Shown: positions 1 through 64,000, counted from the stretch's first letter. The stretch is DNA of 64,000 nt from Minisyncoccota bacterium (GCA_014376695.1 JACMRA010000002.1:7323-71322); one strand, 5' to 3'. Program-made: numbers and translations. Notes: generated from the letters alone by a model not told the origin.

Positions 1-130
1 TGAATTAAGTCCGTTCGGAATGTCGTAGTTGTAATTAACGTACAATAAGAATTATAACACTGTTGACAATTTAATGTTATTTGAATTTCTTTTATCAAAG
101 TTCTAATTTAGGAGGAGCTTTATAAAATCT

Positions 131-2749
131 ATGAAAATTCAGTACACGCAATTTAAATTAGTTGTAGTTACAGGGATATTGCTAATTTCAATTTGCCTCA
201 TCACAAACCAGCTCAGCAGTCCAAAGGCGAGCCTTATAACAAAAGCCGCGGGTAATATTATTTACCTTTCACCGGGCGGATTAGACTCCAATCCTGGAAG
301 TCTCGATTCCCCAGTCAAGTCTTTGGTAAAAGCTCGAGATCTATCTCGCTCAGCCAAGGTAAACGGCCTTACTAGCCAAGTTAATTTATTGCCGGGTTCT
401 TATAAGATGGATTACACGCTAAATTTGAACGGAAGTGATAGCAGTACACTCTGGAAGTCCGCAAGCATAGGCACCGTAAAAATTGTAGGCAGTTCGATTA
501 TTTCTAATAACTGGCAAAGTTTGGGTAATAATCTATACAAGAATATCCTACCTCAAATCACTAACTATCCGCGGCAGCTTTATGTAAATGGTCAAAAAGC
601 CATTCGATCTACAAGCCAAAACGGGCCGGCCATGAATTTGTCAGCTAATAGTAACCAAATTTTCGGTGTCACTGGGGCGAGTAACTGGAGTAATCCAACT
701 GATATTGAGGTCAGTGGCTTTAACAAATCATACTGGAAACATTCGCGACAAAAAGTCTCATCTGTCAACGGTACAACTTTAAACCTAAATCAAAATTGGA
801 CTAATATACCCAACTCAAATGCCTGGGGATTAGGATTTGTTGCGGATAATATCACGGTCGAAAATGCTAAAGAGTTAATCAATGTGGATAATGAATGGTA
901 CTACGACCGCAGCGAAAAAGCACTTTACTACCAATCTAGCACAAACCCAAATGAGAAGTCGTTCAGCCTGCCGATTCAAGAAAAATTGATTGATATAACA
1001 GGAGCCTTCGATATAGAATTTAACGGAATAAGCTTTGAAGAGGCAAGCTGGGAGCGGCCGAATATTAGCGGAACTCAGGATTACCAAGGCGGGGTAATGT
1101 TCACGAGTCCCAATAGTAGCTGGAGCACCTCGGATGAACAGGTGGTCCCAGGTCATATTACTATGAATAATGTAAATGGGGTCAAATTTATTAACAATCA
1201 ATTCAAGAATCTTGGCGGGGCGGCTTTTAGTTGTTTTGAGAATTGCGTTAATAATATTATAGAAAAAAATTCCTTTGGCGATATTGCAGCCAACGCCATC
1301 ACAATTGGCAATCACAGAAATAAATATAGCAGCAATAATAACAACAAGTTCAACTTTAACACTTTGACAAATGTAGGTAGCGAATATTATAGTACGGTGC
1401 CAATATTTGTAATTTACGCTGGAGGGACGGAGATTGCTTACAATACGATATCCAACACTCCATATTCAGCAATTAGCGTTGGCTGGGGCTGGGCGGATCA
1501 GGATTCTAATTTAAGTAATAATTTAATCCACCACAACCGTATCACTAATTTTAACCAAAAAATAGGGGATGGCGGCGGTATTTATACATTGAGCCGACAA
1601 ACGGGGACGATTATTAGCGATAACTATTTGGATAACAGCAGGTCCACTGATAGAGGTGGGAATACTTTGCTACTTGGATTATACACCGACGAGGGGAGTT
1701 CGGATATGGTTATCGCTAATAATGTAGTTGACCTACCGTATCAATATGCTGTGTATGTATGGAATTCAGCAGGTGGCAGCAACAATATGCGAAATCAAAA
1801 TATTAATAATAATTGGTTCAAGCAATACCCCTGCGACACCAAAAATGGCTGGGGCCCCGAGGAGCCAACAAACGCACCTAGCGCACCAACAAATACCTGC
1901 GTTTTGGTAAGGGGAGTTGGGACAACCTATTATTCTAATAACGGGTATAGTGGAGCGGAGCCGGCAGCAGCCCAGCTTATCGTAAATAATAGCGGTACCG
2001 GGAGCAATGAATCATACTTTGTGGCTAATCCTGATATCGTAACTGGAGGAGTTGCAAGCTCAAGCGCTACTATTTCTACACCGCCGTTTATACCGCCACG
2101 CCTAATTCTAAAAGTGCTACTTCAGGGAGCTTACTCAACAGGTACCAATACGATGAGACCTCAACTAAAATCCAAAAATTTGATACCGGCATCTCAACCT
2201 TATAATATTAGTCCGTGGGCTTATACGGACTCCGAAAATATTAATCAAAGCACTTTAACAAGCGAGGCTATTGATTGGATCTTGATTGAATTCCGCAGCG
2301 AAACAGGTCAAATACTTTCTAAAAAAGCTGGTATTTTAAAATCTAACGGCGAGGTCATCAATGGAGATCAAGACTATTTGACACTCCCAACAAATCTGAC
2401 TTCTGGAAATTACAATCTTGTGATTCGTCATCGAAACCATCTTGCCATCAAAACTTTGAACCCAATTCCAATCAATGTCATAAGCGGCAGTCTTAATAAT
2501 TTGGATTTGACAGCTAATTTAAATGTCGCGGGCAATAATCAGGCATCACTCGGCAACGGAAAATACGGTCTCAAGCTTGGCAATGTTAACAGCGATAATG
2601 TTATAAATTCGATTGATAGAATTAGAAGTAGGCTTTCGCCAGACAGAATTAATAGCTACGCAATAGAAGATATCAATATGGATGGAAATCTTACATCCGC
2701 GGATAGAATACTTTCTCGGCTCAATTATGACTCAATAGAAATAGTGTAA
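131..2749 (+). CDS. Secreted right-handed beta-helix (pectate-lyase-fold) protein with C-terminal dockerin-like repeat pair
   Basis: 872-aa ORF with an N-terminal hydrophobic signal/anchor (FKLVVVTGILLISICLI). Beta-helix-type repeats are present (NNQFKNLGGAAFSCFENCVNNIIEKNSFGDIAANAITIG, NLIHHNRITNF, GGGIYT). Two Ca-loop dockerin-like segments sit near the C-terminus (NVNSDNVINSIDRIRSRL, DINMDGNLTSADRILSRL). Confidence 0.6.
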   Translation: MKIQYTQFKLVVVTGILLISICLITNQLSSPKASLITKAAGNIIYLSPGGLDSNPGSLDSPVKSLVKARDLSRSAKVNGLTSQVNLLPGSYKMDYTLNLNGSDSSTLWKSASIGTVKIVGSSIISNNWQSLGNNLYKNILPQITNYPRQLYVNGQKAIRSTSQNGPAMNLSANSNQIFGVTGASNWSNPTDIEVSGFNKSYWKHSRQKVSSVNGTTLNLNQNWTNIPNSNAWGLGFVADNITVENAKELINVDNEWYYDRSEKALYYQSSTNPNEKSFSLPIQEKLIDITGAFDIEFNGISFEEASWERPNISGTQDYQGGVMFTSPNSSWSTSDEQVVPGHITMNNVNGVKFINNQFKNLGGAAFSCFENCVNNIIEKNSFGDIAANAITIGNHRNKYSSNNNNKFNFNTLTNVGSEYYSTVPIFVIYAGGTEIAYNTISNTPYSAISVGWGWADQDSNLSNNLIHHNRITNFNQKIGDGGGIYTLSRQTGTIISDNYLDNSRSTDRGGNTLLLGLYTDEGSSDMVIANNVVDLPYQYAVYVWNSAGGSNNMRNQNINNNWFKQYPCDTKNGWGPEEPTNAPSAPTNTCVLVRGVGTTYYSNNGYSGAEPAAAQLIVNNSGTGSNESYFVANPDIVTGGVASSSATISTPPFIPPRLILKVLLQGAYSTGTNTMRPQLKSKNLIPASQPYNISPWAYTDSENINQSTLTSEAIDWILIEFRSETGQILSKKAGILKSNGEVINGDQDYLTLPTNLTSGNYNLVIRHRNHLAIKTLNPIPINVISGSLNNLDLTANLNVAGNNQASLGNGKYGLKLGNVNSDNVINSIDRIRSRLSPDRINSYAIEDINMDGNLTSADRILSRLNYDSIEIV

Positions 2750-2821
2750 GCTACCATTTAGCTGATCTTGACTATTTTGAGAATAATTGGCAACTTATTG
2801 CCATGTAACCGATTTAGACAT

Positions 2822-3127
2822 ATGCCAGATTTTGATACAGAAACTAATAATAATTACTCCAAACCAAAAAGTCAGTTTGAAATAGCCCTCGATCAAAAAG
2901 AGCTGTTAGTCAGGCAAGAATTTGAGATTAACAGCCTCCGCAAAAAAGTCGAAAAAATTGAAGTTGAAACGCGTGACAAAACCATTGAAGAATGGAAAAG
3001 CAAACTCGTAGAAGTCGAAAAAGAAGTTACAGCAAGGCTAACTTCGCAGTCTTTTTGGACTGGATTTGTAATGGGATTAATACTGACAATAATTTTTTGG
3101 GCCGTAGCCGGTAGTATTCGAGGTTAG
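2822..3127 (+). CDS. Small coiled-coil protein with C-terminal transmembrane anchor (hypothetical)
   Basis: First ATG inside ORF 2768..3127. The middle is charged and heptad-like (LRKKVEKIEVETRDKTIEEWKSKLVEVEKE). The tail is hydrophobic (FWTGFVMGLILTIIFWAVAG). No family recognised. Confidence 0.4.
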   Translation: MPDFDTETNNNYSKPKSQFEIALDQKELLVRQEFEINSLRKKVEKIEVETRDKTIEEWKSKLVEVEKEVTARLTSQSFWTGFVMGLILTIIFWAVAGSIRG

Positions 3128-3603
3128 TCTTTTGGCAACCCCTTAACAAATTTAATCACTTCTTGATTGTCTTGCTGACCCTGCTTGATATAGATTATTT
3201 TGCCGTTCGTATCAATAAGAATTACCCCGCGTTTGACTGTTGGATTGCCAAAAAACGATCCGATTTGACCGAATTCTCGGCTAATTATTTTGTCGGTATC
3301 AACTAATATATCGAATTGATACTTATGCATATCTATAAATTTTTGGTGACTTTTTTGGTCGCCGTGATTAATACCCAAGACGGTTACATTAAGTTCCCGA
3401 TATTCTTGGTAGATATCTCTAATACCACAAAGCTGGATTGTGCAGCCAGGCGTCATATCGCTCGGATAGAAAACAAGTAAGATTTTTTGGCCGGATTCTA
3501 GGAGCTGCTTCGAAGAAATAATTTGACCTTTTTGGTTTGGCAGGTCAAAGGTTGGGGCTTTGTCGCCCACTTGAAATACTGGTTTTGGGGTTGTATCAGT
3601 CAT
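3124..3603 (-). CDS. bcp: Peroxiredoxin, Bcp/AhpC-TSA family
   Basis: 159 aa. The peroxidatic-Cys context FYPSDMTPGCTIQLCGIRD matches the Bcp FYPKDxTPGCTxE motif. The fold is thioredoxin-like over its length. Confidence 0.85.
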   Translation of the reverse strand: MTDTTPKPVFQVGDKAPTFDLPNQKGQIISSKQLLESGQKILLVFYPSDMTPGCTIQLCGIRDIYQEYRELNVTVLGINHGDQKSHQKFIDMHKYQFDILVDTDKIISREFGQIGSFFGNPTVKRGVILIDTNGKIIYIKQGQQDNQEVIKFVKGLPKD

Positions 3604-3810
3604 AGACTAGGAATATATTATCTACGGGATTTTGGCAAGTAGTTTTTAATTTCAGATAAAATAATTTTTGGAAATATATTGAATCACGATTGTTATCAGT
3701 GATTTTGACAAAGTACAGCTTATAGGGCATAATTATTGAGACTGGACAATCCAAGTAGCCTCCAACTACAATCGGCCTACTAAATACAAAACACAAAATA
3801 ATACAAAAAT

Positions 3811-5418
3811 ATGCTTTCCTCCATCTTTGCCAAAAAGTTCAGTATTTGTTTCGCTTTTTTGTTTACAATAATAGCCCTGACTACTATTATTTTTACTGAC
3901 ATCCGAATTTTTGCACAGATAACAGTTCCAAAATTTACTCCGGACTACGTTCTCGGTGATGACAGTTTTCGCTCAACTAGGGCATTTCCAAACCAGGATA
4001 GCGTTCAAAATTTTTTGGATCGGGTTAATTCACCGCTAAAAAACTTTCGCCAAAGTAATAAACTGGCCAGCCAAATAATTTTTGAGGCAGCCCGAGGTGT
4101 AAGTAGCAGTCAATACGGCTTCACACCACAAATTAACCCTGGGGTAATACTGGCCTACCTCGAAAAAGAGATGAGTTTAGTCAGTGACACTAACTATAAC
4201 ACCAGTACAGATCCCCAAGGTCGTATCCAAAAGGCCATGGGATATGGATGCCCCGACATTGGAGGCTGCGACCTTGAATATCAAGGTTTTACTAACCAGC
4301 TTAATTGGGGCGCCTTACAATTAGAAATCAACTTTGTCACAGCTAATCCTAATTCACTCAAAAAGATCCAACCATATGTTAGTGGCTCAAAAATTACTAC
4401 TCTTGATGGATATACATTTGTGATTAGCAACCAAGCAACTGCCGCATGTTATAGATACACTCCTCATGTATTTTATGGCTGTTATAATTTGTGGAAAATT
4501 GTTACTGCAAACGGCTGGGGTGTAAGTGATCAACGCTACCTTTATGATGATTTGGACAAGGCCAATATTGGCAAAACCCCAACAACTGCCGTATCGGTAG
4601 AGAATATATCGGAACAGGAGGGTCAAAACCTAATCTTCCAATCTTATGGCCTAGGACAAAACGATGTAACTATCCGAAATCTCCAAAAATATCTAAAGCA
4701 AAACAATTATTTTAACGGCCAAAATATCAGTTCAATCTTTGATCGTTCCACGGGTGACAGTTTGCGAAAATTTATAATGGACAAGAATTTAGCCAATCCA
4801 GAATTCAAAATTGAGTCTAATCCAACTTGTAAATCTCTCCTACTTCTGGATTATTCTATAGGAACGGAAAACTCAAACGTAAAACAAATGCAAATGTGCT
4901 TGATTGAATATAGAGTTTTTGATACTTTTAATAACACTGGTTATTACGGTGAAATAACTAGTAAAGCACATAAATATATCCAAAGTCTAATTCAAAAGAC
5001 AGCTACAAATCCCAATGTCAACGGTCAAGGTAATTCACCTACTCCAGTTCCGCCTGTGAGCGTCGAATCAACCAATAATCAACCAACTCAAGCCAATTGT
5101 GAGGTAATTGGGCGAAATTTCGTTGTGGGCCAAATGGATGATGACGTAATCAAACTACAAGGATGCCTGAAAGCTCGAGGAATATTTCAATGGCCGGCTG
5201 GTGTAACTGGCTACTACGGTGAGTACACCAACGGGCTCTACAGTAAAATTGTTAGCCAGCTTGAATGTCCTACAATAAAATCCCAAAAGTGGGGATTTGG
5301 CGAGAGGAGTGTGCGAGTAAAAAGACTCCAAGAGTGTTTAAAAGCCGAGGGCAAATTTGATTATCCGTCCATCACTGGATACCTTGGGCCAGTCACTTGG
5401 CGAGGGTTAAGAAGTTAG
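3811..5418 (+). CDS. Secreted protein with four peptidoglycan-binding-like (PG_binding_1-type) repeats
   Basis: Signal/TM segment at the N-terminus (FSICFAFLFTIIALTTIIF). Four similar repeats are present: VTIRNLQKYLKQNNYF.., VKQMQMCLIEYRVF..GYYGEIT, VIKLQGCLKARGIF..GYYGEYT and VKRLQECLKAEGKF..GYLGPVT. Confidence 0.55.
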   Translation: MLSSIFAKKFSICFAFLFTIIALTTIIFTDIRIFAQITVPKFTPDYVLGDDSFRSTRAFPNQDSVQNFLDRVNSPLKNFRQSNKLASQIIFEAARGVSSSQYGFTPQINPGVILAYLEKEMSLVSDTNYNTSTDPQGRIQKAMGYGCPDIGGCDLEYQGFTNQLNWGALQLEINFVTANPNSLKKIQPYVSGSKITTLDGYTFVISNQATAACYRYTPHVFYGCYNLWKIVTANGWGVSDQRYLYDDLDKANIGKTPTTAVSVENISEQEGQNLIFQSYGLGQNDVTIRNLQKYLKQNNYFNGQNISSIFDRSTGDSLRKFIMDKNLANPEFKIESNPTCKSLLLLDYSIGTENSNVKQMQMCLIEYRVFDTFNNTGYYGEITSKAHKYIQSLIQKTATNPNVNGQGNSPTPVPPVSVESTNNQPTQANCEVIGRNFVVGQMDDDVIKLQGCLKARGIFQWPAGVTGYYGEYTNGLYSKIVSQLECPTIKSQKWGFGERSVRVKRLQECLKAEGKFDYPSITGYLGPVTWRGLRS

Positions 5419-5427
5419 GTTTGAAGC

Positions 5428-5901
5428 TTACTCCAATATCTCCACAACTTTAACAGTGAATTTATTATTTTTGATACGGATAACTACTGAATCTCCAGCT
5501 TTTTTGCCGAGGATACCTTGGGCAAGCGGTGAATCGTTAGCTATTCTGGCTGGAATATCTAGGGCATTAGCCTCTGAATTACCTGTAATATGCACGCTAA
5601 ATTCTTTTTTTTCGTCTGGATAGGCAATTTTGACAGTGCTTCCGATACGGATTGTCTTGCTAATTTCGGCGTTTTCTTGGATGATTTCGTAATCATTAAG
5701 TATTGATTCGATACGAACTTTTTCGGCGTTTAACCTTTGTTGTTCGACCAAAAGCACATCTCGGGCCGAGTTTTCTTTGAGATCTCCTGCGGACAAAGCC
5801 TCGGTCAAACCAGTGAGGACTTCAGGGATTCTGACGTTTACAATAGCTTCGTATTCTTTTTGTATGTCTACAAGTCCTTGGGTAGTAATGTAATTGGCCA
5901 T
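5428..5901 (-). CDS. greA: Transcription elongation factor GreA
   Basis: 157 aa. The N-terminal coiled coil carries GDLKENS (the GreA acidic tip region). The C-terminal FKBP-like domain shows ISNDSPLAQGILGKKAGDSV-type sequence (ANDSPLAQGILGKKAGDSVVI). Confidence 0.9.
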   Translation of the reverse strand: MANYITTQGLVDIQKEYEAIVNVRIPEVLTGLTEALSAGDLKENSARDVLLVEQQRLNAEKVRIESILNDYEIIQENAEISKTIRIGSTVKIAYPDEKKEFSVHITGNSEANALDIPARIANDSPLAQGILGKKAGDSVVIRIKNNKFTVKVVEILE

Positions 5902-6005
5902 ATTATTAGTCTTGTTTAAGTCTTATTAGTTGTCTTGATATATATCTTAATATAAGAATAGTTAAGCCAGCTTTTGTCAAGTTGAATTCCAGGTTTTGAG
6001 ACTTC

Positions 6006-6034
6006 TTGACAAAAAAGAGTTTGACCGTTCTAAT
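6006..6034 (+). promoter_or_regulatory. Sigma70-type promoter upstream of rplX, implying a leaderless or near-leaderless mRNA
   Basis: TTGACA (6006-6011), a 17-nt spacer, then TCTAAT (6029-6034). The ATG of rplX is at 6043, only 8 nt after the -10 element, and no SD is present. Confidence 0.4.
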
Positions 6035-6042
6035 TAGAACAG

Positions 6043-6438
6043 ATGTCTACAGCAAAAATTCAAACAGGCGATACCGTTCAAGTTATATCAGGCAATTACC
6101 GTGGCACGGTCGGAGTCGTAACTAAAGTTATCATAACAAAAGCACGCAATGGATTAACAATGAAGCGTGCTAGTGTAAGTACTGTACCCAAAATCGCAAA
6201 ATATCGAAAGAGCCAGAGCGTGCAAGGAACAACTTACCCAGGTCAAAAATTTGATATTGACCGAACAATAGACCTATCCAATCTTAATTTATTTACTGGA
6301 TCAACAATCTCTAAATCCATGATAGAATTAAAGGACGGCAAAAAAGTTCGCGTTTATAAAAAAACTTCTGAAACTGTCACAAAAGAAAAAGTCGCCAAGA
6401 TCAAGGTAGGCCCACAATTAGAAACAGATTCCAAATAA
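6043..6438 (+). CDS. rplX: 50S ribosomal protein L24 (extended)
   Basis: KOW motif IQTGDTVQVISGNYRGTVGVVTKV. Lies immediately upstream of rplE, as in spc operons. Confidence 0.85.
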   Translation: MSTAKIQTGDTVQVISGNYRGTVGVVTKVIITKARNGLTMKRASVSTVPKIAKYRKSQSVQGTTYPGQKFDIDRTIDLSNLNLFTGSTISKSMIELKDGKKVRVYKKTSETVTKEKVAKIKVGPQLETDSK

Positions 6439-6502
6439 CTAGATTAAGCAATCTTAGTTTATATTATACAAGTACCAATTAAACTCTTTTCATTTTTAAA
6501 AT

Positions 6503-7060
6503 ATGGCTAGCAATATCCCACCCGTCAAATTAGATACACAAGCTCTTTTTGATACAGCTTTTAATACTGTAGCTAAAACCAGCCCCAAAATAAACAAATT
6601 TTCACTCCCTTCTGTTGATTCTGTAGTAATCAATGTAGGGGTCGGAAAAAACGACAATAAACAAAAACAAGATATAGCAGATTATCTACAAAAACTCACT
6701 GCTCAAGTTCCAAAAAAAGTTTCCTCTAAAGTATCCATCGCCTCTTTTAAGGTTCGAAAAGGAGATACTGTTGGTTTAGTTGTTAGTCTTCGCGGTCAAC
6801 GGGCCAGAGATTTTCTTTTGCAATTAATCTATATCGCATTGCCTCGAACAAGAGATTTCAAAGGTGTCAAGGCAACTGCCTTCGATAAGGATTTTTCAAC
6901 CTATTCATTAGGTATTGATTCTTCGGCAATTTTCCCTGCGGTTGGTTTCGATACTTCCATTAATTTTGGGATGCAGATGAATATCAAATTCAAACACAAA
7001 ACTCCGCTTAACCCAAGCTACCTAACGGCCCTGAGCTTCCCTTACAAAAAAGTAGCATAA
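6503..7060 (+). CDS. rplE: 50S ribosomal protein L5
   Basis: VVINVGVGK..., KVRKGDTVGLVVSLRGQRARDFL and ALPRTRDFKGV are typical L5 blocks. Confidence 0.9.
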   Translation: MASNIPPVKLDTQALFDTAFNTVAKTSPKINKFSLPSVDSVVINVGVGKNDNKQKQDIADYLQKLTAQVPKKVSSKVSIASFKVRKGDTVGLVVSLRGQRARDFLLQLIYIALPRTRDFKGVKATAFDKDFSTYSLGIDSSAIFPAVGFDTSINFGMQMNIKFKHKTPLNPSYLTALSFPYKKVA

Positions 7061-7107
7061 TCATAAATTTAACCAACTAGAAAATAAGAATAATATAATT
7101 AAATAAT

Positions 7108-7293
7108 ATGGCTAGAAAAGCAATGATTGTAAAAGCGCTCAAGGAGCCAAAATTCAAAACAAGGACAGTTCGCCGATGTAAGGTCTGTGGTCGAAATCGC
7201 GGATATTTACGATACTTCGATATGTGCCGAATCTGTGTGCGAGAGCTAGCTATGAAAGGTGAGCTAAACGGCTTTTTCAAAAGCAGTAAATAA
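7108..7293 (+). CDS. rpsN: 30S ribosomal protein S14, zinc-type (type Z)
   Basis: 61 aa: MARKAMIVK...[33 protein letters not shown]. The CxxC...CxxC zinc knuckle is intact. Confidence 0.9.
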
Positions 7294-7335
7294 TAATTAA
7301 AAGATAATTTCAAACCAAGTAAATATAAAATACCT

Positions 7336-7707
7336 ATGTCAATGTTCGACCTAATGAGTGATTTCGTAGCCCGAGTCAACAACGCTGTAACAGCACAAAA
7401 ATCTACTGTGAAAGTACTAAAAAACAATTTAGTAACTCAAGTATGTAAAAAACTAGTTAAATTGAACTATTTTGAATCCTTCGCTGAAGGTGAAGACTAC
7501 GAGTTAGAAGTCGTTTTAACCAAAAATATTACTAAGCTTACCAGAATTTCCAAACCAGGAAAGCGGGTTTATACAGGTTTCGAAAAGTTCCCACGTGTAA
7601 TCGGCGGTAAAGGATGGAATATTATCACATCATCAAAAGGTGTTCTTACTAACTTCGAGGCTAAAGAGCAAAAAGTAGGAGGTGAATTACTTTTTCAAAT
7701 CATTTAA
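7336..7707 (+). CDS. rpsH: 30S ribosomal protein S8
   Basis: N-terminal MSDFVARVNNA (the S8 DxIxDMLTRIRNA-like block) and C-terminal GGELLFQI. Follows S14 in order. Confidence 0.9.
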   Translation: MSMFDLMSDFVARVNNAVTAQKSTVKVLKNNLVTQVCKKLVKLNYFESFAEGEDYELEVVLTKNITKLTRISKPGKRVYTGFEKFPRVIGGKGWNIITSSKGVLTNFEAKEQKVGGELLFQII

Positions 7708-7771
7708 TACTATCCAAAAACTCTTTCTGTCATCACCAGTGGCAGATTTTTGGTAAATATTTTCTTTTGTT

Positions 7772-8665
7772 ATGACTCATACAGTTCTACTTTTTTATAA
7801 ATTTGTTAATATCTCGAACCCACAACAAGTATTAAATTCTCAGCAGAATCTCTGCAAATCCTTAGGTCTCAAAGGTAGAGTTATTATATCTGGCGAGGGG
7901 ATTAACGGCACGCTAGAAGGCCTGAATTCCGATTGCGGCGAGTATATAAGACAGATGCACCAGATAGATGTTTTTAGGGATATAGCGTTCAAGCAGAGCG
8001 TAGGCAGCGGATCGTGCTTTCCAAGGTTATCAATTAAGGTTCGAGAGGAGATTGTCACGACCAAGCTACCTTATACAAAAGACCTTGGTCCTCATTGCGG
8101 CTTTACCGGGAAATATTTATCCTCTGAAGAATTAAATCAATGGTATGGCGATGGTCGCGAATTTTATATGGTTGATATGCGTAATGACTACGAGTACAAC
8201 ATTGGGCATTTTAGAGGTTCTATTTTGCTCAAAAATCTAAAAAACTTTAGGAATTTACCCGATATATTGCCTGAATTAGAACATCTCAAGGGTAAGACAA
8301 TAGTAACTTGCTGTACCGGCGGAGTCCGCTGCGAAAAAGCTTCTGCTTTCTTGATGTATAATTATTTCAAAGACGTTTATCAATTACAGGGCGGTATTGC
8401 AACCTATGTAGAGAAGTACCCCAATCGAGATTTTCTTGGTAAGCTATATGTCTTTGACGGGCGGCTTGCCCTCGGGATCGATACTGACAAACCAGATCAT
8501 ATTATTGTTGGCAAGTGCAGTATCTGCGACGTCCAATCCGAAAATATTACTGATTATTGGTATCTGAATAAGCGTCACCACGGTGTTGTTTGTAGTGATT
8601 GCGTTCTTCGGGACGATGTTAAACTAACTAAAGAAATAATTAACCCGGAACCAATTAAGTGTTAG
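7772..8665 (+). CDS. trhO: Rhodanese-domain tRNA uridine(34) hydroxylase (TrhO/YceA, UPF0176)
   Basis: N-terminal LLFYKFVNI...GRVIISGEGINGTLEG. Rhodanese active-site loop CCTGGVRCEKASAFL. C-terminal Cys-rich tail. Confidence 0.8.
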   Translation: MTHTVLLFYKFVNISNPQQVLNSQQNLCKSLGLKGRVIISGEGINGTLEGLNSDCGEYIRQMHQIDVFRDIAFKQSVGSGSCFPRLSIKVREEIVTTKLPYTKDLGPHCGFTGKYLSSEELNQWYGDGREFYMVDMRNDYEYNIGHFRGSILLKNLKNFRNLPDILPELEHLKGKTIVTCCTGGVRCEKASAFLMYNYFKDVYQLQGGIATYVEKYPNRDFLGKLYVFDGRLALGIDTDKPDHIIVGKCSICDVQSENITDYWYLNKRHHGVVCSDCVLRDDVKLTKEIINPEPIKC

Positions 8666-9954
8666 ATTGGTAGTCTCTTGACGATGGCTTTTGTATTTGG
8701 TTGTAGGAGATAATAATTAGGAAAGCCAGATTTTCGGCGATCATATTCTTTTTGGTTACTGCTTTTGACCTTGGCAATCTCGCCTTCAAATAATGCATTT
8801 TGAACCTCAATATCTTTGAACAGCCTGTCCATCTGAACTCGTCGCCCGATAAATTCATCATAATCTAGGTCAAATTGCTCTTGCCAGACTGTCATTAATA
8901 CCGATCCTTTAGCAAGGCGTCCGTTGGTACCGAGAGTTGGTTTATTGTTGCATTCTTGAATTGACTTGGCTATTGAGGTTGACAATTTAGAATTGCTCGG
9001 TATATCTAAGCTAGTGAAGTATTTAATGGTCTCGGTCTTTTTTGGTTCGAGGCTTGCGCAAAATTGGTTAATTGTTTCGACATTAAAACCTTTGTTGACT
9101 AAGGCTTGGCAGCTTTGGATGTAGTTATTTCTGTATTGAATTAGGGAAGGAATATAAGAAACAGATTCAAGGTTTTGTTTTAGGATTTTTAGGGAATCCT
9201 CGTATGAAAGCACAATGTTATTCAAATTATTATCAAAATATTTATAAGTTAGGATATTAGATTCGTTGGTTATTTGCGAGTAATTGCCATTTACAACAAG
9301 CTTTTTGCTCAAGTAGTCGTCCATCGAAGATTGTTGCGAGCTGTCATCGGTAATAATAGGCTGCATGCTGCAGCTACTGGCAACATTTGTGTTAATGTAT
9401 TTGTCCAAACTCTGGGTATAAGTGAGTAGGTTTGTCACTGTATTGCTGTGGTCAATTTTAATTTTATTGATTTGATTTTGATTTGATAAATGTATAATCT
9501 CTAGCCCAGCTGGCTGAATTGATATCAGATACCATCCTAATCCGCTTATAACTAGGCCAAAAGCTAGTATCCAAACGAATCTATTTTTCCAAGATTTTTT
9601 TCGCAGAACTGGAGCGGGGGGTAGGATCTCGGCTTTATCTTTTTTGGAACGGCCGAAACTGAACCAAGAATTTTTAGCTTTTTCAAGGTCTTGATTTTCG
9701 GATTTTGAGGAAGTTTGGCTTGAATTTGAGTAAAAATTATCATCTGGATTCTTTTCTGAACTCGGTGATTGATAATTATTGTAAATGGCTTGAATTTTGG
9801 CAAAGTCATTATCGTCAGTAGGCCGGTTGGGTTGCTCGCTCATAAAATTGTTAACGATATTGGCAGCCTGATGTTTGTTTTGGTCGTTTTTGGATATGTC
9901 GTTAGAGCTCTTGTTGTAGTCGTCTAGTAAAGGATTCGGTTTATAATTAGACAT
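8662..9954 (-). CDS. Hypothetical single-pass membrane protein
   Basis: 430-aa ORF. The N-terminal region is low-complexity and polar, followed by one TM (FVWILAFGLVISGLGWYLISI). No recognisable family. Confidence 0.45.
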   Translation of the reverse strand: MSNYKPNPLLDDYNKSSNDISKNDQNKHQAANIVNNFMSEQPNRPTDDNDFAKIQAIYNNYQSPSSEKNPDDNFYSNSSQTSSKSENQDLEKAKNSWFSFGRSKKDKAEILPPAPVLRKKSWKNRFVWILAFGLVISGLGWYLISIQPAGLEIIHLSNQNQINKIKIDHSNTVTNLLTYTQSLDKYINTNVASSCSMQPIITDDSSQQSSMDDYLSKKLVVNGNYSQITNESNILTYKYFDNNLNNIVLSYEDSLKILKQNLESVSYIPSLIQYRNNYIQSCQALVNKGFNVETINQFCASLEPKKTETIKYFTSLDIPSNSKLSTSIAKSIQECNNKPTLGTNGRLAKGSVLMTVWQEQFDLDYDEFIGRRVQMDRLFKDIEVQNALFEGEIAKVKSSNQKEYDRRKSGFPNYYLLQPNTKAIVKRLPI

Positions 9955-10032
9955 ATTTTGTGTTGGCTAATAGTTCTATTATACTGTTAACTAAGTTTTG
10001 CATAATATCCAGTATTTCGTCAAATTAAGAAT

Positions 10033-12348
10033 TTATCTATCTCTCGGGACTTTGAGATAATCTAGAGAAAAACTCATCATTTCTTTGAATCCAGGCATAA
10101 GCGTTGTGTCCGCAAAGTTGGTAACGACACCTGGACGGGGTTCAGAGATTTTTATAACTATCATTACTTCAGCGTTGGTGGTAGGGCCGTAACCGATTAA
10201 TGTATGGTCGAATAAGCCTTTTTCGGTGTTGCAGGTGTAATCGCAGGGTTTATCGTCGTGTTGCCTCGTGATTTGAGCGGTACCAGTTTTGGCCGCGACG
10301 CTGTATCCAGGAATGCTATTACGGCCGACTTGCTGACCTAAATACCCTTCGTCAATTACAGCTTGCATATATCCTGTAGTTAGTTTTGCACTTTTTTCGG
10401 TAAATATGGATTTTGGTTCTGGTCGATTTAGAATTGAGTCACTCCCGTGGCCATCGTCAATTTTGCCATTTTGATCTACTATCTTTTCGACGAGAAACGG
10501 CTCTACCATCTGACCTTTGTTCGCTAAGGCTGTGTAGGCCCGAGCAAGTTGAATGGTACTAATAGCAATCCCTTGACCAAACCCGTGCTGAGCAAAGCAA
10601 TATTGACAGTCCATATTCTTTTCGAGGCTACTTAAATTACCATTACCGCCCCCTGCAAAGGTGGCCTCAGTTGGCTTGTTAAACTCGAACTTGTTGACAA
10701 AATAGTCTCGGAGCTTGACATTGCCCAAGCTGTCTGTAATATCAGATATCATAGTATTAATAGAATCTCTAATTGTGAGCTTGAGGTCGTTTTGCCTGCC
10801 TGAATAAGAAATATTTTGGGAATTACTAATTCGTAGCTCCGCACCGTTTAATTCTTTGTAAATTTTGCCATTTTTATCATAATCGGCTTTTTTCCAGTCT
10901 TCTGGTACTCCGATACGCTGGCCTTGGCTCCCTGTGGTACCTTTTTCATATTCGGTTAGTGCAGCGGCCACCGTAAGCGGTTTCATAACAGACCCGACTT
11001 CATAATCTTCGCTAGTTGCGACATTTCGATAGGTGGATACCTCGCCTTGACCGTATAAATTTGGATCGAAGCTTGGAGCTGAGGCAAGGGCTAAGATTTT
11101 TCCGGTCTTGGGGTTCATTACTACCATAGAGGCGTTGCGAGGTTTGCCGTTGGCGTTGGTATTTTCTTTTATGGCTTTTGCTAGTATTTCCTCGGCTTTT
11201 TGTTGCATTGTCATATCTAGAGTTAGGTAGATATCGGAGCCATTTTGGGCTGGGAGAGAATCTTCGTTATTGAGCTTGTTGCCAAGAATAACCGTACGCC
11301 CGTTTCGCCCGGCCAGTGTTGAGCAGTATTTTTGCTCCAGCCCGTAATAGCCAATAGCATAATCGAGGCTTGAGGCGCCGCTTCGGTCGTTATCTTCGAT
11401 CATTTGCCTGCACTCAGTTTTGACGCCCTCTTGGCGGCTAACATTGTATTTGGGGATGTAACCAAGAGTTGCACCGAGTAGGTCGCCATAGGGATAGGAA
11501 CGAGTTATATTTTCGCGAACTCCGAGCCATGTAAAATATGCCATTTTGTTGTCGCTTTGATCTATGAGATAGTTTGCCACTTTTTTTTGAAATTCAGTAA
11601 TACCTTTGACCAAAATTACGTACCGCGATGGGTTTTCTTTTGTGGTTTCTAGATTGATTAAGTCCAACACGGTATTATATGGAAGGTTGAGATTGCCGGC
11701 CAGCCCCGAGGCCAAATCTTCAGTTTTGAGTTTATTTTTGTTAATTATAGACTTGAGAGCTAGAGGGTCGATTGAGAGATTGGCTGTATTTTGAGTGCTA
11801 GTTAACGAAATCTTTGGCTGGTTTCTAGCGAAATCTTGAATGTATATTTGGCCTTTTTTTTGATTTTCGATAATGCTTCGCCTGACAACCCCGCTTCCAG
11901 CGTCAATTGTATTATTGGCAGACACATAATAATTAAAAATTTGGAGATTGGCCAAATGCAATATAAGTAATCCAAAGATCACAAAAGTCCCAAATTTAAC
12001 TACGTTTATTCGGCCCCTTGTAGCTATCCACGCGTAAATTGCCGACACCAATATAGAAATTTGCATCTTGAGGCTCTTGCCAAAAATGGAGAATATTCCG
12101 CTTGGAGCCGTCTTTTTGGTAGTTGTCCTAGTTTTTGCTTGCTTGCTTTTTGGTTTTTCAAATTCCCGATAAATTGACTTAGTGCTAGGTGAGGTAAAGT
12201 TACTATTTTTGGTACTTTTTGTTGGTCGGGTATTAGAATCAGTTAATTGAGCAAAGCTTTCGTGAATTTTTGTGGTCAATTGTTTCAAATTAGACTGTTC
12301 ACGGGATATAGTTTTTAGGTTATTTATGTTTAATTTTATTTTTGCCAT
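10033..12348 (-). CDS. Class B penicillin-binding protein (PBP2/FtsI-type transpeptidase)
   Basis: N-terminal TM, SxxK (GSVMKP), SxN (SQN) and KTG (AAKTGTAQ) transpeptidase motifs in the canonical order. Confidence 0.85.
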   Translation of the reverse strand: MAKIKLNINNLKTISREQSNLKQLTTKIHESFAQLTDSNTRPTKSTKNSNFTSPSTKSIYREFEKPKSKQAKTRTTTKKTAPSGIFSIFGKSLKMQISILVSAIYAWIATRGRINVVKFGTFVIFGLLILHLANLQIFNYYVSANNTIDAGSGVVRRSIIENQKKGQIYIQDFARNQPKISLTSTQNTANLSIDPLALKSIINKNKLKTEDLASGLAGNLNLPYNTVLDLINLETTKENPSRYVILVKGITEFQKKVANYLIDQSDNKMAYFTWLGVRENITRSYPYGDLLGATLGYIPKYNVSRQEGVKTECRQMIEDNDRSGASSLDYAIGYYGLEQKYCSTLAGRNGRTVILGNKLNNEDSLPAQNGSDIYLTLDMTMQQKAEEILAKAIKENTNANGKPRNASMVVMNPKTGKILALASAPSFDPNLYGQGEVSTYRNVATSEDYEVGSVMKPLTVAAALTEYEKGTTGSQGQRIGVPEDWKKADYDKNGKIYKELNGAELRISNSQNISYSGRQNDLKLTIRDSINTMISDITDSLGNVKLRDYFVNKFEFNKPTEATFAGGGNGNLSSLEKNMDCQYCFAQHGFGQGIAISTIQLARAYTALANKGQMVEPFLVEKIVDQNGKIDDGHGSDSILNRPEPKSIFTEKSAKLTTGYMQAVIDEGYLGQQVGRNSIPGYSVAAKTGTAQITRQHDDKPCDYTCNTEKGLFDHTLIGYGPTTNAEVMIVIKISEPRPGVVTNFADTTLMPGFKEMMSFSLDYLKVPRDR

Positions 12349-12363
12349 CGCGGACTTGATTTT

Positions 12364-14550
12364 TTATTTGTCTTTGAATCTATAAAAATATTCGTCTTTT
12401 TTGTCCAGTCGGCAATCAATTATTGCGTATTTACGCCCAAGATATTGCATAAATGTAGACTTTTTGAGAAGTTTTTCTGGCCACTCAACGAAGGCAATAT
12501 TATCAACATTGGTTAACTCTTCTTCAATCCAGCTAAGGTCGTTATCTTCAATTGGGTTAAGCCGGTGTAAATCTAGATGGGTGATTTCTTGATAATTTTG
12601 GCTACTTGCCATTCCAGCTGCTTTGAGCGGGTATTTTTGCATCAGGGCAAAAGTTGGCGAGCTGGCCTCTATTTCAGTACCCAGAATTTTACATAGTTCG
12701 GTTACCAAATGAGTTTTTCCGCTTCCCATTTCGCCTCGAAGGAAGAAGAGGGAGATTTCTTTATTGGTGATTAAGGTGCTTGCTATGTCGAGAAGCTTGT
12801 CGAGATAAATCTTTTTATTCATCGGGACAGATAAGGTTTTTGGCTTATCTTTTTTGCCGCCGCCGCCCATAAAGCTTTGGGGTTGCACACCTTCGAGGAA
12901 ATCAACTAATTTGTAGCTGTCGGGATGCTGGCGGACTTTATTTAGGGCTGCTTCCTCAATTTGTCGTACACGTTCTCGAGTTACGTGAAACACATAGCCA
13001 ATTTCTTCAAGCGTGTGTCCGATATTAGTACCGTCGAGCCCAAATCTTAAGAGGACAACTTTTTTCTCCCTTGGTTCTAAGCAGTCTTCAATAATCTTCA
13101 TAATGTGGTGATGGAGAAGTTTATTGGATGCTTCGTCAATAGGTTGAATTGTTGATTCGTCCTGAATCATATCTACCATTTGAGTGTCAGTTTCGTCGCT
13201 AAAACCGACCATAGTATCAATCGAGATAGTGTCTTGGCTAATTCGTTTGAAGTAATAAATTGTATCTACATCGACTTCTAGGCGTTCGGCCATTTCATCG
13301 TCAGTTGGATCTCGGCCTAATTCATCGACCAGCATTTTTCTCTCTTTTCTAAATTTGTTTAGTTTTTCTTCAACGTGAACAGGTAGTCTAACGGGCTTAC
13401 TTTGGTCAGCCAAGGCACGTTTTATGCTTTGATCTATCCAGTAGTTGGCATAAGTACTAAATTTATATCCACGTCGCCAATCAAATTTTTCTACGGCACG
13501 GAGTAATCCCATATTCCCTTCTTGAATCAAGTCCAAAAAGGCTAGGTTTCGTCCCATATATCGCTTTGCTAAGTGGACAACCAATCGCAGATTAGCGTTA
13601 TTTAACTCTCGTTTGGCAGCTTGGTCGCCTTGCTCGATGCGTTTAGCTAACTCAACTTCCTGATCTTTGGTCAAGAGCGGATATCGATAAATATCTCGAA
13701 TGTAGTTCTGGGCAGCGTCGTCAGATAATTCACTAGAATCGAAGTCAAATCCGTTATTGTCAGTGAGTTTTTCGGCCAGCTCTATTTCGAGTGAGGAGTT
13801 CCCAGCCTCGTCATTGATACTGTTCCAAAGGTTGTCTAAAGTGTTGACATAATTAATTGGCGATCCGGAGTCCTCACATAAATCGATAATATCTTCGACC
13901 AGTTCAATGTTATTTTCTGGAAAAGGAATAGCGTAAAGCACCTCGTCTTCGGTAACGAAACCTCGAGAAATCCCCTGTTTGATCATATCAACAATTTTTT
14001 GCTGAAAATTCAAATCTTCCATCTGGAAGTCAGGATAGAGGGAAGCATCGTTATTAATGAATTTTTTTAGGGTTTTGTTTTTGTTTTTACTTTCTCTAAT
14101 TTTGGCCTTTTTTTTCATTTTGACTTTAACTCCGTCATCTCTAGTTAAATATCGGCGACTGCCTTTTTCCTCGATGTTTTCGTTATCGAGGGCTTTTAGC
14201 CTATTCATCTCAGCTGCCGAAACCAGGTTAAGTCCAAGAATACCTTTGCGAGTAACTATTTCTTCTGAGTTGGTATTTTTTTTGTTGTCGAGATCCAAAA
14301 AATCATCCCCTTTACCTTTTCCGCCGTCTTTTTTGCCAAGCTTTAGTTTATCACCAGAATCCGAGTCCTCTTTTTTTGGAGGCTTAGTGTTCATAATCTT
14401 AGTGATTTTTGGGGCGCGGACTTTTGCGGTTTTAGCAGATCCTATCGTCAATCTTTTACGGTCCGATGACGATCGTTTTTGGATTTGAGCACCTTCTTCT
14501 ACTTCTCCAATATTGTGTTTGAGTGTTTCTGCGATGGTCTTCCTTGGCAT
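12364..14550 (-). CDS. rpoD: RNA polymerase sigma-70 factor RpoD fused in frame to tRNA t6A ATPase TsaE (YjeE)
   Basis: Sigma regions 1.2-4.2 are present ([86 protein letters not shown]). [11 protein letters not shown] linker follows. The last 152 aa are TsaE-like ([37 protein letters not shown]). There is no stop between the two parts. Confidence 0.85.
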
Positions 14551-14889
14551 ATTTGGTAGTTAAAATAATTATAAAAATTTGTAAAAATATGTTACTATAT
14601 TAAAAAACTTAATTGAAATAACTAAAAATTATAATTTATTTATGGAGTTTCTTGATTTTATTTGTTTCGACTTGAAGGTTGAGACTTATTTGACTAAAAT
14701 TGTATTGCCCGATAGATTATGATATAATATGATTGTATTCTAATAATATCGAGAGTATATAACAATTAATAGTTTTGTACTATTTTTTAAAACAGATAGC
14801 CCAGAATTAGCTTTTGCAATGTATCAAATCAAATAAAAAAGTATTAATCAAAAAACGTCAAGCCAAATTAATTTTTAAAAAACAATTTT

Positions 14890-15636
14890 ATGCTGATAAT
14901 CGTCGAGTCTCCCGCAAAAGCCAAAACAATATCTCAAATTCTCTCAGGTTTCAAAGAGTTTCAGGGGTCCTATGTACGCGCCTCTAAAGGACATATTAGA
15001 GTAATCAGCGATACAAATAAAACCGTTGACGGCAAAAAACTCGAAATTAGCGGAATAGATATTGATAATAATTTTAACCCGATATATGACATTGACGAGT
15101 CTAAAAGAGATGTCATTTTAGAACTAAAAAAATTAGCCAAAAATTCTGACGTTATCTTGTTTGCAACCGATGAAGATCGAGAAGGTGAAGCTATTAGCTG
15201 GCATTTGTCAGAAATTCTAGGTATTAAAGATAAGTCGCAAGTCAAGAGGATGGTATTTCACGAAATTACCAAAAACGCCATTCTCAAAGCCATTAAGGAA
15301 CCACGAGACTTAGATCTAAATTTGGTTGCGGCCCAAAAAGCTCGACAAGTCCTCGATAAGTTAGTCGGGTACAAATTGTCGCCAATACTTTGGAAAACCC
15401 TCGGCAATTACAGTCTTAGTGCAGGCCGGGTTCAATCACCAGCGCTTCGGCTGATCTGTGGACGCGAAGGAGAGATTAATATATTTGTACCTCAAGAATA
15501 TTGGGAAATACGCGGGAAATTTGTCCCCTTTAGTTCTGGGATCAGTATTAATAAGCCGAACAGCCAGAGAACTACGTCGACAGACTTTGAAAAGCTGATT
15601 CAGGCTTTTGACAGCCAGCGGCTACTCCCAGTATAG
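14890..15636 (+). CDS. topA: DNA topoisomerase I, N-terminal TOPRIM fragment only (truncated)
   Basis: MLIIVESPAKAKTISQIL, FATDEDREGEAISWHL and SAGRVQSPALRLICGREGEINIFVPQEYWEI match TopA residues about 1-210. The ORF stops at 248 aa, before the catalytic Tyr domain. A convergent gene overlaps its 3' end. Confidence 0.8.
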   Translation: MLIIVESPAKAKTISQILSGFKEFQGSYVRASKGHIRVISDTNKTVDGKKLEISGIDIDNNFNPIYDIDESKRDVILELKKLAKNSDVILFATDEDREGEAISWHLSEILGIKDKSQVKRMVFHEITKNAILKAIKEPRDLDLNLVAAQKARQVLDKLVGYKLSPILWKTLGNYSLSAGRVQSPALRLICGREGEINIFVPQEYWEIRGKFVPFSSGISINKPNSQRTTSTDFEKLIQAFDSQRLLPV

Positions 15637-16362
15637 TCCACCAATCTCGCTGATTATTTTGTCTAATTCTTTTAATTGTTCAGGGTTTTTACTGCTGGCA
15701 GTTACCCGAAACCATCCCTGTCCTTCAGGAGAGTTAATACCGGCGTTTGGTTGGAGTTTGGTTTTTGTAAGTGCGGTATAAAGTTCTGCGCCGCAGGAAT
15801 CAGCTTGGGCGTAATCTTGCTTCTCGCCTGGACTTGATTTGCTTAGATCTGCTGACTTGATAATATCATTGTACTTTTGGCTGTCTTTGAGATGGATACT
15901 TGAGCTTGGAAAGTAGATATAATCAGTTCGCCCAATTGGAAGAACGCGAGTAACTTTGTCGCTAACTTTGACGGTATTGGTATTGCAGGTGATATTGGTT
16001 AATCCGCTGACACTAGGAACTTCAAGCGTAATAACGGCCTTAGTTTCGGCTTTTGATAATGAAAATTGTTTAGTTGAAATACTTCCCACTTGCCAATCAG
16101 TTGGATAAGCTAACTGAAAGTTAGGAAAATCGCCGTAGCTATAAGTGGTTTTTTTAATCTCGGACTTAACGCTATTTTGGTTAGTAGCGCTACTTGGAGT
16201 CATATTGGTTTTTTTGGATATGTTCTTGATTAGCTCTGGGTTAAGACTTATAAAGGCGATACTAATGACTAAGATTAATATTAATCCGACAATTGGAATA
16301 ATCAGTTTTTTGAGTTTTTTGTTAAATGTTAGTTCGGATGTCTTTTTGTTTGGTTGAGTCAT
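15622..16362 (-). CDS. Hypothetical membrane-anchored extracytoplasmic protein
   Basis: 246-aa ORF with one N-terminal TM (LIIPIVGLILILVISIAFISL). No family recognised. Confidence 0.45.
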   Translation of the reverse strand: MTQPNKKTSELTFNKKLKKLIIPIVGLILILVISIAFISLNPELIKNISKKTNMTPSSATNQNSVKSEIKKTTYSYGDFPNFQLAYPTDWQVGSISTKQFSLSKAETKAVITLEVPSVSGLTNITCNTNTVKVSDKVTRVLPIGRTDYIYFPSSSIHLKDSQKYNDIIKSADLSKSSPGEKQDYAQADSCGAELYTALTKTKLQPNAGINSPEGQGWFRVTASSKNPEQLKELDKIISEIGGLYWE

Positions 16363-16460
16363 AGCTTGTTTTAATCACGATTTATTTGCTAGTTTTTATT
16401 GTTATGATTTTTATATTTATATATGTTATTTTTTTAGTCAAGAAATTTTTTGAATTAATT

Positions 16461-17384
16461 TTATTTTTGGAATAGCGAGGCTTCAAGATTACTGGCATCT
16501 CCTGTTTTGTTATTGAATGAGGCCATGGTTATCGCAAGCCTTGCTCGAACGGCCGTCATAGATTGTTTGATCTGCGTACCGAACTGCCCTTGCAGTTTTT
16601 TTAACATCTGGGTAATGGGATTTGGCTGAGTCGGATCCTCGGTCAAGGTCAATGGGTATCTACCGTCGCTTTGAGTAATCTCCAATTTGTCTAAATCAGG
16701 GATATTAGCATTAATTTCGGGTTTGAGTTGAATTTGGTCGACTAATTTGGGTAATGGAGTTGACACACTGGCCACCGCGGTGATTGGAACAAACTTGGGT
16801 TCAAAAATTTCGAATGGTGGGACAAAAAACTCGCTACTGTCTTCGAGTTGAGGAATAGATATATCGGGTAGGGCTTGGCTAATTCGCTGATTTAGACCGC
16901 TTTGAAAAATATCATCTTGGTTGATTGGAGGTAGGAAGCTTGGAAACTCTTCGACTGGGGAGTCGTCAGAATCATCGACATTTAATGTAGGGGCTGAAAC
17001 TATGGGGAGCGGAACTTGGTCTTGGAACTCAGGAGGCGGGGATAAATTTGGAGATGCGATTTGTGGGGGATTTTTTTTGGCAGTGGCTTCAAGGAATAAG
17101 CTCTCCCAATCAACCTGGTCTTCTACGGGTGCCTCAATTGGGCTAGGGGGAACTGGCGTGGCGGTCGAAACGGGACTTGGTTGAGTGGTATTGCCAAAAA
17201 AGTCATCCTCAGGTAAAGCCTCGAGGCTTGTAAATGGCTGTAATATCGGCTCAATGGGAAGGAGGGGCTTTTGAGCAGAAGAAACTCGAAGAGCTTTTAA
17301 ACGAGCCATCGCAGGGCTAACGGTTGGAAGTGAAGCATCTTGATCAACTTGATCATCCGATAGGGTTGAATTAGGATTGGACAC
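16461..17384 (-). CDS. Hypothetical Pro/Asp/Glu-rich, probably disordered protein (GTG start)
   Basis: 307-aa ORF rich in P, D, E and Q. It opens on GTG, and an ATG alternative lies 25 codons in. No family recognised. Confidence 0.4.
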   Translation of the reverse strand: MSNPNSTLSDDQVDQDASLPTVSPAMARLKALRVSSAQKPLLPIEPILQPFTSLEALPEDDFFGNTTQPSPVSTATPVPPSPIEAPVEDQVDWESLFLEATAKKNPPQIASPNLSPPPEFQDQVPLPIVSAPTLNVDDSDDSPVEEFPSFLPPINQDDIFQSGLNQRISQALPDISIPQLEDSSEFFVPPFEIFEPKFVPITAVASVSTPLPKLVDQIQLKPEINANIPDLDKLEITQSDGRYPLTLTEDPTQPNPITQMLKKLQGQFGTQIKQSMTAVRARLAITMASFNNKTGDASNLEASLFQK

Positions 17385-17559
17385 TGGTTAAATTGTGCTA
17401 AATTTCTGATATAAATCAATATAATTATCCATATTATATATAAGCAATAAGTTATTGTCAACCAAAAATCAATGGCTAATGTTGACAAAAATCCAGCGAC
17501 TAATAAGTATAAGAGTATTAATCAATAAAACAAATCACAGATTTTTAAGCAAAATAAAT

Positions 17560-18489
17560 ATGACAAACAAAATTACAGACAATAATCAATTACCCAAAAA
17601 TCCTAAGAATCCATCATTAAATCCAGTTAGCGCTAACAGCGAATTTGATTTTAGCTTTGACGTGACCAAAATTAGCCTACTTGCCGTTTCTCTCTTAGCA
17701 ATTCTGGGTATATTTTTGTTTGGGTTTAGCGGCGTACCGGCAATTCTTGATAACACTTCTGACTCTCAGCTTGCACGTAGTCAATCAACGGCAAGTGTCA
17801 AGGCAACGGCGGACAAGAAAAAAGCAGATGAATTGATTAAGCAAGAAAGCAGTAAACTGACCTTCGTTGATAAAAAAGCTATGATGAAAATTGCTAATTA
17901 TGGCGACCTGGAGATTAAACTTCTGGACAAAATTGCCCCAAAGAGCGTCGAAAACTTTATCCGATTAACAAATCGTAAATTCTACGACAATAAAATTGTC
18001 CATAGGATAGTTAAGCAACCAACATTTACTGTCCTACAAGGCGGTCAGGCAGTTGGCCAAGATCCCAAAACCTCGGCGGATGGAACCACGGTTATGGATG
18101 AATTATGGGAGGTAGCGCCAGATCAAGTCCAGGATCAACAAACAGGTACTTTTACCGTCAAGAATACTCCTAAATTCAAATCAACAGAATATTACAAAGA
18201 TTACATTGCTGAAAAAGGATTGGTAACTTATCCAAAAGGAACGATCTTAATGGCAAAAACCAAAGAAGCCAACTCCGCAACTACTGAATTTTTTATCTCG
18301 CTTGCTGACACAACTCTGCCGGCTCAATATACCGTTTTTGGGATAGTTAACCCAAGTAATTTTGGGGTATTAGACAAGATTAATGCTGAAGTTGGAGTTG
18401 AGGCTACTGTTACCAGTCAAGGTCAAGCTGATCCAACTGACGGAAAGCCTAATAAAGAGATTAAGTTTACATCGGTAACTATCGAATAG
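17560..18489 (+). CDS. Membrane-anchored cyclophilin-type peptidyl-prolyl cis-trans isomerase
   Basis: First ATG in ORF 17455..18489. One TM (ISLLAVSLLAILGIFLFGF), then the cyclophilin core (GDLEIKLLDKIAPKSVENFIRLTNRKFYDNKIVHRIV, GTILMAKT, EFFISL, TVFG). Confidence 0.8.
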   Translation: MTNKITDNNQLPKNPKNPSLNPVSANSEFDFSFDVTKISLLAVSLLAILGIFLFGFSGVPAILDNTSDSQLARSQSTASVKATADKKKADELIKQESSKLTFVDKKAMMKIANYGDLEIKLLDKIAPKSVENFIRLTNRKFYDNKIVHRIVKQPTFTVLQGGQAVGQDPKTSADGTTVMDELWEVAPDQVQDQQTGTFTVKNTPKFKSTEYYKDYIAEKGLVTYPKGTILMAKTKEANSATTEFFISLADTTLPAQYTVFGIVNPSNFGVLDKINAEVGVEATVTSQGQADPTDGKPNKEIKFTSVTIE

Positions 18490-18573
18490 TTCGCGAGCCT
18501 CTTGACAATTTGCAATGATTTGGATTACTTTTTAGTCAATTAATCCTTATATTATATAACACCATCTTAACCT

Positions 18574-19185
18574 ATGTCAAAACCACAAAAACAACGAACA
18601 TTTGTAATGCTAAAGCCAGACGCAGTGCAACGCTCACTGATTGGAGAAATGATCAAGCGAATTGAGCGTACAGGCCTAAAACTAGTCGGTCTAAAATTGG
18701 CAGTTTGCGATGAAAAAAGGTTACTCGAGCATTATGCCAAAGACGACGCCTGGTATCTCAAAAAAGGACTTGGAATTGTCGATGGAATGAAAAGTCGAGG
18801 CGAAGAAATTACACGAGAACCTATCGAATACGGTAAAGACATTGTTCGGGCCTTAGTCAAGTTTATGATGGTTGGTCCAGTAGTTCAGATGGTTTGGGAA
18901 GGTAATGAGGCCATGGTCGTTGTCAAGAAGATTGCTGGGACAACTGAGCCATCCACAAGCGATGTAGGTACACTTCGGGGAGATTTCACTATCGATTCTT
19001 ATAATCTGGCCAATATGGATAATCGAGCAGCTCGAAATCTTATTCACATCACCGATCCAGCTGACGGGGCCGAAGAAGCTAATCGTGAAATTGCTATTTG
19101 GTTCCAAGAGTCCGAGTTGCTTAGCTATCGATTGCTAGTCGACGAAATGCTGTACGACGTAGATCTTAACTCAACGTTAGAATAG
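18574..19185 (+). CDS. ndk: Nucleoside diphosphate kinase (with internal insertion)
   Basis: QRTFVMLKPDAVQRSLIGEMIKRIERTGLKLVGLKL, GTLRGDF and NLIHITD (active-site His context). At 203 aa it is longer than typical Ndk. Confidence 0.85.
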   Translation: MSKPQKQRTFVMLKPDAVQRSLIGEMIKRIERTGLKLVGLKLAVCDEKRLLEHYAKDDAWYLKKGLGIVDGMKSRGEEITREPIEYGKDIVRALVKFMMVGPVVQMVWEGNEAMVVVKKIAGTTEPSTSDVGTLRGDFTIDSYNLANMDNRAARNLIHITDPADGAEEANREIAIWFQESELLSYRLLVDEMLYDVDLNSTLE

Positions 19186-19227
19186 TTAAAAATCCACAAT
19201 TACAAATCTAATCACAGCTCGCTTTAT

Positions 19228-19479
19228 ATGGTCAACAATTTTAGGAATAAAAACAAAAAAATTTGGTACTCTATAATCTTATTCGCGATACTTTCGGTTG
19301 TCGTAATCGGCCTTATAGTCTACAATAAACTAGGTGAAAACAGAAGCGTTAATCGAGTTAATATGGCTGGGGATTCAAGTCAGTCGATGACCAGTAGCCT
19401 CCCTAATTCGGCTAGCTCCCAAAGTTTCGGGGATAAACCTATGGATATTATGCCACCGGCATTAACCATCCCAAAATAA
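19228..19479 (+). CDS. Small single-pass membrane protein (hypothetical)
   Basis: 83 aa with TM IWYSIILFAILSVVVIGLIVY. No homology recognised. Confidence 0.35.
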   Translation: MVNNFRNKNKKIWYSIILFAILSVVVIGLIVYNKLGENRSVNRVNMAGDSSQSMTSSLPNSASSQSFGDKPMDIMPPALTIPK

Positions 19480-19510
19480 AATTATAAAATAACATTAACT
19501 TCTAATTATT

Positions 19511-19864
19511 ATGTTCAAAATTTTATGTCATTTAATCGCTAACATTGCTGTAATTTACATTTTAGCAGGTATTTTTGGGAACTTCATTTTGGGAGACGTG
19601 GTTCAAGTAGGCATTTTTATAGTCGTATTATCTCTACTGAATTGGCTTGTCGTACCTCTTGTCAGACTTATTTCATTTCCGGTAACATTTTTGACCTTTG
19701 GGCTATTTAATATTGTAATAACTTTGCTTGCCGTGCTTACTGCCCTTAATCTGACTAAGGGGGTCTTAATCTATGAGACTGGCATTGCTTATTTTATACT
19801 TTTGATAATTTTGACGCTTGCCCTTTCGCTTAGCAATACTTTGATTAGTAATTTTGTTAAGTAG
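19511..19864 (+). CDS. Four-TM membrane protein, phage-holin-4 superfamily-like (PF04020/YvlD-like)
   Basis: 117 aa. The pattern LSLLNWLVVPLVRLISFPVTFLTFGLFNIVITLL resembles the YvlD/PF04020 LGLVNAIIRPILKLLSLPITILTLGLF core. Confidence 0.6.
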   Translation: MFKILCHLIANIAVIYILAGIFGNFILGDVVQVGIFIVVLSLLNWLVVPLVRLISFPVTFLTFGLFNIVITLLAVLTALNLTKGVLIYETGIAYFILLIILTLALSLSNTLISNFVK

Positions 19865-19868
19865 CTAT

Positions 19869-21362
19869 ATGATTGACCTATCTGATGAAAACGACCTGAA
19901 CACACAACGATCTCTGTTTGTGACGGGCGACGACGGTCAAAGCATCTATGGATTTAGAGGCAGTACGGTCGATCTTATCTTGAACTTCGAAGAATTTTAT
20001 CCAAAAAGCCGTGAAATTATTCTTAATCAAAACTATCGCTCCACGAAGGCAATTTTGGACTTAGCAGAAAAAATCCTCTCTCTCAACCCGAGGCAAAAAT
20101 TCAAAGAATTATTTACAGATAACCCAGACACAAATTTGGATGTCAATTACTATATTGCCCGAAACCATCAAGACGAAGGGCGTTACATTGTACGGCATAT
20201 GTATAATTATTTTGTCCAAAAAGATACCTCTCGCGTCTCCACAATAAACACTGATTTAGGCAAGTCTAATCAGGTGAGGATAGAATCATTCGATGATGAA
20301 TATGTGCGTGAGCAAGCCCAAATCAATAACCGACCAAAATCGGGCATATCCAATATGTTTGATACCTATTTAGAGACCTCCACGACTTCGTTTTCTACTG
20401 GAAATCTCTGGCAAAGTAGCGATAGATTTAATCACTATAATCCTAATAGTTGGAATATCCCAACTGTCGATTGGGAAAAATACACCGGTCTTAATAGTGT
20501 GGCTGTTCTCTATCGAACGCATGCCCAGTCACAGGCATTAGAGGCCGTTTTTAATAGTAATCAATTGCCATACCGGTTAGTTTCAGGGACTAGATTTTTG
20601 GATAGAAAAGAGGTTAAAGACGTAATTTCCATTCTTCGATTTGCTTTTAATAGTCAGGACAAACTGGCCATAGGGCGGTTCCTTCCTTTGATTTTGGATG
20701 GAGTGGGGCCAAAAACTCTCGAAAAAATTATCGCTTTTATGGAGGATAGTAACTATCCCTTGGCACCAAAATATCAAGACCTAGTGACCAAAACATTGGG
20801 ATCTATCAGTCAGGCCTGGTTATCAGATTTTCCATTAATTGATTTTTGTAAGTCGTTGATAGAGAGTTTGGGATATCTTGCCCACCTCAAAAAGAATTAC
20901 CCAGTCAAAGAAGAGTACGATTCAAGGCTCGAAAATATACAAGAATTGTATTCGCTAATGCTTCCATTCGACACCGAGGAGTCAGCTGGCGAACCCCTGT
21001 ACACAAAATTAGGACTATTTCTTGAGCGCGTAAGCCTAATGTCTAATATGGACAACAAGCAGGACGATAACACCCCAAAAATCAACCTTATGACACTCCA
21101 CCAGAGCAAGGGGCTAGAATTTGACATAGTATTTTTAGTTGGTATTGAGGATGGTCTATTACCTCACCAAAATAGCCTGTACGAGCCTAATGGATTGGAG
21201 GAGGAAGTTAGACTGGCTTATGTAGGGGTTACTAGGGCCAAAAAACAATTACATTTAATATCGGCGGAGAGTAGGGTTTTGTTTGGGCAGATTAAAGCAA
21301 TGCCAGTTAGCCGTATATTTAGGCCGTTTCTCGATCGGTACAGCAAGCGCGTAATAGATTAG
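19869..21362 (+). CDS. UvrD/PcrA-family helicase, C-terminal part only (begins at motif II/III; Walker A domain absent)
   Basis: Starts MIDLSDENDLNTQ..LFVTGDDGQSIYGFRGS (degenerate motif II plus motif III). Continues with NYRSTKAILD (motif IV), YRTHAQSQALE, TLHQSKGLEFDIVFL (motif V/VI region) and LAYVGVTRAKKQLHL. An upstream in-frame stop and the preceding membrane-protein gene leave no room for domain 1A. Confidence 0.8.
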   Translation: MIDLSDENDLNTQRSLFVTGDDGQSIYGFRGSTVDLILNFEEFYPKSREIILNQNYRSTKAILDLAEKILSLNPRQKFKELFTDNPDTNLDVNYYIARNHQDEGRYIVRHMYNYFVQKDTSRVSTINTDLGKSNQVRIESFDDEYVREQAQINNRPKSGISNMFDTYLETSTTSFSTGNLWQSSDRFNHYNPNSWNIPTVDWEKYTGLNSVAVLYRTHAQSQALEAVFNSNQLPYRLVSGTRFLDRKEVKDVISILRFAFNSQDKLAIGRFLPLILDGVGPKTLEKIIAFMEDSNYPLAPKYQDLVTKTLGSISQAWLSDFPLIDFCKSLIESLGYLAHLKKNYPVKEEYDSRLENIQELYSLMLPFDTEESAGEPLYTKLGLFLERVSLMSNMDNKQDDNTPKINLMTLHQSKGLEFDIVFLVGIEDGLLPHQNSLYEPNGLEEEVRLAYVGVTRAKKQLHLISAESRVLFGQIKAMPVSRIFRPFLDRYSKRVID

Positions 21363-21435
21363 CTTGACAGAATTTGCAACTTTGGGTTTATTCTAAACAG
21401 TACTAATAATTAATTATTAAGCTTATTACATCGCT

Positions 21436-21765
21436 GTGCCAAAACAATCAGGAAGAAAACCATCTAAAAAAAGACGACAAAGAGAAACCAAGTTTCAAGA
21501 TGACAAGATATATTTCGAGGGCAAAGTTGTAGAAACTTACCCAGCCACAGTGTTCGGAGTTGAAGTCCAGAGAAAAAATGGATTAGAACCAATACTAGTT
21601 CGAGCTGGTTTAAAAACTATCCTGAAGCTTCGAAAAGTTATGGTCATCAAAGGCGACACTGTAAGACTTGAAATGAATCCTGAAGATATGGCTAGTGAAG
21701 ACGGTGCACTCAAAGGAACGATTATCGGTCGAGCCATTGTGCCACCCAGACTTCCACAAGCATAG
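21436..21765 (+). CDS. infA: Translation initiation factor IF-1 with basic N-terminal extension (GTG start)
   Basis: S1-like core FEGKVVETYPATVFGVEV...VRAGLKTILKLRKVMVIKGDTVRLEMNPED. Sits upstream of rpsM, as in alpha-operon leaders. Confidence 0.8.
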   Translation: MPKQSGRKPSKKRRQRETKFQDDKIYFEGKVVETYPATVFGVEVQRKNGLEPILVRAGLKTILKLRKVMVIKGDTVRLEMNPEDMASEDGALKGTIIGRAIVPPRLPQA

Positions 21766-21834
21766 CGTGTAATTTACGGGCGAATAAATATTTTAATTAT
21801 TAACATCCTATAGCCATTTAACAAATTTGATTTT

Positions 21835-22023
21835 ATGAAAGTATTAGTTTCTTTAACAGGACGAGGGAAAAAATTAGCTAGACGCGGTCGCATGGCACAG
21901 GGCTACTTTGCTAGACGCAAAGGAATCCTTAGGTTCTATGCATTTGCTGAGAGTTCAATCGGTAATAGGATTAACTCTAGACAAGCTATCCCAAACAGCA
22001 AAAAACGTGCAAAAAAATATTAA
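21835..22023 (+). CDS. Small basic protein in the L36 (rpmJ) position; possible highly divergent Cys-less L36
   Basis: 62 aa between infA and rpsM. Starts MKVLVS (L36 starts MKVRxS) and has ARRKGILRFY (compare L36 RRKGRVxVIC). All zinc ligands are absent and the C-terminus is extended. Confidence 0.3.
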   Translation: MKVLVSLTGRGKKLARRGRMAQGYFARRKGILRFYAFAESSIGNRINSRQAIPNSKKRAKKY

Positions 22024-22044
22024 TTTAACCAGTGTATTATAATT

Positions 22045-22425
22045 ATGATTCGTATCGCAGGTGTTGTCATTAACACCAATAAACAAGCAAGATTTGCACT
22101 TACACCTATCAAAGGAGTCGGGAAATCGAATGTCAAAAAAATCTTAGAGGTGATGAATATTGATCCCACCAGTAAGCTCGGAGAATTGTCTGATGAAATT
22201 ATAGTAAAACTCCGTAATCACATTGAGGATACCTATATTTTGGAAGCCGATCTAAGACGACAAGTTCAAGCAAATATCAAGCGATTGATTGAGATCAGTG
22301 CGCATCGAGGGCTTCGACATAAGGCAGGTCTTCCAACTCGAGGACAAAGAACTAAGACTAATAGTCGAACTGTTCGAGGTAACAAGAGAACTTCACTCGG
22401 AAGCGGCCGTATCAAACCAAAATAG
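22045..22425 (+). CDS. rpsM: 30S ribosomal protein S13
   Basis: MIRIAGVVINTNKQARFALTPIKGVGKSN, YRGLRH-like (HRGLRHKAGLPTRGQRTKTN). Confidence 0.9.
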   Translation: MIRIAGVVINTNKQARFALTPIKGVGKSNVKKILEVMNIDPTSKLGELSDEIIVKLRNHIEDTYILEADLRRQVQANIKRLIEISAHRGLRHKAGLPTRGQRTKTNSRTVRGNKRTSLGSGRIKPK

Positions 22426-22467
22426 ATTAAGTAATTTCAATCGATTTGATTTCAGTTATTATCTTAA

Positions 22468-22494
22468 GTCCTACATTTGTAGGGCATTTTGTTT
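22468..22494 (+). terminator. Intrinsic terminator after rpsM
   Basis: Stem gtcctac/gtagggc with loop attt, followed by a T-rich tract (cattttgttt). Confidence 0.5.
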
Positions 22495-22506
22495 GGATAA
22501 ATTAAC

Positions 22507-22534
22507 ACAAAAAACCAACTCAGTGAGAGTTGGT
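22507..22534 (-). terminator. Intrinsic terminator after the surface-protein gene
   Basis: On the minus strand: stem ccaactc, loop tcact, gagttgg, followed by TTTTTT. Lies about 25 nt after the stop at 22559. Confidence 0.55.
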
Positions 22535-22558
22535 ATAAAAATATATAGGTCAACTAGA

Positions 22559-25492
22559 TTATTTTTTTTGTTTGGCTAATGATAGAGACATTGTTAAAGC
22601 TAAGCTAAAACTTGTGGCCATTAACGCGGCCAAACCAAATATGAATCCGATATTATTTCCTGTTTTGGATAGCATACCTGAGGCATTAACCATAATCTTC
22701 TTGCCAGTATCAAAAGTAGATCCGCCGTCAATTCTAGCATTAAGTCCTTGTACACCTAGTTTAGATCCTGTTGGGGTATTGACACAGGTGATTGTTTTAT
22801 CTTTTAGTGTGCAAATACCAGCTGGTTTGGAATCTCCAATTCCGAATAATAATTCTTTTGGAAGGATCTTATTGTCAGGGAGTTGGAAGGTACAAGTGGT
22901 TGTAGAATTTACGGTTACGGCCTTGCCACCGTTGCATTGAATGTCAATGTTCTTGAGATCCCCGATGGTCAAACCGCTCCTTGCAAAGTTTGACTTGACT
23001 CCTGGTAAATCGACATTACCGCCAGCCTTAATCACTCCGTTGGATAAACTTCCAACTGGGCAGTCTCCTGGGACTAATGAGCCTTGAACAGGGGAGAAAA
23101 TACCTAAACTCATCACTCCAGTTATATTACAGCTTGTTCCGTTGCTATATGCGGCTGGACCAGAATAGGTAGAACCAGTAGTTGTAATATATCCACTGAC
23201 TAGCTCGCCTATTTTACCGCTTAGCTCTCCCATAGGGTTTGATCCAAGAGTGGTAGTCGCCGCTTTTAGAGTAACGGGGGCTGAGCTCATCTCCCCGACT
23301 AGGTTTAATTTAGCAGTTTGGCTACCTGGAGTTGCACCGCTGGTTGGAACTTGTGTACATGTTAAACTTGCATTAATTGTACCATTGTTAGAAATTTGAC
23401 ACGGAGTGCTTAAACTATTAGCTGTTGAAATCTGGGCGTTGATCCCTGAAATTGGCATTGCATATGTATTGTTCATTGCGCCTGTCAAAGGAAAGTCACA
23501 TAGAGTAAGGTTCCCGATGGTAATTGTGACTGGTGTACATGTACCGTTGCCAGTTTGATCTGCTGTGATAACTGTGCTCATAGCTGTACCTGCGGCTAGG
23601 TTGATTGGGGCTGAATTGGTTTCTCCGGTTAGATTTAGAGTTGCAGTTTGAGCACCTATGGTTCCACCAAGACTTGGTACGTTGGCACACACAAGAGAGG
23701 CGTTAGGGGTAGCATTATTGAATATTTGACAGTCGGCAGAGCTATTAGTTACTGTGCTTATTTTGGTTTTTATCGGAGCTAGCGGTAGTGTATACTGACT
23801 CATTACATCACCAGTGAGTGGATAGCTACATGTTGTTAAGTTTCCAACGGATATTTGGCTAGGGCTACAAGTGCCGTTGCCGGTATTTGTTTGAGTAATT
23901 TGAGTTCCGTTAGTTATGACAGTCCCAGCTTGTACATTTACAAACCCTTTGTTCATCATCCATTGTACAGTAGGTTGCAAAATAGCAATTTCGCGAGCTC
24001 CTATTTGGGTATTTGATGGAACTGGAATATTGTTACAAGTTAGAGTAGATCCTGATACGGTACATGGATTTGATTTTCCGTAATCTGAGGTAGTATTTCC
24101 ACCTGTTACAAGTAATGCAGCCATTAGTCCTTGACTTGGAAGCGTGTACAGACTTGTAGGTGAACCTGTTAGAGGAAAGCTACAATTAGCAGTAGAGCCT
24201 TGAAGTGCAATGTTGCCTGTTCCACAATTACCAGTTCCAACATTAGAATTGGATATGGTAGTGCTGTATCCACATTGAGCAGGACTTAAAGTAAAGCTTT
24301 TTGGTGACCCATTCAATAATGGATTGGTCACATAAGCTGGAGCATCAATCCCGTATGCATACAAAGTATGTGGGTTATTGTCACAGTAAGCTTCTGGAAT
24401 TCTAAAGTCGTAGCCATTTTTACCAGTGTTGTATGGAGCTGGTAAATCAGGTCGTACATAGCTAGCTGTAGTTTTGCCGATATATGTTCCATTTGATGTT
24501 GATCCGTCGATATAAAAATGTACATCAAGTGAAGTATTAGGAACATCTGCGTCAGTAGCCCAACCGCTGGCAACGCCAGTACTGGAAATACCATCTAACC
24601 AGCCATCAGGGGAGTTAGAGGTTATAGTTGCTGGGGTGGACAGTGTAGTGCCAACGACAGCAGCTGGCCTAGGAGTAGCAGGGATGCAGAGAGTCTCAGC
24701 TTCGGCATCTCCGCCATTTAAATCAGTTGCGTAAAGCTCGACAAAACCAAGCGTGTTACAGTCTTTTGGTCGGTATCCTGTACTATAAGCAATGGATTGT
24801 AGGCCTGCCGTTGGTGTTCCGTATTTCATACAGAGGGAAGTCAACGCTGGGTTAGAATCCAAATTATGGAATCCTTTGGCCGGTATCATGTAAACTCCGT
24901 ATCCTTGTGGACATGCTCTTGCATTTGTAAGTGCTCCGTATGTAGCGCCGCCGTAACTACCACTTGAAGCTGTGACTGTTGCGACTTGGCACATTTGATT
25001 TTGGACTGTATCATTGGCAAAATTATTCATTATGTTTTCATATTCATTACCCTGACCCGCTAATCCGCTGTAAACATATGAACCATCTTGTTGCCCGACT
25101 GGAGTTGTACCAGTATTAAGTGCATTAACACCAGGGCATCTTCCCATCACGAAGATATTAGGCTTACTGGTACAAAGACCTTGGCTAAATGCTTGATTCC
25201 CGACATAATATGGCTGCATTACTCTGGTTCCGTTAGCTCCATTACAAGGAAATAGGCCGTACTGACTGCTAGTACAATTGCCGCCTATTGGGGCAGAGTT
25301 ATCCAGACAAACTGTTGCTGTACAGTTAGTGCCTGCAAGCACACTCCCCGCTGGACAGGAATACACTGGAGCAGCTTGAGTGCTGATGCTAGTACTAATG
25401 CCAGTAACTAGGCCAAATAGCGAAAAAACCATACCGAGCGCTGCAAAAGAACGTGATAGAGCGAGATTTATATTTTTTTGTTTGGATGACAT
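22559..25492 (-). CDS. Large secreted cell-surface protein with repeated four-cysteine modules and LPXTG-like C-terminal sorting signal
   Basis: 977 aa with a signal peptide (ALGMVFSLFGLVTGISTSISTQA). Four modules of about 105 aa are present (e.g. TGNGTCSPSQISVGNLTTCSYPLTG...DCQIFNNATPNASLVCANVP; TGNGTCTPVTITIGNLTLCDFPLTG...PCQISNNGTINASLTCTQVP). The C-terminus is LSKTG, a hydrophobic stretch (IGFIFGLAALMATSFSLALTMSL), then KQKK. Confidence 0.7.
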   Translation of the reverse strand: MSSKQKNINLALSRSFAALGMVFSLFGLVTGISTSISTQAAPVYSCPAGSVLAGTNCTATVCLDNSAPIGGNCTSSQYGLFPCNGANGTRVMQPYYVGNQAFSQGLCTSKPNIFVMGRCPGVNALNTGTTPVGQQDGSYVYSGLAGQGNEYENIMNNFANDTVQNQMCQVATVTASSGSYGGATYGALTNARACPQGYGVYMIPAKGFHNLDSNPALTSLCMKYGTPTAGLQSIAYSTGYRPKDCNTLGFVELYATDLNGGDAEAETLCIPATPRPAAVVGTTLSTPATITSNSPDGWLDGISSTGVASGWATDADVPNTSLDVHFYIDGSTSNGTYIGKTTASYVRPDLPAPYNTGKNGYDFRIPEAYCDNNPHTLYAYGIDAPAYVTNPLLNGSPKSFTLSPAQCGYSTTISNSNVGTGNCGTGNIALQGSTANCSFPLTGSPTSLYTLPSQGLMAALLVTGGNTTSDYGKSNPCTVSGSTLTCNNIPVPSNTQIGAREIAILQPTVQWMMNKGFVNVQAGTVITNGTQITQTNTGNGTCSPSQISVGNLTTCSYPLTGDVMSQYTLPLAPIKTKISTVTNSSADCQIFNNATPNASLVCANVPSLGGTIGAQTATLNLTGETNSAPINLAAGTAMSTVITADQTGNGTCTPVTITIGNLTLCDFPLTGAMNNTYAMPISGINAQISTANSLSTPCQISNNGTINASLTCTQVPTSGATPGSQTAKLNLVGEMSSAPVTLKAATTTLGSNPMGELSGKIGELVSGYITTTGSTYSGPAAYSNGTSCNITGVMSLGIFSPVQGSLVPGDCPVGSLSNGVIKAGGNVDLPGVKSNFARSGLTIGDLKNIDIQCNGGKAVTVNSTTTCTFQLPDNKILPKELLFGIGDSKPAGICTLKDKTITCVNTPTGSKLGVQGLNARIDGGSTFDTGKKIMVNASGMLSKTGNNIGFIFGLAALMATSFSLALTMSLSLAKQKK
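22690..24260 (-). repeat. Intragenic tandem repeats encoding the four-Cys modules (about 330-nt period for the central copies)
   Basis: Module starts are seen at about 24250 (NVGTGNCGTG), 23890 (TNTGNGTCSP), 23560 (DQTGNGTCTP) and 22950 (IQCNGGKAVT). Conservation is at protein level, and the DNA copies have diverged. Confidence 0.5.
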
Positions 25493-25602
25493 ATTTTATT
25501 TTTGTTTTTTTGTATTTGATAAGATTATACCACAGGTAACAATAATTGACAAACAGAAATTATCAACCCTTGATTTTGGTATATTTAGAGGAGAAATTGT
25601 GT

Positions 25603-25773
25603 ATGATAAAATTAGAGAATCAGGTGAGTAATCAATACAAAAAAAATCTAAAGGAAATCAGCTTATTGCCAAATGTGATTATAGGGCTACTTTTTGCCAT
25701 CGTAATTGCTGCTGTTTTGTACTTTACACAAGGGGTTTTGTTGAATATCTTCTCTTCGTGGATTTTTCGATAA
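25603..25773 (+). CDS. Small (56 aa) single-pass membrane protein, hypothetical
   Basis: ATG preceded by GAGGAG at about 9 nt. TM is LLPNVIIGLLFAIVIAAVLYF. Confidence 0.3.
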   Translation: MIKLENQVSNQYKKNLKEISLLPNVIIGLLFAIVIAAVLYFTQGVLLNIFSSWIFR

Positions 25774-25785
25774 ATATAAGTTAGT

Positions 25786-27759
25786 TTATTTTTGGCCAAT
25801 TTGGGTATTCCAGAAGGTTTGAAATAGGTTCGGATTAGTTGCTTCGATTAGGGCTTGAGGGTTGCCTATGGCTTTTATTTGACCTTCATCGAGGACAAGA
25901 ACCTGGTCACATTTGAGGCAGGTAGTCATTCTATGTGTGATAAAAAGAACGATTGAGTCTTTGGCTAGTTCGCGGATTAGACCCATAATTTTGCTTTCTT
26001 TGATAGCGTCAAGTTGGTTGGTACCTTCATCTAAAATAATGATAGATTTTTTGGAAATCAGGATTCGAGCTATCTCGAGAAGCTGAGCTTGGCCGCCGCT
26101 GGTTTGGGTATTTTCGCCGATAATTTGATCAAGGCTCTCGAAATGACCCTCTAGTTCAACTTTTTTGAGTGCGTCCCAAATTAGCTGATCCTCAATATTT
26201 CTATCTTTTAACCCAAGAGTTAGATTGTCCCGAATGCTCATTCCGTCAATCAAAAATGAACTTTGTTCCATAGCGCCGATATAGCTTTTCCACTCGAGAG
26301 GATCGATATTAATCAAATTATACTGATTATTGATTATGATTTGACCGCTGGTTGGATCGAGAATTCGTTTGATTAATCGCGTCAAAGTGGTTTTACCAGC
26401 TCCGTTATAACCGACAATACCGTAAATATTCCCTTTGTTGAACTTAATGTTGAGGTTTTGGAGTATGATTTTGTTAGTTTTGGTCTGTTCAAAAATTTCT
26501 ATCAATTCCTTGAATTCTTTTTGGAGTTGTTCTTTGGTCCAGGAGTTTTGAGTTAGGCCGATAAGTTTGCCGATCCAGTTTAGATTTTCGCCATTAATCA
26601 GGCCGAGACGTGATTGAATACGATTAAAATACTCTTTTTCATCTTCATAAAATTCTGGATATTTAAAGTGAAGATTGCTAATTTCTAGTGTATCTATTGA
26701 GTCTAGTTTGATAGGTCGCAAATCGCTCAAGTTAAGTTTGGACTCGAGGGTCAAAATAAATTCTAGTTTAAAAATCTGGAATCTCAAGTCAACCACCTCG
26801 CGAAAAATCCCACTTATCGAATACAAAAAACCTTCGACTTGACCGATATAAGTCCGAATAATAGTAAAGGTTCCGAGTGTAATTTGGCCTGCAACAACCA
26901 AAAACCCAGTCATTGCGTAAGTTAGGCAAAAGAGTCCCTGATTTAGCCATTCTTGAGCTAGGTTAAGACGCTCATTGCGGTTAAATTGTTTGCGCTCAAC
27001 CCTAAAATAATCGCTGCGGGCTTTTTGATATATAACGTGAAGTCGCGAGACCCAGCCGTTGGTTAAGAGAGTGTTAAAATAATTAATTAGCTTGTATTTG
27101 AGGTTATTTTTTTGTTCGTTGACACGATTTTCTCGGAGTTCACCAACTCGCCAAAAGCTACTTTTGAGATTATCGAAAGCGATATTAAATATTGCCGTTA
27201 TGAGTATAGCGACTAACAAATATGGATGGAGGAGTGGAATAATAAAGGCTAAGGAAATTATTTTGGCAGGGATTTGGATTAGGGAAATAATTAGCTTGAG
27301 TAAGTTTTCTTGAATCCCAACGAATCCCCATTGAAGGTTTCGAATGATTCGCAAGTTATTTTCTGAACCAAGAAATGAGGCGTCAAATCGGGTTAAAAAA
27401 TTGATAAATCTATCTTCTAGGCTTGCTTCGGAGTCTTGCTTGATATTGTGAAGATATGTGTATTCGGCCCAGCGAAGCGTCTTATCGAGTATATTTAGGG
27501 TAAGATAGCCCAGGAGAATGGCCAAAAATACATTAAAAGTCGTCCCGAGCTGAAATCCAAACAAAGTAGTCCATTTTTCGTTGACGGCGTCAATTATATA
27601 CTTCCAAAATAATGGCAAGACAGTAGACAGAGCAACGCTCCAAATAGTCAGCGGCACGATAAAGAGAAGTCGGAAATAAAAAACTCTTCTACTTACGATT
27701 AAGAATTCTACGGTTTTGATTGAGGTGCCAAGTAATTTGGCTAAGGCTTGAATTAGCAT
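25786..27759 (-). CDS. ABC exporter, fused permease/ATP-binding protein (MsbA/type I exporter-like)
   Basis: N-terminal six-TM region. Walker A GYNGAGKTTL, signature SGGQAQLLEIARIL, Walker B IIILDEGTNQLD, H-loop ITHR. Confidence 0.85.
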   Translation of the reverse strand: MLIQALAKLLGTSIKTVEFLIVSRRVFYFRLLFIVPLTIWSVALSTVLPLFWKYIIDAVNEKWTTLFGFQLGTTFNVFLAILLGYLTLNILDKTLRWAEYTYLHNIKQDSEASLEDRFINFLTRFDASFLGSENNLRIIRNLQWGFVGIQENLLKLIISLIQIPAKIISLAFIIPLLHPYLLVAILITAIFNIAFDNLKSSFWRVGELRENRVNEQKNNLKYKLINYFNTLLTNGWVSRLHVIYQKARSDYFRVERKQFNRNERLNLAQEWLNQGLFCLTYAMTGFLVVAGQITLGTFTIIRTYIGQVEGFLYSISGIFREVVDLRFQIFKLEFILTLESKLNLSDLRPIKLDSIDTLEISNLHFKYPEFYEDEKEYFNRIQSRLGLINGENLNWIGKLIGLTQNSWTKEQLQKEFKELIEIFEQTKTNKIILQNLNIKFNKGNIYGIVGYNGAGKTTLTRLIKRILDPTSGQIIINNQYNLINIDPLEWKSYIGAMEQSSFLIDGMSIRDNLTLGLKDRNIEDQLIWDALKKVELEGHFESLDQIIGENTQTSGGQAQLLEIARILISKKSIIILDEGTNQLDAIKESKIMGLIRELAKDSIVLFITHRMTTCLKCDQVLVLDEGQIKAIGNPQALIEATNPNLFQTFWNTQIGQK

Positions 27760-27866
27760 AATAAACTAATTATTGGATATGGCTTAGGATCTGTCAATTG
27801 ACAAAAAACCTATTATCAAACTTGCTTAATATACTGCTTCTAAGCCCTTATTAAAAAACAACTATT

Positions 27867-28289
27867 ATGGCTAAAAAAATTAAATCAATCATCAAACTTG
27901 TGATTGGAGCCGGCAAAGCCAATCCTGCCCCTCCTATCGGATCCGCCTTGGGACCCCAAGGTGTCAACTTAATGCAATTCTGTAAGGACTTTAACGCTCA
28001 GACAGCTACTATGTCAGGATCTATTCCTTGTGTAGTTACTATTTGGGACGATCGAACTTTTGAGTTTGTTCTAAAGACTCCTGCGGTTAGTGAGCTAATC
28101 AAACAGTCTCTAAACATTCAAGCTGGGTCTAAGGATCAAGCTCGTGTCAAAGTTGGAAATCTAACTGACGCTCAAGTCACGGATATTGCAACTCGAAAGA
28201 TGGAAGATCTTAACTGCTACACAGTAGATCAGGCCAAAAAAACAGTTATGGGAACAGCAAAAAGTATGGGAGTCACTATTTCCAACTAG
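27867..28289 (+). CDS. rplK: 50S ribosomal protein L11
   Basis: KLVIGAGKANPAPPIGSALGPQGVNLMQFCKDFN is the canonical L11 N-terminal domain. Confidence 0.9.
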   Translation: MAKKIKSIIKLVIGAGKANPAPPIGSALGPQGVNLMQFCKDFNAQTATMSGSIPCVVTIWDDRTFEFVLKTPAVSELIKQSLNIQAGSKDQARVKVGNLTDAQVTDIATRKMEDLNCYTVDQAKKTVMGTAKSMGVTISN

Positions 28290-28370
28290 TTGTAAATCAC
28301 CACACAATTGAAATTATCAAAATATCTCTCCCCTTCTGGGAGTTTTGTTTTGGGATATTAGTTTGAATTT

Positions 28371-29474
28371 ATGACATTGCCACTTCAATCAGAACTTAAT
28401 AACTGGAAATTATTTGCAAATCAGCGGGTTAATCTCAATTTTCTACCCGTGCAAAATTCCCAAGGTCTTATTCTCTTAGGGCCTAATGGCAGTGGCAAAA
28501 CTTCGATACTTGAAGCTTATTACAGTTTACTAACATCGAAACCGTGGCCAGGTACAAAATTTAACCAAAGTATTTCTTTTGAGGCTAATTATTTTGGGCT
28601 GCGGAGTTCTGATAATCAGTGGTTTCTCAATGGGCAGATCAATCCCCGTGGACGCGTAGTAACCAAGTGGGAATCCCCCGAAAATCAAATTCAAAAGCCT
28701 GCTGTTTTTTGGTATCAACCGAATTTTAATTATTGGCTCGGATCAAGCCGCGCCGACAAGCTCAAAATTTTGGATATGTTAATTGTTATGTCTGGTGATA
28801 GTGATTATAATCGGGCACTGGCCAAGCTTAATCAAAGTATCAAAGGCAAGCAAAATCTTATTAAGCAGTGTGAAATTAATCCAGAGGTTGACGATATTAT
28901 CTTAAATCAGCTGAATAACTCAATCTACGAGGCTTCCAAAAGTATTTGGTCAGGGCGTAAAAAATTTTTTGATAAAATTACTTGCCAAATTGGCGATTAT
29001 GGTTCGATGATTGAAACGGATCTGAGTAGTTTTGCGGTAAGATGCCAATATAGCAACATTTCTGGTTATCGAAGTCTGATAGAGATTGGATTACCTAGTC
29101 TTCCAACGGCAACGCAATGGGCAAGTATCTGGAACAAAGAATTGATTATGGGTCAAGTGCTATTTGGCGCCCATCGCGATGATTTTGATTTTGAGATTCG
29201 GCGACGAAGCATTAACACCACTTTATCAAGAGGTGAGAAAAGACTTTTTACCTTTTTTGTGATTGAGCTTGCTATTAAATCTCATCGAACAATTAATCCC
29301 GAAAAGTCAATCATTTTTTTGGCGGACGATATATTTAATGAGCTTGACACAAAACGCAATCTCTTGCTATTTGATACGATTGTAAATTGCGTTGACTTTT
29401 TTTTGATAACTTCAGCTCAAGATATAGCGGGTCTTGAGCCGTGGTCAACTTCTATTGACACGATTTTGGTTTAA
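28371..29474 (+). CDS. recF: RecF-like SMC-family ATPase (DNA replication/repair protein RecF, divergent)
   Basis: 367 aa. Walker A LLGPNGSGKTSILEAYYSL (RecF GxNGxGKTNxLEA), signature-like LSRGEKRLFTF and Walker B IIFLADDIFNELD, at RecF-like spacing. Confidence 0.6.
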   Translation: MTLPLQSELNNWKLFANQRVNLNFLPVQNSQGLILLGPNGSGKTSILEAYYSLLTSKPWPGTKFNQSISFEANYFGLRSSDNQWFLNGQINPRGRVVTKWESPENQIQKPAVFWYQPNFNYWLGSSRADKLKILDMLIVMSGDSDYNRALAKLNQSIKGKQNLIKQCEINPEVDDIILNQLNNSIYEASKSIWSGRKKFFDKITCQIGDYGSMIETDLSSFAVRCQYSNISGYRSLIEIGLPSLPTATQWASIWNKELIMGQVLFGAHRDDFDFEIRRRSINTTLSRGEKRLFTFFVIELAIKSHRTINPEKSIIFLADDIFNELDTKRNLLLFDTIVNCVDFFLITSAQDIAGLEPWSTSIDTILV

Positions 29475-29480
29475 GTCTAT

Positions 29481-30500
29481 TTAGAGTGATTCCAGCCAAT
29501 TCTGGGCGTCAATCGAAGCCCGACAGCCGTCGCCTGCAGCGGTAATTGCCTGTCTATAAGTCTTGTCTTGAATATCTCCTGCCAAGAATATCCCCTCAAT
29601 ATCTGACATTGTGTTAAATTTTGCCCAAGCGATATCCAATTGAGGATTCAAGGACAACTTGCCTGGCAAAAGATTTTGGCGATTGATAAGGTATCCAGCT
29701 TCATCAGTAGTGAGTTGCCCCGCGACTAGTTGAGAGTTGGGGATGTGGCCGATTGCCACGAATAATCCATCCACGGTTAGTTGGCTAAGAGATTGGTCGA
29801 TTTGGCTTTGGAGTTTAACCCCTGCAAACTTATTCGAGTCATTAATCACAAATTCTGTAACAGTATAGAATGGCATAAATTCAATTTTGGGATTGTTTTT
29901 AACTCGCTCTAACATGATTTTGGAGGCTTTATATTGGTCGGTGCGGTGAATTAGGTAGACTTTTGAGGCGAACTTGGTCAAAAAATTAGCCTCTTCCATA
30001 GCGCTGTCCCCACCGCCAACTACAGCCAAAATCTTGTCTTTATAAAAAAATCCATCACAAGTAGCGCAGGTATGATATCCTTTGCCGACCCATTTCATTT
30101 CGCCGTCAAGTCCTAGGTATCGACTGGTTGCACCCGTGGCAATTATCACCGCGTCGTATTCTTGAGTTGTATCACCTTGCAGGCTAAAAACCCGTTTGGT
30201 TCTGTTACTAGCCATTGTATCGCTCCAAGTAATTGTTTCAATGGCTTCATAAATCACCTTGGCACCAAAATGCTCGGCCTGGGCCTGAATATTATTCATT
30301 AGATCTGGACCCATTCGACCTTCTTTGTCCGTGGGGTCCCATGCTCCTGGAAAATTTTCAATTTCGGTTGTGGTTGTAAGTTGCCCACCAGGGGTGAAAC
30401 CTGTATAAATGGTTGTATCAATATCAGCTCGAGAACTATATAGCCCAGCAGTTAGCCCAGCAGGTCCGGCTCCAATTATAGCAATTCGGTGATTGGTCAT
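29481..30500 (-). CDS. trxB: Thioredoxin-disulfide reductase
   Basis: Start taken at MTNHRIAIIGAGPAGLTAGLY (FAD GxGxxG). Redox-active CATCDG and NADPH site VVGGGDSAMEEA are present. The longer ORF up to 30632 overlaps the prfA start and was trimmed. Confidence 0.85.
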   Translation of the reverse strand: MTNHRIAIIGAGPAGLTAGLYSSRADIDTTIYTGFTPGGQLTTTTEIENFPGAWDPTDKEGRMGPDLMNNIQAQAEHFGAKVIYEAIETITWSDTMASNRTKRVFSLQGDTTQEYDAVIIATGATSRYLGLDGEMKWVGKGYHTCATCDGFFYKDKILAVVGGGDSAMEEANFLTKFASKVYLIHRTDQYKASKIMLERVKNNPKIEFMPFYTVTEFVINDSNKFAGVKLQSQIDQSLSQLTVDGLFVAIGHIPNSQLVAGQLTTDEAGYLINRQNLLPGKLSLNPQLDIAWAKFNTMSDIEGIFLAGDIQDKTYRQAITAAGDGCRASIDAQNWLESL

Positions 30501-30603
30501 ATAATTTAAAGTAAGGTAGTAGGGTTTTTTTGTCAATTGGCTGGATTGGTCGTTTGACAGTAAGTCAGGCTTAAAATAGTATCTTAATATACACCAATTT
30601 ACT

Positions 30604-31665
30604 ATGTCCCAATTCCCAGTTAATAATATCATAGATCAATATCAAGAGGTCAATAATAAGCTTTTGACTACGAACGACCCAAAGACGCTGGCAACACTTG
30701 GTAAACAGTTAAAAAATCTGCAAGTCAAAAACGATCTAGCTCTCGAGATTCTGAAATTAGAGGGCGAAATTAGCGGCAACAAAGAGTTATTAAAAGACGA
30801 AAATGATACCGATTTAGTAGAGATGCTTCAAGATGATATTGACAATTCGACCCTCAGAATCAAAAGCTTAGAAGAGGATTTGCTGACATATTTGGCACCT
30901 AGCGATCCTCGAGATAGTGAAAATATTTTGCTTGAGATACGGGCTGGAGCTGGCGGAGACGAAAGCTCGCTTTTTGCGGGGGAGATACTTCGAAGCTATA
31001 ATATGATGGCTGGCGAATTAGGGTTTAATTTTCGGATTGTAGATTGTAATGTTGGGACAGTCGGCGGCTACAAAGAGGCGATTATTGAGGTTCGAGGCGA
31101 CGGGGCTTACAGCTGGTACAAGTACGAGGGCGGCGTTCATCGCGTGCAGAGAGTTCCGGCCACCGAAAAGCAGGGACGAGTGCACACTTCCACTATCAGT
31201 GTTGCCATAATGCCGCTGCTCGAAGACAACAGTGAGTTCAAGCTTGATTTGAGTGAGGTAGATATTATTGCTTCTACTTCCCAAGGCGCTGGCGGTCAAT
31301 CGGTCAATACGACATATTCGGCTATTCAAGCTACTCACAGACCAACTGGAATAAAAGCCCAGTGTCAAGACGAGCGAAATCAGCAACAAAACAAGGTCAA
31401 GGCACTTCAGATTTTGACTTCGCGGGTATTCGATCACTATGAACAAGAGCGTCTGGCCAAAGAGATTCAGGAACGGCGTGATCAGGTTGGTTCGGCTGAC
31501 CGTAGCGAAAAAATTCGTACTTATAATTTTCCTCAAGATCGAGTTACCGACCACCGCTATAATAACAATTGGAATCAGCTACCGCAAATTATGAATGGCG
31601 GAATTTACAAAGTAATCCAAGAAATCAAAAAATTGGAAGCGAAGAGGGTGATTGGGAATTTGTAG
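30604..31665 (+). CDS. prfA: Peptide chain release factor 1
   Basis: RF1-specific PAT tripeptide context (RVPATEKQGRVHTST) and GGQ motif (GAGGQSVNTTYSAIQATHRPTGI). Confidence 0.9.
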   Translation: MSQFPVNNIIDQYQEVNNKLLTTNDPKTLATLGKQLKNLQVKNDLALEILKLEGEISGNKELLKDENDTDLVEMLQDDIDNSTLRIKSLEEDLLTYLAPSDPRDSENILLEIRAGAGGDESSLFAGEILRSYNMMAGELGFNFRIVDCNVGTVGGYKEAIIEVRGDGAYSWYKYEGGVHRVQRVPATEKQGRVHTSTISVAIMPLLEDNSEFKLDLSEVDIIASTSQGAGGQSVNTTYSAIQATHRPTGIKAQCQDERNQQQNKVKALQILTSRVFDHYEQERLAKEIQERRDQVGSADRSEKIRTYNFPQDRVTDHRYNNNWNQLPQIMNGGIYKVIQEIKKLEAKRVIGNL

Positions 31666-31704
31666 TTTTTGAGCAGGGGGGTAGTTGATAAGTCCCACTT
31701 TTAC

Positions 31705-31733
31705 TTGACATAGCTATGATATGGTTGTAAATT
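31705..31733 (+). promoter_or_regulatory. Sigma70-type promoter upstream of the SDR gene
   Basis: TTGACA (31705-31710), a 17-nt spacer, then TAAATT (31728-31733). The start codon is at 31766. Confidence 0.35.
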
Positions 31734-31765
31734 GTATTATCGGGTCAAAATGAAATAATCTAAAT

Positions 31766-32581
31766 ATGAAAAAGACATCTTACTACACAATAATTACTGG
31801 GGCTAGCAGTGGAATTGGACTAGCTTTAGCTAATGAATTTGCCAAAAATGGGCACAATCTTATTTTGGTAGCTAGGCGAGAAGAATTGTTAAAGGAGATA
31901 TCAGCTCAAATTAGTCTCAAAAATAAAGTAAGCGTTGAATACATAGTGGCCGATTTGACTAAGCCTTCAGATATGGTTAATCTCCAATCCGAATTACAAA
32001 AAAAAGACTACAAAATAAATATTTTGGTTAATAATGCAGGTTTTGGATTAGTTGGTGAGTTCTCTGAATTGGAGTTAAAGGTCCAACAAGATATGATAGA
32101 TCTAAATATCAAAGCCTTGGTGGATCTTAGTTATTATTTCGCTAGGCAATTCAAAAATCAAGGTTTTGGGTGGATAATGAATGTTTCAAGCGTGGTTGGG
32201 TTTTTGCCTGGGCCTTATATGGCCGTATATTACGCTTCGAAGAATTTTGTGACTAGTTTTAGTTTGGCCCTTGCCCAAGAATTGAAACAATATAATATTG
32301 TAGTTACGAGCCTCTGCCCTGGTTATACCGATACAAAATTTCAGGAAACTTCAGGTATGGATAAGCTTTCGAAGTTCGGTAAAAGTAATTTTGTTGCTAC
32401 CACTGAGCAAGTTGCCCAGAGTGGTTACCAAGGATTAATCGAGCGGTCGGAGCTTATTACAATTCCAGGATTCGGTAACAAGCTTATGCTGTGGTTAATT
32501 AAATTTGTTCCGGTGCGGATTAAGCTTGCTCTAGTGGACTATCTCCAAAATTCCAAAACAGCAACCCCCAACTCTCACTAA
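31766..32581 (+). CDS. Short-chain dehydrogenase/reductase (SDR)
   Basis: TGASSGIGLALA cofactor motif, NNAG, and catalytic S...YYASK. Confidence 0.8.
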   Translation: MKKTSYYTIITGASSGIGLALANEFAKNGHNLILVARREELLKEISAQISLKNKVSVEYIVADLTKPSDMVNLQSELQKKDYKINILVNNAGFGLVGEFSELELKVQQDMIDLNIKALVDLSYYFARQFKNQGFGWIMNVSSVVGFLPGPYMAVYYASKNFVTSFSLALAQELKQYNIVVTSLCPGYTDTKFQETSGMDKLSKFGKSNFVATTEQVAQSGYQGLIERSELITIPGFGNKLMLWLIKFVPVRIKLALVDYLQNSKTATPNSH

Positions 32582-32584
32582 TCG

Positions 32585-33100
32585 ATGACTACCAACCATT
32601 ATAGCCTTTGGCTGAATCAATTTGGTAAGACTATATACTTTGAGGTGTTAGTTGCCACAACCCTGATTGCCTTTCTTGGGTTGCAAATTGTTAATACTTA
32701 CAGTATCTGGAATCACGTAAAGTACTATGATAGTTACGTCAAACAACTCGACAACGCCAAACAAAAAACAAAATCGTTAATGTCTAAGGTTGATTATTTA
32801 AATAGTCCAGAATACAAAGACGAGGACATAAAAAACCAAGGTTATAAGTATCCCAGTGAGCAAGTTTGGGAATTAAATCAAAAAGAAGTCTCAAGGGTAT
32901 CAAAAAATCAATTAGATATGATTAAGTATCCTGTGCAAAGTAACTTTGGTAATTTTGATAGGTGGCTGATTTGTCTGAACTTGACTGATAGAAACTCGTT
33001 TTGGATTGAACTAGAAGCCAAAAAATTAAATCTTACAATAGATAATAATCAGAACAAACCACTTTTAAATGAGAGTAATTTATGCAAAAAAAGTAAATGA
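32585..33100 (+). CDS. Membrane-anchored coiled-coil protein, possibly FtsB/DivIC-like septation protein
   Basis: One TM (IYFEVLVATTLIAFLGLQIV), then a coiled coil and YLNSPEYKDEDIKNQGYKYPSEQVW, which resembles the DivIC/FtsB C-terminal block. One of only two CDS here ending in TGA (ATGA overlap with the next gene). Confidence 0.35.
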   Translation: MTTNHYSLWLNQFGKTIYFEVLVATTLIAFLGLQIVNTYSIWNHVKYYDSYVKQLDNAKQKTKSLMSKVDYLNSPEYKDEDIKNQGYKYPSEQVWELNQKEVSRVSKNQLDMIKYPVQSNFGNFDRWLICLNLTDRNSFWIELEAKKLNLTIDNNQNKPLLNESNLCKKSK

Positions 33101-33546
33101 CATCTTCTAGTAATTTTTTGAAAAACCTGGCAAAATCGAATCAGCCGTATTCAAAGTTTGGCAACCAAAGCGTTGTTAAAAAAGGGGTAAAGTTCGATTC
33201 TAAGCTCGAAAGTAGTTTTGACGATTTTATATTAGCCCATCCACAACTCAAATTAATTGAGCGCCAAGTAAAGATCAAATTATTAGATGCTCAGGATCAC
33301 CCGCTGACAGGCGAGAAGATACGAGCGATTTATTATATTGCAGATTTTTTGATTAAGTTTGATGATAGTTTTTTGCTAGTTGATTCAAAGGGCTTCGAAA
33401 CGGCAGATTTTGTTATCAAACACAAGTTAATGATCGAGAAATATCGCCTCGGGGAGTGTCCTATGCTAATCGTAGCCAAAACAACCAAAGAATTAGTAAG
33501 GCAATTAGAATTGACTCCAAAATTAAAAGCCAGCTCGGAAGTTTAG
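33097..33546 (+). CDS. DUF1064-like protein (phage-associated, restriction-endonuclease-like fold)
   Basis: SKFGNQSVVKKGVKFDSKLES...IYYIADFLIKF...LLVDSKGFETADFVIKHKLMIEKY follows the DUF1064 pattern (KYxNKKV..G..FDSK.E; Y.ADF; D.KG..T..f.lK.K). Confidence 0.5.
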   Translation: MTSSSNFLKNLAKSNQPYSKFGNQSVVKKGVKFDSKLESSFDDFILAHPQLKLIERQVKIKLLDAQDHPLTGEKIRAIYYIADFLIKFDDSFLLVDSKGFETADFVIKHKLMIEKYRLGECPMLIVAKTTKELVRQLELTPKLKASSEV

Positions 33547-33555
33547 CTCGGGGAT

Positions 33556-35583
33556 TTAGTTGATGATATGTTCAACTAGGGCGTTAAACTCCTCGTATTC
33601 TAGGACTTCTTTTTCTATTAGTTCGGTGGCAATAAGTTTGAGTTCGGCAGTATATTTGTTGATGATTTGCTTAGTTCTGACGTAGCTTGCATCTAGAATT
33701 TTGCGAATTTCCATATCGATTAATTTGGCGGAATCCTCGCTGTATTGCGGCTTGTTCATCATATCTCTACCCAAAAAGCTCATTCCACCTTGACCCTGAT
33801 CAAACGAAATTGGTCCAAGACTTGACATGCCATACTTGGTAACCATGTCACGAGCCATTTCAGTGGCTTTTTGCAGGTCATTACTTCCTCCGGTTGAGAC
33901 ATCTCCAAAAATTATTTCCTCAGTTACATACCCGCCGAATAAGGCGCATATTTCGGCTAAAAACTCTTTTCGACTCTTTGTCATGGCGTCGTTATCATTT
34001 TCGGCGCTGAAAGTGTACCCACCAGCTCGACCACGCGGGATAATTGTTATCTTTTGGACTTTACGAGCTTCGGGCAGAACTGTTTGAACCAAAGCGTGCC
34101 CAGCTTCGTGATAGGCGGTAAGCTTTTTTTGGCTGTCGGTGATTAGTTTGGACTTAAGACTTGAGCCAAGAAGACTTTTTTCGATAGCTTCTCTCAAGTG
34201 GAGGTTACTAATCTTGGTGGATTTTTCTCGCACCGCCATAATCGCCGCTTCGTTGAGTAAGTTCTGGAGGTCGGCTCCGCTAAAGCCCGCTGTTCGTTTG
34301 GCGATAATTGTCATATCAACATCACTCTCAAAAGGTTTGTTGCTAGAGTGTAGCTTAAGAATTGCTTCCCGTTCACGCTTGTCTGGGGCAGTTACCGTGA
34401 CTTGTCGGTCAAACCTTCCAGGTCGCAAAAGAGCAGGGTCGAGTACATCTGGTCGATTGGTGGCTCCAACTACAATAATGTAATCTAGTGGTTCAAAACC
34501 ATCCATTTCGACTAAGATTTGGTTCAAGGTCTGTTCCCGCTCGTCGTTTCCGCCGCCAAGTCCAGCGCCACGTTGTCGCCCAACGGCATCAATTTCGTCT
34601 ATAAAAATTAAGCATTTGCCTTTTTGTTTGGCTTGCTCGAATAGATTTCGCACGCGGCTAGCTCCGACACCAACAAACATCTCAACGAATTCCGATCCGG
34701 AAACATACATAAATGGGACTTGAGCTTCGCCCGCAATGGCCCTGGCCATAAGAGTTTTACCGTTACCGGGGGATCCGTTTAATAGAACACCTCGTGGAAT
34801 TTTTGCCCCCATTTTGGTGTAGTCTTCAGGTCGCTTGAGAAAGTCAACTATTTCGGCTAGCTCTTGTTTGGCCTCTTCGTTACCAGCGACATCAGCAAAA
34901 GTCACTTTTTTGGCACTGGCTTTATCGTAAAATTTACTCTTGGAGTCGCCGAAGGCAATTGATTTACCGTTGACTTCGCTTAGTTTTTTGAGGAGTATCG
35001 CCCCAATTAAAAGCGTTCCACCAAGTAAAATAAAGGTTTGAAAGGTTGGGCTGTTAAGAATTTTTTCCCAAATTGGGATTGGTTTAATATCAAAAATAAC
35101 TTCGCCCTCCTTGTTACCAATTTTGACTCCAGAGTCTTTGATATCATCTTTGAGAACCACATAAGCTGGGGTATTACTTCCTTGGGTGATTGCCAAATAG
35201 TTTTCTTTGGTTACACTTTCGCGATTTTTTTCGTTGTTCTTGTAGATTTCGGCTATCAAAACATCGCCAGTTTCAGTGGCTTGGATTTTGCTGACTTTAC
35301 CCTGTTTGACTATGCTGATTAGCTCTGAGTAAGGCTTTTTGTCGGTGACAGTGTCGCGGTCACTAAAAATTACCGCAAAGGCAACCGCACTCAAAACTAT
35401 CAAAGCCAAAATAACAAAGATCCCGCTTCTTGCACTTTGTTGGGGTTTTTTGCCTGATGATCTGTTTGAGCGATTCGAATTTTTTATGTCTACTGTTTTT
35501 TTTAGTTCAGTTTTTTTATTGGAATTCGGTTGATTATTACTAGAATCTGATTGCTCAGGAGTATTGGAAGCCAAAAAATGCAT
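33556..35583 (-). CDS. ftsH: ATP-dependent zinc metalloprotease FtsH
   Basis: Two TMs, AAA+ Walker [19 protein letters not shown], Walker [13 protein letters not shown] ([20 protein letters not shown]) and the zinc site HEAGHAL. Confidence 0.95.
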
Positions 35584-35838
35584 ATAATAGATAGCCGGTT
35601 TAATTATTTATTAGTGTTGGCGCTACTTAGGCCCGATAAGGCAAAGTTTCCTCTACTTAATTGATATAGACAAGGTAAATAGTTTATAATTCTTTGTCAA
35701 ATATATACCAAATATCCAAATAAAATTAGACAGTCGAAATACGTGCGCCGAAACGATTAGACAAAAATTAATTTTTTATTCTTGATTATAATAAATAACC
35801 AGTCTAACATTGTGTTAGAAACCTAAATAGAGAAAATT

Positions 35839-36519
35839 ATGCCTTTTGTGATTCAGTCAGGTTCAAAACAATATACAGTAACCCCAGGACAAAAATTTGT
35901 AGTAGATAGACTAAAGAATGACTTAGGAGAAGTTGTCGAACTTCCATTAGTCTACAGCTACGGAACAACAAAGGGAGCCACTTCCGTCCAAGCCAAAGTC
36001 GTACTCCACCAAAAAGGAAAGAAAATTCGAGTAGTTAAATACAAGAACAAAAATAACTATCATAAGCAATCAGGATATCGACACTATGAAACTATCTTAG
36101 AAATTCTCGGCGATAAAGAAGCGGTAGTCGCTCCAGCCAAAGTCAAAGCTGAGAAAATTGAGAAAGTTGCAAAAGATTCTGTTGAGGTAGTCGAGCCAGT
36201 TAAAGCTGTAAAAACAGCAGCAAAGACTGTAACTAAAGAAACCGTAAAGAAGTCCCCAGATAATTCCGATGATCTAAAGAAAATCGAGGGAATTGGAGCA
36301 AAAATTGAAGAAATCATAAAAGCTGCTGGGATAAATACCTATTCAGAACTAGCCGCAGCCAGTGAGGAAACTCTCAAAGAGATTCTTAGCGGCGCAGGTC
36401 CACGGTATTCTATTCATAATCCTTCATCTTGGCCTAATCAAGCATCTTTGGCTCGCGACGAGAAGTGGGACGAATTAGCAGCCCTTCAAAAAGAGCTTAA
36501 CGGCGGTAAAGTTGAATAA
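35839..36519 (+). CDS. rplU: 50S ribosomal protein L21 with about 130-aa C-terminal extension containing a helix-hairpin-helix-like domain
   Basis: The first ~95 aa are L21 (MPFVIQSGSKQYTVTPGQKF...KIRVVKYKNKNNYHKQSGYRHYETILEI). A Lys/Ala/Val-rich linker follows. The tail reads DDLKKIEGIGAKIEEIIKAAGINTYSELAAASEETLKEILSGAGPRYSIHNPSSWPNQASLA. Confidence 0.85.
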   Translation: MPFVIQSGSKQYTVTPGQKFVVDRLKNDLGEVVELPLVYSYGTTKGATSVQAKVVLHQKGKKIRVVKYKNKNNYHKQSGYRHYETILEILGDKEAVVAPAKVKAEKIEKVAKDSVEVVEPVKAVKTAAKTVTKETVKKSPDNSDDLKKIEGIGAKIEEIIKAAGINTYSELAAASEETLKEILSGAGPRYSIHNPSSWPNQASLARDEKWDELAALQKELNGGKVE

Positions 36520-36582
36520 TCTTGACGAAAGTTTGTAAATCATAGTTAGTAGTAGCGTTAAGCCATTAAACTCAAGAAAACT

Positions 36583-37110
36583 ATGTTCTCAAATAACAAC
36601 AAAAATCAGAAAAAAAATATTTTAATCACTGTAATTGCAGGAATTGTACTTATAACTATAATTGGAGTATCAATATATTCACAAAATCCGGCCAACAAAC
36701 CACCGAAACCAAGCAATAATATGACTTTAACAAAACTAACACTGCCAAGCGGCCTAATCGTAGAAGATCAAGAAGTAGGTACTGGAGAGGCCATAGTCAC
36801 TGGACAAGCGGCTACTTTTAATTATAATGGAACATTAGAAAACGGGACGGTCTTTGATTCGACTAACAAACCTGGGCGAACTCCGTTCACAGCTACAGTT
36901 GGTGTCGGGCAACTTATCAAAGGTTGGGATATCGGTATTGCTGGATCTACCCAAGAAAATATACCCCCAATGAAAGTCGGAGGTAAACGCAAGTTGACTA
37001 TTCCATATCAATTAGCTTACGGTGAAACTGGAACTCAGGGCATCCCGCCAAAATCCACACTTAAATTTGATATTGAATTACTTGCTTTGAAGCCAATGTC
37101 GCCAAAATAG
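36583..37110 (+). CDS. FKBP-type peptidyl-prolyl isomerase, membrane anchored
   Basis: TM at the N-terminus, then NYNGTLENGTVFDSTNKPGRTPFTATVGVGQLIKGWDIG...MKVGGKRKLTIPYQLAYG...LKFDIELL. Confidence 0.85.
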   Translation: MFSNNNKNQKKNILITVIAGIVLITIIGVSIYSQNPANKPPKPSNNMTLTKLTLPSGLIVEDQEVGTGEAIVTGQAATFNYNGTLENGTVFDSTNKPGRTPFTATVGVGQLIKGWDIGIAGSTQENIPPMKVGGKRKLTIPYQLAYGETGTQGIPPKSTLKFDIELLALKPMSPK

Positions 37111-37147
37111 TTTCTGGGATTGATTTCTAGGTAAGTTTATATCTATT

Positions 37148-37173
37148 AAAAGTCCATCCTGTGGATTTTTTTT
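37148..37173. terminator. Bidirectional hairpin terminator between convergent genes
   Basis: 9-bp stem aaaagtcca/tggattttt (one G-U pair) with loop tcctg. It has an A-run on the 5' side and a T-run on the 3' side, so it is usable on both strands. Confidence 0.4.
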
Positions 37174-37327
37174 ATTTATCTAGATTGGATTTTATCTTCT
37201 TCCATTGCTCAACAAACTTTGGAACGTTTTTCTTTTTCTTTTTTTTGTTGATTTCTCTGAAGGTTGCAAAAGAACTAAAGCTAAACAATCCAACTAGCAC
37301 GGAAAGGATAATTATAAGTAAAGGCAT
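37172..37327 (-). CDS. Unlisted 51-aa ORF: small membrane protein with polybasic tail (hypothetical)
   Basis: Hand-translated as MPLLIIILSVLVGLFSFSSFATFREINKKKKKKNVPKFVEQWKKIKSNLDK. It is below the ORF-track length cut-off. The overlapping plus-strand ORF 37161..37349 looks spurious. Confidence 0.3.
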   Translation of the reverse strand: MPLLIIILSVLVGLFSFSSFATFREINKKKKKKNVPKFVEQWKKIKSNLDK

Positions 37328-37535
37328 AAATTTGTGGGTGTTATATTAATATAAACTATATTTAATAATTAATGTCAAAATAAGTCAAAAGTTACAAAGG
37401 ATTTGCCAAAAATTAAATTCTTTGATACAGAAATATAACAATTACGAAGTATTAATCCAATATTATTTAGATTGTTGGCTATTGCTTAATTATTTATTAT
37501 TGAAACAAGATCTATTATTGGAAACCCTATCAGCT

Positions 37536-38726
37536 ATGACAGTCCTTAACATCCGCCAAAACGAAATATATAGTGAAAACCTTACCTTTATTCAAGAATT
37601 GATTAATGGATCTCCTCAGTTATTAGATTTATCAGTTTTCCCTTTTGAACTTGGTCAAGTCCTAATGCAACTCCCCTCCCCAAAGCTTAAATTAGTCGCC
37701 AAAGAGCTTGCAGGAGCCACCGATCTCTACAAAAATCCCGAGCAATTACAGCAACTACTTAGTGAGTTAGAGCTTGAAAATGTCGAAAACTTAGCCAATG
37801 GAGAAGGCTTATATCAGGGACATTTAGAAACATTAACTAAGACAATCGCTGAAGAAGTAGATGGTCAAACCGAATTACTAAACCAATTAAACAATCTCAC
37901 TTTTTTCTATCGTTCCCTTGGCTACGCTCTATATAGTCAACTTAGCCATCAAGTAACGTTGGACGCTGCTTTGAAAAACTTTGGGATTATTACTTTTAAG
38001 ATTGGTCTACTTGGTTTTATAAACGCTCGACTCGGTAAAAATTTAGGTGATTATTACGTCAGAAAAACCTTTGATATCGCAATTGAATGGGCTAGTCAAA
38101 ATCAAATGACTTTGGTGCATAGATTTGGGGTCAAAGGCAGCATCCTTATTGTTGATAGAACTCTCGAAGGGCTGACAAAAGAGAGGAACCAAGCAATTGA
38201 AAAGTCGTTCAAAGATTATGTAGGTAGCAAAATAAAAGATCTAATGTCCGAAAAATTAGAAGAATATAATTTTGACTTTGAACCAATGATTGTCACAGGG
38301 ACAGCGACCATTCACACGGCCATAAGTAATCTAAAAATTAGCAAAACTAGCACGCGAAATAAAACTTATTTTGAAATCTCAAAAGTTATTGGGGATCTTT
38401 GCCATTTTTTGTGTGATGCTAGAATTGAAAAAGAAACCAAAAAAGTTCATTCAATTTGGCTGGAAAAAGGTGGCGATACATCTAAATTCCTAACAAAAGA
38501 GTCTGATAACAAAATTCTAAATGCTCAATTACCCAAATTTCTGGAGGGGAATCGCAAAAATAATATCTCTTTTCTTAATTATTTATACCAGCAGAGTATT
38601 TTTTTGAATGCTCAAATTGCCAATAGTACAGATGGGGAATTGACAAAATATTTTAAAGAACGGAAGGGTGAGGGTTTTATTCGCTCGGGAGTAATCTTGG
38701 CCGATCTTCAAAGGTTAAGAGGTTAA
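37536..38726 (+). CDS. Ribonucleotide-reductase-large-subunit-like protein, N-terminal half, active-site residues degenerate
   Basis: KIGLLGFINARLGKNLG aligns to RNR GIGINAGRIRALGSPI/GGIGFxFSxLRPxG. QNQMTLVHRFGVKGSILIVD aligns to QGGVRGGAATLFYP. QIANSTDGEL sits at the position of the SNLCLEI/TNPCGE radical-Cys finger loop, with Cys replaced. The start (ATG 37536 versus TTG 37422) is uncertain. Confidence 0.4.
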   Translation: MTVLNIRQNEIYSENLTFIQELINGSPQLLDLSVFPFELGQVLMQLPSPKLKLVAKELAGATDLYKNPEQLQQLLSELELENVENLANGEGLYQGHLETLTKTIAEEVDGQTELLNQLNNLTFFYRSLGYALYSQLSHQVTLDAALKNFGIITFKIGLLGFINARLGKNLGDYYVRKTFDIAIEWASQNQMTLVHRFGVKGSILIVDRTLEGLTKERNQAIEKSFKDYVGSKIKDLMSEKLEEYNFDFEPMIVTGTATIHTAISNLKISKTSTRNKTYFEISKVIGDLCHFLCDARIEKETKKVHSIWLEKGGDTSKFLTKESDNKILNAQLPKFLEGNRKNNISFLNYLYQQSIFLNAQIANSTDGELTKYFKERKGEGFIRSGVILADLQRLRG

Positions 38727-38831
38727 TATGTCAAAAAACTGCCTAAAATAGCTTGACTTAATCTCAAAACTTAATTAGAACTCTTTCAGTCCTTGTGCGC
38801 ATAGCTATTTCTAATTACCAGCTACTTTTTT

Positions 38832-41678
38832 ATGAACTCTCCAAAGAACTCTAATTTTTATCAAGATAAAGTATATCAATTACTATCAAAAGTAGCTAGA
38901 ACCGAGCCAACCGTTGAGTTAGAGCTGTATTGGCTTAAGCGTTATCAAGAAATCACCCAAAACCTAAGCTTTAGCCTGAGTGAGCATACCGTGGAAATGG
39001 CCTTTGAAGACATAGTTACACGACCAAGTACTCCTAGCGGACTGATTAATATAGAACAGATAATTGACGACAAAAATCAAATCCAAGAAGCTAACCTTCA
39101 AAATATTATAGAAACAGCGATCCGTTTACTAGACGCTATCTTGGATATAATTAATTTTGATGATGTTGCCAAAAAAACCGTTAAGGAATTTCGCAAAATT
39201 GCCATTGGCATTGAGAATTTAGATAGCTATTTAACAATCCCTGAGCTACTGATTGACCAAGTAGATTACCTAGGCGAGTTGATAAGTAATAGTGTTTATC
39301 GAGCCTCGGAGTCGCTAGCTGAAGAGAAAGGAGCCTGCCTTCGATGGGAGGATATCAAAAGCGAAATAAGTTCAAAAAGCTTCGAATACTGGTTTAATCC
39401 TGATAGTGGCGAAATTCGAACTAGCCTTGAAATACAAGAATATATCAATAACAATCCGGAATCACGGCCTAAAATTATGGGCGAGTTTGAGATTGTAGCA
39501 CGACGCGGTAGCCATTTGTTATTATATGCCAATACTCCAGAATGGTTAAAATGGTCAGATCGAAAGCCCTCTCAATCACCGCCAGCTGGCGAATCTAATA
39601 TCGGGAATGAAGAAATCGAGGACGAGCTTGCCTTGGAAATTATTGACGAGCCTATCGAATCTGAGTCGGAAGATGAAATTCAATCAGAAATTCAATCTGA
39701 GCTTGAAGCCACGGTAGAAGATGAGATAGAATCGGAGGAGGAGATTAAAACAATATTAAAAGATGAACAAATTGAATTACCAGAGTTCCTCCAAAAAAGT
39801 GCCCCTCTAGTAACTCCAACAGCTCTAATTGACCAGGAAAAGCTGAGCTCAAGTTTGGCTCAAGAAATAGACTCGCTTAATCAGCACATCATTAAGGTAA
39901 ATTCATCAAAACCAATTACGAATACCAATGACGCACCTGTTTCCAAGCTCGGAAAAGACCATAGTAAAAATTTTGCGTTTCCTGATATGATTGATATGGA
40001 AGACATTTTGCCAGGTTTGATAGGTGATACAAAAAAATGGGACAAAGATGAGGACGATTTTAATAGTATTTTTGGACTGGGTAAACTGACCACTCACCCC
40101 GTAAAGCCAAATAACAGCAAGGCGCAAATTCAACAGATTGAAGAAGGTCGGGTTCAGCCAATAAAGGTGGAAATGGCTAAAGATCAAGAAATGGTTAAAA
40201 ACCAAGAAACTGACTCCGAAAACCAAACCCCTTTACCTACCGAAGAGATTTCGGGAGCTGAGATTGCCGAAGAAGATTTGGAAATTGCTAAAATTTTACC
40301 ACAGATTACAACTATTTTTGGAATAGGGGAACTGGTCAAGGTCATATCGACAAGTGGAGTTTCTGATTTTTATCAGATTGTAGAAATTTTACTTGATAAT
40401 AATATACTATGTTACCATCTTACTGATCGGGACGATGCTCAAGTTGTCAAGATTTGTTCGGAGGGCGAAATACAGCCGGCCTTGCTCGAAGAATTAATTC
40501 TGTCAGCCAATATCGGTACTAGAATTAAGAATAATGAGACCGAGGAAAACAATATCCCCGAAATAACTCAAGATAAAGTCGAGGTCAAGCCCGTGAGCGA
40601 GTACTTTGCGCAAGCAATTGTCTTTAATCAAAATGGCCAAGTGTTGCTTTCTGGTGATAATTTGCCGCAGATTCTCATACCGCAAGATGCAAGTAATGCA
40701 GAAACTCTGAATAATTATTTGGCAAATAGCCACAATATTGCCATCAAAGATGTTGAGGAGATTGGGACATTTGCTAGCGACGATTGCATTAAGACAATTT
40801 TTTTGGGGCAGTTAGATGATGAGTCTAATCAAACTAAAGCCTTAGGTTTATCCGTTGTAGATATTGATCAGGCTCTGGTTCTAGTACCTAATCTTGAAAA
40901 GTACCTATCCAAAGCATCCGAAAAAGAGATGCAGGCCAAGAAAAGGTTTGCTCAATTAAACAACCAGCTTAAAATCGCGGTTGGTGAAAATCAAAACCTC
41001 AAGCAAAAAATTCGATTGCTAGGCCTAAATTTGCAAGTAATTGCAGACGAAAATGGCGGTAGTCGCGTAGGTGATTCGAACAATATCCAAAAAGCAATCA
41101 ACACTCGAGGAGATTATAAATATTTACATATTACCGAACATTCAAGGTTTTCCAAATTCTTTCCGGTGATTGAACAGGTGATTGAAGATGATGAAATTGG
41201 TAAAATTACTCTCAATATCCAGTACGATAGTTTCGGGGCCAAAAAAGCCTCTATTGTAGTAGATAGCGAGAAGCTTCGGGATAAAGACTATACGCTTTTG
41301 ACTAGTTATCTTAATTTGGTCAATACTTCACTGGCTAGTGGAGCTAGTCTTGCCGATGTGTCTTACGTACTTGAGCATCAGGGAAAAGGTAAGCTGGATT
41401 TTGGGAATAATTTAATTAATAAGATTTTATTGATACTGTCGCTGTGTTTCTTAGCGATGCCGCGATCTATCGAACAGATTAATTCCTCCGATATAATTAT
41501 TGTAACACTGGCTAAGGTGCTCGATTCGCTAAATCGTAATCAATCGTTATTGGAAATTGTCCTAGAGGATGACATCCGACCGGAGAGCAAAACAGAGGTT
41601 ATTAGTCATTCTAATCAATCGGCCGCGGAGAAATCAAGTCCAAAAAGTAGCCGCTTCCAAAAAAAAGCTAGAATCTAA
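38832..41678 (+). CDS. Ribonucleotide-reductase-large-subunit-like protein, C-terminal half, with a roughly 500-aa acidic/novel insertion
   Basis: TPSGLINIEQI...AIRLLDAILDIINF...FRKIAIGIENLDSYL...ASESLAEEKGACLRWE parallels E. coli NrdA LCTLSAFNL...AVRALDALLDYQDY...RRTLGIGVINFAYYL...ASNELAKEQGACPWFN. The conserved Cys is replaced. An acidic repeat follows (ESESEDEIQSEIQSELEATVEDEIESEEE). The C-terminal block is GKITLNIQYD...LLTSYLNLVNTSLASGASL. Confidence 0.45.
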   Translation: MNSPKNSNFYQDKVYQLLSKVARTEPTVELELYWLKRYQEITQNLSFSLSEHTVEMAFEDIVTRPSTPSGLINIEQIIDDKNQIQEANLQNIIETAIRLLDAILDIINFDDVAKKTVKEFRKIAIGIENLDSYLTIPELLIDQVDYLGELISNSVYRASESLAEEKGACLRWEDIKSEISSKSFEYWFNPDSGEIRTSLEIQEYINNNPESRPKIMGEFEIVARRGSHLLLYANTPEWLKWSDRKPSQSPPAGESNIGNEEIEDELALEIIDEPIESESEDEIQSEIQSELEATVEDEIESEEEIKTILKDEQIELPEFLQKSAPLVTPTALIDQEKLSSSLAQEIDSLNQHIIKVNSSKPITNTNDAPVSKLGKDHSKNFAFPDMIDMEDILPGLIGDTKKWDKDEDDFNSIFGLGKLTTHPVKPNNSKAQIQQIEEGRVQPIKVEMAKDQEMVKNQETDSENQTPLPTEEISGAEIAEEDLEIAKILPQITTIFGIGELVKVISTSGVSDFYQIVEILLDNNILCYHLTDRDDAQVVKICSEGEIQPALLEELILSANIGTRIKNNETEENNIPEITQDKVEVKPVSEYFAQAIVFNQNGQVLLSGDNLPQILIPQDASNAETLNNYLANSHNIAIKDVEEIGTFASDDCIKTIFLGQLDDESNQTKALGLSVVDIDQALVLVPNLEKYLSKASEKEMQAKKRFAQLNNQLKIAVGENQNLKQKIRLLGLNLQVIADENGGSRVGDSNNIQKAINTRGDYKYLHITEHSRFSKFFPVIEQVIEDDEIGKITLNIQYDSFGAKKASIVVDSEKLRDKDYTLLTSYLNLVNTSLASGASLADVSYVLEHQGKGKLDFGNNLINKILLILSLCFLAMPRSIEQINSSDIIIVTLAKVLDSLNRNQSLLEIVLEDDIRPESKTEVISHSNQSAAEKSSPKSSRFQKKARI

Positions 41679-41745
41679 GATTGACAACACATTCCTTTGT
41701 AGATAATAGTATAACTGAATTTAATTTGATATTTTTCCTTTGGGT

Positions 41746-43377
41746 ATGACTTGGTATAATAAATATAGGCCACTGAGCTTCGATGATGTAGTAGGGCAAG
41801 AGTTAGTAAAACAGGTGCTTCAAAATTCCTTACAAACCAGTAAGATTAAGCATTCTTATCTGCTAATGGGGCCAAAAGGTACTGGTAAAACTACGATGGC
41901 CAGAATCTTTGCTAACTCCTTGAATTGTGTTAGTGAGAACCCCCAAGCTAGTCTGGATATTATCGAAATGGACGCTGCCTCCAATACTGGTATCGACGAC
42001 ATTCGGTTTTTGACTGAGGTGGCCCAGGTCCCGCCAATTTCGGGCAAATACAAAATCTATATTATTGATGAGGTGCATATGCTCTCCAAGAACGCGATGA
42101 ACGCCTTGCTCAAAATCCTGGAGGAGCCGCCCAAGTATCTTATATTTTTGTTAGCGACTACTAATCCCGAAAAGCTACTTCCGACCGTAATGAGTCGGCT
42201 GACTAAGCTGAATTTGAGTTCCCACACTATCGAAGGCTTGGTAGGTAGGCTTCGATATATTGCAGATCAAGAAAATATTAATATTAGCGATCAGGCCTTG
42301 GAGATTATTGCTGGCAGGAGTTCTGGCGGTCAAAGAGATGCCATTAATCACTTGGAGACAGTGGCAAGCTTCGATTTGGAGTCTTATGACCAGGATAATG
42401 TTAGTGAGTTGCTGGGGCTAGTTAATCAAGCTCTAATCGGGGATATTGTGGATAGTTTGGTTGGTCAATCAATCAATAATCTGCTTACTCAGCAATTAGC
42501 AGGCTTAAGCGTGGACGGCCAGTTGTTTCTTGGCCAAATTTTTGAGTTTGTACTTGATAAAAGTCTAGGTGGAAATAGCGATTATGATAGTTTAATCAAT
42601 CCTATGGCCGAAGTAATTAGTTATCATTTGCCGATATTAACGCCTCTTTCTGTATTGGCAATTTTGCAATCTAAGTTGGGGCTTCGAGTATTTCAAAAAG
42701 CTCCTGCTAATTCGCCAAGCGTCGCAACTAGCCCAATTGAATTAAAAAAAAAGCCTCAGCCAGTAGCATCTCCAGCTCTTGAGCAAGAAGTCAAATTGCA
42801 ACTTCCCCCAGCTCCAATAGAGATAAAAAGTCAAATACCCGCCCCGATTGAACTCAATTTGAGTCAAATTCAAAAATTTCTACAAGAGCTTAATCGACTT
42901 GGAAATACACCACCAACGCTTAAGATGTGCCTCCAGGATATTCAGGTCATGAATATTAAGGACGATATAATAAGTCTCACAGTTTCTAATGGTTTTTTCT
43001 TGGGGCTTATTAATAACCCGATTAATCAAAAATTTTTGAAGTCAGAATTGATGATTAGATTTGGGGCAGGCTTTGTAATGGTTTTTGGAATACGGGACAA
43101 TCAGGTGCCGATTCAAACCATTTCGGCAGACTCGACTTCGCCTAAATCCATAGAACCAGAACTAGCACCAAAAGAAATAAAACAATTGACAAGGATGGAA
43201 AACCAACTTCCAGCTGACGGTATATTCTACGAAGCTTTCAAAAGCCTAAAACCAGGAATGGAAAATATGGGGATAAAAATTCATGCACCCGCGGTTGAAA
43301 CAACCTTGCCCACCGCCTCAAACAACCCTGATTTAGATATGTTCGATAACTTGATTAGTGATTTAGATCTGGAATAG
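41746..43377 (+). CDS. dnaX: DNA polymerase III subunit gamma/tau
   Basis: MTWYNKYRPLSFDDVVGQELV, Walker A GPKGTGKTT, zinc-module position NC, Walker B IYIIDEVHMLS, and SRC (MSRL). Confidence 0.9.
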   Translation: MTWYNKYRPLSFDDVVGQELVKQVLQNSLQTSKIKHSYLLMGPKGTGKTTMARIFANSLNCVSENPQASLDIIEMDAASNTGIDDIRFLTEVAQVPPISGKYKIYIIDEVHMLSKNAMNALLKILEEPPKYLIFLLATTNPEKLLPTVMSRLTKLNLSSHTIEGLVGRLRYIADQENINISDQALEIIAGRSSGGQRDAINHLETVASFDLESYDQDNVSELLGLVNQALIGDIVDSLVGQSINNLLTQQLAGLSVDGQLFLGQIFEFVLDKSLGGNSDYDSLINPMAEVISYHLPILTPLSVLAILQSKLGLRVFQKAPANSPSVATSPIELKKKPQPVASPALEQEVKLQLPPAPIEIKSQIPAPIELNLSQIQKFLQELNRLGNTPPTLKMCLQDIQVMNIKDDIISLTVSNGFFLGLINNPINQKFLKSELMIRFGAGFVMVFGIRDNQVPIQTISADSTSPKSIEPELAPKEIKQLTRMENQLPADGIFYEAFKSLKPGMENMGIKIHAPAVETTLPTASNNPDLDMFDNLISDLDLE

Positions 43378-43467
43378 GGCCAAACCTTGTCCGATCCGAT
43401 ACCTCGATGACAAAAAACTACATTGGTAAATACCTAAATTATAAACAGCGAAACTTAATTAATATTT

Positions 43468-43908
43468 ATGAAACATCAAACCTTAACTCCAACCGAAATT
43501 CAAAATCAAGTACCAAGCGACTTACAAGAATCTAATTACCTTGAGATTGGTGAGCGACCGTGGGGATTTTATTATGTACTTGAGGACAAGCCAACTTTTA
43601 AAGTCAAAAAAATTATTGTTAAGCCTAATTCGCGCCTTAGTCTTCAGAGCCATAAGCACAGAAGCGAACATTGGGTGGTCGTCAGTGGTCAAGCAACAAT
43701 AGAGATACGCAGTCAAGACAACAAAAATCAACCAGAAAAGTGGGTCAACACAATGAATCCTAACCAAAGCTGCTATATCCCGCTAACCGCAACCCATAGA
43801 CTGAGCAATGAGGGCGTAATTCCGCTGGTAATTATCGAAGTTCAGGTTGGTGAATACACTGGTGAGGACGATATTGTCCGGTATGAAGACGACTTTGACA
43901 GGAAGTAG
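43468..43908 (+). CDS. Cupin-domain protein, type II mannose-6-phosphate isomerase (ManC C-terminal domain)-like
   Basis: RPWGFYYVL...KVKKIIVKPNSRLSLQSHKHRSEHWVVVSGQA...CYIPLTATHRLSNEG..PLVIIEVQVGEYTGEDDIVRYEDDF closely matches the ManC cupin consensus. Confidence 0.8.
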   Translation: MKHQTLTPTEIQNQVPSDLQESNYLEIGERPWGFYYVLEDKPTFKVKKIIVKPNSRLSLQSHKHRSEHWVVVSGQATIEIRSQDNKNQPEKWVNTMNPNQSCYIPLTATHRLSNEGVIPLVIIEVQVGEYTGEDDIVRYEDDFDRK

Positions 43909-44000
43909 GTTTCGATAGGGAGCGGGCTTATAATTGGGTTGACGAAAAAATTAACTCAGGCAAATATAAGGTATATATTAGTTTAATACAAAAATAAATA

Positions 44001-45287
44001 ATGTCTATTCCTGCCTGCTGTCAATACCATCTTCAAGAAGCTGAACACGATTCCAAACTGACTTTTAAAGAGAGGTTGATAAAAAATTCTAAGCAATTAG
44101 GTATTTCCTTTTTTGTGATTTTTGTAGTTTTTGCAGGTTTGATCCTGACTATGCCGACTAAGCCAAAAATTGATAACTTGCCAGTAGCTGCCAAAGAATA
44201 CCACGTTGCCACTATCAAGTCGGTTGTCGATACCCAGAGCGGAGGCAATCGCCAGACAGGCCTTCAGCAATTCGGCCAGAAGATTGAAGCTGAGTATTCG
44301 TTTATTAGTAGCAAACCGAACCAAAAGGTATCTCTAGATTATGAAGCCGTCTCTAATTCTAATAATCAAAATAAATTGCAAGTGGGTAATTGGGTTATTG
44401 TCGGGGTCCAAACTAGCCCGCAAACGGGTGAAGATATCAAATATATCGTTGATCCAAGTTTTAGAATTGGATGGATTGGGGTTATAATTTTGGTTTTTTG
44501 CGTGCTGTGTATTTATCTAGCTGGGTTCAAAGGCTTTGGGGCGCTTTTGGGGATGATTTATTCAGGTGGAGTTTTGGCACTATTCACTATCCCTCAAATC
44601 GTCAACGGTTTAGATGCGACCATAGTGGCTTTGATTACTTCGATTTTGATTATTTCTGTCTCGCTTTTTGTTGCTCATGGATGGAATCGCCAGACTGTAA
44701 TTTCTTTTGGGGCGCTCTCCATAACCGTATTGTTTTCGATTGGATTCTCGTTTGCGGCGGTCTATTTGACTAAGCTCTCGGGAGCTGGGACGGAGGACGC
44801 TTTTTATCTCCAGAATATTCCCAATCTCAAAAATCTTAATCTTCAAGGTCTTTTATTAGCGGGTATCATCATCGGAACGCTTGGTGTCTTGGATGATATT
44901 GTGACCGCGCAGGTGGCAATTGTTGAAGAGTTGAGTAAGCTCAATCACCGGCTTAAGTGGCAGGACTTGTTTAAGCGGGCGATGAATGTTGGTCGGGCAC
45001 ACATTGTATCCTTGGTCAATACTCTTATTTTGGCTTATATTGCAACTTCGTTTCCTTTGATGATTTCCCTTTATATGTTTCAAACTGAGCCGTGGTGGAT
45101 TTTGGTCAATCGAGAGATGATAGCCCAAGAAATAATCCGCTCCTTAGCTGGATCTCTCACGCTTTTGATTGCCGTCCCAATTACTACGATTTTGGCCACT
45201 GTCGTCTTTACTTATCTGCACAACCGGCCCAAAGAAGTCGAATTTCGAGAGCGGAGCGGATTTAGCTTTGAGGAAAGCCTGAGATAA
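44001..45287 (+). CDS. YibE/F-family integral membrane protein
   Basis: N-terminal TM plus an extracytoplasmic domain, then multiple TMs with GTLGVLDDIVTAQVAIVEEL (the YibE/F GxxDVAxSIAS-like block). Confidence 0.55.
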   Translation: MSIPACCQYHLQEAEHDSKLTFKERLIKNSKQLGISFFVIFVVFAGLILTMPTKPKIDNLPVAAKEYHVATIKSVVDTQSGGNRQTGLQQFGQKIEAEYSFISSKPNQKVSLDYEAVSNSNNQNKLQVGNWVIVGVQTSPQTGEDIKYIVDPSFRIGWIGVIILVFCVLCIYLAGFKGFGALLGMIYSGGVLALFTIPQIVNGLDATIVALITSILIISVSLFVAHGWNRQTVISFGALSITVLFSIGFSFAAVYLTKLSGAGTEDAFYLQNIPNLKNLNLQGLLLAGIIIGTLGVLDDIVTAQVAIVEELSKLNHRLKWQDLFKRAMNVGRAHIVSLVNTLILAYIATSFPLMISLYMFQTEPWWILVNREMIAQEIIRSLAGSLTLLIAVPITTILATVVFTYLHNRPKEVEFRERSGFSFEESLR

Positions 45288-45300
45288 TCAGGATTAAGAT

Positions 45301-46839
45301 ATGTCCAAAATTTATAATATCACAATTATTGGAGCTGGCCTTGGCGGTTTGGCAGTGGCTTGTCGACTTGCTAAACTCGGGCATAAAGTAACTATTATTG
45401 AGCAAAACAAGCAAGTAGGCGGCAAAGCTTCCGAGCTTTTTATAGACGGATTTAGGTTTGATCGTGGCCCTTCATTTATGACGATGATTGATATTTTTGA
45501 GGATTTATTCAATTTTTGTGGGGCTAGACTTCTGGATTACATACCATACAAGGGGCTTGATGAAACTGTAGAATATCATTGGCCTGACAAAACCCAAATA
45601 ACCGCATATCAAGATTTGGATAAGACGGTACAGGCTTTGTGCGATCACCACGGCGAAGATAAAAAAACCATCCAAAATTACCTATCCAAAATTAAGTTAG
45701 TGTATGACTTATCCAAACCATACGCCCTAGACAAAGCAATTGATTTTACTCAGATTTTTAACCCAGATTTTTTGAAAACGGCATTTAAGCTTAGTGGCCT
45801 TGGACTAAATGGCAGTTTGGCTCGAGTGCATAGCAAAGTATTTTCCAATCCTAAGAGCTTGAATATTTTTAATCGCTGGGCAGCTTATGTTTACAGCGAT
45901 CCCTACAAAACACCTTCAATTCTCGGTAGTGTTGGATGGGCTGAGTTGGGGCTTGGGCTGTATTTGCCTACTCACGGTATCCATTCAATTGCAACCGGTA
46001 TTGCGAGACTAGCTAAGGAGCTTGGAGTCAAAATTATCTTAGATACCAAGGTAGTTGGCCTCGAGCAGCTGCCTGACAAAAGCTGGCAATACGATACAAT
46101 TAGCTTAAATGGGCGATTGGAGTCGAACACGGCCGAAATACTTATTTCGAATTTAGATATCCGCACGACTTACAAACACCTTCTAAAAACCGATTATCCA
46201 ACAGCCAAAAAGACCGGAGGTTCGTATTTGATATATTATTGGGGCATAAAATACCATCCAAAGCTTGCTGGCCTCAAGTTGCATAACATATTTTTTGGGG
46301 ATAATTCTGGGAATCCGCTTGGCGACAAAGCCGAATTTATAGAGCAATTTGATCAAGGTAAAGTCCCAGAAAATCCGATGGTTTATCTTAATATCACGTC
46401 TGGCTTAATCGAGGCCGATAGTCCAATTATCGATGGGCAAAAATCCCAAAATTGGATAGTTATAATCAGCACCCCGCCAGATAATGACAAAATAAACTGG
46501 GCAAACGAATTAACGAGCAAAAAAACCTATATCGCTAAATTGATCGCTAAATCTCTTGAAATTGACCCTTCGGAGCTTTTGGATTTGATAGTTTGCCAAA
46601 AAATTATCACCCCGCCAGATATTCAGGACTGGACAGGTTCCTACAACGGCGACTTGAGTGGCATGCGAATTGAGTCAATTTGGGATGTTTTATCCCGCCC
46701 AAAAGTCAAATCCCCAAACTTCGATAATCTCTACTTTGTTGGCGGGTCTATTAATCCTGGCCCGGGAATGCCAATGGTGCTTTTATCGGCTAAGCACTGC
46801 GTGGAGGAGGTTTTGAAAAATGCTAAACTGTTATATTGA
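45301..46839 (+). CDS. FAD-dependent oxidoreductase, phytoene desaturase (CrtI) family
   Basis: N-terminal dinucleotide fold IIGAGLGGLAVACRLAKLGHKVTIIEQNKQVGGKA and C-terminal FVGGSINPGPGMPMV, at CrtI-family length. Ends in TGA. Confidence 0.7.
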   Translation: MSKIYNITIIGAGLGGLAVACRLAKLGHKVTIIEQNKQVGGKASELFIDGFRFDRGPSFMTMIDIFEDLFNFCGARLLDYIPYKGLDETVEYHWPDKTQITAYQDLDKTVQALCDHHGEDKKTIQNYLSKIKLVYDLSKPYALDKAIDFTQIFNPDFLKTAFKLSGLGLNGSLARVHSKVFSNPKSLNIFNRWAAYVYSDPYKTPSILGSVGWAELGLGLYLPTHGIHSIATGIARLAKELGVKIILDTKVVGLEQLPDKSWQYDTISLNGRLESNTAEILISNLDIRTTYKHLLKTDYPTAKKTGGSYLIYYWGIKYHPKLAGLKLHNIFFGDNSGNPLGDKAEFIEQFDQGKVPENPMVYLNITSGLIEADSPIIDGQKSQNWIVIISTPPDNDKINWANELTSKKTYIAKLIAKSLEIDPSELLDLIVCQKIITPPDIQDWTGSYNGDLSGMRIESIWDVLSRPKVKSPNFDNLYFVGGSINPGPGMPMVLLSAKHCVEEVLKNAKLLY

Positions 46840-47340
46840 TTGAGTTTTGGTCTAACCACTCATCTAACCTATTTGGATTATTTCCAAACTCACGAACAGC
46901 ATAATCTAATTTTCTAAAGTAGCTAATATTATCGTACTTGCCCTTGAGTAATTTTACGTAATCTTTTAGATTGATTTTACCTATATCCTCAAGTAAATAT
47001 TCACAGACGATTCTATACTTTGCACTGTGCAAGCTTTCAATCATTAATTCTTCGACACTAAATAAATTCTGTTCTACGGTTTTGGTTGCATCCCAAACCT
47101 TTGGGTTAATTTTCAAATTTTTTATCATAAATTGAGAATCCATCCAAATGTCGATATTTTTATTTTTGAAGTTAAAATCATTTTTGAAGAAATTATATGC
47201 AAGGTGTTCCAATGTACCTTTTTCGAGCTTTTTTTGTCCAAAAGGTTCTTGTTATTACTGTTAAACAAGCCAAAAGAAATGATTTGATTACCTGCATGGT
47301 GAATCCATTTTAACAAGGGCATATACATCCAATTTGACAT
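46823..47340 (-). pseudogene. Hypothetical gene split by a frameshift at an A7 (plus-strand T7, 47229-47235) homopolymer
   Basis: ORFs 47125..47340 and 46823..47212 overlap. One extra A in GACAAAAAAAGC would join them into about 195 aa (MSNWMYMPLLKWIHHAGNQ...LDKKKLEKGTLEHLAYNFFKND...). No family recognised. Confidence 0.45.
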
Positions 47341-47570
47341 ATATATGTCAATCTTAAATTATTTTCTAGTAGTCTATTAGAAGTAGTTTACTTTTGAAAT
47401 CTTGGAGACAAAAAATGGGTACCAAATGGGTTTATGATGGAAATAGCGACAGGTACAAAGCACCAAAAGACACCGAAAGGACAGATTGGTTAGAAAAACC
47501 AGCTCCTTATCCAAACGGTGACAGTAGCTACCCTCACACACATCCACCCTGACTCTGTGAACAACGGAGC

Positions 47571-47717
47571 CTATTCTCTCTCACACGTGAATACCGATGG
47601 TTCGATTGGACACTTTAACGAGTACCAAACGATCGCTATCAGTACTATCGCCGCCGAGGTTAACCGAAGCAATGAGACCGATAGTTCTTCGTAGTTACAA
47701 TAGCGATTGATACGCAT
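47571..47717 (-). CDS. Unlisted 48-aa hydrophobic mini-ORF with strong Shine-Dalgarno (type-I-toxin-like candidate)
   Basis: GGAGGAGG (47723-47730, minus strand), 5 nt, then ATG. The product is MRINRYCNYEELSVSLLRLTSAAIVLIAIVWYSLKCPIEPSVFTCERE, with one predicted TM. Confidence 0.3.
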   Translation of the reverse strand: MRINRYCNYEELSVSLLRLTSAAIVLIAIVWYSLKCPIEPSVFTCERE

Positions 47718-47748
47718 TCTGACCTCCTCCACATCTCAAACTAAATTA

Positions 47749-47775
47749 AGCCGTATAGAAATATACGGTTTTTTG
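47749..47775 (+). terminator. Canonical intrinsic terminator (plus-strand orientation; also follows the minus-strand GT4 stop)
   Basis: ccgtata-gaaa-tatacgg (7-bp stem, 47751-47768) followed by TTTTTT (47769-47774). Confidence 0.6.
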
Positions 47776-47777
47776 TG

Positions 47778-48977
47778 CTAAAGTTTAGTTATTGCTTTAA
47801 TATTATCTCGAAAGGCTTGGGTGCTAAACCTTTGGGCTGATTGGCGTATGTATTCTGTGTCAAAGACACCTTGAGTATTTAACTCTTCGAATTTAATTAT
47901 CGACTTTTTGAGGCTCTCCACTTCTGGCTTGTCAAAAAATACACCATTTTTATTGTCGATGACATATGTTAATGCCCCGCCCTCAGCTAAGGCAATCAGT
48001 GGTATGCCAGCTGCCAAGAACTCAATTGGCGCAATCCCAAAGTCTTCTTTGCCTGGGAACAAAAAGGCCTTGCAAGTAGTCATAAGTTCGCGTAGCTGTG
48101 CGTCGGTAGTTCGCCCAAGAATTTGGATATCGACTTTTTTGCTCGGATTGGCTATTTTAAAATCATCGATTTGCTTTTGAAGGGTTATTCTGTCGGATTC
48201 TAGACCGAAGCCGCCGCTAATAACAAGCTTTTTTTCTAATTCTAAGCAGGCTTGAATGGCCATATCTATGCGTTTATGGAAGCTGATACGACCGTGGGAT
48301 AAGTAAAAATCTTGGATTAATTCGCGTTTCCTCTCAATTGTATTGAATTTGACTGTGTCAACTGGAGGGTAAAGAACTTGAGATTGGGTAGTGTATTTGT
48401 CCCAAACTTGAAATTGGATATACTCCGAATTGGCCAAGGTGATTACTTTTTGTTTTTTTAGATAGTTTACGGCACTTAAATCGAGTGGCTTGAGTAGAAA
48501 GGCGAAAATTGGTAGTAAAAAACGCTGAAATAAACCCAGATGGTTATAGTTATCTGGTGGAACTAGTCCGTTAAGATAACGGGTTGGAGTGTGGATATAG
48601 TGGATAATTTTGTAGCAGTTTTTGAATCTGACTTGTTTGGCGCAGTCAGTTGAGCTGATTAACACGCAGAAATAGTCTTTGATAGTTACGAGTCTCATCA
48701 TTAGGGGATATAACCAAAATAAATGCTTGGCAAATTGCCCAAAGAGACGTTGATTTTTTGAGTTTCGAATATTGAATAGTTTTTGGATTAGACTTGTTTT
48801 GATCCGACCTTCTGATTCGGCCAGTTTAATTGCTGGAGAGTCCTCAAATTTTTCGGGAAAATAAAAGGCTGTGTAAAGATCTGCCTTGGGGTACATTATT
48901 AGCCACTGCTCCACTACTTTCTCAGCTCCTCCAAATTGGAACAAAAAATCATGGACAAGAGCAACTTTGAGATTCAT
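47778..48977 (-). CDS. Glycosyltransferase family 4 (GT-B, GT4/GT1-type)
   Basis: Start at MNLKVALVHDFLFQFGGAEKV. C-terminal EDFGIAPIEFLAAGIPLIALAEGGALTYVIDNKNGVFF (the E-x7-E region). The upstream part of ORF 47778..49094 overlaps the tRNA and was trimmed. Confidence 0.8.
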   Translation of the reverse strand: MNLKVALVHDFLFQFGGAEKVVEQWLIMYPKADLYTAFYFPEKFEDSPAIKLAESEGRIKTSLIQKLFNIRNSKNQRLFGQFAKHLFWLYPLMMRLVTIKDYFCVLISSTDCAKQVRFKNCYKIIHYIHTPTRYLNGLVPPDNYNHLGLFQRFLLPIFAFLLKPLDLSAVNYLKKQKVITLANSEYIQFQVWDKYTTQSQVLYPPVDTVKFNTIERKRELIQDFYLSHGRISFHKRIDMAIQACLELEKKLVISGGFGLESDRITLQKQIDDFKIANPSKKVDIQILGRTTDAQLRELMTTCKAFLFPGKEDFGIAPIEFLAAGIPLIALAEGGALTYVIDNKNGVFFDKPEVESLKKSIIKFEELNTQGVFDTEYIRQSAQRFSTQAFRDNIKAITKL

Positions 48978-49024
48978 AAAGCAAAAAAAATACAGGTCGA
49001 ACCTGTAAACAAAAAAATTAATAT

Positions 49025-49108
49025 TGGTGCGCGAGAAGGGACTTGAACCCTTATACCTTGCGGCGCTAGCTCCTAAGGCTAGTGTGTCTACCATTTCACC
49101 ACCCGCGC
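49025..49108 (-). tRNA. tRNA-Leu (anticodon UAG), type II with long variable arm, CCA encoded
   Basis: Minus-strand sequence: GCGCGGG-TG-GTGAAATGGTAGACAC-A-CTAGC-CTTAGGA-GCTAG-CGCCGCAAGGTAT-AAGGG-TTCAAGT-CCCTT-CTCGCGC-ACCA. The 7-bp acceptor has one G-U. The anticodon loop is CT-TAG-GA. Confidence 0.9.
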
Positions 49109-49219
49109 GTCTTACAACTTATATTCTAATTATAAGACAATATAAGTTTTTTTGTCAAAGTCCTTGTTGGGAGTTATTTTTAAACGGATTTGAAAGTATT
49201 TTGACCGTTACTAACTTTT

Positions 49220-50341
49220 TCAATTAATTTCTTCGGAACTATAAAACAAAATGTGAGAATCACTTGCTAATTTATAAGCATAGAGTGTGCCGCCTCTATA
49301 TTTTATATCAGTCAAATATTTCACTCTAAAATACAGCCCGTCAAGGAGAGTTACGCCATGATAAGGTAAAATGAAATTATTTTTGTCTATAGGTAAAAAA
49401 CCAAGATTAAGAGGTTTGGGAGAAAGTGCTAATCTAAGATGGTGCGGGGCCAATTTTTCTAAAAAATCTAACTTTTCCCGCAAGGCTAAGAAACCTAAAA
49501 ACTTTAGAGTGGTATTTTTAGCTTTTTTACTGAGTTTAGCTCTTAAAAACTCCACACTATGATCTTCTTTATACTTACTAAAGTTATAGATTTTTTTTAG
49601 AAGTTTTGTATTTTTTGTAGGAGGGGGAACTATTCTTAAGACTGAGCTCATTACCGTATTTAACTTATCTGTAAAAACTTTATCCCCCTCATCAAGTTTA
49701 GTTTTAAGATATCTGGTTTCTTTGTCCCATTGTTTATAAAAAGATGGGTATAAAGATGTAAGAATATCCAACTTAATCAGCTTAACACCTGTTATACCTA
49801 GATTCTTTATATACTCAGAAACTTTATTGACATAAGCGTCAGATCTATAATTTCGTATACCAAGGCTTCTGCGCAGAATACCTTCGCAAAAAAGATTGAC
49901 CAGAGCTCATGGTTTATATATTTGTCGAATAGCTAAAGTTAACCTCTCTACCTGTTTCAAAAAAAGTACCTCAGACAAATCTGGATAAATGGATTCGGTC
50001 TTTAGAGGGTTTGGAATTTTGAAAGGCAATGTCATTATCCCAAACTCAATAGGTAAATTTTTACTGGTAAAATAATCGATTTGCTTTAGCCAATAATCTT
50101 TATGATCCAAGGCAAACTCTCCAGCTCCAGATAAAAATTCACTGCTTATCAAAAGTAGAAACACTTTATTATTAAGGATTTCTTTATGTAATAATTCCGA
50201 ATTTACGTAAGTGCAGGTTTTAGCCAAAAGTTTTTTAACCTTATCGAAAGATATAGACTTATAAATTATTTTTGTCTTAGAATTCGATTCCAAAGTTTCA
50301 AAATCTTTAAAACCGTAAATATAGCTAGCTTTATTACTCAT
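49220..50341 (-). pseudogene. PvcA/DIT1-like (isonitrile-synthase family-like) gene interrupted by a single in-frame TGA (49907-49909)
   Basis: ORFs 49907..50341 and 49220..49771 are in the same frame with only one stop between them (..IRQIYKP-TGA-ALVNLFCEGILRR..). LPFKIPNPLKTESIYPDLSEVLFL...IYKP*A resembles the FPFKSxN..K....PDxAE...Y.PGA blocks I recall for PF05141. The family call is tentative. Confidence 0.4.
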
Positions 50342-50608
50342 TTGATGTAGGCATCCTTAATTATAATTTTATCTCTCGGTTTAGTACCGCTCAATCCTTT
50401 TGTAGAAATTAAAAACCATATTGCTTTAGCCTTACGGAGAGTTTTGGGATTAAACATTGTTTCTAAAGATGGATCTTAATCTTCTTCTTTTTTACCAAGA
50501 CTTGCTTCAAAACCTGTCCTTAGTTTATCTAAAGATGGGTTTGGCAAGTTTGGGGTTTGTGTTTCGGTCATATGATATAAAATGTTATTAAATTATAATT
50601 ATTTTGGT

Positions 50609-50636
50609 ATAAAAAAATCTCCCGACAGACGGGAGG
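50609..50636 (-). terminator. Intrinsic terminator about 180 nt downstream of uvrA'
   Basis: Minus strand: cctcccg-tctgt-cgggaga followed by TTTTTTT (plus-strand A-run 50611-50617). Confidence 0.5.
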
Positions 50637-50819
50637 AAATGGGTTTAAAAACTCTTCTGTGTGCAAAAAGACAAAAAAGAAAACAACTAAACACGCCGCA
50701 AAGCACTCCCATAAGTATAGAAGGTTTGCCACCATTGCCGCGTTATTGTTTTGAACATATAATGTTCTATAACCCTATTTCTCGGTTATAGTCAAGTTGT
50801 AGTTTTTTATAGAAAGCTA

Positions 50820-52814
50820 CTAATACCCCTTAATCACCCGCTCGATTTGATTTGACCAATAAATTTTGGTTTGAGCTTGGTTGTCGTCCATATTTTCTTT
50901 GGTGATTATGCTTTTGAGCAGGACTTTTCGACGCTTCTTTGGCAATTCGATATGGTCAATCCCGGCTAAGAATCGCCCTGTTGGTGAGTTATTGTTTTTG
51001 ATAATTTCTTGCGGGGTTCCAGTCGCAACAATCTGACCGCCGTTTATACCAGCTTTTGGTCCGACATCAACGATATAGTCACTGTTCATAATGGTTTCTT
51101 CGTCGTGTTCGACCACCAAAACCGTGTTACCAAGGTCTCGCAGTTTTTTGAGCGTGTTAAGCAGCTTAGTGTTGTCTCGTTGATGTAAGCCAATAGATGG
51201 CTCATCAAGGATGTAAAGAACACCCGTCAAGCCTGACCCTATCTGAGTGGCAAGCCTAATACGTTGAGCTTCTCCGCCTGACAAAGTGTCGGCGCTACGT
51301 GAGAGAGTAAGATATTCGAGGCCTACATCTTGGAGGAATTTGAGGCGGATTTCCACTTCTCGAAGAATCATTCGAGAAATTTCAGCTTCGGTCTTAGTTA
51401 GGCTAGTGCCCGTTCGAAGAGCTGTAAACCATGCCAAAGCGTCCTTGATTGATAAGTGGACAATATGATTAATTGATTGGCCACTCAGAGTTACTGAGAG
51501 AGCTTCTGGCTTAAGTCTGGCTCCTTTACAGTCGGGGCAGGCTTTTTTATTCATATAGCTTTCTATATCTCGGCGGGCTGCGTCAGAAGTTGTGTCTTTG
51601 TAGCGTCTTTTTAGATTAATTATTATCCCCTCGAAGCTTTCGTTACCGTAAAGAACGATATCACGGACTTTTTGAGGTAGTTTGTTCCAGGGTTGCTCTA
51701 GTTCAAAATTATATTTAACCGACAGGGTTTGAAAAGTCTTAGTCAGCCATCCGCCGCTCAAGCTCATACGAGAGATAGGTTTGAGACACCCTTCTAAGAT
51801 ACTCAAGGTCTCGTTAGGTACAATCAGCTTATCGTCAATTTCTGTGATTACGCCAAGGCCGTTACAAGTGGTACAAGCTCCGTGGGGGCTGTTGAAACTA
51901 AAGAGTCTTGGTTCGAGATTATCTGGAGTTCCGTGTCCATTTGGGCAGGCTCGGTTTTTATTGACGTGAATTAATTGCTTGGACTTATCTTCTTCTTCTA
52001 TTTTGAAAATCAGGGCTTTGCCATTACTGTATTTCATTGCTGTCTCTAGCGAGTTCATTAGCCGAATTTTGTTATCGTCGTTGAGAGTGACTCGATCTAT
52101 GACTACTTCAATAGTGTGTCTGAGCTGCTTGCTAAGTTGAATTTTTTCGGCTTCCTCGATTAAGATTATGTCACCATTGACCCGAATCCTTCTAAAGCCA
52201 TTCTTTTTTGCCTCGCTAATATGTTGCTTATGAACACCTTTTTGATCAGTTACTACTGGGGACAGAACGATAACCGTCTTGCCGTCCAATTCCTTAATAA
52301 GTCGACTGCAGATACTGGTTACTGATTCGTTGGCAATTACAGCATCACAAACCGTGCAGTGTTGCTGTCCTATTTTGGCGAATAAAAGACGTAAATAATC
52401 GTATATTTCGGTGATTGTCCCGACCGTAGAGCGTGGATTTTGAGATGTAGATTTTTGATCGATAGAAATAGCGGGGGATAGGCCGTCAATGGACTCAACA
52501 TCAGGTTTTTCTTTTAGGCCGAGGAATTGACGTGCGTACGAACTTAGGCTCTCGACGTAGCGACGCTGGCCTTCAGCGTAAATTGTGTCAAAAACTAAGC
52601 TAGATTTACCGCTGCCGGATAGACCACTAAAAACAACTAATTTGTTCTTTGGGACAATTACCGAAACATTCTTGAGATTATGCTCTTTGGCTCCCCGTAC
52701 TGTTATATAAGAGTTTGGATTAGGGACAAAGGTTGTATTAGCAAGGATTTCTGGCGAATTTAGCTCGGCTAATGTTAGGTTATTTAGATGATTTAGTTCG
52801 GAGATAGTCGTCAT
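50820..52814 (-). CDS. uvrA: Excinuclease ABC subunit A, first ATPase module only (C-terminal NBD-II missing)
   Basis: ITVRGAKEHNLKNVSVIVPKNKLVVFSGLSGSGKSSLVFDTIYAEGQRRYVESLSSYARQF, zinc modules, LSGGEAQRIRLATQIGSGLTGVLYILDEPSIGLHQRDN and VVEHDEETI are present. The ORF ends at 664 aa (UvrA is about 940 aa), just where the second Walker A should begin. Confidence 0.85.
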   Translation of the reverse strand: MTTISELNHLNNLTLAELNSPEILANTTFVPNPNSYITVRGAKEHNLKNVSVIVPKNKLVVFSGLSGSGKSSLVFDTIYAEGQRRYVESLSSYARQFLGLKEKPDVESIDGLSPAISIDQKSTSQNPRSTVGTITEIYDYLRLLFAKIGQQHCTVCDAVIANESVTSICSRLIKELDGKTVIVLSPVVTDQKGVHKQHISEAKKNGFRRIRVNGDIILIEEAEKIQLSKQLRHTIEVVIDRVTLNDDNKIRLMNSLETAMKYSNGKALIFKIEEEDKSKQLIHVNKNRACPNGHGTPDNLEPRLFSFNSPHGACTTCNGLGVITEIDDKLIVPNETLSILEGCLKPISRMSLSGGWLTKTFQTLSVKYNFELEQPWNKLPQKVRDIVLYGNESFEGIIINLKRRYKDTTSDAARRDIESYMNKKACPDCKGARLKPEALSVTLSGQSINHIVHLSIKDALAWFTALRTGTSLTKTEAEISRMILREVEIRLKFLQDVGLEYLTLSRSADTLSGGEAQRIRLATQIGSGLTGVLYILDEPSIGLHQRDNTKLLNTLKKLRDLGNTVLVVEHDEETIMNSDYIVDVGPKAGINGGQIVATGTPQEIIKNNNSPTGRFLAGIDHIELPKKRRKVLLKSIITKENMDDNQAQTKIYWSNQIERVIKGY

Positions 52815-52882
52815 ACTAATAATTTGGTTATTACAATTACTGTGGCCAACTTTGGCCAGATTGTCAAAGTATTAACAGCGTA

Positions 52883-53050
52883 TTACTTAATAACCCATCT
52901 ATGCTCCCCTAGGTTGACGACAATTGAGTGATTATATCGATGGAATATTAGATACAAAAGAAGAGAAATTGGCACGCTGATTAAAACGGGAAAATAGTAA
53001 TCTGTGACAAGCGTCCAGATAGTATTCATTAGTTCGTTGATATTGAGCAT
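52883..53050 (-). CDS. Unlisted 55-aa ORF, small membrane protein (hypothetical)
   Basis: Hand-translated as MLNINELMNTIWTLVTDYYFPVLISVPISLLLYLIFHRYNHSIVVNLGEHRWVIK. Lies upstream of and co-directional with uvrA'. No SD. Confidence 0.2.
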   Translation of the reverse strand: MLNINELMNTIWTLVTDYYFPVLISVPISLLLYLIFHRYNHSIVVNLGEHRWVIK

Positions 53051-53236
53051 ACGGAAGGTTAATATAAATCAATTTTGCCTATTTTTCTGATTATAGTCAA
53101 TAGAGTTTTTCGGTTTGACAAGACGGCTATATTAACCAAATGTTACTACAAGTACCCAGCACAAAAAAATATTACTCAAAGCTATATCTTACTTTTGACT
53201 CTCGTCATTTGGTATAGTTTTACTTAGGTCCGTACA

Positions 53237-54151
53237 ATGCTCAAACACTCGGTCACAGAAGGTCTCAAAAATTTAATCAGATCATTTTGGTTATCTATTA
53301 CTGCTATTTTTATCATATTCGTCAGCCTCTTGTCAGTTGCAATGATGAGCAGTATTTGGGTTGTGGTTGGATACACTCTCAAAAGCTTTGATAATCAATC
53401 TGTAGTTTATATCTATATCAAAAAAGATACTCCAACAGCTGATAGAATGCAGATGGAACAAGACCTCAAAGCACAAAACGAAGTCAAGGAACTGACCTTT
53501 ATCGATGCACAAAAGGCTGAGGAAGAGTACAAGAATAACCCGTTTACTTCAGCCTCATATGATAATTTAATCAAGGCCCAAGAAAAAAACGGCAACAAAA
53601 CCAAAATTCTGAAGGAGTCCTTCAAGGTAATTCCATCGAATGTCAATTTCTACACTAATATCGAAAAATTCGCCAACCAAGATAAGTACAAAAGCGTCGT
53701 AGATAATGTTGACGGCCCAAAAGACTTCATTAGTTTTTTGCAGAAGGCTTATTACTGGACAGCTATTGTTGGATCGGCTTTATTTGTTGTTTTTAGTGCT
53801 ATTTCCACATTGGTTATGGTTAATATTTTGAGAATTGCTATTTATTCAAGGCGGGAGGAGATTGAGATTATGCGATTAGTTGGTGCGACTAATAATTATA
53901 TTCGTGGTCCGTTTATCGCTGAAGGGATATTATATAACTTTATCGCCTCAGTTGTAGTTTTTTTGATATTCATTCCAATGTTCAATTTTTTGGCTCCGAG
54001 TTTGTCAGCGCTTTTTAATTTTAATATTGCTAAGGATTTGGCGGAGTTATCCAGTAGCTTGTATATCAGTCTGACAATTACCAATATTATTGGCTTGATT
54101 ATCGGGGGGTTATCAGCTATGCTGGCTACTCAAAGATATCTAAAACTATAA
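53237..54151 (+). CDS. ftsX: Cell division permease FtsX
   Basis: N-terminal EGLKNLIRSFWLSITAIFIIF (FtsX N-terminal block), a periplasmic loop domain, and three C-terminal TMs with EIEIMRLVGATNNYIRGPFIAEG. No ftsE is adjacent. Confidence 0.85.
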   Translation: MLKHSVTEGLKNLIRSFWLSITAIFIIFVSLLSVAMMSSIWVVVGYTLKSFDNQSVVYIYIKKDTPTADRMQMEQDLKAQNEVKELTFIDAQKAEEEYKNNPFTSASYDNLIKAQEKNGNKTKILKESFKVIPSNVNFYTNIEKFANQDKYKSVVDNVDGPKDFISFLQKAYYWTAIVGSALFVVFSAISTLVMVNILRIAIYSRREEIEIMRLVGATNNYIRGPFIAEGILYNFIASVVVFLIFIPMFNFLAPSLSALFNFNIAKDLAELSSSLYISLTITNIIGLIIGGLSAMLATQRYLKL

Positions 54152-54169
54152 TAATTTGCTATTTGCACT

Positions 54170-54532
54170 ATGCCGACAACAGACTATAGTAATTACAAAT
54201 TAGGTCGCTTTTTGGTTATTATTTTGGTGCTTTGCTTACTTTCACTGCTAATTTGGCCGTATCTAAAAGCCGAATATTACACCCAGAAGTACGAAAAGCA
54301 ACTAGATATCGTAGCTATTTGTCAATCAGAAAACACAGGCCTTGGAGTAACTGGGTATAAAATACTTAATCATTCCCCAGAGTCAAGAACCTTGGAAATA
54401 TACTGTTTCTACACAAACTCCGAGCTAAACAATTATCTCAAACTAGAAAAGCAAGCAGACAATTGGAAGTCAATTTACTCCAACCGGTTAGTCAAGGACA
54501 GTTATATGTACTACCCATTTTATTATTACTAA
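54170..54532 (+). CDS. Hypothetical membrane-anchored protein
   Basis: 120 aa with one TM (FLVIILVLCLLSLLIWPYL). No family recognised. Confidence 0.4.
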   Translation: MPTTDYSNYKLGRFLVIILVLCLLSLLIWPYLKAEYYTQKYEKQLDIVAICQSENTGLGVTGYKILNHSPESRTLEIYCFYTNSELNNYLKLEKQADNWKSIYSNRLVKDSYMYYPFYYY

Positions 54533-54549
54533 ATTTATTTTTTGAGATT

Positions 54550-55029
54550 ATGAAAGTTACCGAATTTTTAACTAAATTGAGACAATTAAACCAAGAGGAG
54601 TTAGCTCAGACCAGCGGCATTGGCCAAGTAATTATAGATTCTTTGAACAGTTTTTTGACATCGAAGCGGTATTTGGATTTGATTGATGGGTTTGGGGAGC
54701 TTGAGAGAGAGGATCAAGGGTTGAATTTGCTACTGAGGCAAAGCCTTGGGGTGTCTAACTTGGTAGGTGGACAGGACTTATCTGGCCAGACGATGGTAAT
54801 AACCGGTACAATGGAGATAAGTCGAACTCAACTAAAAGAGAAATTAGAAGAATGCGGGGTGAAAGTAACAAGTAGCGTTACCAAAAAAACTAATTATCTT
54901 TTGGCGGGGCAAAATAGCGGCTCAAAGTATAAAACGGCCAGCGAACTTGGGGTACCGATTATTGAAATGTCCACGTGGCAGGATCTAAAAAAATATTTAG
55001 AGACTGACAACGAAATCAAGCCTAGTTAG
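54550..55029 (+). CDS. Stand-alone HhH + BRCT protein equivalent to the C-terminus of NAD-dependent DNA ligase LigA
   Basis: From the first ATG: LAQTSGIGQVIIDSLNSFL (HhH) and LSGQTMVITGTMEISRTQLKEKLEECGVKVTSSVTKKTNYLLAGQNSGSKYKTASELGVPIIEM (LigA BRCT pattern GKTxVxTG...R......GAKVxxSVSKKTxxxxxGxxxGSKxxKAxxLGxxxxxE). There is no adenylation or OB domain. Confidence 0.7.
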   Translation: MKVTEFLTKLRQLNQEELAQTSGIGQVIIDSLNSFLTSKRYLDLIDGFGELEREDQGLNLLLRQSLGVSNLVGGQDLSGQTMVITGTMEISRTQLKEKLEECGVKVTSSVTKKTNYLLAGQNSGSKYKTASELGVPIIEMSTWQDLKKYLETDNEIKPS

Positions 55030-55677
55030 ATTATTGCCGATAGACTTTTTTTTGAGGATTTGGAATTTGCCGATTTGATTGGTGTTCTCAATGTGTGGCC
55101 CACCGCAAAACTCCCTAGAATAGATTGTTTGACCGTCTGCGAGGGTATAAATAGTTACTTTGTCGCCGTACTTCTCACCGAATAATCCAATTGCATCCAA
55201 CCCTTTTGCTATGTCAGGAGTTGTTTCAATTTTGGTCATTGTAAGGTGCTTGTCGATAATGGCTTGGACCTGCATCTCGATATTTGTTATAGTTTCTGGA
55301 GTGAGATCGCTCGAATTTAGATTAATATCAAAGCGGGCTTTATCTTCCAAAATGGCAGACCCCATTTGGTGCAGCTGCGTCCCGAAGATACTTCTCAACA
55401 CTTGGTGTAGAATATGCGTCGCCGTGTGCATTGCAATCGCCTTGGGGGAGTTGCTACCTAGGCCTGATTTGAATTGGGCAGTGGAGCTGCTTTGAGACAG
55501 GGTTTGATGACTCTCGATGAGTTTTTGTAGGTAATCCACATCCAAAATAAGCCCCTCTTTTTCGATCAGGTATTCGCTGATTTCAATAGGGACTCCATGA
55601 GATTGATATAAATCAAATGTTTTATTGGCTAGCCACTGGGGATCTAGCTTGGTAGCTTTAGGATTATTTGCAGTCAT
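54997..55677 (-). CDS. AlaX-like trans-editing protein: AlaRS helical linker plus editing (second additional) domain, no aminoacylation domain
   Basis: FDLYQSHGVPIEISEYLIEKEG (AlaRS FKLYDTYGFPxDL block), HTATHILHQVLRSIFG (HxxxH), GLFGEKYGDKV and CGGPHIENTNQIG (CxxxH zinc site). 226 aa. Confidence 0.75.
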   Translation of the reverse strand: MTANNPKATKLDPQWLANKTFDLYQSHGVPIEISEYLIEKEGLILDVDYLQKLIESHQTLSQSSSTAQFKSGLGSNSPKAIAMHTATHILHQVLRSIFGTQLHQMGSAILEDKARFDINLNSSDLTPETITNIEMQVQAIIDKHLTMTKIETTPDIAKGLDAIGLFGEKYGDKVTIYTLADGQTIYSREFCGGPHIENTNQIGKFQILKKKSIGNNLTRLDFVVSL

Positions 55678-55766
55678 AGTTTTTTTTGGTTCTGAATTCC
55701 AGAACTAGCTGTATTCATTATATACAACCTAAACTATATTTTCCCGTCAAGCTACCTTTGTATGAG

Positions 55767-56081
55767 CTATTTAGACTCTTTAAGGTCTTTGTCTTCCTTT
55801 TTTTTGAAGTATTGGACGATATCATCGATTGTAAAGTGCTTTTGATGTTTTAGAGTGTCGATTTCTTTGAGTCGTTTGAGCGCTTCAACGCGGTTAAATT
55901 TGCGGTTAAGACCGGCTCCGGCTTGGTGGAATGGAAGGATGCCCATTTCACAGTAAAACTTGAGGGTGCTTTGGCGAAATTTGTCAGTGGAATTAAAGAC
56001 GTCTTCGCATAAAGTTGCAAGTTCTCCGATGTTAATAAATTCTAGTTTTACGATTTGAGTTAGTGTACGTTTTCTTCCCAT
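55767..56081 (-). CDS. MerR-like helix-turn-helix protein
   Basis: INIGELATLC...STLKFYCEMGILPF...RKFNRVEALKRLKEIDTLK follows the MerR pattern (tIgElA...TlRyYe..GLl......R.Y....l.rL..I..Lk). Confidence 0.45.
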   Translation of the reverse strand: MGRKRTLTQIVKLEFINIGELATLCEDVFNSTDKFRQSTLKFYCEMGILPFHQAGAGLNRKFNRVEALKRLKEIDTLKHQKHFTIDDIVQYFKKKEDKDLKESK

Positions 56082-56334
56082 AGGTTTTGATATATAAATA
56101 TTATTTTTATAATAGATGTAATATTGGATAACATTGTGTTTTTGTCAAGTTTATGCGAAAAAAAACCTAAAAATACTTGAAATAGATTTTACAACATAGT
56201 TATTATGTACGATTTGAATGCTTGCTCTAACAGGGGGCTTGTTAAAATTGACAAAGGTACAAAGTTTGGTTTTATTTAACATAGTTTCAGTATCAAATCA
56301 AAAAATTAACCACGATTTAACATATAAAATTAGG

Positions 56335-57366
56335 ATGGCATTAGGCAAAAAATTAGGAAATATTTTGGAAAGTTACTTTGGTGAGGAGAGTCTCCAATCC
56401 CTGAGCAACAATTACGAACCCATAAGCAATCTACCGATTAAGGAAATAAAGCCCAAGGCCAAAATAAATATCACGCCGTATCCAGCTTTGATAGGCAGCC
56501 TAGCCAAAGACCAGGGCGATACCTCTAACCAAAAACCCTCTGCATCTGACCTTGTTCAAACGGTAGCCCCAAGTGACAACGATTACTTGGATCAAGTTCC
56601 TATTAACCGAATTGAGGTTAGCAATCCGTTCCAGACGCGGGAATACTTCGATGTCGAAGCGCTTAACAATCTGGCCGAGGATATTGGGCGAAACGGTCTA
56701 ATCCAACCAGTCATACTTATCAAAAGTCCCACCCCTGCCGAAGATGGAGGCCCTAGGTATATATTGGTTGCCGGTGAGAGGAGGCTTCGGGCTTTTAAAC
56801 AATTGGCCCGAGATACTATCCCAGCAATAGTTAAGTCGCATACAAGTCTTAATAATAAGCAGCAGTCGATTATTACGGTAATGGAAAATCTGCAACGCGA
56901 GGACCTCTCGGCTCTGGAAATGGCCAAGACGATTCAGATGCTAATGCGGACTCACAATTCGACTGAGGCTGAGGTAGCCGGTATTCTGTGTAAATCTCTC
57001 CAATACGTCAAAAATTTTCTTAGATTGCTCACCCTCTCGCCCTACATTCAGGATCTGTTGTCGACCAAACAGCTTACGGAATCCCAAGCGAGGTATCTTG
57101 TCAATCTCGATGAATCGACTCAGGTAATTGTGGCTCATAAGATTATTAGCGAAGAACTAACCGTCAAAGAGATTGTCCAGCTAGTCAAGAGCATAAATAG
57201 CAAATCTCATCCAGTTCAAAAGAGCTATAGCCCGAGACTGCAACATAATCTCCCGCACGAATTCGTCAAACGGGCAATTAAGTTTAGCGACGACATTCCT
57301 AATGCTAATCTCAAGTGTTTTGGAGATGATTTGCGTGGTAGGATTGTTATAAGCTGGGGAGTGTAA
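56335..57366 (+). CDS. parB: ParB/Spo0J-family partition protein (no adjacent ParA)
   Basis: Start at MALGKKLGNILESYFG. ParB box VPINRIEVSNPFQTREYFD, GLIQPVILIKS, YILVAGERRLRAFKQL, and an HTH (SLQYVKNFLRLLTL). Confidence 0.75.
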   Translation: MALGKKLGNILESYFGEESLQSLSNNYEPISNLPIKEIKPKAKINITPYPALIGSLAKDQGDTSNQKPSASDLVQTVAPSDNDYLDQVPINRIEVSNPFQTREYFDVEALNNLAEDIGRNGLIQPVILIKSPTPAEDGGPRYILVAGERRLRAFKQLARDTIPAIVKSHTSLNNKQQSIITVMENLQREDLSALEMAKTIQMLMRTHNSTEAEVAGILCKSLQYVKNFLRLLTLSPYIQDLLSTKQLTESQARYLVNLDESTQVIVAHKIISEELTVKEIVQLVKSINSKSHPVQKSYSPRLQHNLPHEFVKRAIKFSDDIPNANLKCFGDDLRGRIVISWGV

Positions 57367-57371
57367 TTTAT

Positions 57372-57722
57372 TTAAGGTCGCTTCCACAGCAAAATTTTAT
57401 CCCGTGCAATTTCTTTGGCAAAAATTGGGTCAGTAATTTGACTCAACTCTTTAATATCAACTGAATACCAAAAGTCAGATTGATCAATTGCGTAATCCAA
57501 TTCGTTGATGGTAGGATGTCTAGTCTGGGGTGTATCGGTCGTAAGAATCAGCAGGTCAAAATCACTTTTGAGTTTGTAATCGCCTCTAGCTCTTGAACCA
57601 AATAGCCAGACTTGGCATAGGCTCGGAATATTTGCAAAGACTTCAGTCAACGTATTGATATGCTTTTGCGTAACTCCGTAGGTATTGGCAGGCCTACTTG
57701 GCGTTTGGGTACTCGTTGTCAT
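57372..57722 (-). CDS. Minimal nucleotidyltransferase (MNT) antitoxin-type protein
   Basis: WLFGSRARGDYKLKSDFDLLI is the GSxxxG..x(D/E)xD polymerase-beta NTase motif. It overlaps the upstream HEPN gene by 29 nt. Confidence 0.8.
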   Translation of the reverse strand: MTTSTQTPSRPANTYGVTQKHINTLTEVFANIPSLCQVWLFGSRARGDYKLKSDFDLLILTTDTPQTRHPTINELDYAIDQSDFWYSVDIKELSQITDPIFAKEIARDKILLWKRP

Positions 57723-58134
57723 AGATGGATTTTAGTTTTTGGTATAATTCTGTGAATATTTGGTTGTAAACTCTAATCACGTTTTGGGCAACTTGATTGG
57801 CCGTCCCCTCGTCGTATGTGTGAGCGAGTAAATTTCGACCTTTGATACTGGCTAGCCAATCCTCTTCATCTGTTATTAGATTGTGTTGAAAGGCTTTTTT
57901 GAGTGTAGCTCTTGGTGTGGCCTCGAATTCTAGTCCGGACTCTTGCATATACTCTTTGAGAGTTTTCCAAGCTAGTTCCCAAGTGAACTCATATCTCTGG
58001 ATTAGTGCATCTCGATATAAGTCATTATCAGGCTCGAGTCTAACTGCATCGATAGCTTCTTGTAATCGTTGTAAGGCTTTTTCGTAATTACGGAATTTAC
58101 CAGTGAAACCGGAGATTGGAGGGGTTGGTGTCAT
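57694..58134 (-). CDS. HEPN-domain protein, HI0074 (nucleotidyltransferase substrate-binding) family, toxin-type
   Basis: DALIQRYEFTWELAWKTLKEYM and RNLLAHTYDE (the Rx4H HEPN motif). Confidence 0.8.
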   Translation of the reverse strand: MTPTPPISGFTGKFRNYEKALQRLQEAIDAVRLEPDNDLYRDALIQRYEFTWELAWKTLKEYMQESGLEFEATPRATLKKAFQHNLITDEEDWLASIKGRNLLAHTYDEGTANQVAQNVIRVYNQIFTELYQKLKSIYDNEYPNAK

Positions 58135-58141
58135 AATCTAT

Positions 58142-59908
58142 CTAGAGTAAATTACTATTTTTAATATCAAGAATTTCAGGTATGATAATTTTCTTTAAAT
58201 ATTTATCAACTGATTTTTTAAATTCTGCATTTTTAGTGAACCTTGGAGCGTTTGAGATTATACTAGGCATTTCTTGTACCTTTTTTTTCCAAGCAGGTAA
58301 AAATATTTCGGTTGCACAAACCTTTACAAAGTCTCGGAGGTGATTTTTAATTATAGCCTCTAAAGCATTAAGTCGCTCACTCGGTTCAATCAATGTAATA
58401 ATCCGCGAATTTAAAATGTACAGAAAATAGTACCTAGAGTGTTTAAGTATACTTTCTAAACCTTTATTGGCGCTTTTTTGTTCATTACCACTCAGTAATT
58501 CATATGCTACATTTTCAATAATCTTTTTCTTATCCAATTCTAAGAACATTTGCATTACTAAGTAGTACTCTTTTAGATCGTCTTCCGGTATCTCATCATC
58601 ATCTTTTATATTTAGGATCTCGTCTGGGAATATTGTGGAAAACTTGCTTTGATTATCAAGCTCAATTTTAAACAGTGCGGCTTGACCTTTTTTTGCAATT
58701 TCGGGGAAACCTTTATAAGCTGTATAAGCAAGGATAAAATCTGTAAATTTAACTTTATGCCGAATTGTTAAATTTTGAAATTGTTCGGGTAGCTTTATGC
58801 CTGATTTATATTCTAAATCAATGTAACCATCTCCGCATTGTAGGAAGTATATCCTAATGACGCTCCAAAGTGGTCTATTTGAATAAAACTGCCATAAGTC
58901 TATCTTATTTTGACTATTAGTAAATTTAACAATATTTTCAAGAATATCTGAGTTTTTTTCGATAATTAAAATTTTTGCCAATACTGATACTTTTTCTCGT
59001 TGCATTTTTATAGCGTTTTTAATTGAGTGAATTGTTTGCGCTCCGTTTACTACTTGAGGATTTTCTAGTTTATAAGAGCCTTGATTTTCTGTAACAGAAG
59101 TGCAGACAATTGTAATCCCGTTATTGTAAAACCAGAACAATTCCGGAGTTTCATTAACTGTCATTGTAATATTTTTGTTAATCTTACTATTCCCGAGACC
59201 GAATCTAATATTTTCATCGAAATATTCTTGATCGGATAGCTTGATTACATCAGTACCACTCATAGTCATAATATGAGCTTTATATTTATCATCTTGAGTT
59301 TTATAATCAAATTTTGACATCTTACCTTTATCGACAAAACTGACCATAATCGGCGCTACAGATCCATTTAACTTTCTTAAAATTGATTGCTCACTATAAA
59401 CATTGACATCAATAATTTCACTTCCTTCAATGACGTTATTTAGCTCATCTTGGAAGTCCTTCATTTTAATTTCACCGCAATTAGTTATATATATGTATAT
59501 AATTTTATTACATTCATTAAAATAAGTATATAAATTAGCATCGAGATAGTTTTTTCGGCTTTCAGCCCATTTATTTCTTGATTTTACGGTACTTAATTTT
59601 TCTACGAAATCAATAGAATCTGACTTTTCTTCACTTTGTAGATCTCGTAACTCGCTATTATTTTTATATTTACCCTGATATATTCTAAGGATTTTTTCCT
59701 CATCATTGTAATAGTACGCATCGATACCGCAGTCATTCTTACGGCCACATAATAAATTTTCAATATCTTCTAAATCTTCCTCCGGGATAATGTCATTTTC
59801 AATATTTTTTAAAAACCATTTCACAAATGTATTACCTTGTTCTGTCGTGTTTTTGTTTGTAGAAAAATTTTTATATGCTTTGTCGATGATTTCAATTAGT
59901 TTGCTCAT
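58142..59908 (-). CDS. AIPR-family abortive-infection protein
   Basis: Start at ATG (MSKLIEIID). N-terminal nuclease-like block CGIDAYYYNDEEKILRIYQGKY. Central VVNGAQTIHSI motif, characteristic as I recall of PF10592. Lies 7 nt upstream of the HEPN gene. Confidence 0.65.
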   Translation of the reverse strand: MSKLIEIIDKAYKNFSTNKNTTEQGNTFVKWFLKNIENDIIPEEDLEDIENLLCGRKNDCGIDAYYYNDEEKILRIYQGKYKNNSELRDLQSEEKSDSIDFVEKLSTVKSRNKWAESRKNYLDANLYTYFNECNKIIYIYITNCGEIKMKDFQDELNNVIEGSEIIDVNVYSEQSILRKLNGSVAPIMVSFVDKGKMSKFDYKTQDDKYKAHIMTMSGTDVIKLSDQEYFDENIRFGLGNSKINKNITMTVNETPELFWFYNNGITIVCTSVTENQGSYKLENPQVVNGAQTIHSIKNAIKMQREKVSVLAKILIIEKNSDILENIVKFTNSQNKIDLWQFYSNRPLWSVIRIYFLQCGDGYIDLEYKSGIKLPEQFQNLTIRHKVKFTDFILAYTAYKGFPEIAKKGQAALFKIELDNQSKFSTIFPDEILNIKDDDEIPEDDLKEYYLVMQMFLELDKKKIIENVAYELLSGNEQKSANKGLESILKHSRYYFLYILNSRIITLIEPSERLNALEAIIKNHLRDFVKVCATEIFLPAWKKKVQEMPSIISNAPRFTKNAEFKKSVDKYLKKIIIPEILDIKNSNLL

Positions 59909-60034
59909 AACTTTGAATTTCAAATTTATTATAGTGAACTATAATTCCAATTAACACTAAAAGTCAAGCTCATAATTCAGACTGTTTGTGTAAAAAAGCT
60001 AGTACCAGTTATAGTAATCCTCCTTTATAATAAC

Positions 60035-60928
60035 CTAATCATTCTTCAGCACATTTAAGAATACATCGTTTGGGATATTGACATTTGCAAATTGCTTCAT
60101 ACGCTTTTTGCCTTCTTTTTGCTTGTCTAGGAGTTTCATGCGGCGTGAGACATCTCCACCATAAAGTTTGGCAGTTACATCTTTTCGAAATGGCTTGACG
60201 GTTTCGCGGGCTATTACTCGGGACCCTATTACCGCTTGGATGGCTACTTCTACTTGTTGGCGAGGGATTAGTTCTTTGAGTTTGGTGCAGATTTTGCGCG
60301 AGAGGGCTTCGGAGTTGGCTTTGTGACTTATGGTACTTAGCGGTTCGATTAGCTTGCCGTTAAGGAGGACATCGACTTTTACGAGATTGGATTTCTTGTA
60401 TTGGCTTACTGAGTAGGACATTGAGGCGTAACCTTTTGTGCCTGATTTGAGCTGGTCATAGAAATCAATAATTACTTCACCTAGTGGGATGCTGGCCACA
60501 ATCTGGATTTGACCTAGCGATAGGCTGTTCATAGCAAGCACTTCACCTCGGGCAGTGTTGATTAGCTCAATCACCTTACCAGTAAAGTCATTTGGTGTGA
60601 TAATACTCATCTCGAGATACGGCTCGTAGATAGCCAGGATATTGCTCGGATCAGGTAAATCGGTCGGAGTCTTAACACTGGTAAAGTTGTTTTTGTCGAT
60701 GTCTTTGACATTGATTTGGCTCTGGGAGATGCCTCCGAGTTCTGGTGCTAATATTTCGACTAAAGTCTCTTGCTCATCGGGCGCGGGGTAGTAGTTATTA
60801 ATTAACTCCTTAATTAGACTGAGCCTAGCCTCGGGTCTGATTGGTTGGGTTAGGATTTCTTTGATTTTTGGGTCGAGGTTACTAAGTTCTAAGAACTCCT
60901 TGAATTGTTTGCGTTGGTCGATGGTCAT
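60035..60928 (-). CDS. lepA: Elongation factor 4 (LepA) C-terminal half only (domain V + LepA_C); GTPase domain absent
   Basis: YEPYLEMSIITPNDFTGKVIELINTARGEV, DFYDQLKSGTKGYASMSY, LIPRQQVEVAIQAVIGSRVIARETV and LYGGDVSRRMKLLDKQKEGKKRMKQFANVNIP are near-identical in pattern to EF4 residues about 400-599. The first ~90 aa are at most a degenerate domain III. Confidence 0.85.
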   Translation of the reverse strand: MTIDQRKQFKEFLELSNLDPKIKEILTQPIRPEARLSLIKELINNYYPAPDEQETLVEILAPELGGISQSQINVKDIDKNNFTSVKTPTDLPDPSNILAIYEPYLEMSIITPNDFTGKVIELINTARGEVLAMNSLSLGQIQIVASIPLGEVIIDFYDQLKSGTKGYASMSYSVSQYKKSNLVKVDVLLNGKLIEPLSTISHKANSEALSRKICTKLKELIPRQQVEVAIQAVIGSRVIARETVKPFRKDVTAKLYGGDVSRRMKLLDKQKEGKKRMKQFANVNIPNDVFLNVLKND

Positions 60929-61025
60929 AGGTTTTTAGTTGATAAAGTTTAGAATTAAGTGTATATTTTAATTATAAATTCCCGTTAGGGACGACCCTCA
61001 ACAAAATGAGGGGTTAATTTTTACC

Positions 61026-61523
61026 CTAATGAATTGTTATTAGTGTAAGATAACTTTCTTCTTTAGCAACTTTGAGGATATTCTTAACTTCTTCTAGATC
61101 ATTAATAAAAGGGTTTAATAATTCTTGTGTCCAGATATGATCGTATGGATAAATACCACACTGATTTACAAGTTCAAGATTGGGGTAAGTCTGACTCTCT
61201 ACACTTTGGAAATAACTATAAATATCTTGGATGTGGGTGGCATTGAGGATATGGGCAATACCATCATAGTCAAATTTTTTCAAATTAATTCTATTTTCAC
61301 CAAAAAAAAGCTTAGTTTGAACAGGTAAATCAAAGGGATACTTACCATTTTTCAATCGATCTCTATACTTATGATTGACCAAAAAATCTAAAATATCATG
61401 AGATTTGTAAAATGTAAAACTATTGTCTTTACTATAGAATATAGAATCTAAATACTCCAAAGTCATATTTGTGTGATCGACTCCTTGATCTTTTATTAAT
61501 TGAAAAGTTATGCTAATAGACAT
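61026..61523 (-). CDS. YfbM/DUF1877-like protein
   Basis: 165 aa. CGIYPYDHIW...ESYLTLITIH parallels E. coli YfbM MEIYPGVTF...GNHALTVIVG. The length is similar. Confidence 0.45.
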   Translation of the reverse strand: MSISITFQLIKDQGVDHTNMTLEYLDSIFYSKDNSFTFYKSHDILDFLVNHKYRDRLKNGKYPFDLPVQTKLFFGENRINLKKFDYDGIAHILNATHIQDIYSYFQSVESQTYPNLELVNQCGIYPYDHIWTQELLNPFINDLEEVKNILKVAKEESYLTLITIH

Positions 61524-61534
61524 AAAAATAAATC

Positions 61535-62038
61535 TTAAATTATCCCATCAATAAAACCATATTCCAATGCCTCTTTTGGTCCAAAAGGGTTTTCTCCACT
61601 TGTTAATTCAGTCATAGTCTCATCACTTAATTTTGTTTTATGAAATAAGTACCCATCCCTAAATAATTTATCTCTAGCTTCTTTAGCGATAATTTTGTCT
61701 ATGTGATCAGTTTTTCCTTGTAAGCCAAAACCGCTACTGTGGGTTAAGAAAGTTGTAAATTTAGTTGCATATCTTTTATGCCCAGATTGCAGGACATATA
61801 CTGCCGCAGATGCACATTGTCCAATTACAACTGTATGAATTGGTTTTGGTGAAGATTCGATAAAACTACCAATAAGCCTCCACGTGCCGTTTCCACCATT
61901 GCAATCAATAAGAATCTCTATCAACTTGACTGACTCGTCTAAAATGGCTAACTCAATTTCTTTACAGATTTTAATAGCAAACGGTCCTGTTATAGTTTCG
62001 ATTAACCAGATTTTTTTGGTACTTGGGTTGAAGTTCAT
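61535..62038 (-). CDS. ClpP-family (S14) serine-protease-like protein, short form
   Basis: Start at ATG (MNFNPS). ILIDCNGGNG (ClpP INSPGG), VVIGQCASAAVYVLQSG (GQAASMG, Ser retained), FLTHSS (MIHQP, His retained) and KEALEYGFIDGI (EAxEYGLID). The third catalytic Asp is not evident. Confidence 0.65.
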   Translation of the reverse strand: MNFNPSTKKIWLIETITGPFAIKICKEIELAILDESVKLIEILIDCNGGNGTWRLIGSFIESSPKPIHTVVIGQCASAAVYVLQSGHKRYATKFTTFLTHSSGFGLQGKTDHIDKIIAKEARDKLFRDGYLFHKTKLSDETMTELTSGENPFGPKEALEYGFIDGII

Positions 62039-62168
62039 ATACACATACAATTACACTTTTATAATTTCTGTGCAACCTCGTTTTTTGTTGATTTGACAGA
62101 ACGGTGAAATATATTTTATATTAGGTTAAATAAGAGTATAACAAGCAATTAAATCAATCAGTTTTTCT

Positions 62169-63336
62169 ATGGATTACAAAAAAGAAATTATCACCTCAGC
62201 GCCTAATCAAAATAGGGGGGGATATACAACCAACTCGATTAATATCTATCGCATTATCAGAAATTTTGTGTAGAATTCAGGAATTGAAAACTGATAAACC
62301 TCTACAGCGGGTCCATATGTGGAATAATATCGGCTCAAATATAAAAGACGGATTGCTCGAAACTAAATACGAATTTTTTAAAAAACATGGTTTAGAATTC
62401 CCAAGTTTAAATTTAGAAATGGACGATTCCCTAGAATTTCAAACTTATTTAAGAAAGGTATTAGAATCACTAGTTTCTACGGGCGTGATATATAAAGACA
62501 GCGACACTTATAGTGCTTGTAGCGATTGTGGTCATTGTATCGGTATTTCGAGTAGTAGTAGAATTTCTAAATGTTCCAAATGTCCGAGTGAAAATATAAT
62601 TATGGAGGCCAGAAATGGATTGTTTTTAGACCTACCAACTGATAAAATATCTCTAATAAAAGGTAAGACGCCAGCGTTTAAAAATATCAAGCAATTACAC
62701 ACACGATTTAATCACCTCCCAAACAGGATAAATTTAGAAAAAATTCGACCAACAGGTTTATCTTTAGATTTTCTGGGATTTGATGGGTTTGTCTTGGATC
62801 CAAAGTTTGGAATCAGCTTATTACCTCACTTCGTTGCTCAGAAATATGAAGTTGATAAAATAACCCAAGTACAAGGCTACGAAACAATAACAAACACTGC
62901 TCCTTACACCAATACTATACTCTCAAATATCGATTTTGAATATATTTTGACAGGATTGGCTGATAATAATTGTCAATTTTTGGACGAAGAGGTTAATTTT
63001 GTATTATTTCATTTGCCGGTTTTTTTGATTGGATTTGACTCAGTCGTTTCCGAGTCGCGAATCGATCAGTTAAAAGAGGATTATAAAAAGACTGTCCGAA
63101 AACTATCGGCTGTAATTAACGGACTTGAGTTAAGTTCGGAGTCAGTTGTTCCATTAGACAGAGAACTATTAAATCAAGCGATTGATTATTTTGCTCAATA
63201 TAAGTACAAAGATGGCATTATTGCAATTAAAGAATTTGTCAAACAACTTAACAAAAATCCCGAACTGCAAAAACAGGTCTCAAAGAGCGATATAAATACT
63301 ATAAATCAAACTTTTGGACTGATCTTTAAAATCTAA
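62169..63336 (+). pseudogene. Class I aminoacyl-tRNA-synthetase-like (MetRS-like) protein lacking HIGH/KMSKS, interrupted at a G7 run (62215-62221)
   Basis: The ATG at 62169 gives MDYKKEIITSAPNQNRG. Removing one G joins it to ..DIQPTRLISIALSEILCRIQELKTDKPLQRVHMWNNIG (compare MetRS [51 protein letters not shown]). Also LVSTGVIYKDSDTYSACSDCGHCIG...KCSKCPS (zinc-knuckle CP insertion) and GLFLDL (HFFFDL). Confidence 0.4.
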
Positions 63337-63341
63337 TTAAT

Positions 63342-64000
63342 ATGTTTTTATTCAAACAAACTACAGCAAATTTTAGAAATATAAATATTTTATTCGCTCC
63401 CGGCCTCCCTGGAGAGATGACTCAGAGACCAATCTTTGATGATTTGTCTGCCCTTGGATGTGATATTTACTCGTTCTACTATTCTGGCACTTACGAACAG
63501 GTCGGAATTTTTGACCTAGAACAGGCAAATAAAGATTTGGTAAACGCTATACAAGAAATGGAGGATAAGAAACTGCCTTTTACTATACTTGGATACTCGT
63601 TTTCGACATATTTTTTACAAAAAATCGATTTGGCACAATATTCCAATATTCTGGGACTCTCTATGTTTTCACCAATTATGGGACTCGATCCGAAGTCTAT
63701 TAAGGCTGATTTTTTTGAAGAATTAGAAACTTTGCACAAGGATTCTACGCAACCGTTTAAATGTAATTTGGAATTATTGAAAACTCAAATACCCGCCTCT
63801 GAGCTTAATTTCGACTACTCATTATCTAAGTTTGCACTGTACAATTTCCCTGTAACTTTTGCGTATTCATTAAATGATACATTGATCAATGTCGACACAA
63901 TTAATTACAAATTACAAAATTATCGAATTCAACATACTTATAACAAGTTTTTAGTATGGGATAGCTCTGAGGGGTATCATAGACTCGATACATATTATAA
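63342..64000 (+). CDS. Alpha/beta-hydrolase-fold protein (partial, runs off the window end)
   Basis: Hand-translated open frame, not in the ORF track: MFLFKQTTANFRNINILFAPGLPGE...TILGYSFSTYF (nucleophile-elbow-like G-Y-S-F-S)...SLNDTLI...EGYHRL. No stop before position 64000. Confidence 0.45.
   Translation, partial: MFLFKQTTANFRNINILFAPGLPGEMTQRPIFDDLSALGCDIYSFYYSGTYEQVGIFDLEQANKDLVNAIQEMEDKKLPFTILGYSFSTYFLQKIDLAQYSNILGLSMFSPIMGLDPKSIKADFFEELETLHKDSTQPFKCNLELLKTQIPASELNFDYSLSKFALYNFPVTFAYSLNDTLINVDTINYKLQNYRIQHTYNKFLVWDSSEGYHRLDTYY

Follow-up and report, generated by a model that had tools for sequence, protein, structure and literature searches.

Do five adjacent genes, two of which encode translation-related proteins lacking catalytic parts, form one molecular machine, or are independent genes merely neighbours? 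The question arises at positions 60035–64000 of a 64,000-nt stretch of DNA (hereafter the window), where the five genes adjoin an AIPR gene (AbiU model, E 3e-30) and HEPN-MNT genes. At a probability of about 0.7, we favour the reading that they represent three independent units on a Patescibacteria (CPR; Paceibacterota/Minisyncoccota-like) chromosome, and not one machine. Unit 1 (60035–60928, minus strand) is EF4-C, a native gene under purifying selection that encodes the C-terminal part of elongation factor 4 (EF4). Unit 2 (61026–62038, minus strand), a ClpP-like gene with an ORFan, is an imported low-GC pair. Unit 3 (62169 to beyond 64000, plus strand), a MetRS-fold gene with its partner, is a low-GC two-gene operon. 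The interest of the locus centres on the split EF4 without its GTPase.

Organization of the locus

The features are as follows.

60035–60928, minus: EF4-C gene, 297 aa, C-terminal piece of a fissioned EF4
60044–60364, minus: LepA C-terminal domain of EF4-C (Pfam LepA_C)
60371–60631, minus: domain V of EF4-C (Pfam EFG_C)
60644–60928, minus: N-terminal extension of EF4-C, aa 1–95, lineage-specific
60929–61025, minus: spacer between ORFan and EF4-C, AT-rich and promoter-like in part, with two short hairpins
61026–61523, minus: ORFan gene, 165 aa, separated by 11 nt from the ClpP-like gene upstream
61535–62038, minus: ClpP-like gene, 167 aa, probable start ATG 62038 (ORF open to TTG 62050)
62051–62168, no strand: intergenic region with promoter-like sites, from which the ClpP-like and MetRS-fold genes diverge
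62169–63336, plus: MetRS-fold pseudo-synthetase gene, frameshifted at the G7 run 62215–62221
63342–64000, plus, running off the window: 5' part (219 codons) of a hydrolase-nucleotidyltransferase (NTase) gene, alpha/beta-hydrolase-like N-terminal domain

When re-derived, the coordinates, strands and spacings given for all five genes in the initial annotation proved correct. Four of its five identities also stood (EF4 domain V/C-terminal domain, ClpP fold, MetRS fold and, weakly, alpha/beta-hydrolase), whereas the DUF1877 identity was not confirmed. Overall, its observations were largely right, but their interpretation as a module was mostly wrong.

Base composition sets EF4-C apart. Its GC content is 0.44 and its GC3 is 0.49, as in native genes, versus GC3 values of 0.24–0.33 in all flanking genes, which are low-GC imports. 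The standard genetic code is valid for this genome. Elsewhere in the window, an in-frame TGA interrupts the reading frame of a PvcA/DIT1-like gene (49211–50356).

An EF4 without its G domain

EF4-C matches EFG_C at aa 100–186 (E 5e-22) and LepA_C at aa 189–295 (E 4e-45) in Pfam, and positions 376–595 of 595 in the NCBIfam lepA model (TIGR01393), with 282 bits against an equivalog cut-off of 534. The two databases agree with the earlier description of a gene reduced to domain V and a well-conserved C-terminal domain, with the GTPase, domain II and most of domain III missing. Neither the G domain nor domain II or III was found in the EF4-C ORF or across the 64-kb window, which reaches only 3 kb beyond EF4-C on the far side and thereby limits the view of any II–III piece or G-domain gene there. 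Against E. coli LepA aa 384–593 the identity is 47%. Compared with E. coli EF4/LepA, domain V is intact and highly conserved, as is the C-terminal domain specific to LepA, which contacts tRNA and the ribosome; the polypeptide lacks domains II and III as well as the G domain and adds a new N-terminal extension. This extension varies between 64 and 94 aa within the family and has no homology to EF4 domains II–III.

The remaining domains are well maintained. Full-length homologues measure about 275–303 aa and are 50–66% identical; identity over domain V and the C-terminal domain rises to 61–81% for four relatives, and the motif block GGD..RK.KLL.KQKEGKKRM is invariant throughout the family. With dN at 0.16–0.37 and dS saturated, and with named matches labelled ‘Patescibacteria group bacterium’, EF4-C is a member of a conserved Patescibacteria family, not a decaying remnant. 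The argument previously drawn from its conservation against simple decay is therefore sound, dN being far below dS.

Upstream, the 97-nt interval 60929–61025 holds promoter-like and terminator-like matches. Hairpins and a TATAAT box had been described there; two small hairpins and promoter-like sites are indeed present, but the fold (−18.5 kcal/mol, z = −1.3 versus shuffles) is not significantly better than that of shuffled sequences.

Gene fission across relatives

Where, then, is the rest of EF4? Among the 120 best EF4-C homologues, 30 or 31 have at most 310 aa, 87 have 400–440 aa and none exceeds 440 aa. The 87, of ~405 aa, span domains II to the C-terminal domain, and the G-domain family PF00009 occurs in none of the 120. 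Likewise, no G-domain coding DNA lies within 6–10 kb in four related contexts (L004, L012, L093, L094). In ordinary bacteria (L013, L016, L019), by comparison, the LepA match is unbroken from aa 1 to 594. In two related genomes (L002, L003), domains II–III form a separate gene a few kb from EF4-C, an arrangement seen in only two of five contexts. In this split subclade, the II–III gene carries a 45–55 aa tail and the gene for domain V plus the C-terminal domain carries a head extension.

We infer that EF4-C would still work on the ribosome. It might be re-assembled non-covalently with the other piece or pieces via the new terminal extensions; alternatively, it might act as a GTP-independent binder.

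EF4 is not alone in being divided. The window also encodes partial UvrA (positions 4–625 of 943), LigA (528–662 of 664), AlaRS (393–589 of 595), PcrA (342–628 of 725) and TopA (1–203 of 632), and so gene fission is genome-wide here. Since break points are shared with related genomes, these truncated housekeeping genes are split genes and not wreckage: UvrA is 667 aa in L003 and L098, and TopA covers positions 1–202 in L003, with lengths or break points as in the window. Further splits, not shown by the window, are found in relatives, namely a C-terminal piece of UvrC in L002 and L092 and, in L094, PcrA divided around an unrelated gene.

Dispersed split genes, including those for AlaRS and reverse gyrase, are a feature of Nanoarchaeum equitans, an ultra-small symbiont. 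In a similar way, multidomain essential enzymes, AlaRS included, exist here as unlinked separate genes of an ultra-small symbiont genome, with breaks at domain borders that are conserved among relatives. The difference is that the present organism is a bacterium (Patescibacteria) and that the proteins affected are EF4, TopA, UvrA, UvrC, LigA and PcrA. In the literature searched, we found no description of fission of these six genes in Patescibacteria.

The ClpP-like gene and its ORFan neighbour

The initial annotation's ClpP-family call with Ser and His retained is borne out, in the sense of a divergent ClpP-fold protein. The Pfam CLP_protease profile is matched at positions 16–179 of 182 (E 1.9e-14) and a PHROG head maturation protease at E 5.5e-13, while the gene scores far below all cut-offs of the NCBIfam models for ClpP and ClpP-related head maturation proteases. 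Alignment by eye to E. coli ClpP places Ser (GQCASAA) and His (LTHSSG) at the catalytic positions and Glu at that of Asp. The protein thus shares with ClpP (MEROPS S14) and the phage head maturation proteases the fold, over nearly the whole profile, and two catalytic residues; it differs in its 167–171 aa length, in lacking the N-terminal axial-loop region, in Glu for the catalytic Asp, and in a score of 54 bits. No phage genes surround it and no close relatives were found in genome or viral collections. Its GC3 is 0.28. A 65% identical copy in L095/L096 likewise lies divergently adjacent to a MetRS-fold gene, and a dN of 0.25 with dS saturated shows that purifying selection acts on the ClpP-like gene.

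The downstream gene is an ORFan (GC 0.29, GC3 0.24), with no homologue but itself in 5.8 billion proteins and no PDB, NCBIfam, PADLOC or PHROG match. The proposed YfbM/DUF1877 identity was not confirmed, as the Pfam match (20.4 bits, E 6e-4) falls below the gathering score of 22.

A MetRS-fold protein and its partner

The third unit starts from a divergent spacer carrying TTGACA-18-TATATT at 62093–62122 on the plus strand (11 of 12 matches). The true start of the MetRS-fold gene is ATG 62169, while the longest intact ORF covers only 62266–63336; removing one G from the run (G6) restores an intact 388-aa frame, MDYKKEIITSAPNQNRGDIQPTR..., and the homologues P0122 and P0123 have this restored N-terminus in frame. 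Differing frame-breaking indels occur at the 5' end in three independent assemblies of this lineage. Given the frameshift, the gene may be switched off, recently inactivated, or yielding an N-terminally truncated protein.

Searches with few sequences, including Pfam tRNA-synt_1g, did not detect the window protein as MetRS-like. A 67-sequence family profile, however, matches human MetRS in the PDB (E 4.8e-7), and for the AlphaFold model of P0122 (pLDDT 93) the top 50 Foldseek matches in the PDB are all MetRS or PyrN (TM 0.60–0.70, E 7e-11 to 2e-8). HxGH is absent in 67/67 members, and a KMSKS-like string occurs in one of the 67. The family (~115 clusters at 50% identity) has invariant motifs of its own, APxQNR, WN, an Asp and a four-Cys zinc knuckle. 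Since the 67 members keep these other residues, their lack of HIGH and KMSKS is a family trait and not decay. Profile, structural model and motif counts all agree with the earlier view of a MetRS-like protein without either signature. With MetRS (class Ia aaRS) the family shares the fold and a CxxC...CxxC knuckle at the connective-peptide position, but at ~390–420 aa it lacks HIGH/KMSKS and has a reduced helical C-terminal domain.

The partner gene begins 5 nt past the MetRS-fold stop. An alpha/beta-hydrolase had been proposed here; it is plausible in that Ser86, Asp179 and His213 are invariant and in alpha/beta-hydrolase order, but the part within the window has no Pfam match and its best PDB profile match, itself an alpha/beta-hydrolase, is weak (E 0.021). 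Full-length homologues continue into a Pol-beta NTase domain, with the motif GS...SDxD...D, and a helical domain. The best PDB matches of the NTase are the NTase-domain protein 9xbd (E 2.8e-5) and AadA, streptomycin 3''-adenylyltransferase (E 6.5e-3); NTase, kinase and hydrolase domain matches are each below the Pfam threshold. Like ANT(3'')/AadA and MntA-type NTases, the domain has hG[GS]-x(9-13)-SDxD plus a third Asp; unlike them, it is fused behind an alpha/beta-hydrolase-like or MetRS-fold domain.

In each of the three diverged lineages whose gene context was covered (the window, L007 and L010), the pair lies side by side, the genes directly 3' of the MetRS-like gene being 50% (L007, 661 aa) and 39% (L010, 461 aa) identical to the partner. 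Moreover, a MetRS-like domain is fused to an NTase in P0180, P0183 and P0208 and to an NTase plus kinase in P0174 (four members). Conserved adjacency and fusion support the view that the MetRS-fold protein and the hydrolase-NTase constitute a real, functionally coupled and previously undescribed pair. The MetRS-fold subunit would supply substrate binding (an amino acid, an aminoacyl compound or a tRNA end), the NTase would supply the nucleotidyl-transfer chemistry lost by the synthetase fold, and the hydrolase would cleave an ester. Related operons and fusions carry a choline/aminoglycoside-type kinase and a sugar-phosphate nucleotidylyltransferase; in L010, kinase-like and NTP_transferase genes follow the pair. 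Such partners point to small-molecule or envelope modification as the more likely role, compared with phage defence. MetRS-like biosynthetic domains are known from hydrazine synthetases (PMC12376268) and from the PyrN C-terminal domain (PDB 9l8v), in which the accompanying domain is a cupin rather than a Pol-beta NTase.

Alternative explanations

The low-GC genes might instead have arrived together. According to this reading, which we regard as possible though unlikely, the ClpP-like gene, ORFan, MetRS-fold gene and hydrolase-NTase form one imported accessory island, whose position beside EF4-C is accidental, the surrounding variable region having acquired AIPR as well, the island acting either against phages or as a toxin on tRNA or aminoacyl compounds, or else as a small-molecule modification or resistance cassette. 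Their common low GC3, the divergent promoters within a 118-nt spacer, the AIPR and HEPN-MNT neighbours and the kinship of the NTase domain with MNT and ANT enzymes all agree with it. So does the repetition of the ClpP-like/MetRS-fold arrangement in L095/L096, where the ClpP-like copy is only 65% identical; the low-GC genes may thus be functionally linked. Identity to L095/L096 rises from ~68% to ~99.7% at about 62050, where a recombination tract has its left boundary, and the near-identical tract in L095 spans only the MetRS-fold gene; therefore, the low-GC genes are not moving as one block. Furthermore, no ClpP-like or ORFan relative lies near the pair in L007 or L010, there is no PADLOC match, and both the operon in L010 and the fusion protein P0174 suggest kinase/nucleotidylyltransferase chemistry of small-molecule or envelope modification.

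Very improbable, in our assessment, is a reading in which the truncated EF4 and MetRS-like genes, along with the remaining partial ones, represent pseudogene fragments in decay within a reductive genome, or else artefacts of assembly. The many partial housekeeping genes in the window would suit such a graveyard, as would the indels of the three assemblies and the broken PvcA/DIT1-like gene. Against it stand the 30 short EF4-C homologues with dN far below dS, UvrA, TopA and EF4 break points that are identical in independent assemblies of diverged genomes, the signature loss common to 67 MetRS-fold members, and the selection acting on the ClpP-like gene. Only two genes show real damage, the MetRS-fold gene at its frameshifted 5' end and the PvcA-like gene at its TGA, and it is to this extent only that the graveyard alternative offered earlier holds; for the most part it is wrong.

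Least credible of all is the originally proposed five-gene module, with EF4-C and the MetRS-like protein as translation-derived sensors or decoys and the ClpP-like protein and hydrolase as effectors tied to Abi/TA genes: the genes are physically adjacent beside AIPR/AbiU-like and HEPN-MNT genes, two products lack catalytic parts, and the coupling of a catalysis-stripped protein to a hydrolytic one survives in the MetRS-fold/hydrolase-NTase pair, but EF4-C has native composition amid low-GC neighbours, is preceded by a promoter-like site of its own and parted from the upstream gene by two weak hairpins, owes its truncation to clade-wide and genome-wide fission rather than to this locus, and in five other contexts (L002, L003, L005/L006, L092, L098) has no ClpP-like, ORFan, MetRS-like, hydrolase or AIPR gene nearby. 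For EF4-C, this lack of recurrence is the outcome that the initial annotation had itself named as refuting the module. None of the five proteins matches a PADLOC defence model, and the neighbour of EF4-C in L092, the closest relative, is a piece of UvrC instead of AIPR.

In line with the assignment to Patescibacteria, PBP2 is 79% identical to its counterpart in a Candidatus Paceibacterota MAG.

Layout of the locus and provenance of its genes

The gene layout given by the initial annotation for 60035-64000, where it had proposed a single translation-themed module of five genes, agrees with the ORF map and the sequence.

Open reading frames of the five-gene locus
60035-60928 (-): EF4-C, the C-terminal piece of EF4/LepA, 297 aa, separated from the ORFan by a 97-nt spacer
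61026-61523 (-): ORFan, 165 aa, 11 nt past the ClpP-like ORF
61535-62050 (-): ClpP-like protease gene, 171 aa, probable ATG at 62038
62169-63336 (+): MetRS-fold gene, start ATG at 62169
63342 to past the window end (+): hydrolase gene, 5 nt after the MetRS-fold ORF

Three of the five products have Pfam matches (EF4-C, the ClpP-like protein and, below threshold, the ORFan), and no Pfam match was obtained for either plus-strand product. No defence-system model in PADLOC-DB 2.0 matched any of the five proteins, the matches being limited to their neighbours, AIPR (AbiU model) and MNT (PDC-S09 model).

The idea that one module unites the five genes did not hold. First, EF4-C occurs without these neighbours in five other contexts. 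In the related loci L002, L003, L005/L006, L092 and L098, members of its family are flanked by housekeeping or unrelated genes, and no relatives of the ClpP-like, ORFan, MetRS-like, hydrolase or AIPR genes lie near it; a loose synteny of EF4-C with the N-terminal UvrA piece recurs in the window, L003 and L098. Second, the composition separates sharply. Thus, EF4-C has a GC3 of 0.49 (GC 0.44) and the other native genes are mostly at 0.35-0.45, as opposed to 0.26 for AIPR, 0.24 for the ORFan, 0.28 for the ClpP-like gene, 0.29 for the MetRS-like gene and 0.33 for the hydrolase gene. Third, promoter-like sites and two small hairpins precede EF4-C, and AIPR has a promoter-like site of its own. The hairpins mentioned in the initial annotation are present, but as a significant structure they were rejected (z = -1.3). 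Given its own GC3 and promoter-like sites, and its different neighbours elsewhere, EF4-C is taken as native, with imported accessory DNA on either side. Repeats or att-like sites around the low-GC genes were considered and rejected, only AT-rich chance matches being found.

In the best-supported picture, therefore, what the initial annotation observed is largely correct and its unifying interpretation is not: the locus is a native split-EF4 gene between imported accessory genes, and the sole real functional coupling among the five is that of the MetRS-fold/hydrolase-NTase pair. A thematic gene neighbourhood can thus be coincidental, made up of split genes native to the genome and of accessory genes that were imported.

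On the far side of EF4-C, the AIPR/AbiU-like gene (58142-59923(-), GC 0.30) precedes, with a gap of 8 nt, a HEPN (NTase_sub_bind)/MNT pair (57372-58134(-)) of native-like GC (0.41). In L092, whose EF4-C is the nearest relative of that in the window, a UvrC piece stands in the place of AIPR, so that AIPR looks like a recent insertion, as judged from this comparison of loci.

EF4-C is a selected gene

Nearly all bacteria encode EF4/LepA, whose role is debated between back-translocation, 30S biogenesis and stress translation. To our knowledge, every proposed mechanism relies on its GTPase.

The EF4 gene of the window had been described as lacking the GTPase, domain II and most of domain III, and Pfam, NCBIfam and tblastn agree on this. 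By Pfam, the ORF contains domain V (EFG_C, aa 100-186, E 5e-22) and the complete LepA-specific C-terminal domain (LepA_C, PF06421, aa 189-295, E 4e-45, profile positions 1-107 of 107), and no G domain (PF00009, motifs G1-G5); domains II and III were found by neither Pfam nor NCBIfam. The NCBIfam lepA model (TIGR01393) is covered at positions 376-595 of 595 alone, with 282.4 bits, below the equivalog cut-off of 533.9. With E. coli LepA as tblastn query, the sole match in the whole 64-kb window is to aa 384-593.

A search of 5.8 billion proteins returned full-length relatives of 275-303 aa, including the N-terminal extension, with 50-66% identity. Across 25 family members, domain V and the C-terminal domain are strongly conserved, and the head extension (64-94 aa) is variable, keeping only a weak F/L-x-E-F-L-x-L-S/T-G/D-L pattern. 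We also considered the extension as a degenerate domain III and rejected this, as it has no homology to domains II-III (hhalign probability 0.7%). Against four relatives, dN is 0.16-0.37 for the V plus C-terminal part, and against relatives it is 0.75-0.87 for the head extension; since dS is saturated in all EF4-C and ClpP-like comparisons, these values give no dN/dS ratio and state only that dN lies far below dS. Domain conservation together with low dN indicates a selected gene and not a remnant, and the earlier argument against simple decay stands.

EF4 without a GTPase domain in a large Patescibacteria clade

The same protein search returned a much larger set of homologues of ~405 aa, in which domains II and III precede domain V and the C-terminal domain. 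Several carry the annotation 'translation elongation factor 4 [Patescibacteria group bacterium]'. Among the best 120 homologues, 31 have at most 310 aa, 87 have 400-440 aa and none is longer; the GTP_EFTU domain is in none of the 120. The ~405-aa form begins exactly at domain II and is widespread in Patescibacteria (87 of the 120 best matches, and loci L004, L012, L093 and L094). At these four loci, of which L004 was taken from a 1.27-Mb contig (ENA ERZ25039499 contig_11248), no coding sequence for LepA aa 1-190 lies within 6-10 kb. In controls taken from ordinary bacteria, LepA aa 1-594 gave one contiguous match, and the related-locus search with EF4-C was itself dominated by ordinary full-length lepA.

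A further split is seen in L002 and L003, where LepA aa 191-378 (domains II-III) form a separate gene of 230-241 aa, which lies 3-8 kb from the EF4-C gene and carries a C-terminal tail of 45-55 aa. The contigs of L002 and L003 measure 284 kb and 196 kb, and in L002 the II-III piece is at 13742-14467 and EF4-C at 10001-10912. From these sequences, the EF4 protein of a large Patescibacteria clade lacks the GTPase domain, and a subclade shows a second split. A literature search found no account of GTPase-less or split EF4, nor of split genes, in CPR/Patescibacteria. A radiation that keeps domains II to C-terminal, or V plus C-terminal alone, under strong purifying selection, and has no G domain in that protein or close by, amounts to a natural dissection of the selectable function of EF4.

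Both L002 and L003 also have a gene for a conserved membrane-anchored protein of ~204 aa, with no family match, directly upstream of EF4-C (9356-9973 and 9359-9970, respectively), and a FemAB-family gene after the II-III piece. Neither gene adjoins EF4-C in the window.

Gene fission throughout the genome

EF4 is one of several genes found as pieces in the window.

Partial housekeeping genes in the window
14890-15636 (+): TopA piece, profile positions 1-203 of 632
19854-21362 (+): PcrA piece, profile positions 342-628 of 725
50820-52814 (-): UvrA piece, 664 aa, profile positions 4-625 of 943
54463-55029 (+): LigA piece, profile positions 528-662 of 664
54997-55677 (-): AlaRS piece, profile positions 393-589 of 595

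Related loci share break points with the window: UvrA has 667 aa in L003 (with 64% identity) and in L098, and TopA spans positions 1-202 in L003. Pieces in relatives also include C-terminal parts of UvrC in L002 and L092, a PcrA interrupted by an unrelated gene in L094, and the C-terminal part of a Mur ligase in L098. The organism is a Patescibacteria/CPR bacterium, as the named EF4 homologues indicate, and its PBP2 shares 79% identity with the PBP2 from a MAG of Candidatus Paceibacterota (Minisyncoccota); exact DNA matching to genome and metagenome collections gave no match to the window. The EF4 truncation belongs to this genome-wide gene fission, and the conserved break points in TopA, UvrA, UvrC, LigA, AlaRS, PcrA and EF4 point to pervasive fission in these ultra-small bacteria, which bears on genome annotation, completeness estimates and ideas of the minimal cell.

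A reassigned TGA (codes 4 or 25) was rejected as the cause of the fragments. TGA is a rare stop, ending 3 of 44 long ORFs, and long ORFs contain no in-frame TGA bar one PvcA-like gene, so that reassignment cannot account for the pieces. The genetic code still looks standard; RF1 is full-length at 30604-31665(+), and no RF2 was seen within the window. The LigA and AlaRS pieces are convergent, with a 33-nt overlap, and the start of the PcrA piece overlaps by 11 nt a holin-like protein with four TM segments (19511-19864(+); Phage_holin_4_2, E 2e-10).

A MetRS-fold family without the signature motifs

From the ATG at 62169, the MetRS-fold gene loses its frame at a run of seven G (G7, 62215-62221); a run of six (G6) makes it an intact gene for 388 aa, beginning MDYKKEIITSAPNQNRGDIQPTR... 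Two homologues, of 388 and 414 aa, were all that a word-based search retrieved, and each has this N-terminus in frame; an exhaustive profile search gave 115 cluster representatives of the family, mostly of ~390-425 aa.

The fold emerged only with a 67-sequence alignment. Nothing significant came out for the MetRS-like protein with Pfam, with NCBIfam, in a phmmer search of the PDB, with a profile built from three sequences or in an hhalign comparison to E. coli MetRS; tblastn with E. coli MetRS did not match the ORF, the related-locus search with the MetRS-like alignments returned no loci, and an AlphaFold model from three sequences reached a pLDDT of 32. Searched against the PDB, the 67-sequence alignment has human MetRS as its best match (E 4.8e-7), along with other MetRS entries and LeuRS (E 2.8e-3). 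Modelled with AlphaFold, the homologue P0122 gave a confident structure (pLDDT 93, pTM 0.91), whose best 50 Foldseek matches are all MetRS or a MetRS-like PyrN domain (E 7e-11 to 2e-8, TM 0.60-0.70).

The signature motifs are absent. Neither HxGH nor HxxH occurs in the first 60 residues of any of the 67 members; the window protein has DIQPTR at the HIGH position, where the family motif is APxQNR...ER. A KMSKS-like string is found in one member of the 67 and is absent from the window protein. What the family keeps (P0122 numbering) is APxQNR, an invariant WN, Asp82, Arg190, Gly193, Asp207-Pro208 and the zinc knuckle of the connective peptide, whose four Cys are invariant or nearly so. Neither the window protein nor P0122 matches Pfam tRNA-synt_1g or NCBIfam metG, and 3 of the 67 members match one or the other (best E 1.2e-3). 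Profile, model and Foldseek evidence, with both motifs missing, bear out the initial call of a MetRS-like catalytic domain devoid of HIGH and KMSKS. The loss of the motifs is an old family trait, not local decay. A phage origin of the gene was rejected, with no match in the phage collection or PHROGs.

The MetRS-fold/NTase pair

In the window as in L007 and L010, the MetRS-fold gene is followed after only 1-5 nt by a conserved gene, the window copy of which is 50% and 39% identical to those of L007 and L010, respectively. The full-length partners (461 and 661 aa) consist of a hydrolase-like N-terminal domain, a Pol-beta nucleotidyltransferase (NTase) domain and a helical domain. In the window's partner gene the NTase domain lies past the window end, and it was read from the homologues. 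The hydrolase-like domain has Ser86 (YS[FY]S), Asp179 and His213 invariant across three homologues, in alpha/beta-hydrolase order; it has no Pfam match, and its best PDB profile match is weak (E 0.021). The NTase domain carries the motif GS...SDxD...D (hG[GS]...DxD plus a third carboxylate), with G28, S29, S39, D40, D42 and D74 invariant in six sequences. It matches PDB profiles of an NTase-domain protein (E 2.8e-5) and of streptomycin adenylyltransferase AadA (E 6.5e-3), and Pfam Polbeta below threshold (E about 1e-3).

Furthermore, in four family members the MetRS-fold domain is naturally fused to this NTase domain. Among the four, P0174 (977 aa) has an extra choline-kinase/APH-like domain, and in L010 kinase-like and sugar-phosphate nucleotidylyltransferase genes follow in the same tight operon. 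Adjacency and fusion together give good support to a functional coupling between the MetRS-fold protein and the NTase. The chemistry and substrate of the pair we only infer. With ~115 clusters and no Pfam or NCBIfam model, the MetRS-fold/NTase family is a new branch of aaRS-derived proteins.

The most far-reaching reading of the locus is tentative and has two separate parts, to which we jointly assign a probability of roughly 0.3. A large Patescibacteria clade may run EF4, which ranks among the most conserved translation factors of bacteria, without a covalent GTPase, either as a GTP-independent binder of ribosome or tRNA or as an enzyme whose two or three pieces come together in trans via the new terminal extensions, within the lineage-wide fission of essential genes. 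The MetRS-fold/NTase pair, for its part, may represent a new enzyme system: a synthetase scaffold that has lost its ATP site would borrow the nucleotidyl-transfer chemistry of the Pol-beta NTase, with amino acids, aminoacyl compounds or tRNA ends as candidate substrates.

The ClpP-like gene, the ORFan and the mosaic state of the MetRS-fold gene

The ClpP-family assignment is supported by Pfam CLP_protease (E 1.9e-14, 54.4 bits against a cut-off of 20.2, positions 16-179 of 182), which lies above the gathering score. In a manual alignment with E. coli ClpP, the catalytic Ser (GQCASAA) and His (LTHSSG) are kept and Glu stands at the position of Asp. The best score against NCBIfam ClpP equivalog or subfamily models is 43 bits, versus cut-offs of 228-361, and no close relatives were found in the genome or viral collections. 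The YfbM/DUF1877 identity first given to the ORFan is not sustained, as Pfam PF08974 scores 20.4 bits (E 6e-4), below its gathering score of 22; the protein search found no homologue and the PDB no match.

Two independent ENA assemblies, L095 and L096, contain the MetRS-fold ORF with 99.7% nucleotide identity to the window, and differ from it by indels in the first 130 nt.

Indel sites in the first 130 nt of the MetRS-fold ORF
Window: A-run A6GA3 (62176); G-run G7 (62215-62221); third site CAGCGGG (62305)
L095: A-run A9; G-run G8; third site CAGGGG
L096: A-run A9; G-run G7; third site CAGGGG

The full-length frame is broken in all three assemblies, and the 339 codons from Met45 are intact. The breaks could reflect recent inactivation, an internal start, homopolymer slippage or sequencing error.

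In L095 and L096 a ClpP-like gene is again divergently upstream of the MetRS-fold gene, and is 65% identical to that of the window (dN 0.25, dS saturated). With 65% for the ClpP-like gene and 99.7% for the MetRS-fold gene, identity jumps at about 62050. This boundary is sharp, and in L095 there is a second fall inside the hydrolase gene. The identity mosaic suggests that a tract covering the MetRS-fold gene has recombined, and it looks like one of ~1.4 kb centred on that gene. Beside the MetRS-fold pair of L007 and L010, a ClpP-like gene is absent. We give a modest probability to a link among the low-GC genes (ClpP-like, ORFan, MetRS-fold and hydrolase).

Other genes in the window

Two further large ORFs have few or no matches: 22559-25492(-) encodes 977 aa with no match and an unusual GC2 of 0.53, and the sole match of the 948-aa ORF at 38832-41678(+) is to ~130 aa of the ribonucleotide-reductase barrel. 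A PvcA/DIT1-like gene at 49211-50356(-) has a GC of 0.30 and is interrupted by one in-frame TGA, and has the look of either a pseudogene or an import. The tRNA gene that it adjoins, tRNA-Leu(TAG) at 49025-49108(-), overlaps the annotated start of a glycosyltransferase ORF (47778-49094). Finally, the 728-aa ORF at 12364-14550(-) is a complete sigma-70 factor (regions 1.2 to 4) fused to a C-terminal TsaE domain (t6A biosynthesis).
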